DNA of 62,601 nt, the filler included. It is 5 parts of 5 records of this genome, joined end to end, with 100 filler letters (N's around TTAATTAATTAA, not from the genome) between each part and the next. Parts side by side here need not be neighbours in the genome. Positions count along the whole stretch, not along the records: positions 16,433 to 31,033 come from DRR378314_1441; 4 more parts are not named here. One strand, 5' to 3'. The position numbers were made by a program, and so were the translations under genes. Positions 1 to 62,601 of the stretch are shown here, piece after piece. The notes below the pieces were generated by a model. It was not told the DNA's origin. It saw only the letters and a program-made list of their open reading frames with translations, and ran no database searches. The stretch's first letter is position 1. Every line of letters starts with the position of its first letter.

Positions 1-681
1 AGCTTCCGTTTTACCTGATATTTTAACACCGTGCTCGGCGACAAGTTCCAGCAGTGGATTCGTGCTAACACTTGGCTGGTTGCTGATCACTAAATGTTGA
101 CCACGCAAATCACTGACTTCAACCACCTCACGCGTGGCTAGCTCAAGCTTGTCAGGCACCAGCGCCACGGCTTCTGTCACCAGTAGTGTTTCTGTTAAGA
201 GTTGAGGAGACGTCGCTGGTAATGTGATAAAGCCGATATCCGCATGGCTTGATTCCACCGCCGTTTGTACATCGTGGCTCGACATCATGTCCAAACTAAT
301 ACTTATCCGACTATTTTCAGCTAGTAGCGCAGCGACTACCTGGGGCACAAAGCCAAAACATAGCCCGGGAATAGCGGCGATTCTCAAGCGTGATGTGCCG
401 AACTCCTTAAGCGCCAACACACTATGGCGTAGCTCTTCAATATTGCCCATCAGCCTGAGAATCTCATCGTACAGCTCGCGTGCCTCAGGCGTTGCTAGCA
501 AGCGGTTTTTTTCACGTAGAAAGAGCTGGATCCCCAGGTTCTCTTCAAGCTGCGCCAGCGAACGACTCACTCCCGATTGCGTCATGCCAAGCAGGCGTGC
601 CGTCCCTGAAGCGCTACCTACTTCGTACAGCGTCTTGAAAGTTGCTAATGCTTTCAACGAGTTAATGGTGACTTCAGGCAT
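1..681 (-). CDS. LysR-family transcriptional regulator (3' end truncated by window edge)
   Basis: Not in the ORF track because it has no stop. Manual translation from ATG at 681 gives MPEVTINSLKALATFKTLYEVGSASGTARLLGMTQSGVSRSLAQLEENLGIQLFLREKNRLLATPEA, a classic LysR HTH. Divergent from the operon at 789. Confidence 0.93.
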   Translation of the reverse strand, partial: MPEVTINSLKALATFKTLYEVGSASGTARLLGMTQSGVSRSLAQLEENLGIQLFLREKNRLLATPEARELYDEILRLMGNIEELRHSVLALKEFGTSRLRIAAIPGLCFGFVPQVVAALLAENSRISISLDMMSSHDVQTAVESSHADIGFITLPATSPQLLTETLLVTEAVALVPDKLELATREVVEVSDLRGQHLVISNQPSVSTNPLLELVAEHGVKISGKTEA

Positions 682-788
682 GACTTTTACTCATTGATAT
701 TCGAAAAACGATCATATATTGAAATATAGTAACAAGCCTACCTAGACTGCAAGGGAGATTTTTCACCACACCATAAAAAACGGAAAAC

Positions 789-2159
789 GTGATGACCGAC
801 TCTCCGCTGTTCTACCAGGCAGGTCCTGCCCTGCCGGAAGTCAGCCACGCTGATGGCGTTATGCTCTGGGATACCCAGGGCAAGGATTATCTGGATGGCT
901 GCTCTGGGGCTATTTCCTGCAACCTTGGTCATGGCCGACAGGATATTCGTGACGCCATGCTCGCCCAGATGGATAAGGTGGCCTTCACCTACCGCACCCA
1001 GTTTGAAAGCGCCCCCGCCGTTGCGCTTGGCCATCGGCTAGTCGAGCTATTTGAGGGTGAACTCGGCAAGGTGTTTTTCATTTCCAGCGGTTCCGAGGCA
1101 GTGGAGTCGGCCCTCAAGCTGGCGAGGCAATACTTTTTCGCCCTTGGCCAGCCTCAGCGCCAGCGCTTTGTATCGCTGCGTCCGTCTTATCATGGCAGCA
1201 CCATGGGGGCACTGGGCATGACCGGCTATCAGCCGCTGGAAGCGCCCTTCACCAGCATGACCCATGCGTCTATCAAAGTACCGGGGCCGGATTTCTATCG
1301 TCATCAAGAGTGTGATGATGACACCCACGTTGACCGCATTCTGGCAGAGACCCGCGCCGCCATGGAAGCCGCTGGTCCTGACTCACTAATTGGTTTTGTC
1401 ATCGAGCCAATCGGCGGTGCCAGTACCGGTGCACGACTGTTAGGCAAACGCTATCTGCAAGGCATTCGTGCCTTATGCGATGAATTCGGCTGCTTGCTGA
1501 TTGCCGATGAAGTACTCACCGGCGTGGGCCGAACTGGCACTTGGTTTGCCTGCCAGCATTACGACGTGGTGCCGGACATCCTGGTCACCGCTAAGGGATT
1601 GGGCGCGGGCTACTACCCCATTGGCGCGCTGCTCGCCCGCAGCGCTATCGTCGAAACGGTCATGGCCAGCGGCGGCTTCCAACACGGCCACACCTATGCA
1701 GGCAACCCTTTGGCCTGCGCTACCGGCCTGGCCGTGCTTGAGGCCATTGTGCGCGAAGATTTGCTGGAAAATACCCGCCAGCGTGGCGCGCAGCTGGAAG
1801 CAGGGCTGAGCAGGCTTGCCGAGCGCTACGACTGGGTCGGCCATGTGCGCGGTGCTGGCCTGTTATGGGGCGTCGAACTGGTCGCCGATGGCGAATCGCG
1901 CCAGCCTTTCCCTGCCGAGCAAAACCGCTTCGCCCAAATCACCGCATTGGCCAAACAGGAAGGCCTGCTGATCTACCCTCGCCGCACTCTGGATGGCGTG
2001 GCCGGTGATCATTTCCTGGTCTGCCCGCCGCTGACTATTCAGCCCGAGGAAGTCGACACTCTGCTGGAACGCTTAGCGCGTGCCATGGTGCGTTTTGATC
2101 AAGCGCTTACCGCCCCTGATTTGCCCCCACAACCTTCCCGGGAGCGCTTAACACCATGA
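789..2159 (+). CDS. Class III PLP-dependent (omega/beta-amino acid) aminotransferase
   Basis: Motifs YLDGCSG, SSGSEAVE, SYHGST, IADEVLTGVGRTG, PDILVTAKGLGAG (PLP Lys) and HGHTYAGNP. Start may be ATG 792. Confidence 0.93.
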   Translation: MMTDSPLFYQAGPALPEVSHADGVMLWDTQGKDYLDGCSGAISCNLGHGRQDIRDAMLAQMDKVAFTYRTQFESAPAVALGHRLVELFEGELGKVFFISSGSEAVESALKLARQYFFALGQPQRQRFVSLRPSYHGSTMGALGMTGYQPLEAPFTSMTHASIKVPGPDFYRHQECDDDTHVDRILAETRAAMEAAGPDSLIGFVIEPIGGASTGARLLGKRYLQGIRALCDEFGCLLIADEVLTGVGRTGTWFACQHYDVVPDILVTAKGLGAGYYPIGALLARSAIVETVMASGGFQHGHTYAGNPLACATGLAVLEAIVREDLLENTRQRGAQLEAGLSRLAERYDWVGHVRGAGLLWGVELVADGESRQPFPAEQNRFAQITALAKQEGLLIYPRRTLDGVAGDHFLVCPPLTIQPEEVDTLLERLARAMVRFDQALTAPDLPPQPSRERLTP

Positions 2160-2857
2160 CGCTGCTAAACCACAAAAGCTGTGATATTGACGCGGCTATC
2201 GCCGAGATTCCCGATGGCGCGACCATCATGGTGGGCGGCTTTGGCTCGCCGGGCACGCCCTTTGCGTTGCTCGACGCTCTGCTCGCCAGCGGTCAACGCA
2301 ACCTGACGCTGATTAAAAACGATGCCAATGAACCCGGTATCGGTATCGGCAAGCTCATTGAGGCAGGCCGTGTAAAGCGCTTGATCACCTCTCACTTAGG
2401 CCTCAACCGAACAGCCATTGACGCCATGAATGCTGGTGAGATGGAGGTCATTTTTCATCCTCAGGGGCTGTTGGCTGAAAAAATCCGCTGTGCAGGCGTT
2501 GGCCATGGCGGCTTTCTTACCGATATCGGCATCGGTACGGAAATCGCCGAAGGCCGTCGAGAAATCAGTGTGGAAGGTTGCACCTGGGCGATTGAGCCTG
2601 CCTTACAGGCTGATGTTGCGCTAATTCATGCTGAGCGAGCCGACCGCTACGGCAACCTGATCTATCGCGCCACAGCCAGCAATTTCAACCCCTTAATGGC
2701 CATGGCTGCCGAGCGGGTGATTGCCCAAACCTACCGTATCGACCAACCCGGCGACCTGCCTATCGACACCATTCATACGCCTTGTGCCTTTGTCAGTCAT
2801 GTGGTGCAGGTCGACCGCGCGTCCAGCCAGCAAGGAGTTCGCCCCCATGCTTTCTGA
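2156..2857 (+). CDS. 3-oxoacid CoA-transferase subunit A
   Basis: DGATIMVGGFGSPGTP, PQGLLAEKIR, ADRYGNL and NFNPLMAMAA motifs. 4-bp overlap with the upstream gene. Confidence 0.92.
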   Translation: MTLLNHKSCDIDAAIAEIPDGATIMVGGFGSPGTPFALLDALLASGQRNLTLIKNDANEPGIGIGKLIEAGRVKRLITSHLGLNRTAIDAMNAGEMEVIFHPQGLLAEKIRCAGVGHGGFLTDIGIGTEIAEGRREISVEGCTWAIEPALQADVALIHAERADRYGNLIYRATASNFNPLMAMAAERVIAQTYRIDQPGDLPIDTIHTPCAFVSHVVQVDRASSQQGVRPHAF

Positions 2858-3500
2858 TCAGCAGCGTATGTTGACCCGCGCCGCCCGTGAAGTCATCGAC
2901 GGCCAGATCGTCAACCTGGGGATCGGGCTGCCAACACGGCTGTTCCACTACCTGCCCGATGATATGAATGTCCTGGTGCATTCCGAAAACGGCGTGCTGG
3001 GCTGCCGCCCCCGCCAAGCAGGCGAAGCGCTCGATATCGACATGATTGACTCCGGCGGTGCGTATATCACCACCCGCGCGGGGGCTAGCGTGTTCGATAG
3101 CGCCACGTCCTTTGCAATGATCCGCCGCAGTCGCGTGGACGTTACCTTTATGGGCGCCTTCGAGGTGGATCAGGAAGGCAACCTGGCCAATTGGAAAATT
3201 CCTGGCAAATTCTCACCGGGCATTGGCGGTGCCATGGAGCTGGCCCAGAAAGTCGCCCGACTGGTGGTGCTGTGCTCCCACAACGATAAGCACGGCAACC
3301 CCAAGATCCTCACCCGCTGCCAGTTACCGCTGACCGCCAGCCGCTGTATTTCCCGCATTATCACTGAGAAAGCCGTGATGGATGTGACCCCGGAAGGACT
3401 TGAGGTAGTAGAAATCGCCGAAGGGCTGAGCGTTGAAGCGCTGCGCGAAGCGACCGACGCCCCCCTGCTGATTGATGAATCACGTTTAGGGAGATTCTGA
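2847..3500 (+). CDS. 3-oxoacid CoA-transferase subunit B
   Basis: VNLGIGLPT, SENG (catalytic Glu), GNLANW and GGAMEL motifs. Start set at ATG 2847 after an AAGGAG RBS. Confidence 0.92.
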   Translation: MLSDQQRMLTRAAREVIDGQIVNLGIGLPTRLFHYLPDDMNVLVHSENGVLGCRPRQAGEALDIDMIDSGGAYITTRAGASVFDSATSFAMIRRSRVDVTFMGAFEVDQEGNLANWKIPGKFSPGIGGAMELAQKVARLVVLCSHNDKHGNPKILTRCQLPLTASRCISRIITEKAVMDVTPEGLEVVEIAEGLSVEALREATDAPLLIDESRLGRF

Positions 3501-4783
3501 TGCTCGACGCCACCGAACAACGCATCATTGCCTGCTGCAATGCCTTGATGGATGACACCCTGGAACTGACCAGTGACCTGGTGCGGGGCTATAGCGTCCT
3601 TGGCCAGGAACAGAGTGCGCTGGACACCATGGAGCGCCACCTTGAGCGCCTGGGCCTGCCAGTGACCCGTGTGCCATTGGATGCCCCCGGCTTTGAGGAG
3701 CACCCCCATCGTGCTCCCACCGAATGGCCCAGCACTGGCCGCTATAACGTCATTTCAGACCTTAACCCCGGCGCGCCAGGGCCACATTTAGTGTTCAACG
3801 GCCATCTCGATGTGGTACCTGCCGAGCCCATCGATATGTGGACCCGCCCACCCTGGGAGCCGTGGCAAAAAGATGGCTGGCTGTATGGCCGTGGCGCAGG
3901 TGATATGAAGGCGGGGATTGCCGCCATGGTGATGGCGGTTGAGGCCGTACGCCAGGCAGGCGTCGAGATCAACTTCCCGCTCACCCTGCAAACCGTCATT
4001 GAAGAAGAGTGCACCGGCAACGGCGCGCTGGCTTGCCTGCACCAAGGTTTTAGCGGCGATTTCGTACTGATCCCGGAACCTTTCGGCGCTCAGATCTACG
4101 CTGGTCAAGTGGGAGTGCTTTGGTTTCGAATGCGCCTGGATGGCGTGCCCGCCCATGTGCTTGACCCCAGCGCGGGGCGCAATGCGATTGAAGCCCTGCA
4201 GGACTATCTGCCCGCGCTAAAAGCGCTGGAAGCCGAAATAAATGATTTACCCCGGCCTGCGCTGTACGTCGACCATCCTCACCCATTCAACCTTAGCGTT
4301 GGCCGTGTAGATGCGGGCAACTGGGCCTCCAGCGTACCGGCCCACGCCATTCTGGAAGGGCGTGTTGGCTTCCCGCCCGGCATGTCACCGGAGGAGGCCA
4401 TGCAGCGGGTCCGCGACACCCTGATGAGCCGCCATGCCGAGCTTGACGACGCGACACCTCCACCCAAGATCAGCTTCCATGGCTTTCGCTCCGAAGGGCA
4501 TGTGGTCGATCTCGACACCCCTGGTATCCGGCTTCTCTCGGAGTGCCACGAAGCCTTATTAGGCGAACCACCTGCCCACTATCTGTCCACCTGCACCACT
4601 GACCTAAGGGCCTTCCACGTTTCCGGCGAGATCAACGGCACCTGCTACGGCCCGATTGCTCAGCGCATTCACGGTGTAGACGAGTGCGTCAACATCGACT
4701 CGATCCGCCACGTGCTAACCACCTATGCCCTGTTCATCCATCGTTGGGCGCGCATGGCAGACAACCAGGAGACCCACTCATGA
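3500..4783 (+). CDS. ArgE/DapE-family (M20) metallo-deacylase
   Basis: FNGHLDVVP, GRGAGDMKAG, IEEECTGNG and IHGVDE motifs. Confidence 0.9.
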   Translation: MLDATEQRIIACCNALMDDTLELTSDLVRGYSVLGQEQSALDTMERHLERLGLPVTRVPLDAPGFEEHPHRAPTEWPSTGRYNVISDLNPGAPGPHLVFNGHLDVVPAEPIDMWTRPPWEPWQKDGWLYGRGAGDMKAGIAAMVMAVEAVRQAGVEINFPLTLQTVIEEECTGNGALACLHQGFSGDFVLIPEPFGAQIYAGQVGVLWFRMRLDGVPAHVLDPSAGRNAIEALQDYLPALKALEAEINDLPRPALYVDHPHPFNLSVGRVDAGNWASSVPAHAILEGRVGFPPGMSPEEAMQRVRDTLMSRHAELDDATPPPKISFHGFRSEGHVVDLDTPGIRLLSECHEALLGEPPAHYLSTCTTDLRAFHVSGEINGTCYGPIAQRIHGVDECVNIDSIRHVLTTYALFIHRWARMADNQETHS

Positions 4784-5967
4784 GAGACGTGTATCTCGCC
4801 GACTATGCACGTAGCGCCTTCAGCCGCGCGCACCCCCGCAAACCCGAGGTCGATGCCTGGGCCGATACCCGCAGCGATGCCCTGCTAGCCAGCGTGCTCG
4901 ATGGCTTATTAGCACGTAGCGGCGTTGATGGCGCGGCGGTGGAAGATGTGAGCATTGGCTGCGCCCTGCCAGTAAAAGAGCAGTGGAGCTTTGGTGGGCG
5001 TTACCCGCTGTGGCTTGCCGAGCGTTTCGGCCCCCTGGGCGAGGCATGTGCTACCCGCCAAATTGATCAGCAATGCGGCTCGGGACTTGCCGCGCTGCGC
5101 AACACCGCACGGGAGATTCAGGCGGGCGCGGTTGAGGTTGGCATGGCCGGCGGCGTGGAAAACATGACCCGCGTGCCCATGGGCCCGGCACTGTTTAAGG
5201 AAGGCGTGCTGACCAGCCCTCAAGCGCTGCAAAAAGCCGACTGGCTGGCGCTCGACGTGGTGCTCAACATGGGGCTGACTGCCGAACGACTGGCCAAGGC
5301 TGCCGGTATTTCGCGTGAGGCGATGGATGCACTCGCCCTCAGTTCCCACCAGCGTGCCGCCAAGGCCAACGCAGCAGGTCACTTTGACGCTGAGCGTTTG
5401 ACTCTGAACAACGCGGCAGGCGAACCGGTCAGCGCGGACAGCAACATCCGCGCGGATACCAGCGCTGAGCGCCTGGCGGGGCTGGACCCGGCATTTATGC
5501 AAGGCGGCGTAGTGACTGCAGGCAACAGCTCGCCGCTAACCTCTGGTGCCGCCGCCACGCTACTGATGTCTGAATCTGCCCTGCGCCAGCACGGCATTAG
5601 CCCCTTGGCACGCGTTGTGGCCATCGCCGACTGCGGTGTCAAGCCAGAGGAGATGGGCGCCGGTGCCGCCGCCGCCATTCGCCGCGCACTGAAACAGGCC
5701 CTGCTGACACCGCAGGATATCGACGTATGGGAAATCAACGAAGCCTTCGCTGCGGTGCCGCTGCATGCCATGGGTGAGCTTTCGATTGACCCTGAGAGCG
5801 TCAATATCTGGGGTGGCGCCATGGCGCTGGGGCACCCGTTAGGCGCGACCGGCATCCGCCTCGCTGGCACGCTTAGCCGACTTCTTCACTCCCGCCAGCA
5901 ACGCTATGGCTGCGCGGCGGCCTGCATTGGCGGTGGGCAAGGCATCGCCATCATTTTAGAACGCTAA
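4780..5967 (+). CDS. Acetyl-CoA C-acyltransferase (thiolase)
   Basis: QQCGSGL (catalytic Cys), EINEAFA, GHPLGATG and CIGGGQG motifs. ATGA overlap with the deacylase stop. Confidence 0.93.
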   Translation: MRDVYLADYARSAFSRAHPRKPEVDAWADTRSDALLASVLDGLLARSGVDGAAVEDVSIGCALPVKEQWSFGGRYPLWLAERFGPLGEACATRQIDQQCGSGLAALRNTAREIQAGAVEVGMAGGVENMTRVPMGPALFKEGVLTSPQALQKADWLALDVVLNMGLTAERLAKAAGISREAMDALALSSHQRAAKANAAGHFDAERLTLNNAAGEPVSADSNIRADTSAERLAGLDPAFMQGGVVTAGNSSPLTSGAAATLLMSESALRQHGISPLARVVAIADCGVKPEEMGAGAAAAIRRALKQALLTPQDIDVWEINEAFAAVPLHAMGELSIDPESVNIWGGAMALGHPLGATGIRLAGTLSRLLHSRQQRYGCAAACIGGGQGIAIILER

Positions 5968-6029
5968 AGCCACTAGATGCCGTTTAACCAAGCGGCAAAC
6001 AACACTAACTCCTTATAAGGAGAATAATA

Positions 6030-7496
6030 ATGTCAACAACAACGAACGACGAAAACAAACGACCCTCGTTTTGGAGCGCCATCATTGGCATCGGTTTCTT
6101 ATGCTTCATGATGTTTGCGCAGATCTTTTTACTGGGTGAAGACTGGGTCACCCATATTTCGCTGATCTTTGCCATTGTGGTCTGCGCCATCATCGCGCTG
6201 TATTCCGGCTTCAGCTGGCAGGATGTTCAGAAAGGCATTCTATATGGCTGCGAAATCGCCATGCTGCCGATGCTGATCTTAATGATGGTCGGCGTATTAG
6301 TCGCCAGTTGGATTGCCTCCGGCACGATTCCCTCGCTGATCTATTATGGCCTTCAACTGATCAACCCCTCCTATTTCCTGGTCACGGCTGTCATCGTGTG
6401 TGCCGTTGCATCACTGGTCACCGGCAGCTCATGGACCACCGCCGCCACCTTCGGCGTAGCCTTTATCGGCATCGGCAGCGGTCTGGATATTTCTCCGGCG
6501 ATGACCGCGGGCGCAGTTATTTCCGGTGCTATCTTCGGTGACAAGATTTCACCGGTATCAGACTCCACCAACCTCGCTGCCGGGGTTGCCGAGGCCAACC
6601 TGTTCGACCACATCCGTTCGATGTTCTACACCACCGGCCCGGCACTCATCATTACCATTATTCTGTTCTTCTTTATCGGCATGCAGTTTGACGGCGAAGG
6701 AGCTGATATTTCCCGCACCGCTGAACTGCTAGCGGGCATTAGCGATAATTTCTCAGTGGGATTGCTCGCCTTCCTGCCCCCATTAGTGGTGGTTGTTTTG
6801 GCCTATCGGCGCATCAATGCCCTGGCAGTCATGGTCATTGGCAGCCTACTAGGGGCGGGACTTGCCGTCGCTACTCAAGGTGTCGGGCTGGGCAGCATGA
6901 TGAATTACATGAACTACGGCTATGTCTCGGAAACCGGCGTTGAAGCCGTCGATAGCCTACTTAGCCGTGGCGGCCTGCAAGGCATGATGTGGACGATCTC
7001 GCTGGGCTTTATCGGGCTTAGCCTGGGTGGCCTGCTGGAGAAGACCCGTATGCTCGAAGTGCTCTTGGAAAAGATGGGCAAACTGGTCAGTAATTCACGC
7101 GGACTCATCGTTACCCATGTGCTCTCGTCATTAGCCACCAACCTGTTCTCGGCCAGCCAGTATATTGCCATTATTATTCCGGGCCGCATGTTCGTACCCG
7201 CCTACCGCAAACTCAAAATTCTGCCATCGGTATGTTCGCGCACCTGTGAGGACTCGGCCACGGTTACTTCGCCGCTAGTTCCTTGGGGGCTAGGCGGTGC
7301 TTACTACATGGGCGTGCTGGATGTCTCTGCGTGGGACTACATGGGTTGGACCTTCCTCGCCATTATCACTCCCGTGATTGCCATTGTGTACGGCCTGTTC
7401 AATATCTGCATTTGGCGTGAAGGCGAGCGTAACGACGTCAACACCTATAACCAGCCATACACCGAAAGTCTGCCGCAAGCCGAGCTAGCGAAGTAG
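6030..7496 (+). CDS. NhaC-family membrane transporter (probable amino-acid/organic solute carrier)
   Basis: Multi-TM protein with GSSWTT, AGAVISGAIFGDKISPVSDSTNLA, RGG and SRTCEDSATV..PLVPW motifs. AAGGAG RBS. Confidence 0.88.
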   Translation: MSTTTNDENKRPSFWSAIIGIGFLCFMMFAQIFLLGEDWVTHISLIFAIVVCAIIALYSGFSWQDVQKGILYGCEIAMLPMLILMMVGVLVASWIASGTIPSLIYYGLQLINPSYFLVTAVIVCAVASLVTGSSWTTAATFGVAFIGIGSGLDISPAMTAGAVISGAIFGDKISPVSDSTNLAAGVAEANLFDHIRSMFYTTGPALIITIILFFFIGMQFDGEGADISRTAELLAGISDNFSVGLLAFLPPLVVVVLAYRRINALAVMVIGSLLGAGLAVATQGVGLGSMMNYMNYGYVSETGVEAVDSLLSRGGLQGMMWTISLGFIGLSLGGLLEKTRMLEVLLEKMGKLVSNSRGLIVTHVLSSLATNLFSASQYIAIIIPGRMFVPAYRKLKILPSVCSRTCEDSATVTSPLVPWGLGGAYYMGVLDVSAWDYMGWTFLAIITPVIAIVYGLFNICIWREGERNDVNTYNQPYTESLPQAELAK

Positions 7497-7581
7497 ATCG
7501 CCACCTACCAGACCAATACGTGGTTAGAGGCGGCCGAGTTGTCGCCTCGCATCACTGCCTATCAACCTGAGGGCACTCATT

Positions 7582-7986
7582 ATGTATAAGAATATTCTAA
7601 TCACAACGGCGGCAGACAATAACTCCAATATCCTGCAAAAAATCGAAGTGGCGCGTAAGCTGGCAGACAAAGACAGCACCATACAGATCATTTCGGTAAT
7701 GGAGCGTATTCCCCCTTATATCGCACCATCACTGCCCAGTGATTACCGCGAAACCACCGCGCAGCGCATTAAGGACGGTATTCGTAAGAAAATTGGCGAC
7801 GAGCACTACGAGATTCATGTTGTGGAAGGCAATGCTGCCCATCAGGTGGTTAAATTTGCCAAACGCAACAATGTCGACTGCATCATTATTTCCTCGAACC
7901 GCCCCGGCTTTCCCGACCACTTTATGGGCTCCACCGCCCTCAATGTTGTACGCCAGGCAGCGTGCACGGTGACGGTGGTTCGGTAG
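7582..7986 (+). CDS. Universal stress protein
   Basis: MYKNILI at the N-terminus, then EGNAAHQVVKFA, DCIIISS and FMGSTALNVVRQAACTVTVVR. Confidence 0.9.
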   Translation: MYKNILITTAADNNSNILQKIEVARKLADKDSTIQIISVMERIPPYIAPSLPSDYRETTAQRIKDGIRKKIGDEHYEIHVVEGNAAHQVVKFAKRNNVDCIIISSNRPGFPDHFMGSTALNVVRQAACTVTVVR

Positions 7987-8012
7987 ACCGGTTATTCGAT
8001 CAGCGGCGCAAG

Positions 8013-8312
8013 TTACCTATCCAACGCCGAGCCGGAAAAATCGTTAACCGGCCACTGAGTGGCCCATTGACGTTTTCGGCTTGGCGTTTGGCGCTTCAGC
8101 GCATATTCAGCGCGGCTGGCTGCGGCGCGATCTGCAAAAGGTTGCGCGCCGAGCAGTGCTATCGGTGGATTCGCTCGGGTATAGCGAGCGCCTTTACCGT
8201 CGCAGTGTGCTTGGTAACGCTTCGCTAGGTTATTGGTGATCCCTACGTAGGTGCCGCGTTTGCACTCAAGTAAGTAGAGGAACCATTGGGTATCGGTATT
8301 GATATTACTCAC
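8013..8312 (-). CDS. GIY-YIG nuclease family protein (YhbQ-like)
   Basis: [29 protein letters not shown] and AEYALK motifs. Confidence 0.88.
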
Positions 8313-8778
8313 CGCAACAACTCTTTATTTTTCGACCACTACCACATAGACAGCGCTCGTTTCGCCGCGGTTTGAGGCGCTCAATGGTCGGCACGCCATC
8401 CACATACCACCAGCGCCCATCTTCAAACACAAACCGTGAGTTTTCTTCCAGCACATGCCAGCGGTTTTGTTCACGGAAATAGGCTAAAAAATGGACTGAG
8501 CCCTGAGCCTCTTTTGCTGGCGGCGCCGCCACAATCGTGAGCGCTTTCCATTGGGTGTCCGGGTCGGGCGGTAGCTGCGTTGGCCGCGTTGATGCGTGCC
8601 AAGTGGCGAGTAGGTAATCACGGCTGTTCAACGCAAATGCCGTGTAACGTGAGCGCATTAGCGCTTCCGGCGTAGGTGCTGCTGCACCTTGGTGATATGG
8701 CTGGCAACACGCCGTAAATGCAGCACCACTGCCGCACGGGCAGTTGGCTGACGTTGAGACTGGCGTTGAAAGCGTCAT
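8305..8778 (-). CDS. ychJ: YchJ family protein (SEC-C motifs plus NTF2-like domain)
   Basis: [26 protein letters not shown] and a C-terminal [17 protein letters not shown]. Confidence 0.9.
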
Positions 8779-8932
8779 ATTGAAAGCTCTGTATTCTTTG
8801 GTTTATAGATTTGGTATACGTTTTGTTTCGGTATTGGCACAGAGTTAGATATAGTACCAGAGCTACATCATCAGACAGACGGAGTACGACACACGACCAA
8901 GCATTCTTTCCAAACCCAGTGGAGGTTCTCCT

Positions 8933-9244
8933 ATGAAGGTTTACAAACCCGAGTGGCAGTGCACGTTTAGCGTAAACGAAGGCGCGGTAGAATCAGCAAC
9001 CTGGAAAGAGCGAATCGCCTGGCGGCTTAGACAAATCGCCGATCGACTAGAAGGCGGTGGCCGTACGGTAAAAATCGACTACAACGTCTCCCCGCACGTT
9101 AGCCGAGACGAAGTTGATACCTGTTTGGGAAAAGGGTTTGAGGTGACTCAGCGGCTGCTGACCCAACTTGCCCGCCAACAGGCCTGCGAAGATGTGATGC
9201 GCCATGCGAAAGCAGAGCTTTACGAAGAGCAGCATCAGCACTAA
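8933..9244 (+). CDS. Hypothetical protein
   Basis: 103-aa ORF with a GGAGG RBS and a downstream terminator. No family recognised. Confidence 0.7.
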   Translation: MKVYKPEWQCTFSVNEGAVESATWKERIAWRLRQIADRLEGGGRTVKIDYNVSPHVSRDEVDTCLGKGFEVTQRLLTQLARQQACEDVMRHAKAELYEEQHQH

Positions 9245-9268
9245 TAGCCAGTCCGTAAGCGTCTCAAG

Positions 9269-9305
9269 AAAACACCCGCCTATTTAATATTGGCGGGTGT
9301 TTTTT
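9269..9305 (+). terminator. Rho-independent terminator (possibly bidirectional)
   Basis: AAAACACCCGCC-loop-GGCGGGTGTTTTTT inverted repeat with a T tract. Confidence 0.85.
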
Positions 9306-9483
9306 ATTGTGCACTATTTATACTGCGGGCTAATTAGCAACCATCATCCCGAATGGGGTGTTTCTAGCGCCTGCCCTAATCGCTGCATAAACGCCGTACA
9401 CTCATGCAACTGCGCCGTCTCAATATACTCATCGGGTTGATGCGCCTGGGCGATGCTGCCAGGGCCAAGAATTATTGTCTGCA

Positions 9484-9583
9484 NNNNNNNNNNNNNNNNN
9501 NNNNNNNNNNNNNNNNNNNNNNNNNNNTTAATTAATTAANNNNNNNNNNNNNNNNNNNNNNNNNNNNNNNNNNNNNNNNNNNN
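9484..9583. other. Artificial contig linker
   Basis: N44-TTAATTAATTAA-N44, with stops in all six frames. Confidence 0.99.
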
Positions 9584-9829
9584 CTTGATGGTCTTGTTCA
9601 GCGCGTGGCCGATGTGCAGGTGGCCGTTGGCGTAGGGCGGGCCGTCATGCAGCACGAAAGGCTGGCGGCCTTCCTTGGCGCGCAGGCGGTCATAGACGCC
9701 GATCTGCTCCCAACGTTCCAGCCATGCGGGCTCGCGCTTGGGCAGGCCTGCGCGCATGGGGAAATCGGTTTTGGGGAGGTTCAGCGTGTCTTTGTAGTCG
9801 GGCGTGACTTCGGTCTTATCGGCGCACAT
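9584..9829 (-). CDS. ileS: Isoleucine--tRNA ligase, N-terminal fragment (truncated by contig end)
   Basis: [19 protein letters not shown] and [22 protein letters not shown] (HIGH motif). Confidence 0.96.
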
Positions 9830-9919
9830 ATCGGTGGCGTCCTTTTGCATCAACGGGTCGGATTGGGGATATTCGGTTCGGTGCGATCACTCAAGCACCT
9901 TTGCCCGGCGTCTCGTCTG

Positions 9920-9982
9920 TCAGAGCGCCGGGGTCGTAATTCGAATAATGATGGCCACGCGTCGTGTTGCAGTCGGGGTCAT
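9920..9982 (-). CDS. Putative Ile-rich leader (attenuator) peptide MTPTATRRVAIIIRITTPAL
   Basis: Manual translation. Four Ile codons in five positions. The stop codon lies inside a GC hairpin (9904-9932), 90 nt upstream of ileS. Confidence 0.72.
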   Translation of the reverse strand: MTPTATRRVAIIIRITTPAL

Positions 9983-9989
9983 GAGGGCG

Positions 9990-10018
9990 CTTATAGGCTC
10001 TTGAAGGTCGAGGGTAAA
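9990..10018 (-). promoter_or_regulatory. Putative sigma70 promoter for the ileS leader
   Basis: TTTACC-N17-TATAAG on the minus strand. The -10 box ends 7 nt before the leader ATG. Confidence 0.55.
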
Positions 10019-10198
10019 GCGTCAGCCCAGATAAAACCCGGCCTGTCGCAAACATCAAAGTCCCAAGACCTGCACTTCATCCCATCAGGATCATGATCAC
10101 GATCAGCCGCCTCCCATTGCGGCAATTCACCTCTCCCCCTTCCCGTCGCCCTCACGCAGACTTAGGATTAATGTAGGACTAAATATTCGGAGGCCATC

Positions 10199-10621
10199 AT
10201 GCAGAGCGAGAGTGCCGCCCACCCTCTGGCGCGGTTCGAGATCACTGCGGAGCAGATCGCCCGCGTGGTGCGGGTCTTTTACGCGCAGGTCCGTCAGCAT
10301 TCAGAGCTTGCCCCGGTCTTTGCGGCCCATGTCGAGGACTGGCCCGCCCATGAAGACAAGATCGCCGCCTTCTGGCGTAACGCGATCCTGCGCGAAAAAG
10401 GCTACGATGGATCTCCGATGCGCGAGCACCTGTCACGCCCAGGTGTCAAAGCAGAGCATTTCCCGCTCTGGCTAGGGCTGTTTCACGACGTTCTGGCCCG
10501 CGAGCTCACGCCTGAACAGGCCCTCCAATGGGGTCATCTGGCAGATCGTATCGGAGAGGGGTTTCGAACCGGCATTGTCGCCATGCGTCAACCTAAAGAC
10601 GCGCCGCCGCGTCTGATTTGA
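10199..10621 (+). CDS. Group III truncated hemoglobin
   Basis: VRVFYAQVR...LAPVF, DWPAHEDKIAAFW, YDGSPMREH and HFPLWLGLF motifs. GGAGG RBS. Confidence 0.9.
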   Translation: MQSESAAHPLARFEITAEQIARVVRVFYAQVRQHSELAPVFAAHVEDWPAHEDKIAAFWRNAILREKGYDGSPMREHLSRPGVKAEHFPLWLGLFHDVLARELTPEQALQWGHLADRIGEGFRTGIVAMRQPKDAPPRLI

Positions 10622-10848
10622 TCCAGGCGACATGAGCAACCGCAGAGCACATGATTAAACCGCCTGAGGATCTCCCCTCTGGCGGCATCCTGACCAGCTG
10701 GCTGGCTTGCGGTGGCTGGCTTGCGGGCAATCAAATTGAGCTGGATATCTTCCGGGCTGGCTGGCGAAAGCTGGCGGGCTCGGAGGATGTCTGCCTGGCG
10801 TGCTCAAGTGCCGACGGGCATCGCCTATGTCGTGGCTGAAATTCCGGC

Positions 10849-11040
10849 TTAGGCGGCTTCTTGAGCGAAGTGGCCGCACCAATCATCCTTCTTCACGACC
10901 GGCCAGTAGCCACGTTCAGCCGCTTCTGGCTGGAATACCGGCGGGTTAAAACGGCACAGGCCCGCGTTCTCAAGCGTCTGCTCGTTGTTGGCTTTGTGGT
11001 CTTCGTAAAAGGCACAGCTATTGCATGCAGTCTGGGTCAT
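10849..11040 (-). CDS. Small four-Cys protein (putative Fe-S or metal binding)
   Basis: 63 aa: CNSCAFY...GLCRFNPP...[22 protein letters not shown]. Confidence 0.75.
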
Positions 11041-11094
11041 TTGTCACTCCTTGCTTGAAGATTCCGAGTCGCCATATCTGGTCTCGCTCCACAA

Positions 11095-11111
11095 CTTAGA
11101 TAGATTCTAAA
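11095..11111. promoter_or_regulatory. Putative Irr-binding iron control element (ICE)
   Basis: CTTAGATAGATTCTAAA matches TTTRGAAYNRTTCYAAA at 14 of 17 positions and lies about 55 bp upstream of the four-Cys gene. Confidence 0.55.
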
Positions 11112-11196
11112 TTGAGAGAGGGCAAGAAGTTTCTATTTAATTTCAATTAGTTGACTTGATTTGTCGGAATAAGATGATGAGCTTTTTGCTCAGAAT

Positions 11197-12177
11197 TCAC
11201 TTCACGAATCCCCGGAGAGCGCATTGCAGCACCTTTCCCAAGCGTGGTTTCGACAGACCCTCAAAACCCATGGGCCGACACACCTCAATAGCAGCGAGCC
11301 CGACGCGCGCGGTCAAGGCGCCATTCACCAAGCCCTCGCCAAATCGGCGGGAGAGCTTGGACAGAACAGACGCGCCGAGCACAGGCTCCAACAGGTCGTC
11401 CCCCACCGCGACCGCGCCGGTTGCCACCAGGTGGGACAGGACCGCACGCGTCAAACGCCAGGAACTGAAGAACCCGGAGCGCCCCCCGTAGATCTCGGCG
11501 ATACGGCGGATCATGCGCAGGCTCGACACCAGCGCGGTGAGCACATCCGCAAGCGCCAGCGGCACCAAGGCGGTAACCCCGGCCACCTGCCGGGCTGCGG
11601 CCTCCACCTCGACCACGGCGCGCGCATCAAGCGGGCGCATCAATTCGGCTTCTGCCAGGTCAATCAGCGCATCCGCATCGAGGAGCTCCGCTTTGCGATC
11701 AGACAAGTTACGCTGCGCCCATTCCAGATCCGCGCGGCCCGCATAGAAACGCTGCAGCGCCGCGACCTGTGTTTGGGCCTCTTTCAAAGTGCCCGCGCGC
11801 GCCTTGGCACAGGCCTGTCGCAGATCATCAACGCGACGCACCCGCGCCACCGCAGCCAGTTCGCGCAGACAAAACAGCAGTGCCGCCAGCGCCAGCCCGA
11901 TCAATGCCGCCGAAACGACCAAACCGAGCACCGGGATGCGGTCCAAAAGGCTGGTGGCGTAATCCCAAGCGGCAACAGAGACGATTGTGGTGATCAAACC
12001 GGCGACACCGGCCCAGATCCAGCCCGCCCAGCCAGAGCGCCGCCCCTCTCCCATCGCCTCAACTGTTGCCTGCAGCGCCGTTGGTTCGTCAAGATCGGGC
12101 ACCGGCGGCGCATCGCTGACGCTCTGCTTTGGCTCATCTTCGGGCTGCAGGTCAAAAACGACGGGTTTACGGCTCAT
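11197..12177 (-). CDS. ycjF: YcjF family membrane protein (UPF0283)
   Basis: LDARA...AARQVAGVTALVP, YGGRSG and LSRRFGEGLVNGALTARVG...CRP motifs. Paired with ycjX. Confidence 0.88.
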   Translation of the reverse strand: MSRKPVVFDLQPEDEPKQSVSDAPPVPDLDEPTALQATVEAMGEGRRSGWAGWIWAGVAGLITTIVSVAAWDYATSLLDRIPVLGLVVSAALIGLALAALLFCLRELAAVARVRRVDDLRQACAKARAGTLKEAQTQVAALQRFYAGRADLEWAQRNLSDRKAELLDADALIDLAEAELMRPLDARAVVEVEAAARQVAGVTALVPLALADVLTALVSSLRMIRRIAEIYGGRSGFFSSWRLTRAVLSHLVATGAVAVGDDLLEPVLGASVLSKLSRRFGEGLVNGALTARVGLAAIEVCRPMGFEGLSKPRLGKVLQCALRGFVK

Positions 12178-12638
12178 GTCGTGGTCTCCATCTGGTCGGC
12201 CTGCCAATGGTATTCGATGTCGGGCAGCCCCTCGGTATTGCGCTGCCCGTTGCTGCGACGCACCTCTGCAAACCCTTCGCGCAGATAGAAACGCTGGGCC
12301 TCCGTGTTGGCCTGAAAGGTCCAGAGCGCCAAATGCGGGACCTGCTGCTTTGCACGATCAATGAGCGCCTTGCCAATCCCACGTCCACAGGAGGCGGGGG
12401 CGATATAAAGCGAACAGACCTCGGCCCCATCCCGCGCCAGAAAGCCCTCGATCTCTCCGGCATGCGCCGTCTCTGCCACCGTCACCCAGCCTCGGGCGAT
12501 CATTCGGTCGCAAAAGGAAATGGCCTCTGCCAGGGAATGTTCTTTGGGCATCCACGGGGTGTCCTGTTCAAACCGGTGCAGGATGACACCGATCCGGCTT
12601 GCATCCAGAGGTGTTGCAGGGCGCAGTCGCAGCGTCAC
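12174..12638 (-). CDS. GNAT family N-acetyltransferase
   Basis: LYIAP...GRGIGKALI, LWTFQAN..AQRFY.REGF and NTEGLPD motifs. Confidence 0.88.
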   Translation of the reverse strand: MTLRLRPATPLDASRIGVILHRFEQDTPWMPKEHSLAEAISFCDRMIARGWVTVAETAHAGEIEGFLARDGAEVCSLYIAPASCGRGIGKALIDRAKQQVPHLALWTFQANTEAQRFYLREGFAEVRRSNGQRNTEGLPDIEYHWQADQMETTT

Positions 12639-14071
12639 AAACGATCTCCGAACAGAAATTCCGCCGCGCGGTCCAACCGGATGTGAGGTGGCCCGTCGCC
12701 CGGCTTCAACACCAACGGCTGTGGCGCAAATCGCATAGATGCGTAGCTCCCATCAAGCCAGCACTCTGCCCCCTGTCGCGCAGGCGTCAGCAACTGGCGC
12801 GGATCCTCGGGCAAACGCCCCGGATAAAGCGCCGCGGGCTTGCCCGTGTCCGCCAAGAGCCCGCGCACACAGGGCAATTCCGCTCCCTCATGTGTGCGCA
12901 ATTCTTCGGTCGTGGCACGCAAAGCCGCCAGCGACAGCGCGGCAGTTTCAGCCCCGGCGAACTGCGCCCGGTCACGGGCATCCTGGGTCAATGCCTCAAT
13001 GATTGCCGTCAATTGCGGATGCTGCTGATGGTGCAAGTGATCCGCCTTGGTGGCCGCAAAGAGGATCTTTTCCACCCGCTTGCCGCGCAAGATCTGGCTC
13101 AGAAAACCGTTGGAGCCGGGGCGGAAACTCCCCAGGATATCCGTCATCGCGCGGCGTAGATCTTCCATCGCAGGTGGGCCGGAATGCAGCGCGCCGAGCG
13201 CATCCACCAACACGACCTGCCGATCAATCCGCGCAAAGTGATCGCGAAAGAACGGGCGCACGACCTGGGCCTTGTAAGCCTCGAACCGGCGCGCCATCTC
13301 GCGGGCGAGGCTGCCGCGCGGCGCGGACCCTTCGGGCAAGGGGGCAAAGGTCAACACCGGAGAACCCGCAAGATCGCCGGGCAACAGGAACCGCCCCGGG
13401 GTGCAATCATAATAGCCCCCCGCACGTGCCGCCTGCAGATAGTCAGCGAAGGCCGATGCAAGCCCCTGCGCGAGGGGCTCATCATGCGCCGCATCCGGAT
13501 CAGCCGCCCGCACAGCCGCCCGGAACGCCTTTGCTTCGTCGCGCGTCTCGATCCGGCGCAGGACATCGGCAGACCAGCCAGCATAGTCCTTGTCGAGAAG
13601 GGACAGATCCAGCAACCACTCACCGGGGTAATCAATGATGTCCAAATGCAGCACCTTCGGCCCGGTCACCCCCCCGAACAGGCCGGACGGACGCAACCGC
13701 AAACTGAGGCGCAATTCGGACACCGCGCGGGTACTGTCGGGCCAATGGGGCTCTGGCCCGGTCAGCGCGCCAAGATGGTTTTCAAAATCAAATCTCGGCA
13801 CCGTGTCGTCGGGCTGCGGCTGCAGATAGGCGGCCTCGATACGTCCGTCGCGCTCTGCCGACAATTGCGCCATGCGGCCCCGGTTCATCAGGTTGGCCAC
13901 CAGAGAGGTGATGAAGACCGTCTTGCCCGCACGCGCCAATCCGGTAACCCCTAAGCGCAGAGTCGGCTCTGCAAACGGGCTGGCCACCACGCCTCCCAGC
14001 GTTTCCGCGCCGCGCAACACCCCATCGGCCACATCCGCAGCCAGCCCTGTCACTCCTGATCCTCGCACCAC
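12635..14071 (-). CDS. ycjX: YcjX family P-loop GTP-binding protein
   Basis: LGVTGLARAGKTVFITSL, DIIDYPGEWLLD, FAATKADH and PPHIRLD motifs. Start may be slightly downstream. Confidence 0.92.
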   Translation of the reverse strand: MVRGSGVTGLAADVADGVLRGAETLGGVVASPFAEPTLRLGVTGLARAGKTVFITSLVANLMNRGRMAQLSAERDGRIEAAYLQPQPDDTVPRFDFENHLGALTGPEPHWPDSTRAVSELRLSLRLRPSGLFGGVTGPKVLHLDIIDYPGEWLLDLSLLDKDYAGWSADVLRRIETRDEAKAFRAAVRAADPDAAHDEPLAQGLASAFADYLQAARAGGYYDCTPGRFLLPGDLAGSPVLTFAPLPEGSAPRGSLAREMARRFEAYKAQVVRPFFRDHFARIDRQVVLVDALGALHSGPPAMEDLRRAMTDILGSFRPGSNGFLSQILRGKRVEKILFAATKADHLHHQQHPQLTAIIEALTQDARDRAQFAGAETAALSLAALRATTEELRTHEGAELPCVRGLLADTGKPAALYPGRLPEDPRQLLTPARQGAECWLDGSYASMRFAPQPLVLKPGDGPPHIRLDRAAEFLFGDRL

Positions 14072-14225
14072 CTGCTGCCCCGTGTCTTTGCTTGTGTTTC
14101 AACGCTCTGCCCTTGGCCTGCGCCTATGAACATAGGCATCCTGACGACCGGTTGCCAGCCTGCATCCTGCCCACCCGCAGAGCAGGGGCTTGCCAGCTTC
14201 GCTCCAGCACGCTACGCCGCGCGTC

Positions 14226-15005
14226 ATGCCGCGTATTGCTCTCAAAGTCGAATATCATGGAAAGCCATTTGCCGGCTGGCAAAGGCAGAAGGATCAACCC
14301 TCGGTGCAGGGTGCGATCGAGGCTGCCCTCGCGAAACTCGAACCGGGAGCGCACACGATCGCCGCCGCCGGTCGCACCGATACGGGCGTGCATGGTCTGG
14401 GTCAGGTGGCACACTGCGACCTGCAGAAAGACTGGGATCCCTTCCGGCTGAGTGAAGCGTTGAACTACCACCTGAAGCCTGCGCCGGTTGCCATCGTCGA
14501 TGCCGCCCGTGTGGACGACGACTGGCATGCCCGGTTCAGCGCCATCGAACGACAGTACCTGTTCCGGATCCTGATGCGACGCGCGCCGGCGACACATGAT
14601 GCCGGTCAGGTCTGGCAGATCAATCACCGGCTGGACGTGGATGCGATGCAGGCGGGTGCGAACCACCTGCTCGGCAACCATGACTTCACGACGTTCCGCT
14701 CGTCGATCTGCCAGGCGGCCAGCCCGGTCAAGACATTGGATGAGTTGCGGGTCGAGCAGGTCCAGGGCCTTTCCGGCCCGGAGATCCACTTTCACGTCCG
14801 CGCGCGAAGCTTCCTGCACAATCAGGTGCGCAGTTTTGTGGGCACGCTGGAACGTGTCGGTACAGGCGCATGGGCCCCCGAAGACGTGCGCGACGCGCTG
14901 GCAGCACAGGATCGCGCCGCCTGTGGACCGGTCTGCCCGGGGCACGGGCTCTATCTGGCACGGGTGGGCTATCCAGATCCCGTTTTCCCCAGCGATCACG
15001 CCTGA
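14226..15005 (+). CDS. truA: tRNA pseudouridine(38-40) synthase
   Basis: [20 protein letters not shown] and SFLHNQVR motifs. Confidence 0.96.
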
Positions 15006-15477
15006 CCAGCCGGCCCTTCCCTGCAAGAACGCCTGTCTGCCTGCACGCGGCCCTAACTGGCCGGGAACACGTCACCATCACCCCACATGTTTCGGGCTGG
15101 CACCTCGGCGATGCACTTGGCAAAGTTGTAGAAAACCTACGCCGGCTGACAGCGGGCGAGCCTCTGTTGCATGAGGTCGACCGCAGCCGCGGCTATTGAA
15201 GGCAATGGCTGCGTGATTTTGACCTGTGGTGCAGCTGCGCAACTCAAGTCATACCTTAGGAACCGAATGATCGAACACCACTGCCTGCAGCCACACCGTC
15301 GCGCAGCCGAGCGTGAGTGTGGGTGCGAATGGCTTACAGCCTCGCGTGTCGGATTTCTAGTTGGCGCTACCTCCCCTGAGCAAGGGGGCCAGCGCACAGC
15401 GCTTCGCATATCGCTGACGACACCCGCGGAAGGTCGAACCGAACCCCCGCAGTGACCATCACGCCAGCGCCAAACGC

Positions 15478-15544
15478 GCAGGGCCCTCCCCGCATGGGAA
15501 GGGCCCTGCTGAGACCTGTCGCGCCCCCGGGCACCGGGGGCGCG
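15478..15544. repeat. Two GC-rich hairpins downstream of gcvP (terminator or REP-like)
   Basis: GCAGGGCCCTCCCC-gcat-GGGAAGGGCCCTGC and CGCGCCCCCGG-gca-CCGGGGGCGCG. Confidence 0.55.
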
Positions 15545-15560
15545 TCCATGTAACTGTGAT

Positions 15561-16332
15561 CTATTCCGCCGCCTCGGCGTACTCCTCCATCGGCGGGCAG
15601 GTGCAGATCAGATGACGGTCACCATAGACATTGTCGACGCGGTTCACCGGTGGCCAGTATTTATCCACCCGGAACGCCCCCGTCGGGAAACAGCCCTCCT
15701 CGCGCGTGTAGGGACGGTCCCAGTCCTTCACCAGATCTTCCATCGTGTGCGGTGCGTTCTTCAGCGCGTTGTTCTCCCGCGCCATGTCGCCGTCCTCGAT
15801 CGCCTTGATCTCGGAGCGGATCGACAGCATCGCACCGACAAAACGGTCCAGCTCTGCCTTGGTCTCCGATTCCGTGGGCTCCACCATCAGCGTGCCCGCG
15901 ACAGGCCAGCTCATGGTCGGCGCGTGAAAGCCGCTGTCCATCAGACGCTTGGCCACATCATCAACCGTCACATCCGCGCTGTCAGCAAAGGGGCGGGTGT
16001 CCAGGATGCACTCATGCGCGACCCGACCCGTCGGCCCCTTGTAGAGCACGTCGTAGGCCCCTTCGAGGCGCTTGGCGAGGTAGTTCGCCGACAGGATCGC
16101 CACTTTGGTCGCCTGCGTCAGACCTGCGCCGCCCATCATCAGACAATAGGCCCAGGAGATGGTCAGGATCGAGGCCGACCCCAGCGGAGCCGCCGAAACG
16201 GGCCCTTCACTGCCGCCAGTTTCCGGATGCCCCGGAAGATGGTCAATCAGATGCGACTTCACACCGATCGGGCCCATGCCGGGGCCACCGCCGCCATGGG
16301 GAATGGCAAAGGTCTTGTGCAGGTTCAGGTGG
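15561..16332 (-). CDS. gcvP: Glycine dehydrogenase (decarboxylating), C-terminal part (5' truncated)
   Basis: [50 protein letters not shown] and [17 protein letters not shown] motifs. Confidence 0.97.
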
Positions 16333-16432
16333 NNNNNNNNNNNNNNNNNNNNNNNNNNNNNNNNNNNNNNNNNNNNTTAATTAATTAANNNNNNNNNNNN
16401 NNNNNNNNNNNNNNNNNNNNNNNNNNNNNNNN
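16333..16432. other. Artificial contig linker
   Basis: N44-TTAATTAATTAA-N44. Confidence 0.99.
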
Positions 16433-16462
16433 TCGCAGGTTCGAGTCCTGCTAGCCCGACCA
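16433..16462 (+). tRNA. 3' fragment of a tRNA, probably tRNA-Pro (truncated by contig start)
   Basis: T-arm GCAGG-TTCGAGT-CCTGC, acceptor strand TAGCCCG, discriminator A and CCA. The G72/A73 end is typical of tRNA-Pro. Anticodon not visible. Confidence 0.75.
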
Positions 16463-16467
16463 TAACA

Positions 16468-16498
16468 AAACGCCCGAGCGGTCACCGCTCGGGCGTTT
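16468..16498 (+). terminator. Terminator after the tRNA
   Basis: AAACGCCCGAGCGG-tca-CCGCTCGGGCGTTT perfect hairpin. Confidence 0.8.
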
Positions 16499-16632
16499 GT
16501 GTATCCGCCGCCTGCTTTGTCGTTGGTTTTCCAAGGTAAATTCTCGGCCTCAAGTGACAAGGCGATTGTGGCACGACAGAATTTGCGTCAGCATCCTTCG
16601 GGACAGCGACGCCATCAGGGGGAACGGCAGAT

Positions 16633-17712
16633 ATGACCGGTGTTTTGCCCAGCCAGACGATCGAAACCATGCTCGCGCGAGCGGAAATCAAACTCGACGC
16701 GCCGCTGATCGACGGCCAGATCCAGCCCGCCAGCCTTGACCTGCGCCTTGGCACCGTCGCCTATCGCGTCCGCGCCTCCTTCCTCGCCGGTCAGGGCCGC
16801 ACCGTGTCCGAGCGGCTGGACGAATTCGAGATGCATCGCATCGACCTCAGCGACGGCGCGGTGCTGGAAAAGGGCTGCGTCTACGTGGTGCCGCTGATGG
16901 AATCGCTCGATCTGCCCGCCAACATCACCGCCGTTGCCAATGCCAAAAGCTCCACCGGGCGGCTTGATCTGCTGACCCGCACCATCACCGATGGCGGCGA
17001 GGAATTCGACCGCATCCGCGCCGGCTATACCGGTCCGCTTTACGCCGAGATCTGTCCGCGGTCCTTCTCGGTGCTGGCACGCCCCGGCATGCGCCTCAAC
17101 CAGATCCGCTTTCGTGACGGGCAAGCGGTGCTGGATGACGCCACCCTCGCCGCGCTGCATGCCGATACCCCGCTGGTCGATGGCGAGGCGGTGATCGAGG
17201 ACGGCTTGGGCTTTTCCGTCGATCTGCGCCTGCCGGGCACCGATCTGGTGGGCTATCGCGCCAAGCCGCACACCGGCGTGATCGATCTGGAGCGGATTGG
17301 CGCCTATGACCCCGGCGATTACTGGGAGGAGGTGCGCAGCGACAAGGGCCGCATCATCCTCGATCCCGGTGCGTTTTATATCCTCGTCAGCCGCGAAGCG
17401 GTGCATATCCCGCCCGAATACGCCGCCGAAATGGCGCCCTACCTCGCCATGGTCGGCGAATTCCGGGTGCATTACGCGGGGTTCTTCGATCCCGGCTTTG
17501 GCCATGCCGAGGCAGGTGGAGCAGGCTCGCGCGGGGTACTGGAGGTGCGCTGTCACGAGGCGCCCTTTGTGCTGGAACACGGGCAGGTGGTGGGCCGTCT
17601 GGTCTATGAACGGATGGCCTCCCTGCCCGATCAGCTTTATGGTGCCGGCATTGCCTCCAACTATCAGGGCCAGGGGCTGAAGTTGTCGAAACATTTCCGC
17701 AGCCCCACCTGA
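16633..17712 (+). CDS. dcd: 2'-deoxycytidine 5'-triphosphate deaminase (alphaproteobacterial long form)
   Basis: QIQPASLDLRLG, ANAKSSTGRLD, GEFRVHYAGFFDPGFG and SNYQGQGLKLSKHF motifs. Confidence 0.93.
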   Translation: MTGVLPSQTIETMLARAEIKLDAPLIDGQIQPASLDLRLGTVAYRVRASFLAGQGRTVSERLDEFEMHRIDLSDGAVLEKGCVYVVPLMESLDLPANITAVANAKSSTGRLDLLTRTITDGGEEFDRIRAGYTGPLYAEICPRSFSVLARPGMRLNQIRFRDGQAVLDDATLAALHADTPLVDGEAVIEDGLGFSVDLRLPGTDLVGYRAKPHTGVIDLERIGAYDPGDYWEEVRSDKGRIILDPGAFYILVSREAVHIPPEYAAEMAPYLAMVGEFRVHYAGFFDPGFGHAEAGGAGSRGVLEVRCHEAPFVLEHGQVVGRLVYERMASLPDQLYGAGIASNYQGQGLKLSKHFRSPT

Positions 17713-17718
17713 GCCGCC

Positions 17719-18246
17719 TCAGCGCGGGTAGCTGACGCTTTCTAGGTCCGCCGTGACATCCGCCTGCGCGGTGCGTTCCAGCACTGTCGACAGGGTCAGA
17801 TAGGTGCTCGTGCCGCGCACCCCCTCGATATCATAGACCTTTGATAACAGCCCCTCCAGCGCCTGCGGGCTGGCAACGCGCACCTTCATGATCAGGCACG
17901 TGTCACCGGTGGTGGAATGGATCTCCTCCACCTCGGGGAATTGCTCCAGCGCCATGATCTCGCGCGTTTTGCCCCAGCCGATGGTATCCACATGGATGAA
18001 GGCGAGAATCGGCTTGCCGACCTGCGTCCCGTCGATCTGTGCGACCGTGGCCTTGATCGCGCCCGAGGCCCGCAGCCGCTTGACCCGCTCATGCACGGCT
18101 GGTGCCGACAGGCCCACCTGCTCGCTGATCGCCGCATAGGACTGCGTGGCATCCCGGCTCAGCGCGCCTAATATTCTTCGGTCCAACGCGTCGATCCCCC
18201 TTGTGGATCGCGCCGAGGTCCGAATGCTCTCTGTTTTTTCCACCAT
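17719..18246 (-). CDS. Lrp/AsnC family transcriptional regulator
   Basis: DALDRRIL..L..DA..SYAAISEQVGLSAPAVHERVKRL HTH and a C-terminal AsnC domain. Confidence 0.92.
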   Translation of the reverse strand: MVEKTESIRTSARSTRGIDALDRRILGALSRDATQSYAAISEQVGLSAPAVHERVKRLRASGAIKATVAQIDGTQVGKPILAFIHVDTIGWGKTREIMALEQFPEVEEIHSTTGDTCLIMKVRVASPQALEGLLSKVYDIEGVRGTSTYLTLSTVLERTAQADVTADLESVSYPR

Positions 18247-18329
18247 CAGATCTTTAACACCTTCACAGAATGATTTTCGCCAATTAAGCCAAACTGCCGA
18301 ATGAAATTCAATCTGGATTAAGCCTGACC

Positions 18330-19526
18330 ATGCCATCTTCTGCCCCGCCGCTCTGGATCTCCATCGCCACGCTTATGTGCGCCATTGCCATCGTGGGCAC
18401 CAATGCGCTGTTGCTGTCCCCCTTGGTGCAGACCGTGGGCGCGGATCTCTCCGCCAGCCCAACGCAGGTGCTTTGGGCCTCCAGCGGTTACGGGTTGGGG
18501 GTGGCGGCAGCGGCGCTGCTGATTGCCCCGATCGGAGATCGCATCGGCAGCGGTCGGCTGTTGCGGATGGCGCTAGCAATTCTGACCGTTGGCTTTGTTG
18601 CCAGTGCGCTCGCCCCCGGCCTGATCGCGCTGATTGCCGCGCAGGTGCTCTGCGGCATCGCCGGTGGGGCGGCCCTGCCCTCGATCTACACAATGGCGGC
18701 GGTGATCGCCCCAAAGGGGCGCGAGGCGCGGGTGGTCGGCGCGGTCATCACCGGCTGGACCCTCTCGCTGGTGCTGGGGGTCAGCCTCGCCGCATGGAGC
18801 GCCGAGTTCCTCGGCTGGCGCATGGTCTACGGGGCCCTTGCGGCGCTTTGCGCTCTGGTCTGGGGGCTGAGCGCACCGCTGGCGCGGCTTGATGCGCCGG
18901 GGGGTGCGACCAGCTCGCCGCTCAGCGCGCTCCGGGTGCCCGGCATGGGGCGCGGTATCCTCGCCTCGGTTGGCCTCATGCTCAGCTTCTATGTGACCTA
19001 TTCCTATACCGGCGCCCATGCCACCATCGATCTTGGCCTCAGCACCGGTCAGGCCGGGCTCTTGCCGCTGATCTACGGGCTGGGGTTTGGCGGCGCGGTA
19101 CTGCTGGACCCGCTCCTTGACCGCATCGGCATGGCGCGCGCCACCACACCGGTGTTTCTCGCACTCACCCTGACCTATGTGGCGATGGGCGTGCTGGGGG
19201 CCAGCTATCCGCTGTTTCTGGCGCTGGCAGTGCTCTGGGGGATCTTCCAGCATTTCGGCCTGAACCTGCTGGTGGCCCGGCTCACGGCGCTGGACCCGCG
19301 CCAGCGGGGGGCGATCATGGGGATCTACTCGACGACGACCTATCTCAGCGTCTTTGCCGCGCCCTTTGTGGGCGGCATCGGCTTTGCGACACTGGGAATT
19401 CTGGGCTGCGTTCTGATTTCAGCGACCCTGACCATGATCGCCGCAGTCGAGGCACTGAGCCTGCGGCGCACCACCGCGTTCAGCTCTTCTCACGCGCCGC
19501 ACGACGTGCCCGACGCGCCTGTCTGA
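18330..19526 (+). CDS. MFS transporter (probable exporter)
   Basis: About 12 hydrophobic segments and an APIGDRIGSGRLL loop motif. Divergent from the Lrp regulator. Confidence 0.88.
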   Translation: MPSSAPPLWISIATLMCAIAIVGTNALLLSPLVQTVGADLSASPTQVLWASSGYGLGVAAAALLIAPIGDRIGSGRLLRMALAILTVGFVASALAPGLIALIAAQVLCGIAGGAALPSIYTMAAVIAPKGREARVVGAVITGWTLSLVLGVSLAAWSAEFLGWRMVYGALAALCALVWGLSAPLARLDAPGGATSSPLSALRVPGMGRGILASVGLMLSFYVTYSYTGAHATIDLGLSTGQAGLLPLIYGLGFGGAVLLDPLLDRIGMARATTPVFLALTLTYVAMGVLGASYPLFLALAVLWGIFQHFGLNLLVARLTALDPRQRGAIMGIYSTTTYLSVFAAPFVGGIGFATLGILGCVLISATLTMIAAVEALSLRRTTAFSSSHAPHDVPDAPV

Positions 19527-19734
19527 CCTCGCGGATACGGGCGCGCTCGGCCTCTTCCTCGGGCGTGCGCTGCGGCTTTTGCGGCGCGCCTTGCGTTTCG
19601 TCCTGGCCTCGGCGTGCCGCCTTCTTGCCGCCGGCCCGTTTGCCAACTGCATTGATGCCGGCGTTGACGCCCGCGTTCACCGCGCGCCCGATCAGGCGGC
19701 GCAGGACCATATTGGCGATCCGGTCAAATCCCAT
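19480..19734 (-). CDS. Small basic hypothetical protein
   Basis: MGFDRIANMVLRRLIGRAVNAGVNAGINAV..., GGAGG RBS. 3' end overlaps the MFS gene convergently. Confidence 0.65.
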   Translation of the reverse strand: MGFDRIANMVLRRLIGRAVNAGVNAGINAVGKRAGGKKAARRGQDETQGAPQKPQRTPEEEAERARIREVRQARRARRAAREKS

Positions 19735-19846
19735 GAGGACCTCCCTTGGGGTCTGAGTGTAGGTTTGCTGCGTTCGCCATACATATAGGTGCGGAGTACG
19801 GCGATTTCTTGGCATGTGCAAAGAGGAGCGAGCTCCAAGCCCCGGG

Positions 19847-20530
19847 TCAGTCCTCGAACAGCTCCGGCTGCTCCTCGTCCTCTCGCTCATCCTCGCTGTC
19901 GCCCTGACCGATCGGGAAGGCGCTCGGCGGTGGACGGTTCTCCAAGAGCCCGGCGGCGCGCAGCTCCTTCAGCCCCGGCAAATCGCGCGCGCTCTCCAGG
20001 CCAAAGTGATCGAGGAAGGTCGGTGTCACCACAAAGGTCACCGGCCGCCCTGGCGTCATCTTGCGCCGCCCCAGACGGATCCACTCCATCTCCAGAAGCT
20101 GGTCGATGGTGCCGCGCGACACCGACACGCCGCGGATTTCCTCTATCTCGGCCCGCGTCACCGGCTGATGATAGGCGATGATCGCCAGGGTCTCGATCGC
20201 CGCGCGCGACAGTTTGCGGCTCTCCACGGTTTCCTTCTGCATCAGATAGCCGAGATCCGGCGCCGTGCGCATCGCCCAGGCGTCGCCCACCTGCACCACC
20301 CGCACACCGCGTCCTTCGTAGCGCTTGCGCAGGTGTTCCAGCGCCTCTCCCGGGTTGCAGCCATGCGGCATGCGCGACACCAGATCGCGCACCGTCACCG
20401 GCTCGGCACTGGCAAAGAGCACCGCCTCCACCATGCGCTCCTGCTCCGCCATCGGCGGCGCGTCGAACAGGCTGTCGCTGTCCTGCTTCGCGGACGGCTC
20501 ATTGGGGCTGTGGGTCTGGTCGTCCATCAT
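19847..20530 (-). CDS. scpB: SMC-Scp complex subunit ScpB
   Basis: VEAVLFAS.EP, LSRAAIETLAIIAYHQPVTRAEIEEIRGV and FLDHFGL...DLP motifs. Confidence 0.96.
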   Translation of the reverse strand: MMDDQTHSPNEPSAKQDSDSLFDAPPMAEQERMVEAVLFASAEPVTVRDLVSRMPHGCNPGEALEHLRKRYEGRGVRVVQVGDAWAMRTAPDLGYLMQKETVESRKLSRAAIETLAIIAYHQPVTRAEIEEIRGVSVSRGTIDQLLEMEWIRLGRRKMTPGRPVTFVVTPTFLDHFGLESARDLPGLKELRAAGLLENRPPPSAFPIGQGDSEDEREDEEQPELFED

Positions 20531-21327
20531 ATATCCTCTGGCCGGTTGCGCAGCTGGATCGGGGCGAAGCTCTCGCTCTGGCGGATCTCCATCTTGCCCT
20601 CCTTCACCAGCTGCAGCGAGGCGGCGAATGTGGCGGCGGTGGCCGAGCGGCGCTTGACCGGATCACTGTGCCAGCCGTCTGGCAGATAGCTCAGCATATC
20701 GGTCCAGCTGCCGGTAAACCCCAGCAGGCTGCGCATACGTTCCAGCGCCTCTTCCATGGTGAAAACACTCTCGCGGTCCATCACGAAGGGGCGGAATTCA
20801 TCCTTGGTGCGGATGCGCGCGTAGCCTTGCATCAGGTCCAGAAGGTTCGCGGTATAGGTCACCGTCTTGATGCGCTGCACGTCCTCGGCCTGCCCGCGGG
20901 CAAAGAAGTCCCGTCCCAGCTGGTCGCGCCCCATCAGCCGCGCAGCGGCATCGCGCATCGCCTGCAGGCGCTCCAGCTGGAACGCCAGATGCGCCGCCAG
21001 TTCTTCGCCCGAGGGGCCTTCTTCTTCCGGGTCGGGGGGCAGCAGCAGGCGCGATTTCAGGAACGCCAGCCAGGCCGCCATCACCAGATAATCGGCGGCC
21101 AGCTCGATGCGCAGCTCCTTGGCCTTTTCCACGAAGGTCAGGTACTGGCGCGCGAGTTCGTAGACAGAGATCTGGCGCAGATCGACCTTCTGGGTGCGCG
21201 ACAGCGTCAGCAGCAGGTCCAGCGGCCCCTCAAAGCCCTGCACATCGACGATCAGCGCCTCGGCTTCGAGGCGTTCCTCGACCGAAATCTGCGTCTCATC
21301 CGGGAATAACGAGTCTTCGTCAGCCAT
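20527..21327 (-). CDS. scpA: Segregation and condensation protein A
   Basis: FEGPLDLLLTL, AADYLVMAAWLAFLKSRLLLP and Q.E.FAPI motifs. Confidence 0.96.
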   Translation of the reverse strand: MADEDSLFPDETQISVEERLEAEALIVDVQGFEGPLDLLLTLSRTQKVDLRQISVYELARQYLTFVEKAKELRIELAADYLVMAAWLAFLKSRLLLPPDPEEEGPSGEELAAHLAFQLERLQAMRDAAARLMGRDQLGRDFFARGQAEDVQRIKTVTYTANLLDLMQGYARIRTKDEFRPFVMDRESVFTMEEALERMRSLLGFTGSWTDMLSYLPDGWHSDPVKRRSATAATFAASLQLVKEGKMEIRQSESFAPIQLRNRPEDI

Positions 21328-22360
21328 ATACCTGTCCGCCCATGAGGGCAGATAGTTCCGCTTCAGCCGCATCCATGTCAAGCGCAGCAGGTTCCTGACG
21401 GCAGGCAAGTGCCGCCTCGGCGCGCCGATGGGCGGCATCCGTCATGCAGCCGGCAGCCTCAACAACGGCAGCGCGAGCCGCCAGCGAAGAGTTGCAGAAC
21501 AGCGCCACATCGCAGCCCGCATCGAGGGATGCCCTCGCAATTGCCCCAGCCGCCATATCTGGATCGTCTGGCTGCAAGCCGGACAGCTCAGGTGCCCATA
21601 AGGCCTTCATCGAAATATCATCGGTCATCACCAGACCGTCATAGCCCAGCTCCTGCCGGACCACCTGCATCATCACCGGCGACAGGGTCGCAGGACGCGG
21701 ATCAAAAGCGTCGTAGACCAGATGCGCGGTCATCGCCATCGGCAGATCCTTCAGCGGCGTGAAGGCGGCAAAATCCTCGGCCCGCAGCACCTCCGCCGGG
21801 GCAGTCACATGTGGCAGGTCGTGGTGACTGTCCATGCTGGAGCGGCCATGACCGGGTATGTGCTTCATCACCGGCACGACGCCGCCATCCAGATGCCCCG
21901 CCGCACAGGCGCGGGCAATCGCGGCCACGCTGGCGGCATCCGCCCCGTAACAGCGGTTGCGCAGAAAGGGATGCGTGTCAGCGCTGGCGATATCCGCCAG
22001 CGGCGCGCAATTGCTGTCGATGCCAAGTGCATGCAGCTCCGCCGCGATCAGCCGTGCCCGCAGATACATCGCCCGCACCGGGTCGGTGGCCGCCTGCACA
22101 TGGTCCAGCGCCGGACGCCACTCGCGCGCAAGCGGCGCGCGCAGCCGCTGCACCCGACCGCCTTCCTGATCGATGGTGATCAGACACTCATGCCCCGCCG
22201 CCTCACGGAAATCATCACAAAGCGCGCGGATCTGGTCGGCGCTGTCGATATTGCGGGCAAAGAGGATAAAGCCAAAAGGCGCAGCCTCGCGGAACAGCGC
22301 CTTTTCATCCGCCGTCAGGCGATGGCCTTCGGCGTCCAGAATGGTGGCCCCGAACCGCAT
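21320..22360 (-). CDS. nagZ: Beta-N-acetylhexosaminidase (GH3)
   Basis: GFILFARN, IDQEGGRVQRL, KHIPGHG..DSH and MTDDISM motifs. Confidence 0.93.
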   Translation of the reverse strand: MRFGATILDAEGHRLTADEKALFREAAPFGFILFARNIDSADQIRALCDDFREAAGHECLITIDQEGGRVQRLRAPLAREWRPALDHVQAATDPVRAMYLRARLIAAELHALGIDSNCAPLADIASADTHPFLRNRCYGADAASVAAIARACAAGHLDGGVVPVMKHIPGHGRSSMDSHHDLPHVTAPAEVLRAEDFAAFTPLKDLPMAMTAHLVYDAFDPRPATLSPVMMQVVRQELGYDGLVMTDDISMKALWAPELSGLQPDDPDMAAGAIARASLDAGCDVALFCNSSLAARAAVVEAAGCMTDAAHRRAEAALACRQEPAALDMDAAEAELSALMGGQVYG

Positions 22361-22364
22361 CGGC

Positions 22365-23681
22365 TCAGCGCATTGTCACAGGAATGCAATCGGCATTGCC
22401 CGCCACCAGGGCCGAGCAGAAGCGCCGCGCGTCCGACAAGTCCTCAAACCCGTGCGCGCGCAGGCGATAGAAGATCCGCCCACCGCTTTCGGCACGCTGT
22501 ACCACGCGCGCCTTGTCGTCAAAGAATTCACCAAAGTTGGCGCTGATCCGGGTCCACTCGCTGCGCGCCACCTCGGCACTTTCAAACGCGCCGAGCTGTG
22601 CCAGCCGCGTGCCAACAGCCAGGCTCTTGGGGTCAATATCAACGGTCCGCTGCTCTGGCTGTGCGGCGCTCTCGCTTGCGGCGGGCGCCGGGGCAAATCG
22701 CGCCGGACGAACCTGCGGCCGCGGTGTTTCGCGTACACCTGGGGCATTGCGGATCGCTGCAGGCACACGGGCGATCGCAACATCTGCGGTATCCAGCGGA
22801 TCCGGTTGCACGATGGAAGCGGAGGTTTCGCGCAGGTCTTCCAACGGCACCGCCCCGTCCGTCAGGGACGCCACCAGTGCGTCAATATCATTGTTGCGCT
22901 GCTCCAGCGGCGAAACATCTTCGATCTCTGCGCTTTGCAGTTCATCCTCGGCGACAGGCGCTCGCGCGTCTTCTGCGGCATATTCCGCCTCGAGCGCGGC
23001 CTCTTCCTCTGCCGCCTGGGTCAGTGCCGGGATCGGCTGGTCATCCTCAGTGAGGGCAATGGTCTCAGGCGCCAGCCGCAGGGTATCTGCCGGATCTTCG
23101 GCAATCCCGTTTGCGGCAACGGAATTGACTGCCAACCCCTGATTGTCCGCCGTCTCACCGCCCGGCTCCGCGGGCGCCACGCGCATCGGACCCGCAACGG
23201 CGCTGACCACCGGCACGCCGGAGACGTCGCGCATAATCAGTTTGTAGCCCCAGACGGAGATGCTCACCACAAGCGCGATGGAGGCCGCAGCGCCGAGAAA
23301 CGCCGCCATGCGCCCCAGCTCACCGCGAGAGGGTTGCGGGGCAAAGAGCTCTTCCTCATCACCACCAAACCCATCGCCATAGTCACCAACGTAGTCATAA
23401 CCCGCTTCCGGATAGGCGTCGGAGTTGGCGTAACTTCCGGCACCAGAGAACGTGCCGACATTGACGCTTGGTGACTGGTTCAGGCCAAAGGTCGGATAAG
23501 GTGATTCCGCCACGGGTTCCGCAGCTGCGATGGCGGCAGCCGCCATTTGCTCCTGCGCATGTTCCTGTGCCGGAGCGCGTGAGTATTGATGAGAGGAAAA
23601 CGGATCGAAGGCCGAGCCTCCGGTGTCACCATCGCCATTTGAAGAGGGAGCGCCCGCGCCCACCTGTGCAAAATATGCCAT
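22365..23681 (-). CDS. SPOR domain cell-division protein
   Basis: Single TM, acidic linker and a C-terminal SPOR domain (AQLGAF.S...A...W, FYRLRA.GF...A..FC..L). Conserved position between argS and nagZ. Confidence 0.88.
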   Translation of the reverse strand: MAYFAQVGAGAPSSNGDGDTGGSAFDPFSSHQYSRAPAQEHAQEQMAAAAIAAAEPVAESPYPTFGLNQSPSVNVGTFSGAGSYANSDAYPEAGYDYVGDYGDGFGGDEEELFAPQPSRGELGRMAAFLGAAASIALVVSISVWGYKLIMRDVSGVPVVSAVAGPMRVAPAEPGGETADNQGLAVNSVAANGIAEDPADTLRLAPETIALTEDDQPIPALTQAAEEEAALEAEYAAEDARAPVAEDELQSAEIEDVSPLEQRNNDIDALVASLTDGAVPLEDLRETSASIVQPDPLDTADVAIARVPAAIRNAPGVRETPRPQVRPARFAPAPAASESAAQPEQRTVDIDPKSLAVGTRLAQLGAFESAEVARSEWTRISANFGEFFDDKARVVQRAESGGRIFYRLRAHGFEDLSDARRFCSALVAGNADCIPVTMR

Positions 23682-23790
23682 ATCCGCCTCACTGCCCTAA
23701 GTCGCATTCGCCCCGCCACAATAGAAGGGCGGACGCATGCGCGTGGGTCTCTTGATCTGCCTCAGGCCAGCGGTTCGGGTGACTTTGGCG

Positions 23791-25533
23791 TCACATCTCC
23801 TGCGCTGGTTTGACTCCAAGAATACCAAGACCAGCAGAAATGACAATGGAAACAGAGCGGGCAAGTGCCAAATTAGCATGTGTTGCCGTTTGGCTGCTCT
23901 CATTAACAAATCGTAAACTCATTTCAGATTTGCCGAGGTGGTATAGCCCATGCAGGTCCGACGCCAGATCATAGAGGAAAAAGGCGATCCGGTGCGGCTC
24001 ATTGGTGCGTGCAGCAATCTCTACCTGACGCGGCCATTCGGCGATCTTCCGCGCAACCGACAGCTGTGCATCATGAGCAAGCGTACTCAAGTCGGCTGAT
24101 GCAAGCGTTGCGTCGTCGGTGGCGATGCCCGCCTCCGCTGCCTTGCGCAGGGTCGAATGGATGCGCGCGTTTGCATATTGTACGTAGAACACCGGATTGT
24201 CCTTGGACTGCTCCAGCGCCTTGTCGAGATCAAAGTCGAACCCCTGATCGTTCTTGCGCGTCAACAGCATGAAACGGGTCACATCCGCGCCCACTGCCTC
24301 GACCACGTCGCGCAGGGTGACAAAGGTCCCGGCCCGCTTGGACATCTTGAATTCCTGGCCGTCCTTGAACAGCTTCACCAGCTGGCAGAGCTTGATGTCC
24401 AGCGGAACCTGACCATCGGACAGGGCGGATACCGCTGCCTTCATCCGCTTGACATAGCCACCGTGGTCCGCACCAAAGATATCGATCAGCATGTCAAAGC
24501 CACGGCTGACCTTGTCGTAGTGATAGGCGATATCCGGCGCGAAATAGGTCCAGGCGCCATCGGATTTCTTCACCGGGCGATCAACGTCATCGCCATGTTC
24601 GGTGGATTTGAACAAGGTCTGCTCGCGGGGCTCCCAATCATCGGGTTTCTTGCCCTTCGGCGGCTCCAGCACGCCTTCGTAGATCAGCCCCTTCGCATCA
24701 AGGCTCTCCAGCGCGGTTTCGATCCGCCCAGTGCCATAGAGCGATTTTTCCGAATAGAAGACATCCATCTCAATACCCAGAAGCGCCAGATCGCCCCGGA
24801 TCAGATCCATCATCATCTCGGTGGCGGCGTTGCGGATTTCCTCCAGCCAGATTTCCTCGGGCTGGTCGATGAATTGCGCGCCGTATTTGTCCTTCAGCGC
24901 GGCCCCGACATCCTTCAGGTATTCACCGGGATAGGTGCCGTCAGGAAATTCCACCGTCTGACCATGCGCCTCGAGGTAACGCAGGTAGGCCGAGCGCGCC
25001 AGAACATCGACCTGCGCGCCGCCGTCGTTGATGTAATATTCACGGGTGACCTCATAGCCGGCGTAGTCCAGCAGGCTCGCCAGCGCGTCGCCGAACACCG
25101 CTCCCCGTGTATGGCCCACATGCAGCGGCCCGGTTGGGTTGGCAGAGACATACTCCACGTTGACCTTCTTGCCCTGCCCCAGATCGGAGCGGCCATAGGC
25201 CTCGCCACCCTTCAGCACCTTGCCTAGAACCTCCTGCCAGACCGATGCCTCGAGGCGCAGGTTCAAGAACCCCGGCCCGGCCACCTCGGCAGAGGCCACG
25301 CGCGTGTCCGCCCCCAGCTTTGCGGCCAGCGCCTCGGCAATGTCGCGGGGCTTCATCTTGGCAGGCTTTGCCAGAACCATCGCCGCATTGGTTGCCATAT
25401 CGCCATGCGCCGCATCTCGAGGAGGTTCCACCGCGACATTGGCAAAATCGAGCCCCTCAGGCAGGGTCCCTTCGGCCGTCATGGCCGCGAGGCTATCAAT
25501 CACAAGCGTACGGATATCGGTAAAGAGGTTCAT
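23791..25533 (-). CDS. argS: Arginine--tRNA ligase
   Basis: [44 protein letters not shown] and NPVFYVQYA motifs. Confidence 0.97.
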
Positions 25534-25751
25534 GTCTGGCGTCCTTTGGTTCAGCCTCAGCGGATACCGAGGGGCGCGCTCAGGGTCAACAGTCGAAGCA
25601 GGCGCGCCCAGTGGCCACGCGCACACTCTGCGGCGCGACATCGCCCGATCTGCCCTCCTTAAAGGGGGGCACCACCAGCCCAATCCTGCTCCAAGTGAAC
25701 CACCGCGCGCGACGCAGAAGGGATTTAGACGCCGCGATACCAGCCCGCCCT

Positions 25752-25796
25752 TTCAGCTTTTTGCTAAATATCCCGGAGCGCGAGGCAGCGCCTCGC
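25752..25796 (+). repeat. Intergenic repeat, copy 1 (related to 48005-48060)
   Basis: TTCAGCTTTTTGCTAAATATCCCGG...GCGAGGCAGCGCCTCGC resembles the reverse complement of 48005-48060. Confidence 0.55.
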
Positions 25797-25820
25797 TTCC
25801 CCACACTGCAGCACGTGCCG

Positions 25821-26972
25821 TCAGTCTCGGTGGTCCCCCAGCGCCAACTGATCATAGAGCTGCAGCGCAAAGCGGTCGGTCATCCCGGCGATATAGTCCG
25901 ACACGATCCGCGCCCGCTCCACCTCTGTGGCAGCAGCACGGATGTCATCATGCCAGCGCTCCGGCATCGCCATCGTATTCTCCAGATAGTAGGTGAACAA
26001 CGCCTTCACCACATGTGCGACCCGCTCCCGCACCACCATCACTGATGGGGCACGATACATGCGGGTGAACAGGAACGCGCGCAGCTCTTTCAGCTGACGC
26101 CATATCTCATCCGAGAATGTCACGACCGAGTGGTCAAGCGCCCGGATCTCCTGCACCGACTGGGCGCCTGAGGCGGCCAGTTTCCGGCGCGCGGTGTCGA
26201 TCACATCACTGACCATCACGCCGAACACCCGGCGCAGCGCCTCGTGCCGACGGCGGCTCGCATCCAGCCCGGGGTATGTCTCGTCGACCTGCGCATAGGC
26301 GGGGCCGATCAGCGACAGGCCGCAAATATCGTCATCACTGAACAATCCCGCCCGCAGCCCGTCATGCAGGTCGTGATTGTTATAGGCCACATCATCCGCC
26401 AGCGCCGCCACCTGCGCCTCGGCGCTGGCGTAGGTGTGAAGCTCCAGATCAATCGCCTGATTGCAGGCTGCAAGCGCCCAGGGCAGATCCCCCACAACAG
26501 GCCCATTGTGTTTGGCGATCGCTTCCAGCGTTTCCCAGGTCAGGTTCAACCCGTCGAATTCGGCATAGTGCCTTTCCAGCGCCATCACGATCCGCAACGC
26601 CTGCGCATTGTGGTCAAAGCCGCCATAGGGCGCCATCATCTCGTGCAGCGCGTCTTCGCCGGTATGGCCAAAGGGCGTGTGACCGAGATCATGGGCCAGC
26701 GCCACCGCCTCTGTCAGTTCCTGATTGAGCCCCAGTGCACCGGAAATCGTCCGCCCCACCTGCGCCACCTCGATGGTATGTGTCAGCCGGGTGCGATAGT
26801 TGTCGCCTTCGTGTTCGACAAAGACCTGTGTCTTGTGCTTCAGCCGCCGAAAGGCGCTGGCATGGATGATCCGGTCACGGTCGCGCTGGAACGGCGAGCG
26901 AAAGCTGCTTTCTTCTTCGTCGACCTGACGCCCGCGTGAAAGCTCGGGCATGGTGGCATAGGGCGCGTACAT
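25821..26972 (-). CDS. dgt: Deoxyguanosinetriphosphate triphosphohydrolase
   Basis: FQRDRDRIIH..AFRRLKHKTQV, RTRLTHTIEV, LAHDLGHTPFGHTGE and DYIAGMTDRFA motifs. Confidence 0.95.
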   Translation of the reverse strand: MYAPYATMPELSRGRQVDEEESSFRSPFQRDRDRIIHASAFRRLKHKTQVFVEHEGDNYRTRLTHTIEVAQVGRTISGALGLNQELTEAVALAHDLGHTPFGHTGEDALHEMMAPYGGFDHNAQALRIVMALERHYAEFDGLNLTWETLEAIAKHNGPVVGDLPWALAACNQAIDLELHTYASAEAQVAALADDVAYNNHDLHDGLRAGLFSDDDICGLSLIGPAYAQVDETYPGLDASRRRHEALRRVFGVMVSDVIDTARRKLAASGAQSVQEIRALDHSVVTFSDEIWRQLKELRAFLFTRMYRAPSVMVVRERVAHVVKALFTYYLENTMAMPERWHDDIRAAATEVERARIVSDYIAGMTDRFALQLYDQLALGDHRD

Positions 26973-27059
26973 GGTTTATTCCTCGGGAAATCTTGTCGCC
27001 TCGCGCGCACCTTTCTATATTTGACTCAACGCTGCAACACGCCATCGGAGAAAACCAGT

Positions 27060-27383
27060 ATGCAACTGCCCCCAAAAGTGACGGATCGTGCCTTTGACCG
27101 GCTGGCCGAGATCGGGGCCGCCGACCAGGGCCAGGCCCTGCGCATCGCCGTAGAAGGCGGCGGCTGTTCCGGGTTCCAGTATGAAATCGCTCTGGACGCG
27201 CCCAAAGCAGAGGATCTGATCCTCGAAGGCAAAGGACAGAAAGTCGTTGTTGACGAGATTTCCCTGCCCTTTCTGGAGAATGCGGTGATCGACTTTACCG
27301 AAGAGCTGATCGGCGCGCGCTTCACCATCGAGAACCCCAATGCCACCTCCAGCTGTGGCTGCGGCACCTCTTTCTCCATGTGA
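27060..27383 (+). CDS. erpA: HesB/IscA-family Fe-S insertion protein
   Basis: LRIAVEGGGCSGFQY and NPNATSSCGCGTSFS motifs. GGAG RBS. Confidence 0.93.
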   Translation: MQLPPKVTDRAFDRLAEIGAADQGQALRIAVEGGGCSGFQYEIALDAPKAEDLILEGKGQKVVVDEISLPFLENAVIDFTEELIGARFTIENPNATSSCGCGTSFSM

Positions 27384-27389
27384 CACACT

Positions 27390-28373
27390 TCAACGTCCGG
27401 CGCGCCAGGCGCCGCGACGTTTTTCACAATGTGCCTGCGTTGCCCCTCGCGCCTGTGCTCGTCCCCGACGCCCTGCCACCTCTGCCACCAGCGTCACAGC
27501 CTGCGCAGGCGCGGCGCGCCGGATTTGTGACTGGTCCCACACCAGAAACACGCCAGAAGCCGCAACCACGGCCATGCCCAAATAGGTTGAAATCGCCGGC
27601 AGCTCACCAAAGGCCAGCACCCCGATCAATGTCATCCAGACGAATTGCAGATTGAGCAACGGTGTGACGGTGTAGGCTGGCAACTGACGCAGCGCCAACA
27701 CCAGCAGCCAGCGTGCCCCAAACAGAACCACGGCATAAGTACAGATCCAGCCCCAGTCGGCTGCCTCCATGGGCTGCCAGACGAATGGCAAACAGCACAG
27801 CATCACCACCCCCAAGGTCAGATTTGGGTAGAAGACCTGCGCCAGAATATTGCTGTCGTACCGGCTGATATAGCGCGCCATAATGATCGACAGCGTTCCG
27901 AAACTCACGCCAGCCAGCGCCAAGGCTGAACCGGTGGCACCGCCCACCTGCACGGTGGGCCGCATCACCAGAAGACCGACGCCCCCCAGACACAGCGCTA
28001 GCCAGACCGCAGGTCGGATCCGCTCCTTTAGGATCAGCCCCGACAGCAGCGCCGCCAAGAGCGGCATCAATGCGATGAAGACAAACACCTCGGCAAGCGC
28101 CAGATACCGGAAGGCAAAATAGAACGAGGTGCACGCCAGAACCGTCGCAACCGACCGCAGCATCATCGCCTTCACGCAGCGCGTGCTCAACCCGTCCGGG
28201 TGCCCCTGTACCCGGTTCACGCCAAGACAGAACGCCGCCACCAATAGCCCCGAGACCGCAAACAGCTGCGCCGGCGCGAACTCCGACGCCATCATTTTGG
28301 TGATCCCGTCCGCCGTGGCGATGAGGCCGGTATACACCAGCACTGCAACCACCCCTGCGGCAACAGGGCTCAT
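27390..28373 (-). CDS. DMT/EamA family transporter (third gene of the putative RiPP-like cassette)
   Basis: About 10 TM segments with DGITK, LAEVF..PLLAALLS..ILKERI and GVLAFGELP motifs. ATGA overlap with the upstream gene's stop. Confidence 0.9.
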   Translation of the reverse strand: MSPVAAGVVAVLVYTGLIATADGITKMMASEFAPAQLFAVSGLLVAAFCLGVNRVQGHPDGLSTRCVKAMMLRSVATVLACTSFYFAFRYLALAEVFVFIALMPLLAALLSGLILKERIRPAVWLALCLGGVGLLVMRPTVQVGGATGSALALAGVSFGTLSIIMARYISRYDSNILAQVFYPNLTLGVVMLCCLPFVWQPMEAADWGWICTYAVVLFGARWLLVLALRQLPAYTVTPLLNLQFVWMTLIGVLAFGELPAISTYLGMAVVAASGVFLVWDQSQIRRAAPAQAVTLVAEVAGRRGRAQARGATQAHCEKRRGAWRAGR

Positions 28374-29434
28374 GCGCCGCCAACTTGGCCGAATCGCGAG
28401 AATGTCTCGAAGAAGGGCTCAAAAACAGAGGTGCTGCTTTCGGCGCGGCACAGGATATCGACATCCTCAGAACTCAGGCTCTGCATCAATGGACGGCGCA
28501 TCCTGGCCCAGGTTCCGGGGGCATGATCCAACAATGTGTAAAGAGCCATAGACACTCCCCGCAACGCACCGGGGCGTGTTTGCCCCTCGATAACGACTGA
28601 CCCTTTGCAGTCTGCATCAGAAAACCCGCCGCGTCCAACCAGAAGTTGAAACCAATTGCACATCAGATAGGGATGGTAGTCGTCGTTTCCGACGCGTCCC
28701 TGCGCCGGCCGCAAGGTGAAGCTGCCAACTTGCTGGCTCAACCAGCTGCACCAGTCCCGCGGCGGCACCTCATCGCAGAAGGTCAGCGCAATACAGATCT
28801 CCGCCAGTAGGTCCGCGTCCTGATCCAGAAAGGCAACCAGCCCGGCGAACAGCAGGCTGCGGCGCTCTTCGCTCTCCAGACGGATCGGCGCCCGGCCATA
28901 TTCTGTCAGATAGAAAACCACATGCGTCAGCTCGTAGGCCGCCTTGCGGTTTGGCACCCCAAAACAGGCGCTTTGCCGCATGAAGCCCCGCAGTCTGTCG
29001 TCCAGCCCCTCGACACCGCGCAGCTCCACCCCGCGCCGTGCCAATAGGCGCCGTGCCTCGCCCCGCTGCAGGTCAGACAACTCACCACGAGCGATGTCCT
29101 GGTCGACAATCCAGCTCGCCATCGCCTCAGCCCGCTCACCCGGCAGGCCCAGATCCTCCAGATCGAGGCAGATCGATAGAATAAAACGATAATACTGACG
29201 GAAGAAATTGAGATGCCGCAGGCTACCTTCATAAAACGGAAGCAGCGGTTCCAAAGCGGCACATGAGGTTTTACAACCACTGGTTTCTAAAACACTCAAT
29301 AGCTCCGCATTTTCCTTCAACCACAACACATCCAGCCGATCTTTTCGAAACGAACCGAACGCCTCCAATAGACCCGAGATGCCGGAACCAACTCTCTGAG
29401 TACGGGCATTTGAAAATGATAAAACCTGACCCAT
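28370..29434 (-). CDS. Uncharacterised 354-aa protein, putative peptide-modifying enzyme
   Basis: Start set at ATG 29434 after a GAGGTG RBS. Motif-like segments WLKENAELL, YYRFILSICLDLEDLG, PNRKAAYELTHVVFYLTEYG, DADLLAEICIAL and DDYHPYL. The function is inferred only from gene context. Confidence 0.8.
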   Translation of the reverse strand: MGQVLSFSNARTQRVGSGISGLLEAFGSFRKDRLDVLWLKENAELLSVLETSGCKTSCAALEPLLPFYEGSLRHLNFFRQYYRFILSICLDLEDLGLPGERAEAMASWIVDQDIARGELSDLQRGEARRLLARRGVELRGVEGLDDRLRGFMRQSACFGVPNRKAAYELTHVVFYLTEYGRAPIRLESEERRSLLFAGLVAFLDQDADLLAEICIALTFCDEVPPRDWCSWLSQQVGSFTLRPAQGRVGNDDYHPYLMCNWFQLLVGRGGFSDADCKGSVVIEGQTRPGALRGVSMALYTLLDHAPGTWARMRRPLMQSLSSEDVDILCRAESSTSVFEPFFETFSRFGQVGGA

Positions 29435-29472
29435 CTGCGCCCACCTCTCTGGAATTGGTAGTTTGTGGTTTT

Positions 29473-29498
29473 CGTGATCCGGCACAGGCCGAATCACG
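29473..29498 (-). promoter_or_regulatory. mRNA stem-loop between the peptide gene and the putative enzyme gene
   Basis: Minus strand CGTGATTCGGC-ctgt-GCCGGATCACG: 11-bp stem, fully paired (one G-U) only on the coding strand, with no U tract. Confidence 0.6.
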
Positions 29499-29512
29499 CT
29501 ATCTCTCAGAGG

Positions 29513-29734
29513 TTACTTCATCTGTTCGAGACAGGTGGACGACACCATATGCGTCGCATCGCCGCCATGCATATCCGTGGCATCGGCAGAAATACATGTG
29601 GAACTGTAAAGAGATACATGCCCACCTTCATGTGTACCATCAAGGCAGGTCGAGCTGACGAGCCCGACATTCTCACCCGTAAAGGCACCGGTTTCGAACA
29701 TAGTTGCTTCAACCGTTTTCTTAAGTGCAGTCAT
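29513..29734 (-). CDS. 73-aa peptide with three SSTC repeats, putative multi-core precursor peptide
   Basis: AGGAG RBS before ATG 29734. Sequence MTALKKTVEATMFETGAFT-GENVGLVSSTCL-DGTHE-GGHVSLYSSTCI-SADATDMHG-GDATHMVSSTCL-EQMK. Confidence 0.85.
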   Translation of the reverse strand: MTALKKTVEATMFETGAFTGENVGLVSSTCLDGTHEGGHVSLYSSTCISADATDMHGGDATHMVSSTCLEQMK

Positions 29735-30095
29735 GACACTTCTCCTGTTTAGAAATTCAATATGTAAAACGTGCCAGTGCAAAAAAATATATCAAGAAAA
29801 TAATATCGGAAGACGTGAATTAAAACGTCAACCTTACATTAATATTGATTAACAATAAATTGAATCCCGGCCTCATTTCGAGTTGCGCACATACAGTCCA
29901 CAGAATTACCCACACCGCTATTTCTGCAAAACCAGAGATACATCACCCAGGGTTGCACAGTGAAAATTGCGTTAACCTTTTCCAGGCAGCGATTCTTGCG
30001 TACCAAAGGGCGCGGCGGAGACGCCTCCGGTTCGCTTGCAGGACGATCAGAATTCAGCGATAGAACAGGCCTCGGAGAGCAACACGGAGACCACC

Positions 30096-30902
30096 ATGAA
30101 GATCGCCAGTTTCAACATCAACGGCATCAAAGCCCGTGTGAATGCGCTCGCCGATTGGCTGGACGAGGCGCAACCCGATGTTGCTGTCCTGCAGGAAATC
30201 AAATCTGTCGACGACGCCTTCCCGCGCGAGATGTTCGAAGAGCGAGGGTACAACCTGGAGACCCACGGCCAAAAGAGCTTCAATGGCGTGGCGATCCTGT
30301 CGAAACTCCCCCTCGAGGATGTACGTCGCGGCCTGCCCGGCGATGACAGCGACGAACAAGCCCGCTGGATCGAGGCCACGGTGGTCGGTAAACAGGCGAT
30401 CCGGATCTGCGGTCTCTACCTGCCCAATGGCAACCCGGTCGAGCTGGAAGAGGACGGAACCCCGGTGGCCGGCGGCAAATACGCCTACAAGCTTGCCTGG
30501 ATGGAGCGACTGAAGGCGCGGGCCGAAGAGCTCATGGCAGAAGATATGCCCGCTCTCATGGCCGGTGACTACAATATCATCCCTCAAGCCGAAGACGCCA
30601 AACGTCCAGAGGCCTGGCAGGAAGATGCGTTACATCGGCCCGAAAGCCGGGCCGCCTTTCAGCGTATCGTAAACCTTGGGTTCACCGAAGCCTTTCGCGC
30701 CCGGACGCGGGGCGCGGGTCACTATACCTTCTGGGATTATCAGGCGGGCGCCTGGAACCGCGACGACGGCATTCGCATCGATCACTTCCTGCTGACGCCA
30801 CAGGCTGCGGACCTGCTGAGGGACTGTCAGATCGACAAGGACATTCGCGGCCGTGAAAAGCCGTCCGACCATGTTCCGATCTGGGTCGAGCTGGACATCT
30901 GA
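30096..30902 (+). CDS. xth: Exodeoxyribonuclease III
   Basis: MKIASFNINGIKAR, LQEIK, NGVAILSK, YLPNGNP, GDYNI, RIDHFL and PSDHVP motifs. Confidence 0.96.
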   Translation: MKIASFNINGIKARVNALADWLDEAQPDVAVLQEIKSVDDAFPREMFEERGYNLETHGQKSFNGVAILSKLPLEDVRRGLPGDDSDEQARWIEATVVGKQAIRICGLYLPNGNPVELEEDGTPVAGGKYAYKLAWMERLKARAEELMAEDMPALMAGDYNIIPQAEDAKRPEAWQEDALHRPESRAAFQRIVNLGFTEAFRARTRGAGHYTFWDYQAGAWNRDDGIRIDHFLLTPQAADLLRDCQIDKDIRGREKPSDHVPIWVELDI

Positions 30903-31033
30903 GCCCTTAGACCATCCGCTCGCCAATGGGCAGGCAACGGGGCCATGCACTCAGAACGGGGCATGCCCTCCCGCCCGGCATCAGCGGCATTCATGATGCC
31001 ACCACGCCCGTTGGGCCGAGCGCCGCGCGCCCC

Positions 31034-31133
31034 NNNNNNNNNNNNNNNNNNNNNNNNNNNNNNNNNNNNNNNNNNNNTTAATTAATTAANNNNNNNNNNN
31101 NNNNNNNNNNNNNNNNNNNNNNNNNNNNNNNNN
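31034..31133. other. Artificial contig linker
   Basis: N44-TTAATTAATTAA-N44. Confidence 0.99.
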
Positions 31134-31662
31134 CAGCATACATATGATATACGCAGCTACATCATCACAGCCGCCGCAAAGAGAGAGAGAAACATAGCAA
31201 CCAGTACAAGTGTTTGGCGCAGGCGAGGCAAAAGGAGAGCTGTGATGCAGACAGTACAAATCCGCTTCGCGTCAAAGAAGCGCCATGTTTGCAATAGGAG
31301 CAAGTAGGAATTCGTGTATGTGTGCGTTCTCTCCCGCGCTCTGGTTCTCTCTGCTTCGGTTTCGGTCTCTCTCGCAGTTACCACCTCCTTTCACTCACTA
31401 AAAACCGCTTTTGTGTATCCGAGAGCTATCTTTGATAATAAAAGCGATCAACTGCGTTCTTGTAAATCACACTTGCAACTGGAACAATTCGCAGCGCTTC
31501 CTCGCGGGGAAGCGCTCGCGGCGAAGGCTCATTCGCACAGCGGGTAAGGAATGCGCTTCGCTCGCGACGACGAAATGCCGCCGACACGTAACCCCTAGCC
31601 CTACAGAGCGCACCACCCCGCGAAACCGACGAGGCGAACGTCGCGACAACGCTCGCGCACGA

Positions 31663-34600
31663 TCAGATCGTGTGCCATACCTCGGTGTAATCGCGCATCA
31701 TTTGCATCGAAAAGATCTCGCGCGCGAGCTTGTTGAACCGCGCCTTGATGTCGTACCCGAGAATATCCGACACGTTGTGGACAATGGTTGGATCGTTTTG
31801 CAGTACAATATGCCATCGACCAAACTCACCGGGAAGAGTCTATTCAATAAAAGAGTAGATATTGATCACGGAAGAAACGCCAATGCAGCCAAAGTGAGAA
31901 CAATGCGCTGCTTCGTCGGCAGCAGAATAGGTTCCCCACGCACAGTAGCGACAAACATCGACGAAACAAGGCGATTACGATGCATGTCTCAACAGAAACA
32001 GACTTTCGCATCGGAAGTTCAGTCAAGCGAGAAGAATCACGCAGCAAAGAACGCTCTTGGCCTATCTGCTGTACGGAAGTGTATCGCCTCGTGGGCGAAC
32101 TTTTCGATCGCAAATACTCTGATTCGACAGCTCGCTGGACGAGTGTCGTCTGACGCTACTCTTCGACACAGTGCAAACGAACATCGATATTGTATCGCGT
32201 CAGTGAAGAATTATCGTATTTATATCGAGCATATAGCGTCCACGGTGTTGTAGCAAGCTTATTCGTCCGCCAAAAATACACGTAGTCCCACTTGTGCGCG
32301 TTGGAATGGAAGAACAGCGGGTAAAGATCCAGATCGTGCTGCGCAATCACGGTTCCCGCAACAGGGCCCTACAGTCCATGGAGCAGTGCACATCGAAACA
32401 GTCACGCAGAAGAAAACGGGTAAACGCGGTGACGGAAAACATGCGCAATCTCTCTATAGCAAAGCCTTGGGCTGCTCGATTCGATCTCTCCCTCTCTCGT
32501 CCTCCCTACCCAGAGCTGTAAACATCAAGCAGTGCTGGTGTTGAGGCCTTTCCTTCCCGACCGTTTCCAACTCCGACCTCAGCCGTACATCTGCAGCTCT
32601 AAAAGTGCAAATCTCAGTGCCTTGTCGCGATCCATGCTTGGCATGGAAGCATCAGGGCACAAGAGACGCGTCCGGACCTCGACCATAGTTCCGGTTGTCT
32701 ACGCTGCGCATCCTTGCCCGTACACATTGTGTTCTCGCGCACTGGAACGTACCTGGTTCGGAGGAGGTTTCGCCCCCACTACACCTGGTGGTGGCATCAT
32801 GTACTGCGGCGCGTTGAGCGTGTGCCACGCGATCTGAAACGTGTCTTTGTCCCCAACTCCGCAACTGTGCAGATACACAGGACGGACGCGGACAGGAGCT
32901 CGAGGGTGAGGTGGGAGAAACGGAAGACCACACTGCTGCGAGCAATACACCGGTATCGGACAACTGATAGAGCGTTTGTTAATAATTACACGGCGCTTTT
33001 ACGAGCAATACGCGCATTGTTCCCGTCTCCCTTCCATCCTCTTATCTGGCGACCGTGGTTGTCCTTGAGGAATGGAAAGCGGCGCATCGCCAACGTGTCG
33101 CGGTTCCGCCGCACTTCCCGCCGCGTTGTGCTGCACTGCGTCATCAGCAAGCGGGCATAGAGCTCTGAAGTCGCGCACCTGTCTTTCCAGTACATTGGAA
33201 AGTAGAATACGTTGTTGTGAAAGTTGAAAAAAGCTGCGAGAGTAAGAGGGCGGAATCCACCGAGTGACTTGCGGACGATGATCATTCCGGACTCTTGCGC
33301 GCGGCCGTGCGAGATCATTCCGCCAATCAGCGACCATATGGACGCCTGTGGACGAAGAAGCCAGTAATCCGGCCAAAATACACCGCTGTAGCTCTGAAGG
33401 CGCGGGTCGTCAAACAAGTATGTCGGGTCTTTGGTAACATAGTTGTCCGAATCGAGAAACATCACTGCACACCATCAAATAGCACCACCAGCAGCGCAAG
33501 AGCGCAGAGCGAACTGTTACTCGCTACTTGCGCTGTGTATCTCGCACAAACGGCTTGGTGAGCGATTGGCTCAGAGCCTGTTATTTCGGCGCAGTACAAC
33601 TTCTATCTGAATATATACGCACAGGAAAACGTTTTCGCTCTCTTGGAACTTCAATGAACAGCTGATACTTTTCTCACAAAACGAAGAACTCATCAACTGG
33701 AAGAGCCTGGATTGTAGGTGGAGAGAAAATGCTGTGCTCTCGCCCGTACTACCTCGAAATGTGACATACGGAGCCATATGCTTCATTCTTACAACAGTAG
33801 GGCGAGAAACCGAATACTGGCAGCTTTCGCAGGGACAGTGACCCTTATTCCCTTCTCCAACCTTCTCTCTCAGCAGCACTTCAGTCGCGTTTACGATGTC
33901 CGAATCTTACCTTCATCAAACTCGGAGAAGAGAAGGGAAAACGGCTTCAGCCCATACATCGACAAAATACTTGATGCAGACTCTTCCTCGCCCGCTTTGC
34001 GCTTACCCGCCGACGGCTTTTATGAATTGCAACGTGCGAGCAAAGCAAGAGCAAACGAGAACAACGCGAAATAAGAGGGCCAGCGACACTTCGCGGCGCG
34101 TTCCGGCCGCGTAGCAAGGCAACACCATCCGCGGAGTCGGAAGCTCCAGCACACTGCAGAGAAGCGACTCCATGGTCCAGTTCTCTTCCACAAACCAGCA
34201 CAAGAATCGAGTAAAGCACGATAGCCATATCGGGAAATAGAAGTGTGACCAAACGCACAACAGATGCTTCGCGAAAGCACCGCTCGGCGAAACGTTATGC
34301 GAGTGAGAGCTACGACTGCTGCGCACAAGGTAACCCTGGCACCAACAACGCACCGACAGCCGCATAATGCGCGTCCGCACGCTGTATTTTTCCAGGAATG
34401 GAAGTAAGCTTTGGCTCGGTTTTTCGTCATCCAATAGCCACAGCTCTACAGGAAGCGTACATCCCGTCATACGGAGCTGCGGGAGAGCGTGTGCGAGGTC
34501 GCGCATGTGAGAAGGCGCCCGCTGCACTCCGTATGGTCTCGGGCGGTAGAGTTGCGCGCTCTGCGGTGCACTTTCCGATAATCATTCATCCAGGACACAG

Positions 34601-36953
34601 CCTATCATTCGAATAGAAGACACATGGGATTATAGAGATGCGCCCAATGAAAAACGCGCGTGAACATGGCGCCGGCCCAGGGAAAGTACGGTCTTACCTG
34701 CACGATCGACAGGAGAGTTGCGGGGAGATATCTCCGCCCGCCACCGAGATACACGATTCCTCTGCGGAGCGTGACAGGAGAACGCGAGAAGACAAACCCC
34801 ATCAACAAACCACCATAAATTCGCTACACAGTAGATTATTACGATAGTAAGTAGATAAAACCATTGAATAGGGCAATAGTGCGGTCCACGTCTTCAAAAC
34901 GACGTGCGCTGGGAGAAACGATGGCTCGAGCAGCGAGAATGGCAGCAGCACTGGGGGCATTCTACGCCTTCGCAAAACGCCGCGTGGACATGATGACGGC
35001 AAATACGCGCCGTTTAGCACCCTTTCACCCTTTATGGTCAAAAGAGTTGCAAAGTGGTATACGTCTGAAAAAGTATTGATTTGCTATTGATGTGGTCCTA
35101 GCCGCACCTGGAGCCCTCTTTATAGAACCGGCTGAGCTTCGCGAACGACTCGGACGGAATGCGCTTCACAAACGCTTGGAGAAGTGCTCCGGCACTCGCG
35201 CTCTCGGACTTGGGCAGTTTGACGTTGAACATATCGACTATGACTTCTCGTAGACGAATGAAATCAAGCACCTGTTCCGTCATGATGAAAAAGGGAAATA
35301 ATGAGAGCTGCGCGAATTCGGGGGTGGGAAGGGTATCGGACTGACAAGCATTTCACAGGCGCGCCCGCTCGGACCGCTCCTGCTTACCTGCTGCGCATCC
35401 TCGTACGTGGGATCGAAATCATCCGGAAGTTCTGCAGATTCGGTACCTAACAGCAAAAAAAAAACAACGCATAGTCCAGAGAGAACTCAGGTTTTGGTAC
35501 ACCGCCGTAACTTTCGTTACCGCCCTTCCTCCGCGCGAGCGCGCCGCGGAAGCAAAGCTGGTACGGCGCAGCAGAGGACTGGGCGGTCGGTCGCGCTCGC
35601 GTCGGCGCTGCTGCCTGCGCCCGCCGCCGCAACACACCTCGCTTGTCGTGTACCTGAAAGTACACTGCGTTTTCGCTGCCGCGGCCGTCCTCGTGCTGCA
35701 TTCGGAATACTTTGTATATATCATCGTAACTTACAGCTACAAAGAAGAAGGAGAAGATGAAACCCAGTTCGAGACACCGATGACAGGATTACTCTTCAAC
35801 GCGTTAGAAGACAGGTACAATGTAGCAGACGCGCAGCAGACGCGAGGAGCACTCGAGTGTTCGTAAAACTCCGCCGTCCATGCAACGGGTTTTCGGCGCA
35901 TTCCACGCGCGTTAGCTTCTTCACATGAGAACCGCCAAGTGCCAATCGCAAATCATCTATAAATTCACGCATCATTGTCTGTGTGCCTTCCATCATCATT
36001 GGGGAGAAGGGCAGCCGGTGCGCCGCTGGTCTGGGAGCGCGCGTCCGGGCGGCAGGTGAGCGGTTTCACGGGCGCGCCAGCGCAGGAGCTGTCCGCAGCA
36101 GCGCTCTTACGCGCTGCACCGCTGCGCGCGCACTAACAGCACGCGAACCACATGTGCAGGGCGCCACCATGCAATTTTAGAGTCCCGGAGAACAATAATA
36201 TATCCAATGTGTTCGAATTATATAGAAATTTACTCTCGCTGAAGAATGCTTTCCTATGCAATGCAAAGTTTGCAGGTCCGCAGCAGCAGCAGCCTGCACG
36301 GCTGCACGGCTCTCGCTGTCCCTGTGACCTGGGCGCGCTAGCCGGGCACGCTCGGGGCACTCCTACGACGGGAAAAAGTATACCAACGAGCGCGCCCATT
36401 CACCGTCGATCAAGATCATAGTATGTTTTGACTTGAATATAGTGCTGGAGATATCGATTGTTGCTGAAATCGCGCGATCTGATAGCTTATGGCAATGGAA
36501 CAGCGCCGCGCAGCTGCACCTATAGGCAAGGCGAGCCATCTGAGACTTGCGCGCCCGAACAGCTGGCGAGCCGCACTTACGAAGCACTGCTGCAGTGCTT
36601 CCTACCAACAACCTGAGCGCTACGACGTCGGAGACCCCTTTTCGGGGCACTAGAAACATCTCTTTTAGAAAATATTGTCCACTTTTCTCGTGGAGAGGCA
36701 GGAGCTCGCGCTGTCCGCGGGATGCGCGCACGTTTGAACACGGTGTCGGGCAGGAGAGCCGGCGCTCGTCCGCGTGCGCAGAAGCACGCAGGGCAGACAC
36801 CTCCGAGTGAAAGCAGTGCCTCACGTGCCCGCTGCACAGAACACACAGGTGCGCCCAGCAAGCTCGCTTACCTCGGCCGTGTAGGACGAAGAGTGCCCCG
36901 TGAAAAACCGCCAGCAAAAGAATCAGCGACGCAAACACTTTTGCCAACTTCAT
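31663..36953 (-). CDS. Multi-exon GT71/MNN2-like alpha-mannosyltransferase (boundaries approximate)
   Basis: Exons in order: RRGIVYLGGG (~34740), LRMTGCTLPVELW (~34450), FLDSDNY..DP..LF..VFWPDYW..QESG (33200-33460), GVGDKDTFQIAW (~32840), IAQHD..PLFFHSN.HKW (~32310). A signal-anchor exon MKLAKVFASLILLLAVFHGALFVL at 36953 is the inferred start; its link to the catalytic exons is unproven. Confidence 0.7.
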
Positions 36954-37955
36954 GCTCCGTGCACGATGTAGCAGCACGAAAGAAGGAACAATCAGACGCA
37001 GCCGCGAGAGCTGCGGTTTGTGCTCACAGGCACCAAGAGCTCGCTCACGCAGAGAAGCAACTGCAGCGCCAGGCACGACAATTTGCCGGTGTTTCTGCAG
37101 AGTTAACGGGCTGCAACCGCGCGGGGGCCGCGCAGAAGGCAGCAGACGATGTCCGCAGAAGTCGTGCGAAACAAGCTCTGCAGTGCGCTTGGGAGAGGAA
37201 GGATGCCCATCGCTGTGCCGCTTCTGTTTGTATGTGCACCTTTTTGCTATGTGATATAAGTGCTCTACTCCCCCTAGCGCCGTGCAGATGCTGCTCCGAG
37301 CCACGTGGACAAGGCGCAATGTGACACGCGAGCTGCCCCGCGCCGCCGCGTCTGGCGCAGGTTGCCGCGTGTGCGCAATGGTCTGCGGATCATGAATGCA
37401 GATTCTAACTTAATACGCCATGAAACCTCGCTGATGCCAAAACTTAAGTTGAGGGTAGCGACCACGAGATTGCGCGCGTGGAGCGGACAAACGCATTCTT
37501 GCACAGGGCTCAAGTATCCGCGAGCACACTCTGCAAGCCGAGAGGCAAGCGCGCCAGCTTCGCGCGTAGTGCCTGCGAGTACCTGCGCCATCATTTCGAA
37601 GAGCTTGCGTCTACCTCCTCCAAAGTGGCCGAGTACAGAAGTATATTTTGTTGCTGGGAAGTAGAGGCTGGAGCGACCAACTTTGTGGAGCGCCTCTTAG
37701 AGAAGAATTGCGCCACTAGAAACGCCGCCGCTCGTCTGATCTCTTCTGAGTCGGAAGACTGCAGGCCCGCCAGGTGGCGGTCAAGGCCTTCCTCCGACGA
37801 CGAACACATCGCATGCCATATTTATTTCATAGGACTCTGGGTGCTTTGCGACGGCTTAGGAGCACACAGTGAAGCCTGCTGTTCCTCCGCCTGCTCACCC
37901 AAAGTAGCCACTCACCAGGTCCAGATTTTGTTGTTGTTGACTGTATCGTTCACTA

Positions 37956-38840
37956 CTAAGAGCTCTTCTGTTTTGCACTTGCTTCAGCGCCAGTGTCCTC
38001 GCTCCACGCTGACACCACGTACGAAGCAATGACGCCGTTCACAGCAACGACGCTGGCAACACCGGCAAAGATGAGTCGCGTATGCATATCCATGGAAGAA
38101 GCAACTGCAGTTTTCAAAAGGCCGAGAGAAGAAGAAGAAGGATTGTAAGCGCAACGAGAAGTTTGAAGACGCTCTGTGCAGCCGCTCGCCCCAAAGCAGC
38201 GCGGAGAAGCAAGCACGCTCCGCGTGCCAAGAGAGAGCACATTTTTTTCTCATCGCAACTGCAGACGAATGCGCACCTTCCAGTCCAAAGTACACGGCGA
38301 AAAAGATCAATACAGGGACCAATACCATTGCGAAACTGTACAAGACCAGCTTCTTTATCACATCCCGGTTTTCTTCATTCCTGCACAAGACGCACGCGAA
38401 AGGCAATTTCGCAACAAAAACCGACAGCGAAGCGATTTCAGCGCGCGCACGAATTTGCACACTTCGGTATCTATCGCACTTCATCTCTCACGATTTCTCT
38501 CCAAACGCCTCAATAAAACACAATATCATGTGCATAATGAGAAAGGTACATCTTCGAGCTCGTGTATCGCGTACGCAGCGCTCGTGCACTAAACACGGAC
38601 CCCGCAGCGCGCACGCGCCAGGGACAGTCCAGCAGCAGGCAGTGCGACGCTTCTGCGTGAGGAAGTGATCGTTCTTGTCGGAGCCCCGCGAAACAGGGCG
38701 CTGCAGAGCCAAAACGAAACGATACGTCGCCCAACACATACAGCGTACCTTACTACCGTTCGTAGAGCAGTGAGCTTTTCGGCAACTGTAGGCCCTTGCG
38801 GGGCCGCGCTGGTGCCCGCGCCCTGGTCGCGCTGGGACAT
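37956..38840 (-). CDS. VMA21: VMA21-like ER V-ATPase assembly factor (3 exons: 38840-38749, 38380-38277, 38104-37956; 114 aa)
   Basis: GT-AG splicing keeps the frame (92+104+149=345 nt). Two TM segments (KKLVLYSFAMVLVPVLIFF, IFAGVASVVAVNGVIASYVVSAWSE) and a C-terminal KQKSS ER-retrieval motif. Confidence 0.82.
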
Positions 38841-39453
38841 CCTCAGAGTGCGATGAGTGAGCAAGTGGCCGAGAGGAAAGCACCGACTCCACGGCGCAGT
38901 GTGTTGAGCGCTCCAGGACTCGCTCACTCGCACACAGTCTCACTTTCATCTCTTCCAATTAGAGAGCGGAAGGGCAAGAAAAACACAACCCTATTGTTCC
39001 CAGTCCGCAGCACCGCAAGCTGCATTGTCAAGGCGCTCTCGATGCAACTTAACGACACATGTTCTCACGTCGCCATCATGTGCGCTATTCACTTGAAAAG
39101 AGAGCTCATGCGAGTTGTTAGGCTCAGGTACCGCAAATATTTCGCCTTCTGCCTTGCCTGGTCCACCCCGCGCGTCCGACGCGAACAGGGGCGGAAGCAA
39201 GCTGCGGTGAGTCTCCGCAGTCTCTCCTGCCTTATTGCGTGGGATGAACTCCGCGAGTACTAGGTTTGCTCGCGCGCAGCCCCTGAACTAGCTCGGCGCA
39301 AAGCGCTGCTGTGCTCCAGCGCACGTGTATTTCGCGAACCTTTCCTACTAGTCGAAAGCGCATCGCCAAGGATCTGTGGATACGCGTTTATACAAACTGC
39401 GCGAACCCAAGGTTCAATTGAGCCCACCATTGCATTGCGCCATTGTGCTCACC

Positions 39454-41466
39454 ATGGGTGGATGCGGGAGCAAAGCGGCGGAGCTGCACCAAGGCGACGG
39501 TCTTGCGCTGCTCCGCAACTACGAGCTGGGCGGCGAGCTGGGACGCGGCGCTTTTGGCTTCGTGCGTGCAGCGACGCACAAAGAAACCGGGGAAGGTTTG
39601 TTCTCCGCTATCTATCGAAAAGCTTCATGTATGGTACCGAGATCAGTGTCGTCTACAGTGCGGATCGCGTCGCCGCTACCGTGCGGCGACGGTGGTCAGT
39701 CCGCTACACGTGCTCTGCAGCAAAGCACCGAGGCCAGAGCGCACCCAGCAGGTGGGCCTCGTTCGTATTGTGCGGAAATGTTGTCCAGCGCCGCGTAAGT
39801 CCTTGCCCGGATGCACTATTCTGTGCTAAACTACTTGCGACTTATGTATCAAGCCGGTGGAAGGGGCGGTCTGACCGGTTTAATTGCGTGCAGCAATCCC
39901 AGGCTGCATTTATGCGCTGCTGCGCTCCTACCGTTCCCGCCGGTGCCGCGAGCGACGACACCAAAGAGGCTCTGCGTTTCAGCCAGCACACGTGCATCCA
40001 CTCCCGCCCAATAATTCGCACTTGAGAAATTATGCACGCATAGCTGTTGTCTAACATGCTACCGTGATCATCTTCTCAGATTGATCAGTTCTGGCCTAAC
40101 ATTTGTTGCGTTTCTTGCACTCCTTCGCGCGGCGCGGCTCATGTAGAAGTGGCTGTTAAGGTCATTGAGCGCGCGCGTGTAAAGAAACGCGCGCAAGGAA
40201 TCGAAATTGCAGCGGAGATCGAGACGCTGCGAAAAGTGACTGATCCGCACATTGGTACGCATTATTTCCTTTCAGCGTTGCTGTCCTTTTTCCCTTTCCG
40301 CTAAAGGAAGGGAAACCACGACAAATTCGACGCTTTCTTCGCACCGCCTATGGAGCTCGGCGCAGTTGCTGAGGGGCTGCTTCCCACGATACTGCGCCTG
40401 TCGCCGCTCCGAGCTGAACACTCTGATTTGTGACACTCCATGCTCGCTTTGCCGAACGCCTTCAGTGAAATTAGTCGACGTGCTCGAAGATAAAAAATTC
40501 ATTGTATTAATCATGGAAAAACTTCGAGGAGAAGATCTTTGGAACTATACAGGTATTGTGTCAAATGCAGCTGGAGCGAAATCGGCCTCCAGCTCTCTGC
40601 CGCGCAAGGCAGAGATGAGCCGATTCGCGCTTGTTTCGTTCTCGTTGGACATTTCTGCCACCACAAGTACAGTGCTTTATATGGTTTTGTAAGTTGTATG
40701 ATGTACCACTGTTGAGAATGGTCACGTTGCTGTTCTTCTGTCCTGCCCAGTGCGCAAGAAAAGTCTTTCGGAGCATGAGGCTCGAGAAGCGATCACTTGC
40801 GTTCTGCGCGCTCTGGAGAGCTTGCACAGCAAGCGCGCGCTCCACCGCGACGTAAAGCCGGAGAATATCATGCTCGCCGTGCCAGACGATACAAAGGTGC
40901 GCGTCGACGAATCTGCGTCAGATGTTGTCGCAGTTTCACTCCGTTGTGGTTCTCCTCCTTCGCACAATCGCATGTGCATCTTCTGCTGCTGTCCTCTCCG
41001 AGTGTCGCGATAAAGCAGCACAAGGTTAAAGCCCCCAACATTACCACTCTCGCTTCTCTTTCTTTCCTTGCTCGCTGCGTGTGATTTTCCAGTCGGCAAA
41101 ACTCATTGACTTTGGACTCAGCACGGCCGAGGAGAATCCTGATGACAGGTTGCGCACGGTGCGTTCCCCGCGGCGCTCGCATGTTCCTGTCGCGACAATC
41201 CTCGCCCAGCTCGTTGCTGTCGCTGCTGTTCTGCGCTGCAGCTCTGATACAACCACGCTTATATACCTGCACTTATGCTTACGTTCGCTGCTTGCTTGTG
41301 CGATACGGGTAGACGGGGACTCCGGGATATATTGCTCCGGAGGTGCTGCAGCAACAGGGACAAACAAGTAAAGCAGACGTCTTCTCCGCGGGCGTTGTGC
41401 TCTTCATCCTTCTCACCGGCGAGCATCCGTTTTCCGCGCGCGAGTACGTTGCGCACGCAGCGCTTA
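39454..41466 (+). CDS. Multi-exon Ser/Thr protein kinase, CAMK group (3' truncated)
   Basis: Exons carry [59 protein letters not shown] and [15 protein letters not shown]. Start context ACCATGG, N-terminus MGGCGSK. Confidence 0.92.
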
Positions 41467-41566
41467 NNNNNNNNNNNNNNNNNNNNNNNNNNNNNNNNNN
41501 NNNNNNNNNNTTAATTAATTAANNNNNNNNNNNNNNNNNNNNNNNNNNNNNNNNNNNNNNNNNNNN
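41467..41566. other. Artificial contig linker
   Basis: N44-TTAATTAATTAA-N44. Confidence 0.99.
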
Positions 41567-41805
41567 CGTGCTCAACGTTATCTCTGCACTGCCCCCCACG
41601 CGGGGGAGCCGGTTCCTGGTGTGGTGCCGAGTATTTTACGCCCGGCAAATGATCGCGATCCACTACAACCTAAAAGACCTGCCTCAGGATTTCGCAACCA
41701 GGGCGCACGGCCCGTATGCAACACCTCGCCCGCGCGAAACGGGGGTACTCCCGCCCCAACGGGTGCCTTGCCCTGCGGCAAGCCCCCCCTGGTTGCGTTG
41801 GGCCG

Positions 41806-41903
41806 GGCCTTCCGCCCCGGATCGGGGCGGAAGGCCGCACCGCGCGCCCCACGGGCGCGCGGTGCCACCCCCAACCGGCAGGCCCGTGCCTTCGGCGCAG
41901 GGC
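41806..41903. repeat. Cluster of GC-rich palindromes (REP-like)
   Basis: Back-to-back perfect hairpins at 41806-41836 (14-bp stem) and 41837-41865 (13-bp stem), plus an imperfect hairpin near 41882-41903. Confidence 0.65.
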
Positions 41904-42040
41904 AGACGGGCGGGAGCCCTCCCCCTCTGCCACGCACTCCACTCTGACCGATTGGTACATCTTGCGAAATTGTACCTGTGCCGCATTCTCGTTGCCCTGT
42001 GCTTGACCATGCGCGACAACCGCCGGGGAGGCACACACCG

Positions 42041-43003
42041 ATGCGTACAGCACTGATCAATTCGAATGTTCTCGGCATCCTCGCTGCGATTGGCGCCGCC
42101 GTCGCCTTCTCCGTGATTGATGTGACCTTCAAGTTCCTCTCCGACGGTTATCCGCTCTACCAGGTGGTGTTCTTCCGTTCTGTTGTGGCGCTGGCGCTGC
42201 TGCTGGCGATCATCATCCCGCTGGAGGGCGGCTATCGCATCCTGCGGACACGCAACACGCGGTTGCACCTGATGCGGGTCGCCGCTGTGGCCTTTGCCAA
42301 TATCTCCTTCTTCTCTGGTCTTGCGGTCTTGCCCCTGGCCGAAGCGGTGGCCATTGCCTTTGCCACACCACTGATCGTCACCATCCTCTCCGTCCTGTTT
42401 CTGAAGGAACGCGTCGGACCCTGGCGTTGGGGCGCAGTCATTGTGGGGTTCAGTGGCATCCTGGTGATCGTCAAACCCGGCATGGACGCGTTCCAGCCCT
42501 ATGCGCTGCTGCCCTTCTTCGGCTCCTGTGGCTATGCGACGCTGCATATCCTGACCCGACGCGCCGGTGGATCTGACAAGGCGGCAACGCTGTCCTTCTA
42601 TCCCACCCTCGGGTTTCTCATCATCAGCGCTCTCGCCGGCCTGATGTTCGGTCATGGCAATTGGGCCACCGGCGCACCGCTTACGGATGTGGTACTCAAG
42701 CCCTGGGCCTGGCCCGAGGGCTTTGAGTGGGGCATTTTTGCCATTGCCGGGGTGTCCGGCGCAATCGGCGGCTATCTGGTTGGTCAAGCCTATCGCATGT
42801 GCGAGGCCGGGCTGGTGGCACCTTTTGAATATATCGCCATGCCGCTGGCTGTCGTCTGGGGGGTTCTGGTGTTTGCAGAATGGCCGGATCAGTCCGTCTG
42901 GCTCGGCTCGGCCTTGATTATCGGCGCCGGTCTTGTTTCTCTCTGGCGTGAAACCCGCACCCCCGGCCCGCCGCCACGTCCGCGGCCCCGTTCCTCCGGC
43001 TAG
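42041..43003 (+). CDS. DMT/EamA family transporter
   Basis: QVVFFRS, LPLAEAVAIAFATPL..FLKERVG.WRW and APFEY...GVLVFAEWP motifs. Confidence 0.9.
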   Translation: MRTALINSNVLGILAAIGAAVAFSVIDVTFKFLSDGYPLYQVVFFRSVVALALLLAIIIPLEGGYRILRTRNTRLHLMRVAAVAFANISFFSGLAVLPLAEAVAIAFATPLIVTILSVLFLKERVGPWRWGAVIVGFSGILVIVKPGMDAFQPYALLPFFGSCGYATLHILTRRAGGSDKAATLSFYPTLGFLIISALAGLMFGHGNWATGAPLTDVVLKPWAWPEGFEWGIFAIAGVSGAIGGYLVGQAYRMCEAGLVAPFEYIAMPLAVVWGVLVFAEWPDQSVWLGSALIIGAGLVSLWRETRTPGPPPRPRPRSSG

Positions 43004-43017
43004 AAAGGCCTGCCCTT

Positions 43018-43638
43018 ATGTCCATCACCGCCGTCGTCTTTGATATCGGTCGCGTTCTACTCGAATGGGAGCCGGAGCGTTTTTACGACCGCCTCATTGG
43101 CGAGCCGCGCCGCACCGCCCTGTTCAAGGAGGTCGATCTGCATGGCGCCAACCTCGACGTAGACCGTGGCCACCCGTTCCGCGAGACGATCTATGGCCTT
43201 GCCGACAAACATCCCGACTGGGCCGAGGAAATCCGCCACTGGCACGACAGCTGGATCAAGATGGCCAGCCCGGAAATCCCCCATTCGGTGCGCTTGCTGA
43301 GGGCGCTGAAGGCCAAGGGCGTGCCGGTCTATGCGCTGACAAATTTCGGTGCGGAGACCTTCGTGATCGCGCAGACGCATTATCCGTTCCTGCGCGAATT
43401 CGATCAGGCCTTTGTCTCCGCCCATCTGCGCTGCATCAAGCCGGATGCGGAGATCTATGCGCAGCTGGAACAGGGCACCGGGCGCCGCCCCGATGAGCTG
43501 CTGTTCACCGACGACCGACCTGAAAATATCACCGCCGCCGCCGTGCGCGGCTGGAAAACCCATCTGTTCGACCAGCCCGAAACCTGGGCCGCACGCTTGG
43601 TTGCAGAGGGGCTACTGACTGAAGAGGAAGCGCAATGA
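43018..43638 (+). CDS. HAD-family phosphatase/hydrolase
   Basis: VVFDIGRVL, ALTNF, KPD.EIY and FTDDRPEN motifs. Confidence 0.9.
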   Translation: MSITAVVFDIGRVLLEWEPERFYDRLIGEPRRTALFKEVDLHGANLDVDRGHPFRETIYGLADKHPDWAEEIRHWHDSWIKMASPEIPHSVRLLRALKAKGVPVYALTNFGAETFVIAQTHYPFLREFDQAFVSAHLRCIKPDAEIYAQLEQGTGRRPDELLFTDDRPENITAAAVRGWKTHLFDQPETWAARLVAEGLLTEEEAQ

Positions 43639-44552
43639 GCCTGACCAACATTGAATTCGACCAAGGAGAGGCCTTGCTGGACTGGGTCACGCTGAGTGAT
43701 GCGCTTGCCGAGGGGCACAGCCATCCCAAGGCAAAGGTCGACGACACGTTTCTCTACCGGGGCGACGATACGCTGCTGTCGCGGTCTGCCTGGATCGACG
43801 GGCTGGGCATCGCCGTCAAGACCGCGATGATCTTCCCCGGCAACCCGGACCACAATCTGCCGGTGGTGAACGGCGGCGTGAGCCTGTTCAACGACACCAA
43901 CGGCCTGCTGGAAGCGCTGGTGGATTTCCATCTGGTCACCAAGTGGAAAACCGCCGGAGACAGCCTGCTGGGCGCGCGTCGTCTGGCCAATCCGGACGCG
44001 AAAGAAATCTTGATCGTCGGCGCCGGCACGGTTGCGGGCACCCTGATCGAAGCCTTCTCGTCCGTCTGGCCCGATGCGCAGATCCGCGTGTGGAACCGTA
44101 CCACCGCCAAGGCCGAGGCCCTGGCGGCGGACCACCCCGGCACCGCGGTCGCCACCGATCTGCCGCAGGCTGTGTCGGCCGCCGACATTATCCTTACCTG
44201 TACCATGTCCACCGAACCGGTGATCCGCGGCGAATGGCTGCGGCCCGGTCAGCACCTCAACATGATTGGCGCCTATCGACCCGACATGCGCGAGGCCGAC
44301 GATGCGGCGCTGGCAAAGTCCCAGATCTATTGCGACAGTTTCGACACCACGCTGGACCATATCGGCGAGTTCAAAATCCCCCTGGCCGCCGGAACGTTAC
44401 AGCGATCCGATGTGCTGGCGGATTTCTACAACATCGCGCAATTCCCGGCCTATGATCCGCAGGCGATCACCCTGTTCAAGAACGGCGGCGGTGCGCATCT
44501 CGACCTGATGGTCAGCCGTCATATTCTGGATCTCTGGACCCAAAGTGAATGA
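43635..44552 (+). CDS. Ornithine cyclodeaminase/mu-crystallin family protein
   Basis: TKWKTAGDS, IVGAGTVA, VWNRT, ADIILTCT, HLNMIGAY and TLFKNGG.AHLDL motifs. Confidence 0.88.
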   Translation: MSLTNIEFDQGEALLDWVTLSDALAEGHSHPKAKVDDTFLYRGDDTLLSRSAWIDGLGIAVKTAMIFPGNPDHNLPVVNGGVSLFNDTNGLLEALVDFHLVTKWKTAGDSLLGARRLANPDAKEILIVGAGTVAGTLIEAFSSVWPDAQIRVWNRTTAKAEALAADHPGTAVATDLPQAVSAADIILTCTMSTEPVIRGEWLRPGQHLNMIGAYRPDMREADDAALAKSQIYCDSFDTTLDHIGEFKIPLAAGTLQRSDVLADFYNIAQFPAYDPQAITLFKNGGGAHLDLMVSRHILDLWTQSE

Positions 44553-45484
44553 TCTGGCTGCCGGTCATTGGCCTTCTGCTCCTGAGCCTGTTGTTCCTGC
44601 CCTCGGTTCAGGAAACCCTGCGCAGCCCAATGACGGAGTCGATGCGCCGCTTTGCCCGTGGCAGCTTTGCTGAGCTGAGCGAGGGGATGACCCATTTCTA
44701 CTGGATCGGACCGACACGCGGTCCGATTGCGGTCTGCGTGCATGGCATCACCACCCCGTCAGAAGGGCTGGTGCCACTGGCCGAGGAACTGGCAAAAACC
44801 GGATACCGGGTGCTGCTCTATGATCTCTACGGGCGCGGGCTGTCGGACCATGTGACGGGACCGCAGGCCCGCGCCTTCTTTCACCAGCAACTGCAGGATC
44901 TTCTGGCGCATGAGGGCGTGGTGGAGGACTTCACCCTTATTGGTTATTCCGCCGGAGGGTGCATCGCCACCTCCTTTGCCGCCGAGAACTTGCCACGGGT
45001 GCGCCAGCTGATCCTGATCGCCTCGGTCGGGCTGCATTCCCCGACGTCTCCGGTCGCGAGCTTCATGGAGCACCGCCCCGGCCTGCGCGACCTGTTCCTG
45101 CGCTGGACCTATCCGATGGCGGCGCGGCGCTACCTTCGCAGTCACCTGACAGACAGCGACACCCCGCCCGACGTCATCCGTGCGCAGGTGGCGCAGACCC
45201 GGCGGCGGGGCTTTTTCCCCTCCAACCTGGCGGCCATGCGCGGCATCCTGCGTGATGATTTTGGCCCCGAGCACCGGCTGTTTCACCTTCAAGGCCTGCC
45301 GGTCCTGGCAATCTGGGGCGGCACGGATCGGATCATCCCCGGCCATGTGATCGGGCGGCTGGCAGAGATCAACCGTTCCGCCAAGCAGGACGTCGTCGAA
45401 GGCGCCGGACATGGCGTGGTCTACACCCACCCTCAGGAGGTGGCGCGGATCATCTCCGACAACATCCGTCACGGCCTGCACTAA
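44549..45484 (+). CDS. Alpha/beta fold hydrolase with N-terminal anchor
   Basis: CVHG, YDLYGRGLSD, GYSAGG nucleophile elbow, WG.TD and AGH motifs. Confidence 0.88.
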   Translation: MIWLPVIGLLLLSLLFLPSVQETLRSPMTESMRRFARGSFAELSEGMTHFYWIGPTRGPIAVCVHGITTPSEGLVPLAEELAKTGYRVLLYDLYGRGLSDHVTGPQARAFFHQQLQDLLAHEGVVEDFTLIGYSAGGCIATSFAAENLPRVRQLILIASVGLHSPTSPVASFMEHRPGLRDLFLRWTYPMAARRYLRSHLTDSDTPPDVIRAQVAQTRRRGFFPSNLAAMRGILRDDFGPEHRLFHLQGLPVLAIWGGTDRIIPGHVIGRLAEINRSAKQDVVEGAGHGVVYTHPQEVARIISDNIRHGLH

Positions 45485-45523
45485 GCTGCATGGGCTGCGC
45501 CATCCGCTTGCCCCGGCTGACGC

Positions 45524-46765
45524 TCAGACCGCCGGTGCCACCGGCAAGGGGCGTTCGCGCACCGGCAGATGCACGATGGCGCTGAAGGCGCCGACGCCCA
45601 CACCGATCCACCACACCATGGTGTAATCGCCGTAGATGTCATACATCCGACCGCCCAACCACACGCCGAGGAAGCCGCCGATCTGGTGGCTGAGGAAGAC
45701 GATACCATAGAGCGTGCCCATGTAGCGCAGCCCATAGATATGCGCCACAAGGCCAGAGGTCAGTGGCACCGTCGCCAGCCACAATGACCCCATCGCAACG
45801 GAGAAGATAATCACCGACAACGGCGTGATCGGCAGCAGGATGAAGGCCCCCGCCACAATGGTGCGCGCGGTATAGATCCCCGCCAGCAGGTATTTCTTGG
45901 AATAATGCTTGCCTGCCCAGCCTGCCAGCAGCGTGCCGCCCACATTGGCCAGGCCGATGAGCGAGATCGACACCGCCCCCAGCGCCGAGGTGGTGGTGAT
46001 CCCCAGCCCATGCAGCATACCACCCGGCATGATCGGGCCGCACATCTCTGTCACAAAGGCCGGGAAATGCGCGGTGACAAAGGCCAGCTGATAGCCGCAA
46101 GAGAAAAAGCCGAGGAAAATCAGCGTGTAAGATGGATCGCGAAAGGCCTTCTTCAGGATCGCGCCCATGCTCTCTTCCAGTTCGGCCTTGCCGGCGGAAA
46201 CCGGCGCGCGCATCAGCGGCAGCGACAGGATCAGCGCCAGCACCACGCCGGCAAAGACCAGGAACACCGATTGCCAGGACATCAGCCCCAGCAGATATTC
46301 CGCCGTCGGCGCGCCAAAGATCTGCCCCGCCGAGCCTGCCGCGGTGACGATCGCCAGCGACATGGAGCGGTTCTCGTCCGAGCTGGCACGCCCCACCACG
46401 GCAAGCACCACGCCAAAGCCGGTGCCCGCAACGCCAAAGCCCACCAGCCATTCGTAGCTCTGCATTTCAAACGGCGTGGTGGCGCCTGCGCTCAGCACCA
46501 GACCGGCGGCATAGATCACCGCGCCGATGATGATAGCCTTGCGGTCGCCGATCTTCTCGGCGATGGCGCCAAAGATCGGCTGACCGATGCCCCAGGCCAG
46601 GTTCTGGATGGCAATGGCGAGGGAGAACTCACTGCGCAACCAGCCGAAATCCTCGGCGATCGGGATCTGGAACACCCCAAAGGAGGCGCGCACGGCAAAG
46701 CTGACCATGATGATCAGGCAGCCCACCAAAAGGACGGGCGTGAACAGGGGGGCGGGGCGGTCCAT
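45524..46765 (-). CDS. MFS transporter
   Basis: About 12 TM segments with GAIAEKIGDRK, GFFSCGYQ and HQIGGFLG.WLGG..YD motifs. Confidence 0.9.
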   Translation of the reverse strand: MDRPAPLFTPVLLVGCLIIMVSFAVRASFGVFQIPIAEDFGWLRSEFSLAIAIQNLAWGIGQPIFGAIAEKIGDRKAIIIGAVIYAAGLVLSAGATTPFEMQSYEWLVGFGVAGTGFGVVLAVVGRASSDENRSMSLAIVTAAGSAGQIFGAPTAEYLLGLMSWQSVFLVFAGVVLALILSLPLMRAPVSAGKAELEESMGAILKKAFRDPSYTLIFLGFFSCGYQLAFVTAHFPAFVTEMCGPIMPGGMLHGLGITTTSALGAVSISLIGLANVGGTLLAGWAGKHYSKKYLLAGIYTARTIVAGAFILLPITPLSVIIFSVAMGSLWLATVPLTSGLVAHIYGLRYMGTLYGIVFLSHQIGGFLGVWLGGRMYDIYGDYTMVWWIGVGVGAFSAIVHLPVRERPLPVAPAV

Positions 46766-46923
46766 GGCGGTCTCCGGTTCTTGTTGCGCGACAGTGTGGC
46801 AATCCGGCAGCGGCCGTCAATTCAGGAGTTTTGTGTGCATACATCAGAAAAATTGAACACTCAGGTTCGCTCGCCGTGCCCGTGCCGCTTTCCTTTGCAA
46901 AATCATCCGGCTATGGCTGGACC

Positions 46924-47994
46924 ATGACACATATGACTGACCTCTATCAGGCCCGCGTCGATGCCGGGCAGATCCAGCCGGACCCAGCGCAAGAGGCGGT
47001 CCTGCCGGAGTTTGACCGCATCGCCGAAGGCCTGCGCGCCGAGCCGGTCAAGCGCGGCCTGTTCCGCAAGGCGGTCAGGGAAGAGGTCAAGGGGCTCTAT
47101 CTCTGGGGCGGCGTCGGGCGTGGCAAGTCGATGCTGATGGATCTCTTTGTCGAGAGCCTCGACGATATTCCCAGCCGCCGGGTGCATTTTCATGCCTTCA
47201 TGCAGGAAATCCACGCCAAGATGCACCTCGCCCGTGAGGCCGGCACCGAGGATGCGCTGGCGCCGGTGGTGGCGGATGTGGTGGCCTCGGTGCGGCTCTT
47301 GGCCTTTGACGAGATGCAGATCACCGATATCACCGATGCGATGATCGTCGGCCGCTTGTTCGAGGCGCTGTTCGAGGCTGGCGTGGTGGTGGTGACCACC
47401 TCCAACCGGGTGCCGGATGATCTTTATAAGAACGGGCTGAACCGGCAGCTGTTCCTGCCCTTCATCGACCTCATCAAAGAGAAGATGCAGGTGCATGAAA
47501 TGGTCAGCCCGAAGGACTACCGCCAGGATCGTCTGACCGGCTCTCGGGTCTATTTCACGCCGCTGAACGCCGACACCCGCGCCGAGATGGAAGAGATCTG
47601 GCGCGATCTGACCGGCGGCGCGGCGGAGCCATTGGTGCTGACTGTGAAGGGCCGCGAGGTCACCCTGCCCGCCTATCGCAACGGCGTGGCGCGGGCGACA
47701 TTCTACGACCTCTGCGGCACCATGCTGGGCCCGGGCGACTACCTTGCCGTGGCCGATGCGGTGAAGGTTTTGGTGCTGGAGAACATCCCCAGCCTCGGGC
47801 GTAATAACTTCAACGAGGCCAAGCGGTTCGTGACCCTGATCGACGCCCTCTACGAGGCGCGCGTGCGGCTCATCTGCTCGGCGGCGGCAGAGCCGGAGTT
47901 CCTCTATATGGAGGGCGACGGCGCCTTTGAATTTGAACGCACCGCCTCGCGCCTGCGGGAAATGCAGGACAAGGACTGGGGGCGCGGGGATTGA
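46924..47994 (+). CDS. zapE: AFG1-family ATPase, cell division protein ZapE
   Basis: GLYLWGGVGRGKSMLMD, HFHAFM, FDEMQITDITDAM, TTSNR.PDDLY and RFVTLID.LYE motifs. Confidence 0.94.
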   Translation: MTHMTDLYQARVDAGQIQPDPAQEAVLPEFDRIAEGLRAEPVKRGLFRKAVREEVKGLYLWGGVGRGKSMLMDLFVESLDDIPSRRVHFHAFMQEIHAKMHLAREAGTEDALAPVVADVVASVRLLAFDEMQITDITDAMIVGRLFEALFEAGVVVVTTSNRVPDDLYKNGLNRQLFLPFIDLIKEKMQVHEMVSPKDYRQDRLTGSRVYFTPLNADTRAEMEEIWRDLTGGAAEPLVLTVKGREVTLPAYRNGVARATFYDLCGTMLGPGDYLAVADAVKVLVLENIPSLGRNNFNEAKRFVTLIDALYEARVRLICSAAAEPEFLYMEGDGAFEFERTASRLREMQDKDWGRGD

Positions 47995-48004
47995 AGTCGG
48001 AGCT

Positions 48005-48060
48005 GGGGGCGCTGCCCCCGGCCCTTTGGGCCTCCCCCGAGGTATTTCCGAAAAGATGAA
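48005..48060 (-). repeat. Intergenic repeat, copy 2, between convergent zapE and folC
   Basis: GGGGGCGCTGCCCCC palindrome followed by CCCCCGAGGTATTTCCGAAAAGATGAA. Related to 25752-25796. Confidence 0.6.
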
Positions 48061-48073
48061 GGCGCGGTGGGTT

Positions 48074-49345
48074 TTAGCCGTTTTCGCGCAGGATATTGCC
48101 CGCGAGGTAGAGCGAGCCGCAGATCAGCACCCGGCAATCGGGATCGCGGGCCAGGATCGCGTCCAGCGCCGCCGCAACGCTCTCGGCCTCCTGCGCTGCA
48201 AGCCCCACGGAGGCCGCCGCCGCCGCGGTTTCTACCGCGCTGAGCGTCGCCGCTTCGCCGGGGATCGACACTGCGGTCAGACTGTCGGCCTGGGCTGCAA
48301 GGGGGCGCATATAGCCGGTCACATCCTTGGTGTTGAGCATGCCGCAGATCAGATGCGTCGGACGTTTGGGCAGCTTGGCCAGCACATCGGCGAGCGCAAT
48401 CCCGGCGGCGGCGTTGTGACCGCCATCGAGCCATAGCTCTGCCGCGCCTGCGGCCTCGACCAGCGGGCCGGTTTTGAGGCGTTGCATGCGGGCGGGCCAT
48501 TCGGCGCCGGTCATCGCAGCCTCGCAGGCGGCCTCATCCGCGCCGAGGTGGCGCAGCACTGCCAGCGCTGCCCCCGCGTTCTGCACTTGATGCGCGCCCA
48601 TCAATGCGGGCAGTGGCAGATCCAGCAGACCGCGTTCGTCCTGATAGACCAGACGTCCACGTTCCTCATGGACATGCCAGTGCTGACCATAGGCAATCAC
48701 CGGTGTGCCCAGGCGCAGGGCGGTGTCTTCGATGACCTCCATCGCCTCTTCGGGTTGCGGGCCGACCACCACCGGCACGCCGCGCTTGATGATGCCCGCC
48801 TTCTCGCCTGCGATCTTGGCCAGCGTGTTGCCAAGGAATTGTTCATGGTCGATGGAAATCGGCGTAATCACCGAGACTTCGGGCGTGATGACATTGGTGG
48901 CGTCGAGCCGCCCGCCAAGGCCAACCTCCAGCAGGGTGTAATCCGCAGGCGCGCGCGAAAACGCCAGCAGCCCCGCCACGGTGGTGATCTCGAAATAGGT
49001 GATCGTCTCATCGCCATTGGCGCTGTAGCACTCGTCCAGCACCTGCGTCAGGTGATCCTCGGAGATCAGATCGCCCGCCAAACGAATGCGTTCGTGAAAG
49101 CGCGCCAAATGCGGCGAGGTATAGGCGTGCACGGATTTGCCCCAGCCCTCAAGCCCGGCGCGGATCATCGCCTGGGTGGAGCCCTTGCCATTGGTGCCGG
49201 CGATATGGATCACCGGCGGCAGCTTGTCCTGCGGGTTGTCAAGCGCCGCCAGCAGGCGCCAGACCCGGTCGAGCGTCAGGTCGATGATCTTGGGATGCAG
49301 CGCCATCATGCGGGCGAGGATGGCGTCGGAGGTCTGGTCAGTCAT
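48074..49345 (-). CDS. folC: Folylpolyglutamate synthase/dihydrofolate synthase
   Basis: IHIAGTNGKGST, YTSPHL, LEVGLGGRLDATNV, LDGGHN and ICGSLYLAG motifs. Confidence 0.96.
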   Translation of the reverse strand: MTDQTSDAILARMMALHPKIIDLTLDRVWRLLAALDNPQDKLPPVIHIAGTNGKGSTQAMIRAGLEGWGKSVHAYTSPHLARFHERIRLAGDLISEDHLTQVLDECYSANGDETITYFEITTVAGLLAFSRAPADYTLLEVGLGGRLDATNVITPEVSVITPISIDHEQFLGNTLAKIAGEKAGIIKRGVPVVVGPQPEEAMEVIEDTALRLGTPVIAYGQHWHVHEERGRLVYQDERGLLDLPLPALMGAHQVQNAGAALAVLRHLGADEAACEAAMTGAEWPARMQRLKTGPLVEAAGAAELWLDGGHNAAAGIALADVLAKLPKRPTHLICGMLNTKDVTGYMRPLAAQADSLTAVSIPGEAATLSAVETAAAAASVGLAAQEAESVAAALDAILARDPDCRVLICGSLYLAGNILRENG

Positions 49346-49395
49346 CTGGCGTGATCCGGTCTGATCACGGAGCCAGGCGGTGCCACATGCGATGA

Positions 49396-49480
49396 GGGCA
49401 GCGCCCGTCCCGTCGGGGTGGAAGCGAAGCGCCCGTCCCGGTTGAGGGCGGGACGGGTGCTGCCCGACCTTCGGTCAGGC
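49396..49480. repeat. Palindromic intergenic element between accD and folC
   Basis: GGGCAGCGCCCGTCCCG...CGGGACGGGTGCTGCCC inverted repeat with an internal second copy of GCGCCCGTCCCG. Confidence 0.6.
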
Positions 49481-49500
49481 AAGACTTACAATGAAGGGTC

Positions 49501-50463
49501 TCAGGCTTTTTTGTCTTCGCCCGATGCGTCCTCTGCGGGCGCTTTTTCGTCTTTTTCGACCGAAATCTGTTCCGGCTCCGGATCCGGCGCGGGCAGGTCC
49601 CCGTGCACTTGCGGCGGCAGGCCCATCAACATGCGGATGATGGTGACCAGCTCGCCGCGCATCTCGGTGCGCGGGGTCACGCGGTCCAGCATGCCGTGAT
49701 CCAGCAGGTATTCCGCGCGCTGGAACCCGTCAGGCAGCTTTTCACGGATGGTCTGTTCAATCACGCGGGGACCGGCAAAGCAGATCAGCGCGTTGGGTTC
49801 GGAAATATGCACATCGCCCAGCATCGCGTAGGACGCGGTGACGCCACCGGTGGTCGGATGGGTCAGCACGACGATATAGGGCAGGCCCGCCTCTTTCAGC
49901 ATCTCGATCGCAACGGTGGTGCGCGGCATCTGCATCAGGGACAGGATGCCCTCCTGCATGCGGGCGCCACCGGCGGCGGAGAACAGAACCAGCGGGCGGT
50001 GCAGCTTCACAGCCTCTTCGGCGGCGGCGATGATGGCGTTGCCGACATACATGCCCATGGAGCCCGCCATGAAGGAGAAATCCTGCGCCGCGGCCACGAT
50101 CGGGGTGCGGCCAATCTCGCCGGTGGCGACCAGCATCGCTTCCTTCTCGCCAGTGGTCCGCTGTGCGGTGCGCAGCCGATCCGGATAGCGTTTCTGATCG
50201 CGGAATTTCAGCGGATCCACCACGGGTTCCGGCACCTTGACCTCTGCGAAGGTGCCGCCATCAAACAGCGCGTCAAACCGATCCCGCGGCGTGATGTGCA
50301 TATGGTGCCCGCAGTTGGTGCAGACGTTCTGATTGTCGCTCAACTCGCGGTGAAACAGCATGGTGCCGCAGTCGTCGCATTTCTTCCACAGGTTCTCGGG
50401 CACTTCGCGGCGCGAAAAGATCGAGTTGATCCTGGGACGGACGTAGTTGGTGATCCAGTTCAT
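49501..50463 (-). CDS. accD: Acetyl-CoA carboxylase carboxyltransferase beta subunit
   Basis: Zn finger [32 protein letters not shown] and [11 protein letters not shown] motifs. Confidence 0.97.
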
Positions 50464-50525
50464 CAAATGGCCTCTGCCTGATTGGCGTTGCGTCCCCAGA
50501 TAAGGTGACTTTCAGTCAATTGCAA

Positions 50526-51407
50526 TCAGGCCCTGATCGCAACCCGTGCCGCAAGCCATGACACGAGGATCACCAGCAGATCCACCAGCAGCCAGGGGCG
50601 CAGCGCGGCAATGTTGTCCATGGCAAAGGGATGCAGGTAGAGCGCCAGCCCGTGAAGACTGGACGGAGAGGCAATTACCAGAAGCGACCAGACATTGTTG
50701 ACGAAATGCACTGCGATCGCGGGGCCAAGGCTGCCGGACCGCGCAGTCAGATCCGCCATCAACACACCATAAAGGGTCGAGCCCGCCACGATCAGCCAGG
50801 CATTTTCTCCCGCCTCGGCCGGCATGTAGTGTCCCATGCCGAACAGTGCCGAAGGCAAGACCATCCACACCAGTGGGCTTTTGAACCGGGCCGCGAGACC
50901 TTGCTGAAGATACCCGCGGAACAGGATTTCCTCTGCGCTGACCTGAACCAGCACCAGTGCGAGCGAAAGCGGAAGCCACATCAGCCAGCGCGCGAGGTCG
51001 AGATTTCGACCCAAGGGCGCGCCCATGCTGTAGGGGGGCAGGATGATCAGCACGGCCACAAGCACCGCGAGGATGCGCAACACGCGCGTTCCCTGCCAGA
51101 TGACGCGGGCCTTCGGACCGATCACTGATCCGAGACCACGGGCGTGCAACCCCTGCACCACCAGCCCCACAGCGAGAATCGCATAGAGAAAACTGCCGAG
51201 CAGCACCGCCATCCCTACCGGATTGGTGCCGTTGATGAAATCTACCTTGCCGGTCGCAGCGAGCAACACGGGCAGCAGGAACTGGTCCGACAACAGGCCA
51301 AAAGCAAACCAGACGACGATCACCAGCACCAGACCGAGGGCAAAGCGCCAGAGTTCCGATTTCGCGCGCGCCTCCTGCAGCAGGAGTTCATGCGGATGAT
51401 AACTCAT
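50526..51407 (-). CDS. CPBP (Abi/CAAX-like) intramembrane metalloprotease
   Basis: AEEILFRGYL, FGMGH and HFVNN motifs. Confidence 0.9.
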   Translation of the reverse strand: MSYHPHELLLQEARAKSELWRFALGLVLVIVVWFAFGLLSDQFLLPVLLAATGKVDFINGTNPVGMAVLLGSFLYAILAVGLVVQGLHARGLGSVIGPKARVIWQGTRVLRILAVLVAVLIILPPYSMGAPLGRNLDLARWLMWLPLSLALVLVQVSAEEILFRGYLQQGLAARFKSPLVWMVLPSALFGMGHYMPAEAGENAWLIVAGSTLYGVLMADLTARSGSLGPAIAVHFVNNVWSLLVIASPSSLHGLALYLHPFAMDNIAALRPWLLVDLLVILVSWLAARVAIRA

Positions 51408-51458
51408 GTCGGCGGGCCCTCTTTGGTCAATTCTTATTGGCGCACAGGATCTTCGATA

Positions 51459-54400
51459 TCAATGGCGTGGAACCACTGGCGCGATCACTGTCACGTCATC
51501 AGTGGAAACCGCCGGGGCGGATGGATCCGCAGGCATGCGGCCCGAGCGCGCCTCCTGCAGGGCGACTGCCGCGCTGGACAAATGGCCCGAAACGGTCTTC
51601 AGCAATTGCAGCGCCACCGAAACATCGCTTTCGATCACGGTTCGATATTCTTCGGCGCCGATGCGCAGGAAAACACAATCTTCTGCGGCAAACAGATCCA
51701 GTTGCCGGAGTTCATCGGTGATCACTGCCAGGTCACCGATCAGCCGCCCGGGGCCGATCATGTCCAGATGGCTCCCATCCTCGGGAAAGCGCAGCGATGC
51801 CTGACCGGTGAGGCAGAGATAGACCGCATCCCCCCCTTCGCCCGCGCGGAACACTGCCGCCCCGGTCGGCACATTTACCCAGGATGCGGAAAAGGCCAGA
51901 AGTCGGCGATGCCGCGCGTCGAGCCGGGCAAACAGATCAATCTCGCTGATGACCGCAAGTTTGCGGTCGAAATCACCGCCGGTGCCGTCCCTGTCGGTCC
52001 AGACAGGCCTTGCGGCCCCCTCCTGCCCGTCGGCACGGCCGTCTTTCAGTTCCAAATAAAGATCGTAGCGCGATGGGTTTTCAAAATGATCCTCAAAATG
52101 GATCATGGTGGTCTTGGGCAGCAGCGTCTGCAGTCGGGTCCGGGTTTTCAGACGGCTGTCAGAGTCGTGGCTGGCCAGCACATGGTCCAGAATCAGGATG
52201 TCCGGGCGTTTGATCGCGGCGCGGGTAAAGGCGGCACGTTCACGGAACACAGGTTCCAGCAGAGCCCCGCCGAGGCCGGTTGGCAGGTCGTAGATCATCA
52301 ATGCCAGCCGCGCTTTCAGGTCATGGTCGGCCATTACATCCGCCACGGCATCCTCGACCGCCTGCGCCTTGGCCCCGGCGTGCGCCGAGATGCGGCCGAA
52401 CAATGCGTTTTCCAGCACCGTTAGCTTACGGGCATATTCATCTGCCTGAAGCCGTCGATAGACGCCGCTGCATTCCGTCAGCAGCAAATCGCCGCGATGC
52501 TCACGGATGCGCAGGATGCGGGTCTTGTACGCGCGCGGCAGGCCGGGGCCTATCTGCTCTTCGGTGAGCAGGAATGGCAGGGTACACAACAGCGCGCGAT
52601 CCTCGCGGTTGAGCTCCTGTGCTGCCAGATGGCGCTCCGCGGCCTTGGTAATGCGGGCATAAAGATCCTCGTCAAGGCCGAGGCGACGGAACAGCGGATG
52701 TGAGGTGTCGCCGCGACCGAAAGTGCGCTGCAAGGTGTCGAGAAGCGCCAGACTGATGTCGCGGGTCTGCGCCTCCAGCCCCTCGGCGCGCAACACGCGC
52801 TGAAAGGGGCCATCCGGGTTTGTGAACAGTTTGGCCGGGACCGGCTGCACCGGAAAGGCAAACATCATGTTCTCCGCCAGCGACAGCGCCGGATTGTAGT
52901 GATCAGGCAGGAAGCGATAGACCACATCGCGCAGGCCTTTTTCCTGCAGGCGCGCCTCGATCCGGGGGCGCAGCTCGGTGATTTGCGCTTCGAGCGCGCG
53001 GTGGCGGTCCTGCAGCCGGGCGTGCAGGGTGCGATGGAAGAGCTGCCCGTCAATGCCCATCGCCTCGACCAGCTGGAACCACCAGTCGCGCAGGCCATCC
53101 TCGGAACCCAACCCGGCCAGATCCGGGTTCACCCAATCGGCGTTCAGAGGGTCCGGGCTGTTGCCCGCGCGCAGGGATTCCGCCCGCTGCAGCAATTGCA
53201 GTTCGGGGCCGGTTGCGCGTGGACGGCTGCGCAGCGGCATCAACACGTTGTCGCCAAGCGAGCCGTCAAACAGGTAGGGCGCGTTGAACGCATAGCCGAT
53301 GCGGCTTGCGATCACCCCCTGGTGCAGCTCTGCCAGCGGACGGCCTGCCACGATAACCTCGCCACGGCTTGGCAGCACCTCACGGGTCAACACCTGCGCC
53401 AGCGCCTGACGTTCGGCGGTCGAGCTGCTTTGGATTGCGACCTGCGCGCCCGCCGGAATGGTCAGGCTGAGGCCGTCGAGGATCGGCTTGCCCTCGGCGT
53501 CCTTTACGGTGACGTCGCGCAGCTCGATCTCTCCGCGCAGGTGCGGCACGTCCCGGGGCTCACCTTCAAACAGCTTTTCATCAATCATGCCGGGAGGGGC
53601 GAATTTCTCCGCCATGATCTGCCAGCGCAGCGACATGTCCTGCACCTGATTGTAATAGGTCAGCAGCTCCTTCCAGGGGGCCGACAAGTCCTTGTAAGCC
53701 GCCAGTGCCGCCACCAGTGCGCCCACGGTAATCTCGCCGCGGATCGCCAGAACGCCGCCAACCGAATAGAAAAAGAACGGCGTCAGATGGCCGATCAGGT
53801 TGTTGAGGAACTTCATGAAGAACTTCTTCATGTAGATGCGGCGGCGGATCTCGAACAGGCGGCCCAGACGGTTGGAGACCTGCGCCAGCCGGTAGCGCCA
53901 GCCGCCGTTGCTGCGCAGATCGCTGAGCCCTGCCGCCGTCTCGCCGATCTCGGCCGATAGCGCGCGCACCTCGGCGATACGGTCCTTGTTGAGAAGGTTG
54001 ATCTGGCGCTGCAGCATCGGAATCAGCCAGGCCTGCAGCGGGATCAGCGCCACCGAAGCCAGGCCGAACCAGATGCTCTGCACAAACAGGAACGACACGA
54101 TGGTCAGCATCTGCCCGGCCTGGAACACCGGCTGCGCCACCGCATCCCCCATCAATCCGCCCATCGGCTCGGACTCGGAGGTGATCATCGACACCATCTC
54201 GCCCTGGCTGGTGGTGTGGAAATGCCCCGATGGAAACCGCATCATGCGGGCAATCATCTGATAGCGCAGCCGCCGCAGCAGGCGTTCGGAGAGGATCCCC
54301 TTCAGCGTGTTGAGCCGCATCTTCATCATGCCGCTGGCCAGCACCGCCCCAAGAAAGGCAAAGCAGAGCACCAGAAGGTAGTCCTCGGACGTCAGCCGCC

Positions 54401-54572
54401 AGCCCCAGAGATCCACCCATTCACTGGGCGAACCGATGGCGTCGTTGACAATACGTTTGGGCAGTTCCAGCGTGATATACAGGAACGGAAACGTGAGCAG
54501 GGTCAGAAGCAGAAGACCAAGCTGCTGGCGTTTCGAATGGCGCCAGATGAAGGAAAACAGGCTCGGCTCCAC
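51459..54572 (-). CDS. ABC-transporter TM domain fused to a degenerate NBD and a cyclic-nucleotide-binding domain
   Basis: GTG start after GAAAGGA. N-terminal 6-TM ABC domain and a C-terminal cNMP domain (VFRAGEGGDAVYL...GRLIGDLAVI). Walker A and signature motifs are degenerate. Confidence 0.85.
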   Translation of the reverse strand: MEPSLFSFIWRHSKRQQLGLLLLTLLTFPFLYITLELPKRIVNDAIGSPSEWVDLWGWRLTSEDYLLVLCFAFLGAVLASGMMKMRLNTLKGILSERLLRRLRYQMIARMMRFPSGHFHTTSQGEMVSMITSESEPMGGLMGDAVAQPVFQAGQMLTIVSFLFVQSIWFGLASVALIPLQAWLIPMLQRQINLLNKDRIAEVRALSAEIGETAAGLSDLRSNGGWRYRLAQVSNRLGRLFEIRRRIYMKKFFMKFLNNLIGHLTPFFFYSVGGVLAIRGEITVGALVAALAAYKDLSAPWKELLTYYNQVQDMSLRWQIMAEKFAPPGMIDEKLFEGEPRDVPHLRGEIELRDVTVKDAEGKPILDGLSLTIPAGAQVAIQSSSTAERQALAQVLTREVLPSRGEVIVAGRPLAELHQGVIASRIGYAFNAPYLFDGSLGDNVLMPLRSRPRATGPELQLLQRAESLRAGNSPDPLNADWVNPDLAGLGSEDGLRDWWFQLVEAMGIDGQLFHRTLHARLQDRHRALEAQITELRPRIEARLQEKGLRDVVYRFLPDHYNPALSLAENMMFAFPVQPVPAKLFTNPDGPFQRVLRAEGLEAQTRDISLALLDTLQRTFGRGDTSHPLFRRLGLDEDLYARITKAAERHLAAQELNREDRALLCTLPFLLTEEQIGPGLPRAYKTRILRIREHRGDLLLTECSGVYRRLQADEYARKLTVLENALFGRISAHAGAKAQAVEDAVADVMADHDLKARLALMIYDLPTGLGGALLEPVFRERAAFTRAAIKRPDILILDHVLASHDSDSRLKTRTRLQTLLPKTTMIHFEDHFENPSRYDLYLELKDGRADGQEGAARPVWTDRDGTGGDFDRKLAVISEIDLFARLDARHRRLLAFSASWVNVPTGAAVFRAGEGGDAVYLCLTGQASLRFPEDGSHLDMIGPGRLIGDLAVITDELRQLDLFAAEDCVFLRIGAEEYRTVIESDVSVALQLLKTVSGHLSSAAVALQEARSGRMPADPSAPAVSTDDVTVIAPVVPRH

Positions 54573-54829
54573 GCCGTGTCCTTTCTGTCCGTCGGACCGC
54601 CGTGAAGCCCATGGCGGGTTGAAAACAAGAGCGATACCGTCTGTCACAGACAAACGCGCCCAAAAATCTGTCAAAGAGCGCCTGATACGTCGCCGCATCC
54701 CGCGAAGGGGCGTCAGGTAAGCGTGATGTCGCCGCAATTCAAGACACGCGCCTTCACTCTCCGTTAGCACTTGTTCCGTTTCAAGGCTCCGTTTAAACAA
54801 TCCGGGTATGAAAATAAGGGCGTGACCCG

Positions 54830-55720
54830 GTGCCGGGACCACGCGCGAGCTGGGCGCGAGGGCAGACATTGACCGGAACACGGGCACGGAACAGAGCCAT
54901 TCATCCCGCCCTCGGGCTGCGCAGCGCAGGCGCCTTCGCGGGTCTGTTGCACTGTGCCAACGGTTGGCTTGATCTGCGCCGTTTCCTGCTCGTCCTCGCT
55001 CTGCCGCTCGTTCTGGCGGGATGCATGGAAGGCAATCGGCTGGCGTTTGCCCCCCCGGGTGAGGATATCTCGCGTCCTGGCAACGGGCGCGGCCGTGCGC
55101 TGACAGCGGTCTTTGGTGACGGGCAACTGATCCTCGCCGCTCCTTCCGGATTCTGCTTTGACGCCCAGATGGAACAGCACACCGGCAGCGGAGGTTTTGC
55201 GCTGCTCGCCCGCTGCGAGCGGCTTGGCACTTTTGGACGTTTCAGGGCCGGTGATGGTGCAATGCTGACCGCCACAGTGGGCGCGGTGGCAGCAAACACA
55301 CCACCTCCCTCTGCCGATGCGCTGCGGTCGGCATTTGCCACGTCCCGCTCTGCCGCCCGGGTTCTGGAAACCCGCAGCGACGGTGGCGTTCCACTGGTAA
55401 AACTGCATCTGAACGGACATTCCGCAGAGGGTGCCAGTGGCACCCATTGGCGCGGTGCGTTTTTGGTGCATGGGCATCTGGTTTCGGTTGCGCTCTATGC
55501 GCCGGACGGCAGCGGCTATCTGGGTGAATCCGGGGCCCGGCTGATCCGAGAGTTCGTTCGGGCCACCCGCAATGCCACGCATTTGGCGGAGACCTCGGCT
55601 CCGGCCGCCTCAATCGACACCGCAGAGCTGGCCGCGGCAGGTCCACATGCCCGCAACGCGACCGCGCCAGTAACGGCGCAGGCCACGCGCCCTCGCACTC
55701 CTGGAAATCCGGACGCGTGA
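54830..55720 (+). CDS. Putative lipoprotein of unknown function (true start probably further downstream)
   Basis: RRFLLVLALPLVLAGC lipobox and an APSGFCFD...LLARC Cys pair. Confidence 0.6.
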   Translation: MPGPRASWARGQTLTGTRARNRAIHPALGLRSAGAFAGLLHCANGWLDLRRFLLVLALPLVLAGCMEGNRLAFAPPGEDISRPGNGRGRALTAVFGDGQLILAAPSGFCFDAQMEQHTGSGGFALLARCERLGTFGRFRAGDGAMLTATVGAVAANTPPPSADALRSAFATSRSAARVLETRSDGGVPLVKLHLNGHSAEGASGTHWRGAFLVHGHLVSVALYAPDGSGYLGESGARLIREFVRATRNATHLAETSAPAASIDTAELAAAGPHARNATAPVTAQATRPRTPGNPDA

Positions 55721-55842
55721 TATCGCAGGGCCATCGGAATGAGAAACCCTTTGTCCCCTCGTGCTAATCCGTTAATATGTAGACGAAATCCGGAGTAGAA
55801 CGCTCTGGTAAAGCGCGCGAGAACGCGATCTGCGGGGGCTGA

Positions 55843-56604
55843 ATGGGCAGATTTCTTGAACACCTGTTGAATGCCGGCGCGCTACGCCGCTGGCAGGCAG
55901 CCGTGCGCAAAGCACCGGATGCGGGTCTCGCCCGTCTACGCCAGCAGCGCAACGAGGCCCGCAAACTGCGCGCCCGCCTCGACCAGCTGATCCATATCGC
56001 CGATGGCCAGCTTGCGTTGCCGCGGATCGGATCGTCCTATTTCGCCCGTCCGCACGGCACCGACTGGTCCTGGCGCCCGGAGCTTTGGCGCGGCCCGTTG
56101 CCGCTTGCGGGCGTGTCCTCGGCGCCCAGCAAGACGCCGCTCGGCCACGAGGTAAAGCTGTTCCATGATTGCACCATTTCGGAGCTGACCCTGCGCCAGC
56201 TGCGCAACACCCGCGAAGAAGACCTGGCCCCGTTCGGCCTGCGGATGGATGTGTTCAAATTCGACGGCTCGTTTCTGTCACTGGTCATCGATCTGCCCGC
56301 AGAAGCGACCATCGGCCTGACCCGACAGCATCTGCTTCGCCTGGACTGCATCGTCGAAAGCGAACAGCCTGTCGAGATTTTTGCCCGCCTGAACATCAAG
56401 CACGGCCCCAATACCGAACAGCTGGTGAGAGAGCTGCCGCATGGAAAGATAGCCGCCTCGGTTGAATATGATCTGGCCTATTCGCGGTTGAACGAAAAAC
56501 GGATCGAGAAAGCCTGGGTGGATCTGATCTTTGAAGCGCCCGACATGAACCAGGTGGTGCTGCGCGACGTGACTTTTGCCCGGTTCCGCCGGGCCAACCT
56601 CTGA
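55843..56604 (+). CDS. Conserved hypothetical protein
   Basis: 253-aa ORF with typical codon usage. Segments DWSWRPELW, LFHDC and FARLNIKHGPNTE look conserved; function unknown. Confidence 0.8.
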   Translation: MGRFLEHLLNAGALRRWQAAVRKAPDAGLARLRQQRNEARKLRARLDQLIHIADGQLALPRIGSSYFARPHGTDWSWRPELWRGPLPLAGVSSAPSKTPLGHEVKLFHDCTISELTLRQLRNTREEDLAPFGLRMDVFKFDGSFLSLVIDLPAEATIGLTRQHLLRLDCIVESEQPVEIFARLNIKHGPNTEQLVRELPHGKIAASVEYDLAYSRLNEKRIEKAWVDLIFEAPDMNQVVLRDVTFARFRRANL

Positions 56605-56626
56605 CCCCAGTGCCAGGAGACCCCTC

Positions 56627-57004
56627 ATGAGCGCCCTGACTCTTCGCAAAATCCGCTTCCGTTCCGGCCTCTGGGAAGGACAGATCGACAATGCGCCTAC
56701 CTCCGGCGCCCGACCGCAGATTTCGGTTCGGTTTCTGGACCGAGAAGTCGAAGACGTGACGCTGACCGAAGGAGACGCCCCCGGCAGCTGGCGCCTGTCC
56801 GTCCCGATCCCAAGCGAAGCTGTGGGCGATGGGGTTCAAAGCTTCCTGATCTATGACGCGGAAGCGGATGTGAAGCTTGGTGATTTTGCCCTGGTCGCGG
56901 GCGAGCCACTGGTCGACGATCTGCGCGCCGAGGTGGAGCTGCTGCGGTCCGAACTGGACATGTTGAAGCGCGCCTTTCGGCGACACTGCCGGGACACCAT
57001 CTGA
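56627..57004 (+). CDS. Hypothetical protein with a C-terminal coiled coil
   Basis: AGGAG RBS; ends DLRAEVELLRSELDMLKRAFRRHC. Confidence 0.78.
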   Translation: MSALTLRKIRFRSGLWEGQIDNAPTSGARPQISVRFLDREVEDVTLTEGDAPGSWRLSVPIPSEAVGDGVQSFLIYDAEADVKLGDFALVAGEPLVDDLRAEVELLRSELDMLKRAFRRHCRDTI

Positions 57005-57092
57005 TACGCCCTCCGGTATGGGAGTGACACGGCACCACTGGTGAACTCTGTGGCGCAAGAGGTATTGCGCCCGCTTGCGCGTCCGCCGTGGG

Positions 57093-57145
57093 GCGCGCGC
57101 CGGGCCTATGGCCCGGCGCGCGCGAGTCCGACCGATCCGGTCGGA
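57093..57145. repeat. Tandem GC-rich hairpins between convergent genes
   Basis: GCGCGCGCCGGGCC-tat-GGCCCGGCGCGCGC and TCCGACCG-atc-CGGTCGGA. Confidence 0.6.
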
Positions 57146-57177
57146 AACTCCTCACCAGAAGCCCTATCAGGTCTTCC

Positions 57178-58242
57178 TTACGCCGAGGAGGCACTCAAAT
57201 CCCGCTCGATCTCGATCAGGCGTTGTTTACGCCACAGACCTCCGCCATAGCCGGTGAGCGTGCCATCTGCCCCCAGCACCCTGTGGCAGGGAATCATCAC
57301 AGCGATCTGGTTTGCACCGTTGGCCCGGGCCACGGCGCGGCTGGAACCGGGGCGCCCCAGATCTTTGGCCAACTGACCGTAGCTGCGAGTTTCTCCAGCC
57401 GGAATGTCACGCAGGGCACGCCAGACCTCAGCCTCAAACGCGGTGCCATGATAGGCCAACGGGGTGTCAAACCGTGCCGCCCGGCCCGCGTAATACTCTG
57501 TCAGCTCTGCCGCCGCCTGATCGATCACCTCAGGGCGACCAAAGCCCAGACCTCCGGGCTGGCGTTTCTGCAGTTTGGCCACTTCTCGCGGCAGCGCCTT
57601 GCGATCAGCGAACTCCAGAAGGTGTAGCTTGTGCCGACAGGCGACGGCCACCATCGCACCGAGGGGCGTGTCGATCCAATCCGCCAACAATTGCGCATCC
57701 TTGCGAAAAGCGCCGGGGGCCACCCCCACAAGCCGGGCAAAGGCGGCACGAAAGGCGCTGGGACTGTCAAAGCCCGCATCCATCTGCGCCGCGATCACCG
57801 GCTCACCGGCGCTGAGCGCGGTGAAGCCCTCGCGCAACCGGCGCTGACGGGCCATTTCCAGAAATGTCATGCCGAACTGTCGCTTGAAGGCGCGGCGCGC
57901 GGTGGACGCATCCACCCCCAGCGCCGTGAGATCCTCCTCACGCCAGCGGTAGCTGGGTCGGGCCTCCAATGCATCCAGCAGGCGGCGCACCATCGGGTCA
58001 TTCCCTGCAGCAGCGCTAAGAGGATGACAGCGTTTACAGGCCCGGAACCCAGCCTCGATACAGGCACCTGGCGTGGCAAAGAACTGACAATTCTCAAACT
58101 TGGGTTTTCGCGCCGGACAGGTCAGGCGACAAAAGATCCCGGTAGAAGAAACGCCCACATAGGCACGCCCGTCATAGGCCGCATCGCGGGCCAGCAGCGC
58201 AGCATAGAGGGTTTCGGAATCAGGCAGATCAAACATCATCAT
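57178..58242 (-). CDS. ada: Ada bifunctional regulator / O6-methylguanine-DNA methyltransferase
   Basis: TGIFCRLTC.ARKP and GFRACKRC Zn site, AraC HTH, and IPCHRV active site. Confidence 0.95.
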   Translation of the reverse strand: MMMFDLPDSETLYAALLARDAAYDGRAYVGVSSTGIFCRLTCPARKPKFENCQFFATPGACIEAGFRACKRCHPLSAAAGNDPMVRRLLDALEARPSYRWREEDLTALGVDASTARRAFKRQFGMTFLEMARQRRLREGFTALSAGEPVIAAQMDAGFDSPSAFRAAFARLVGVAPGAFRKDAQLLADWIDTPLGAMVAVACRHKLHLLEFADRKALPREVAKLQKRQPGGLGFGRPEVIDQAAAELTEYYAGRAARFDTPLAYHGTAFEAEVWRALRDIPAGETRSYGQLAKDLGRPGSSRAVARANGANQIAVMIPCHRVLGADGTLTGYGGGLWRKQRLIEIERDLSASSA

Positions 58243-58420
58243 GCCGAAACCTTAGCGCGCACGCGCGGTCCACGCCGCCGAAATTCGGGCGTCTATATGG
58301 AAAACACCCCGAAATCGCCTGTGCTCTGTGGAACAACGATCAAAACAGTGTTGCGAGCAATGAAAAAGGCCGCCCGGTGAGGGCGACCTTTGATGAATGT
58401 CCTGCGAACGGAAGAGGTTA

Positions 58421-59755
58421 CTATTTCGGGCCCAGTGCCGACAGCCCCTTGAGGATGTCGATGGCATAGGCCATCTGATAGTCTTCCTCGCGCAGCTCGG
58501 CTGCTTTCTCCGCTTTCTCGCGATCCGCCTCGATCTGACGCACCTCGTCTTCGGAAAGGCTGTCGTTGTTCAGGCGTCCGCGCAAGTCGGCCTCGGACCG
58601 GGGGCCAAAGGCGCTGCTGGCGGGCTCTTCCTCTTCTGCCTCGGGGCGATTGCGCGGTTGCGCAACAACGATGTCGGGGCTGACGCCCAGCGCCTGAATG
58701 GACCGACCGGACGGCGTGTAATAGCGCGCCGTGGTCAAACGCATGGCGCCATCGCCGCGCAAAGGCATCACGGTCTGGACCGAGCCTTTGCCGAAGGATT
58801 TGGTGCCCACCACGATGGCGCGGCGGTGATCCTGCAGCGCACCGGCGACGATTTCGGAGGCCGAGGCAGAGCCGCCGTTGATCAGCACCACGATCGGCTT
58901 GCCGTCGATGAGGTCGCCCGGTGTCGCGTTGAACCGCTCACCATCCGCCGCCTGACGGCCACGGGTGGAGACGATCTCGCCGCTTTCGAGGAAGCTGTCG
59001 GCCACGCTGATCGCCTGGGTCAGCAACCCGCCGGGGTTGTTGCGCAGGTCGAGCACGATGCCGTTGACGTTGTCCATCCCGCCCAGTTCCTCGATTTGCT
59101 CTTCGAGATTGGCCTCCAGGTTGGGGGTGGTCTGCTCGTTGAAGGTAGTAACCCGCACGACAACCGACGAACCTTCCGTACGTCCACGCACAGCGGTGAG
59201 CTTGATGGTGTCGCGGATGATGGAGACATCGAACGGCTCGTCCTCGCCCTCGCGCACCACGGTGATGATGATCTCGGACCCCACCGGGCCGCGCATCAGC
59301 TCCACCGCTTCGTCGAGGCCGAGGCCCAGCAGGCTCTCGCCATCCACATGGGTGATGAAATCACCGGCCTCGATTCCAGCCTCATAGGCGGGCGTGCCGT
59401 CCATTGGCGAGACGACCTTCACAAAGCCGTCGGCTTGAGTGACCTCGATGCCGAGACCACCAAATTCGCCCCGGGTCTGCACCCGCATCTTGTCAGCGTC
59501 ATCGGGCGAGAGATAGCTGGAATGCGGATCAAGCGATTGCAACATGCCACCAATGGCCGCCTCGATCAGCTCTGTCTCGTCTACTTCCTCGACATATTGC
59601 GCGCGGATGCGTTCGAAGATGTCGCCAAACAGGTCCAGCTGTTCATAGACGGATGCCTCGTTGCTTTCCTGCGCCAGCAGCGGTGCTGCCACATAGGTCG
59701 TTGCCACAATGCCCGCGAGCGTCCCGCCCAGAGCCGCCATCGCAAATTTCTTCAT
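58421..59755 (-). CDS. ctpA: Carboxy-terminal processing protease (S41, PDZ)
   Basis: LDPHSSY, GEFGGLGIEV, LDLRNNPGGLL, SASASEIVAGALQD and FGKGSVQ motifs. Confidence 0.94.
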   Translation of the reverse strand: MKKFAMAALGGTLAGIVATTYVAAPLLAQESNEASVYEQLDLFGDIFERIRAQYVEEVDETELIEAAIGGMLQSLDPHSSYLSPDDADKMRVQTRGEFGGLGIEVTQADGFVKVVSPMDGTPAYEAGIEAGDFITHVDGESLLGLGLDEAVELMRGPVGSEIIITVVREGEDEPFDVSIIRDTIKLTAVRGRTEGSSVVVRVTTFNEQTTPNLEANLEEQIEELGGMDNVNGIVLDLRNNPGGLLTQAISVADSFLESGEIVSTRGRQAADGERFNATPGDLIDGKPIVVLINGGSASASEIVAGALQDHRRAIVVGTKSFGKGSVQTVMPLRGDGAMRLTTARYYTPSGRSIQALGVSPDIVVAQPRNRPEAEEEEPASSAFGPRSEADLRGRLNNDSLSEDEVRQIEADREKAEKAAELREEDYQMAYAIDILKGLSALGPK

Positions 59756-59762
59756 CTCTTGC

Positions 59763-60914
59763 CTATCCACCTTGCCCGGTCCGGAACCATGTCTCAGGGT
59801 CCACGGGACTGTTTTCCATTCTAACCTCTATATAGAGCGTTTCTGTCCGGCCAGTTCCACCCCCTTCACCGCTAAGTGACAAAATCGCGCTTGTCGCGGC
59901 CGCGTCACCGCCCATCAAACCGACCGGCGTGCCTTCGGGGATCACCTGACCGGCGGCGCCGAAGACCTCTGCAAGGCCGGACAGGATGAACAGCGTGTCC
60001 GGCTGCGGCTCCAGAATCACCACATTGCCGAGATCAAGCAACGGACCGAGGTAGCGGATCGTTGCGGCCGTCGGGCTGACGACCAGCGACCGGGGGCGGC
60101 TGGCCACCAGAATGCCGGCCCGCGCCACGCCAGCGGCGTCCTTGTCGCCATACCCACTCAGCAACAACCCCTCGACCGGCAGCGCAAGATCGCCGCGGCG
60201 GTCGGAAATATCAGACCCCGACGTTTGGACCCCATTGGCCTCGGCAATCAGTGCAAGCCCATCGGCAAAGCCGGTCAGCGTCTCGGTCGAGGAAATCAGG
60301 ATTGCGGTCTGCACCGGATCCTCGGTGAACCGTTGCGGCAAGTCCTGACGGTCAGCGATCGCGGTCGAGAGCGCAGCCCGGGCCGCCTGGACGCCCTGCA
60401 GCCCGTCTTCGAGCTTCTGTGCCGCGTTCTGCTGCAACAGGCGCAGGTCACGCACCTCTTGCAAATCATTGCGCAACGCATCGGCACGCGCCTGCAGCCC
60501 CGGTGTAACCTCTGCCAGCATCATCGCCGAACGCGCCGCGCCGAGCGGCCCGGAGGGATGCAGCATCAGAACCGGCGGCGTCGAGGTCTCGATGGTGGTG
60601 ATGACGCCCAGCAGCTCGGCCACCTCCTCATCACGGGCCCGCAGCTGCGTGGTCAGCTGTGTTTCACGCCGGGCCACCCGGCGCAGGCCTTCGCGCATGG
60701 CTTGCAACCCGTCCTCATAGGCCCGCACGGTTTCGGTCAGTGCCTTGACCCGGTCATTTGCGGTTTGTGCGGCATCCATGCGTTCGCCCGCCGCTTCCAA
60801 CGCTGCCGCAGCCGTGCTGGCAGCCTCGCCGGGGCTTTGGGTCGCCGCAGAGGCAGACACGCCTGCCAGCAGACACAGGCCCAGCGCAAAGGTCGTCGCG
60901 AGATTTCGCATCAT
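59763..60914 (-). CDS. envC: Murein hydrolase activator EnvC family (coiled coil plus degenerate M23)
   Basis: Signal peptide, long coiled coil, LPVEG...GNVVILE...LYIEVR....VDP.TW with no Zn-binding His. gpmI-envC-ctpA synteny. Confidence 0.85.
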   Translation of the reverse strand: MMRNLATTFALGLCLLAGVSASAATQSPGEAASTAAAALEAAGERMDAAQTANDRVKALTETVRAYEDGLQAMREGLRRVARRETQLTTQLRARDEEVAELLGVITTIETSTPPVLMLHPSGPLGAARSAMMLAEVTPGLQARADALRNDLQEVRDLRLLQQNAAQKLEDGLQGVQAARAALSTAIADRQDLPQRFTEDPVQTAILISSTETLTGFADGLALIAEANGVQTSGSDISDRRGDLALPVEGLLLSGYGDKDAAGVARAGILVASRPRSLVVSPTAATIRYLGPLLDLGNVVILEPQPDTLFILSGLAEVFGAAGQVIPEGTPVGLMGGDAAATSAILSLSGEGGGTGRTETLYIEVRMENSPVDPETWFRTGQGG

Positions 60915-62431
60915 GCGAGCAGGCTTTCCCCGGTCATTTCCTCTGGCTTTTCCAGCCCCATTAGCGCCAGCAGGGTCGGCGCCAGGTCCGCCAGCCGCCC
61001 ATCGTGCAAGGCAACACCCTCGGGGCCATTTACCAGAGCAACAGGAACGAGGTTGGTTGTATGCGCCGTATGGGCGCCGCCGGTATCCGGGTCCACCATC
61101 AGCTCGCAATTGCCGTGGTCGGCGGTGACGATCATCGCGCCACCGGCGGCCTTCAGCGCCGTAACCACCGCCCCAAGCCCCTTGTCCACCGCCTCGCAGG
61201 CCTTGATCGCCGCGTCCAGATCGCCAGTGTGACCGACCATGTCCGGGTTGGCGTAGTTGGTGACGATGAGGTCATAGCCCGCCTTGATCGCCGCCACGAA
61301 TTTCTCGGTCACCTCGGGGGCGGACATTTCCGGCTGCAGATCATAGGTCGCCACCTTGGGCGATTTGGGCATCGCACGGTCCTCGCCCACCTCGGGTGTT
61401 TCTTTGCCGCCGTTGAGGAAGAAGGTCACATGCGGATATTTCTCGGTCTCGGCGAGGCGGAACTGGGTCTTGCCCTGCTTGGCCACCCATTCGCCCAGCG
61501 TGTTGACGATCGCCTTTTTCGGATATGCCGTAGTCATGTAGCCGTTGTGATCGGCAGAATACTCCACCATGCCCAAGAGCGCGGCAAGGTCGGGGCGCGG
61601 CCCGCTGTCGAAGTCGGTGAAATCGGGCTCTCCGATGGCGCGCAGGATCTCGCGGGCGCGGTCGGCGCGGAAGTTGAGGCAAAAGACCCCGTCGCCATCC
61701 TGCATGCCGTCATAATCTGCCACCACCGTGGCCTTGATGAACTCGTCCAGCTCCTCACGCGCGTAGGCATCCTCGACCGCCGCTTTTGCGGTCTGCGCGG
61801 TGAACTGGCCCCTGCCGTGGACCATCGCCTCATAGGCCTGGCTCACCCGCTCCCAGCGGTTGTCGCGATCCATTGCGAAATAACGCCCGGTGACGCTGGC
61901 GATCCGTGCGCCCTCCGCCAGTCCGGCCTCAAGCTGCTCCAGATAGCCTAGCGCCGATTTGGGTGCCACATCACGCCCATCGGTCATGGCATGCAGCCAG
62001 ACCGGCACACCCGCATCGCGGATCGCCTTCACCGCCGCGAGGATATGGGTGACATGGCCATGCACGCCGCCATCGGAAACCAGCCCCATCAGATGTGCCG
62101 CCCCACCGGTGTCTTTCAACTTGGCAATGAAGGCCTGCAGTGCGTCATTGTCAAAGAACGACCCATCCTCGATCGCCAGGTCGATCTGGCCCAGATCCAT
62201 CGCCACCACCCGGCCCGCGCCGATATTGGTGTGACCGACCTCGGAATTGCCCATCTGGCCGGAGGGCAGTCCGACATCGGGACCATGGGTAATGAGGCGG
62301 GCAGCCGGGCCGTCTGCCATGATCGCATCCAGCGTCGGGGTCTCTGCCAGATAGGGCGCGTTGGCCGGTCCCGGCGCGGCGCTGCCCCAGCCATCCAGAA
62401 TGCAAAGAACGACAGGTTTGGGTGCGGGCAT
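60911..62431 (-). CDS. gpmI: 2,3-bisphosphoglycerate-independent phosphoglycerate mutase
   Basis: ILDGWG, GQMGNSEVGH, SDGGVH, AETEKYPHVTFF, NPDMVGHTG and TADHGN motifs. Confidence 0.97.
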   Translation of the reverse strand: MPAPKPVVLCILDGWGSAAPGPANAPYLAETPTLDAIMADGPAARLITHGPDVGLPSGQMGNSEVGHTNIGAGRVVAMDLGQIDLAIEDGSFFDNDALQAFIAKLKDTGGAAHLMGLVSDGGVHGHVTHILAAVKAIRDAGVPVWLHAMTDGRDVAPKSALGYLEQLEAGLAEGARIASVTGRYFAMDRDNRWERVSQAYEAMVHGRGQFTAQTAKAAVEDAYAREELDEFIKATVVADYDGMQDGDGVFCLNFRADRAREILRAIGEPDFTDFDSGPRPDLAALLGMVEYSADHNGYMTTAYPKKAIVNTLGEWVAKQGKTQFRLAETEKYPHVTFFLNGGKETPEVGEDRAMPKSPKVATYDLQPEMSAPEVTEKFVAAIKAGYDLIVTNYANPDMVGHTGDLDAAIKACEAVDKGLGAVVTALKAAGGAMIVTADHGNCELMVDPDTGGAHTAHTTNLVPVALVNGPEGVALHDGRLADLAPTLLALMGLEKPEEMTGESLLA

Positions 62432-62601
62432 GTTTCGTCTCCGGTCAGCGACAGTGGTTTGATCCGGGTTCTACAGCCTGTGACGCGGTTGGGAAACCGG
62501 CGAGTGCGATCTCGGCAGTTTTGTGACACCGGGCCCTGCGGTATTTGCACATCGCAAGCGGCACGCGATGCGCAGCGCGCCGCCAGGCGCGCTGCCGGGC
62601 C

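Follow-up and report, generated by a model that had tools for sequence, protein, structure and literature searches.

A three-unit SSTC repeat peptide encoded upstream of a DUF6902 protein, probable multi-core precursor of an undescribed RiPP-like pathway in the Roseobacter group

The window (the whole stretch of 62,601 nucleotides that was analysed) contains on its minus strand an operon in the order: a gene for a 73-aa peptide, a gene for a 354-aa DUF6902 protein and a gene for an EamA/DMT exporter. This cassette is flanked by xth and erpA and also has a dGTPase gene as a neighbour; erpA is located on the strand opposite to the cassette and is part of the conserved backbone. The N stretches at 9484-9583, 16333-16432, 31034-31133 and 41467-41566 each read 44 N, TTAATTAATTAA and 44 N, and we take TTAATTAATTAA to be a linker of the six-frame-stop type used to join contigs into a pseudomolecule. 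Since such linkers lie between the parts, the window is made up of contigs joined in a row; the one carrying the peptide gene comprises positions 16433-31033. The features of the cassette are the following:

27390..28373, minus strand: gene for an EamA/DMT-family transporter of 327 aa, candidate exporter (Pfam EamA, E 4.8e-17)
28370..29434, minus strand: gene for the DUF6902 protein, 354 aa from ATG 29434, candidate peptide-modifying enzyme (Pfam, alignment A1, AlphaFold2)
29473..29498, minus strand: 11-bp stem-loop between the peptide and enzyme genes, CGUGAUUCGGC / GCCGGAUCACG, with loop CUGU and no T-run after it
29513..29734, minus strand: precursor-like peptide gene, 73 aa and a stop codon (homologue alignment and codon comparison)
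29531..29563, minus strand: unit 3, GDATHMVSSTC, residues 58-68, followed by the variable five-residue tail LEQMK (sequence and alignment)
29594..29626, minus strand: unit 2, GGHVSLYSSTC, residues 37-47 (sequence and clade alignment)
29645..29677, minus strand: unit 1, GENVGLVSSTC, residues 20-30 (sequence and clade alignment)
29678..29734, minus strand: leader, residues 1-19, with the N-terminus M-x-A-L-K-K (M1, A3, L4, K5 and K6 invariant in the clade alignment)
29742..29746, minus strand: ribosome-binding site AGGAG, 7 nt before ATG 29734 (read directly in the sequence)
29802..29831, minus strand: promoter-like site TTGACG-18-GATATT, upstream of the peptide gene and within an AT-rich stretch (sigma-70-like match)

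Translation of the peptide gene gives MTALKKTVEATMFETGAFTGENVGLVSSTCLDGTHEGGHVSLYSSTCISADATDMHGGDATHMVSSTCLEQMK. Reading of the minus strand confirmed the original prediction that three units G-x4-[LM]-[VY]-S-S-T-C lie in register, and that C30, C47 and C68 are the only cysteines, each closing an SSTC and each having a Gly exactly 10 residues before it (G20, G37 and G58). The listed ORF starts at TTG 29782 and codes for 89 aa, 16 more than the gene starting at ATG 29734. The latter is the better start, as had been proposed, since it is preceded by AGGAG, homologues begin with M-x-A-L-K-K, and in L032, one of the two nearest genomes, the homologous start Met is preceded by a stop codon at a distance of ten codons. 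In pairwise comparisons the units share 5-7 of 11 amino acids and 13-20 of 33 nucleotides; the codons thus differ, as predicted, between repeats conserved as protein, and this indicated that the units are old copies held alike at the protein level. When the peptide was shuffled in 200,000 rounds, any 4-mer occurred at least three times in 52 of them, the registered Gly not being required in this count.

The DUF6902 gene begins 78 bases downstream of the peptide gene. Its start was assigned to ATG 29434 and not to GTG 29497 (375-aa ORF) on the basis of alignment A1, which comprises 38 DUF6902 sequences, that of the window and those of 37 relatives; the GTG falls in the hairpin and is not conserved. 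The ATG of the EamA gene overlaps the stop codon of the DUF6902 gene (ATGA), so that both are translationally coupled in the window. The promoter-like site is the sole sigma-70-like match in positions 27000-30200, in which shuffled sequences gave a mean of 1.4 such matches, and by itself it is weak evidence. Regarding the intergenic hairpin, a stem of at least 6 bp within 60 nt past the precursor stop was found in 27 of 48 loci and in 28 of 96 control pieces taken from enzyme genes, a modest enrichment of about two-fold. Folding z-scores past the precursor stop were not convincing (median -0.36; z < -2 in 10/48 loci), and Rfam gave 0 matches over the whole window.

The 73-aa peptide showed no match in the Pfam and NCBIfam model sets. 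A search of 5.8 billion proteins yielded 11 clusters including that of the window, with 61-100% identity and lengths of 68-76 aa, the ten other clusters being 61-85% identical to the window peptide. Two of the homologues (from Tritonibacter and Phaeobacter; 66-67% identity) are named "DUF6749 family protein" by NCBI, and neither these two nor the window peptide matched Pfam even at E 10. In the alignment of the 11 clusters (hereafter, the SSTC clade) the three SSTC, the Gly at -10 and the M-x-A-L-K-K N-terminus are all invariant, and in one homologue (P0007) the protein stops at the Cys of unit 3. Codon differences inside the units, counted against L031 and L032 as the two nearest genomes, were mostly synonymous (6:1 and 10:4 synonymous to non-synonymous), and those outside the units were not (7:11 and 15:17). 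The peptide gene is real and its units are under purifying selection, which bears out the proposed selection on the repeated motif. That the ORF is a chance one, or the stretch a non-coding repeat, would agree with its shortness and with its lack of Pfam and NCBIfam matches, but it is practically negligible as an explanation of ten clusters sharing an invariant motif, of the mostly synonymous substitutions in the units, of the ribosome-binding site, and of the identical position of the peptide in 89 of 91 related loci (see below).

Two other traits put forward in the original prediction were retained only in part. The GG pairs at the start of units 2 and 3 are not kept in homologues, although the single Gly at -10 is invariant; a double-glycine cleavage site before these units was considered and rejected because homologues do not conserve the GG. 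Spacer His residues are conserved in part even within the clade, as counted on the alignment: H35 is present in 10/11 clusters and H56 in 9/11, but H39 in 5/11 and H62 in 6/11. The number of units is three in 11 of 11 clusters; a search for longer peptides of SSTC type yielded none, though this is weak evidence. The three units are not identical to one another, each being maintained across species, and so this clade may make three distinct short peptides, L[VF]SSTC, LYSSTC and MVSSTC, and not copies of one. Parts of the spacers are also individually conserved. The fixed count of three and the non-identity of the units would also be compatible with one product in which the three Cys are all used.

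Relatives' loci were drawn around genome G001. Peptide and DUF6902 genes are almost always neighbours: of the 91 loci from 91 other genomes, 89 have a repeat peptide gene on the same strand immediately upstream of DUF6902, namely 30/30 in L001-L030, 18/20 in L031-L050, and 41/41 in L051 and L071-L110 (L096 having only two units). DUF6902 is the only conserved partner of the repeat peptide. By tblastn, 66 of 90 loci had an EamA homologue immediately downstream of DUF6902 and on the same strand, a count that is a lower bound limited by flank length, the other 24 being without EamA within their flanks. In nearly all loci the cassette is found at the same chromosomal site, with xth on one side and erpA/dGTPase on the other; it is therefore vertically inherited, often lost and not mobile.

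Forty-eight of the peptides were tabulated. Their leaders are mostly of about 19-28 residues and begin with M-x-A-[LQ]-x-K, and they are followed by 2-20 copies of a unit formed by G-[DE]-x-[VT]-x-[ML]-F (third position commonly [AG]) and four further residues, with which the SSTC units of the window are in register. As the Gly at -10 served as the anchor of the unit search, its constancy across the wider family follows from the method; short units lacking this Gly occur too (VQMFTSGL). The last residue of the final unit is also the C-terminus in 30 of the 48 peptides. Within a genome the final four residues are uniform, whereas they change from genus to genus (SSGS, TSGS, TSWS, VSWS, TSGL, TCGA, TCGL, SSCS, TSCA, TTSL, TTSM, TTSC, STSM, PSCA, MCVS, TNWC, IAGL and others), and the spacers vary. 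An architecture of this kind, with a conserved leader, 2-20 units, uniform ends and variable spacers, would be typical of multi-core precursors. The original prediction had proposed that a variable number of repeats with an invariant SSTC-like motif in homologues would support a multi-core precursor. Variation in number was found in the wider family but not in the SSTC clade, and invariance of the motif was found in that clade but not in the wider family, whose units end in SSGS, TSWS, TSGL and the like. No residue of the final four is strictly conserved (L081 has N at -2, and IAGL in L048 is devoid of Ser, Thr and Cys), and consequently the sequences point to no single obvious chemistry.

In the precursors of L013, L020, L029 and L007 shortened nested units without G-[DE]-x-[VT] were observed (…MFTSGLVQMFTSGL…, …MFSSCSVELFSSCS…). 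This suggests, as far as sequences can tell, a minimal unit of [EQ]-[ML]-[FY] and four residues.

The composition of the units also bears on the alternative that had been offered in the original prediction, an unmodified peptide in which three Cys and the spacer His chelate a metal. Within the clade the three Cys are invariant and His35 is nearly so, and the neighbouring erpA is a gene for Fe-S assembly, though encoded on the opposite strand and belonging to the conserved backbone. The commonest final four residues lack Cys in 35 of the 48 tabulated peptides, Cys being confined to the SSTC clade and a few others, and spacer His is likewise clade-specific and no feature of the family at large. 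Since these ligand residues are not conserved family-wide, and since simple chelation would leave the strict pairing with DUF6902 unexplained, metal binding does not fit the family and we regard it as very unlikely, although the product of the SSTC clade by itself may have this property.

DUF6902 is present in 104 of 401 genomes of the bacterial family to which the window belongs (103 over the Pfam cut-off), these 401 representing 400 genera, nearly all with one genome per genus. When the class was sampled, it exceeded the cut-off in 4/4 genomes of this family and in 0/397 genomes from 207 other families, among which a single match of 25.8 bits was obtained; a profile search of 1.84 billion representatives retrieved only 229 proteins at E <= 0.001. 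In the enzyme tree the window falls in a well-supported, divergent clade with L031 and L032. The final four residues of the units track the clades of this tree and also switch inside close clades, from SSGS to SSCS, TTSL or TCGA, a pattern to be expected of an enzyme that reads the conserved stretch of the unit and tolerates its last four residues. The only loci devoid of the peptide are L040 (genome G374) and L050 (genome G048), both of which keep a DUF6902 frame between xth and erpA. The L040 enzyme has PDRRAARDLVR in place of PNKKAAYELTH at invariant or near-invariant sites and a branch of 0.47 versus 0.12-0.30 for its neighbours, and its locus has no EamA gene; that of L050 reaches only 104.7 bits and misses the conserved stretch W-L-K-E-N-A-E. 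Judging from these changes, both look like orphan enzymes in decay.

The loci of two distant members of the family were also sought. In L056, a Thalassospiraceae MAG, a 67-aa non-repeat ORF (2801-3004, plus strand) precedes the distant DUF6902 member P0096, and its stop overlaps the start of the enzyme gene. From this single example, DUF6902 proteins outside the Roseobacter group may act on single-core peptides. For the second distant member, P0070, no locus was found among genome or metagenome contigs.

The 354-aa protein of the window matches PF21843 (DUF6902) with E 1.2e-123 and 412.9 bits (cut-off 27) over model positions 1-350 of 351. In alignment A1 its conserved polar residues include K40, E41, E118, D121, R124, E126, Y167, E168, H171, D208, E212, D251 and H254, most of them invariant and the others at least 90% conserved; the alignment contains one nearly invariant Cys and two conserved His, and no set of invariant Cys/His zinc ligands. 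An AlphaFold2 model generated with the 38-sequence alignment was nearly all-helical (pLDDT 91.6, pTM 0.90). Foldseek searches of the PDB with this model gave nothing at E <= 0.001, and the A1 profile gave 0 matches to PDB sequences at E <= 10. With an exhaustive structure aligner, residues about 10-270 of the model matched (alpha/alpha)6 toroids with Z 9-12 and rmsd 3.6-4.9 Å. All of the best matches were toroids of this class, among them class II terpene cyclases, beta subunits of protein prenyltransferases (Z 10-11.6), complement thioester domains, glycoside hydrolases, sugar 2-epimerases and the LanC domain of CuvL (Z 9.3). According to the model, the predicted fold of DUF6902 is thus an (alpha/alpha)6 toroid; this is claimed as a fold class and not as a relationship, because helical proteins can reach such Z values without kinship. 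In a complex prediction of DUF6902 with the 73-aa peptide, which was run without alignments, the score was 0.02 against a mark of 0.34, a result that counts neither for nor against an interaction.

On the modelled structure, LanC cyclases and protein prenyltransferase beta subunits would share the fold class of DUF6902. Prenylated proteins carry a C-terminal CaaX box, and many peptides of the family similarly end with their four variable residues. Unlike those enzymes, DUF6902 has no Pfam match to them and lacks their invariant Cys/His zinc ligands; in the case of LanC, a dehydratase gene is also absent and most of the four-residue ends are devoid of Cys. A LanC-like lanthipeptide cyclase was considered as a candidate function and rejected, there being no Pfam match and no two invariant Cys, and the likeness standing at the level of the superfold.

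The same protein also matches PF21836 (DUF6895) with E 2.9e-19 and 70 bits (cut-off 23.8), through residues 93-246 and spanning model positions 74-231 of 289 only. Comparison of the profiles and of two DUF6895 proteins revealed a common signature Y-x-[LI]-[ST]-H-x-x-F-[YF]-x-x-[DE]-[YF]-G, and the D-L-x-x-E of DUF6902 was also present in one of these two proteins. On this evidence DUF6902 appears to be a sequence relative of DUF6895 that constitutes a separate Pfam family. In L069 the gene for one of the two compared proteins, a true DUF6895 gene (5890-6888), directly follows two tandem paralogous genes for peptides of about 65 aa (5251-5451 and 5593-5850, plus strand) with the sequence …LGPDLG[SG]S[TA]G[AS]LVG[RP]W[YF]V…, and the cluster also contains a C39/C70-like peptidase, an O-methyltransferase and an MFS transporter. 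It looks like a separate uncharacterised RiPP-like cluster around DUF6895, as judged from its gene content, and its context indicates that the wider superfamily too adjoins precursor-like peptides.

The one functional statement found in print is the title of a reference of 2026, which names a DUF6895 family epimerase modifying a lasso peptide (in PMC13352647 and PMC13453073; Shi et al., ACS Catal. 16:1757). As far as that title allows a comparison, DUF6902 resembles the lasso-peptide epimerase in its homology, in the shared signature, and in that the DUF6895 gene of L069 also lies beside small precursor-like peptides. It differs from it in three respects: DUF6902 is over the cut-off in one bacterial family only among the genomes searched, with a distant member in the Thalassospiraceae MAG, which comes from another collection; genes for a lasso cyclase, a leader peptidase or an RRE are absent from its neighbourhood; and its candidate substrate would be a tandem-repeat peptide and not a lasso precursor. 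From this kinship we tentatively suggest L-to-D epimerisation as the chemistry of DUF6902, a guess that we hold as possible although rather unlikely. A D-residue could explain how a short peptide survives general peptidases with no dedicated protease in the cassette.

Taken together, we consider it likely that the 73-aa ORF codes for a multi-core precursor of an undescribed RiPP-like pathway in which DUF6902 is the modifying enzyme and the EamA/DMT protein the exporter. The multi-core idea of the original prediction is strongly supported by the in-register homologues of 2-20 units upstream of DUF6902, and leader and core regions, as expected for a RiPP, are found both in the window (a leader and three units) and in the relatives (2-20 units). 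The precursor would consist of a leader of about 19 residues and three units, each composed of a recognition stretch, G-[DE]-x-[VT]-x-[ML]-[FYV], that appears conserved family-wide, and a four-residue "cargo", SSTC in this case, that is uniform in a genome and varies with the genus. DUF6902 would bind the recognition stretch and modify each unit; peptidases encoded elsewhere, or DUF6902 itself, are assumed to release the short products, and the translationally coupled EamA/DMT transporter would export them. The action of DUF6902 on the repeat peptide, and the excision and export of the units, are both inferred.

The original prediction had assigned the peptide to the kind of precursors of cyanobactins or dikaritins, and this membership did not hold, the operon containing in addition to the peptide only DUF6902 and EamA, and the peptide having neither a signal peptide nor dibasic sites flanking its units. 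Both families would serve as analogies for the multi-core layout only. Patellamide-type cyanobactin precursors similarly have a leader and several cores, each beside a recognition sequence, the cores being hypervariable between strains. Unlike them, the cassette lacks PatA/PatG proteases, and a domain scan of the operon detected no subtilisin-like protease, macrocyclase, YcaO heterocyclase, prenyltransferase or dehydratase; besides, the host is an alphaproteobacterium and the cargo comprises only four residues. Dikaritins are fungal, secretory products whose pathways involve signal peptides, Kex2 dibasic sites and DUF3328/UstYa oxidases. Their precursors (ustiloxin, asperipin) resemble the repeat peptide in the many tandem short cores, but the operon is bacterial, the N-terminus of the 73-aa peptide is not hydrophobic, no KR sites lie beside its units, and no DUF3328 domain is present.

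The nature of the exporter and the lack of a protease in the conserved cassette bring in two other explanations. The DMT/EamA family is known for carrying amino acids and small metabolites rather than peptides, and the peptide could accordingly be a scaffold for a small molecule, as in PQQ, mycofactocin and pearlins, with DUF6902 building on one or two residues per unit, EamA exporting the product and the rest being recycled. A cargo of just four small residues would suit such a role, and many copies per precursor would increase the yield. The cargo is, however, strongly dependent on the genus, which is unexpected for a cofactor-like small molecule, and radical-SAM, oxidase, ligase and peptidase genes are absent beside the peptide/DUF6902 pair; we therefore regard a scaffold role as improbable. 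The second explanation takes the absence of a protease at face value: the peptide would remain uncut, either as a multiply modified polypeptide or as a multivalent ligand or regulator of several DUF6902 molecules. The fixed unit number of the SSTC clade and its individually conserved units and spacer parts agree with an uncut peptide, to which we nevertheless give little probability, since variation from 2 to 20 units among related genera with freely evolving spacers is hard to reconcile with one folded or stoichiometric entity, and since a small-molecule exporter is coupled to the pair in most loci.

A multi-core precursor being the preferred reading, the cassette looks like an undescribed modified-short-peptide pathway common to many marine Roseobacter-group bacteria, which rank with the most abundant and most thoroughly studied heterotrophs of the sea and whose chemical exchange with algae receives intense attention. 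No description of the cassette was found in the literature on DUF6902, DUF6749, the unit motifs and Roseobacter RiPPs, supplementary files lying outside that search. The elements that are new here are the clade with three SSTC units, the divergence of the enzymes at the two loci devoid of a peptide, the fold class, the signature common to DUF6902 and DUF6895, and the context of L069. The cassette occurs in about a quarter of the genera sampled, with a short motif particular to each genus and repeated up to 20 times, and if the products are exported they would constitute a family of peptide signals or antagonists that is new and easy to mine. If the reading is true, it would provide a first function for DUF6902 and for the peptides that NCBI names DUF6749, and an (alpha/alpha)6-toroid enzyme would join the small set of folds that modify ribosomal peptides. 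A more far-reaching proposal, which we put forward as speculation and consider doubtful, is that DUF6902 founds a new RiPP class, in which a lone toroid enzyme turns each unit of a tandem-repeat precursor into a short modified peptide that is exported by a DMT protein and acts, across the family but with species specificity, as a signal or competition factor of the marine Roseobacter group; such products would possibly contain a D-residue and would have a genus-specific four-residue identity. As the system consists of two or three chromosomal genes, it is directly testable.

Finally, the contig at 31134-41466, next to xth in the window, differs from the others in having a GC content of 52-57% versus 61-65% and few long ORFs under translation table 11. 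In Pfam it matched nothing but Mannosyl_trans3 (E 2.3e-07) and a VMA21-like domain (E 3.6e-07), which we take to be families familiar from eukaryotes. This contig may be foreign or contaminant DNA, and it lies outside the neighbourhood of the cassette.
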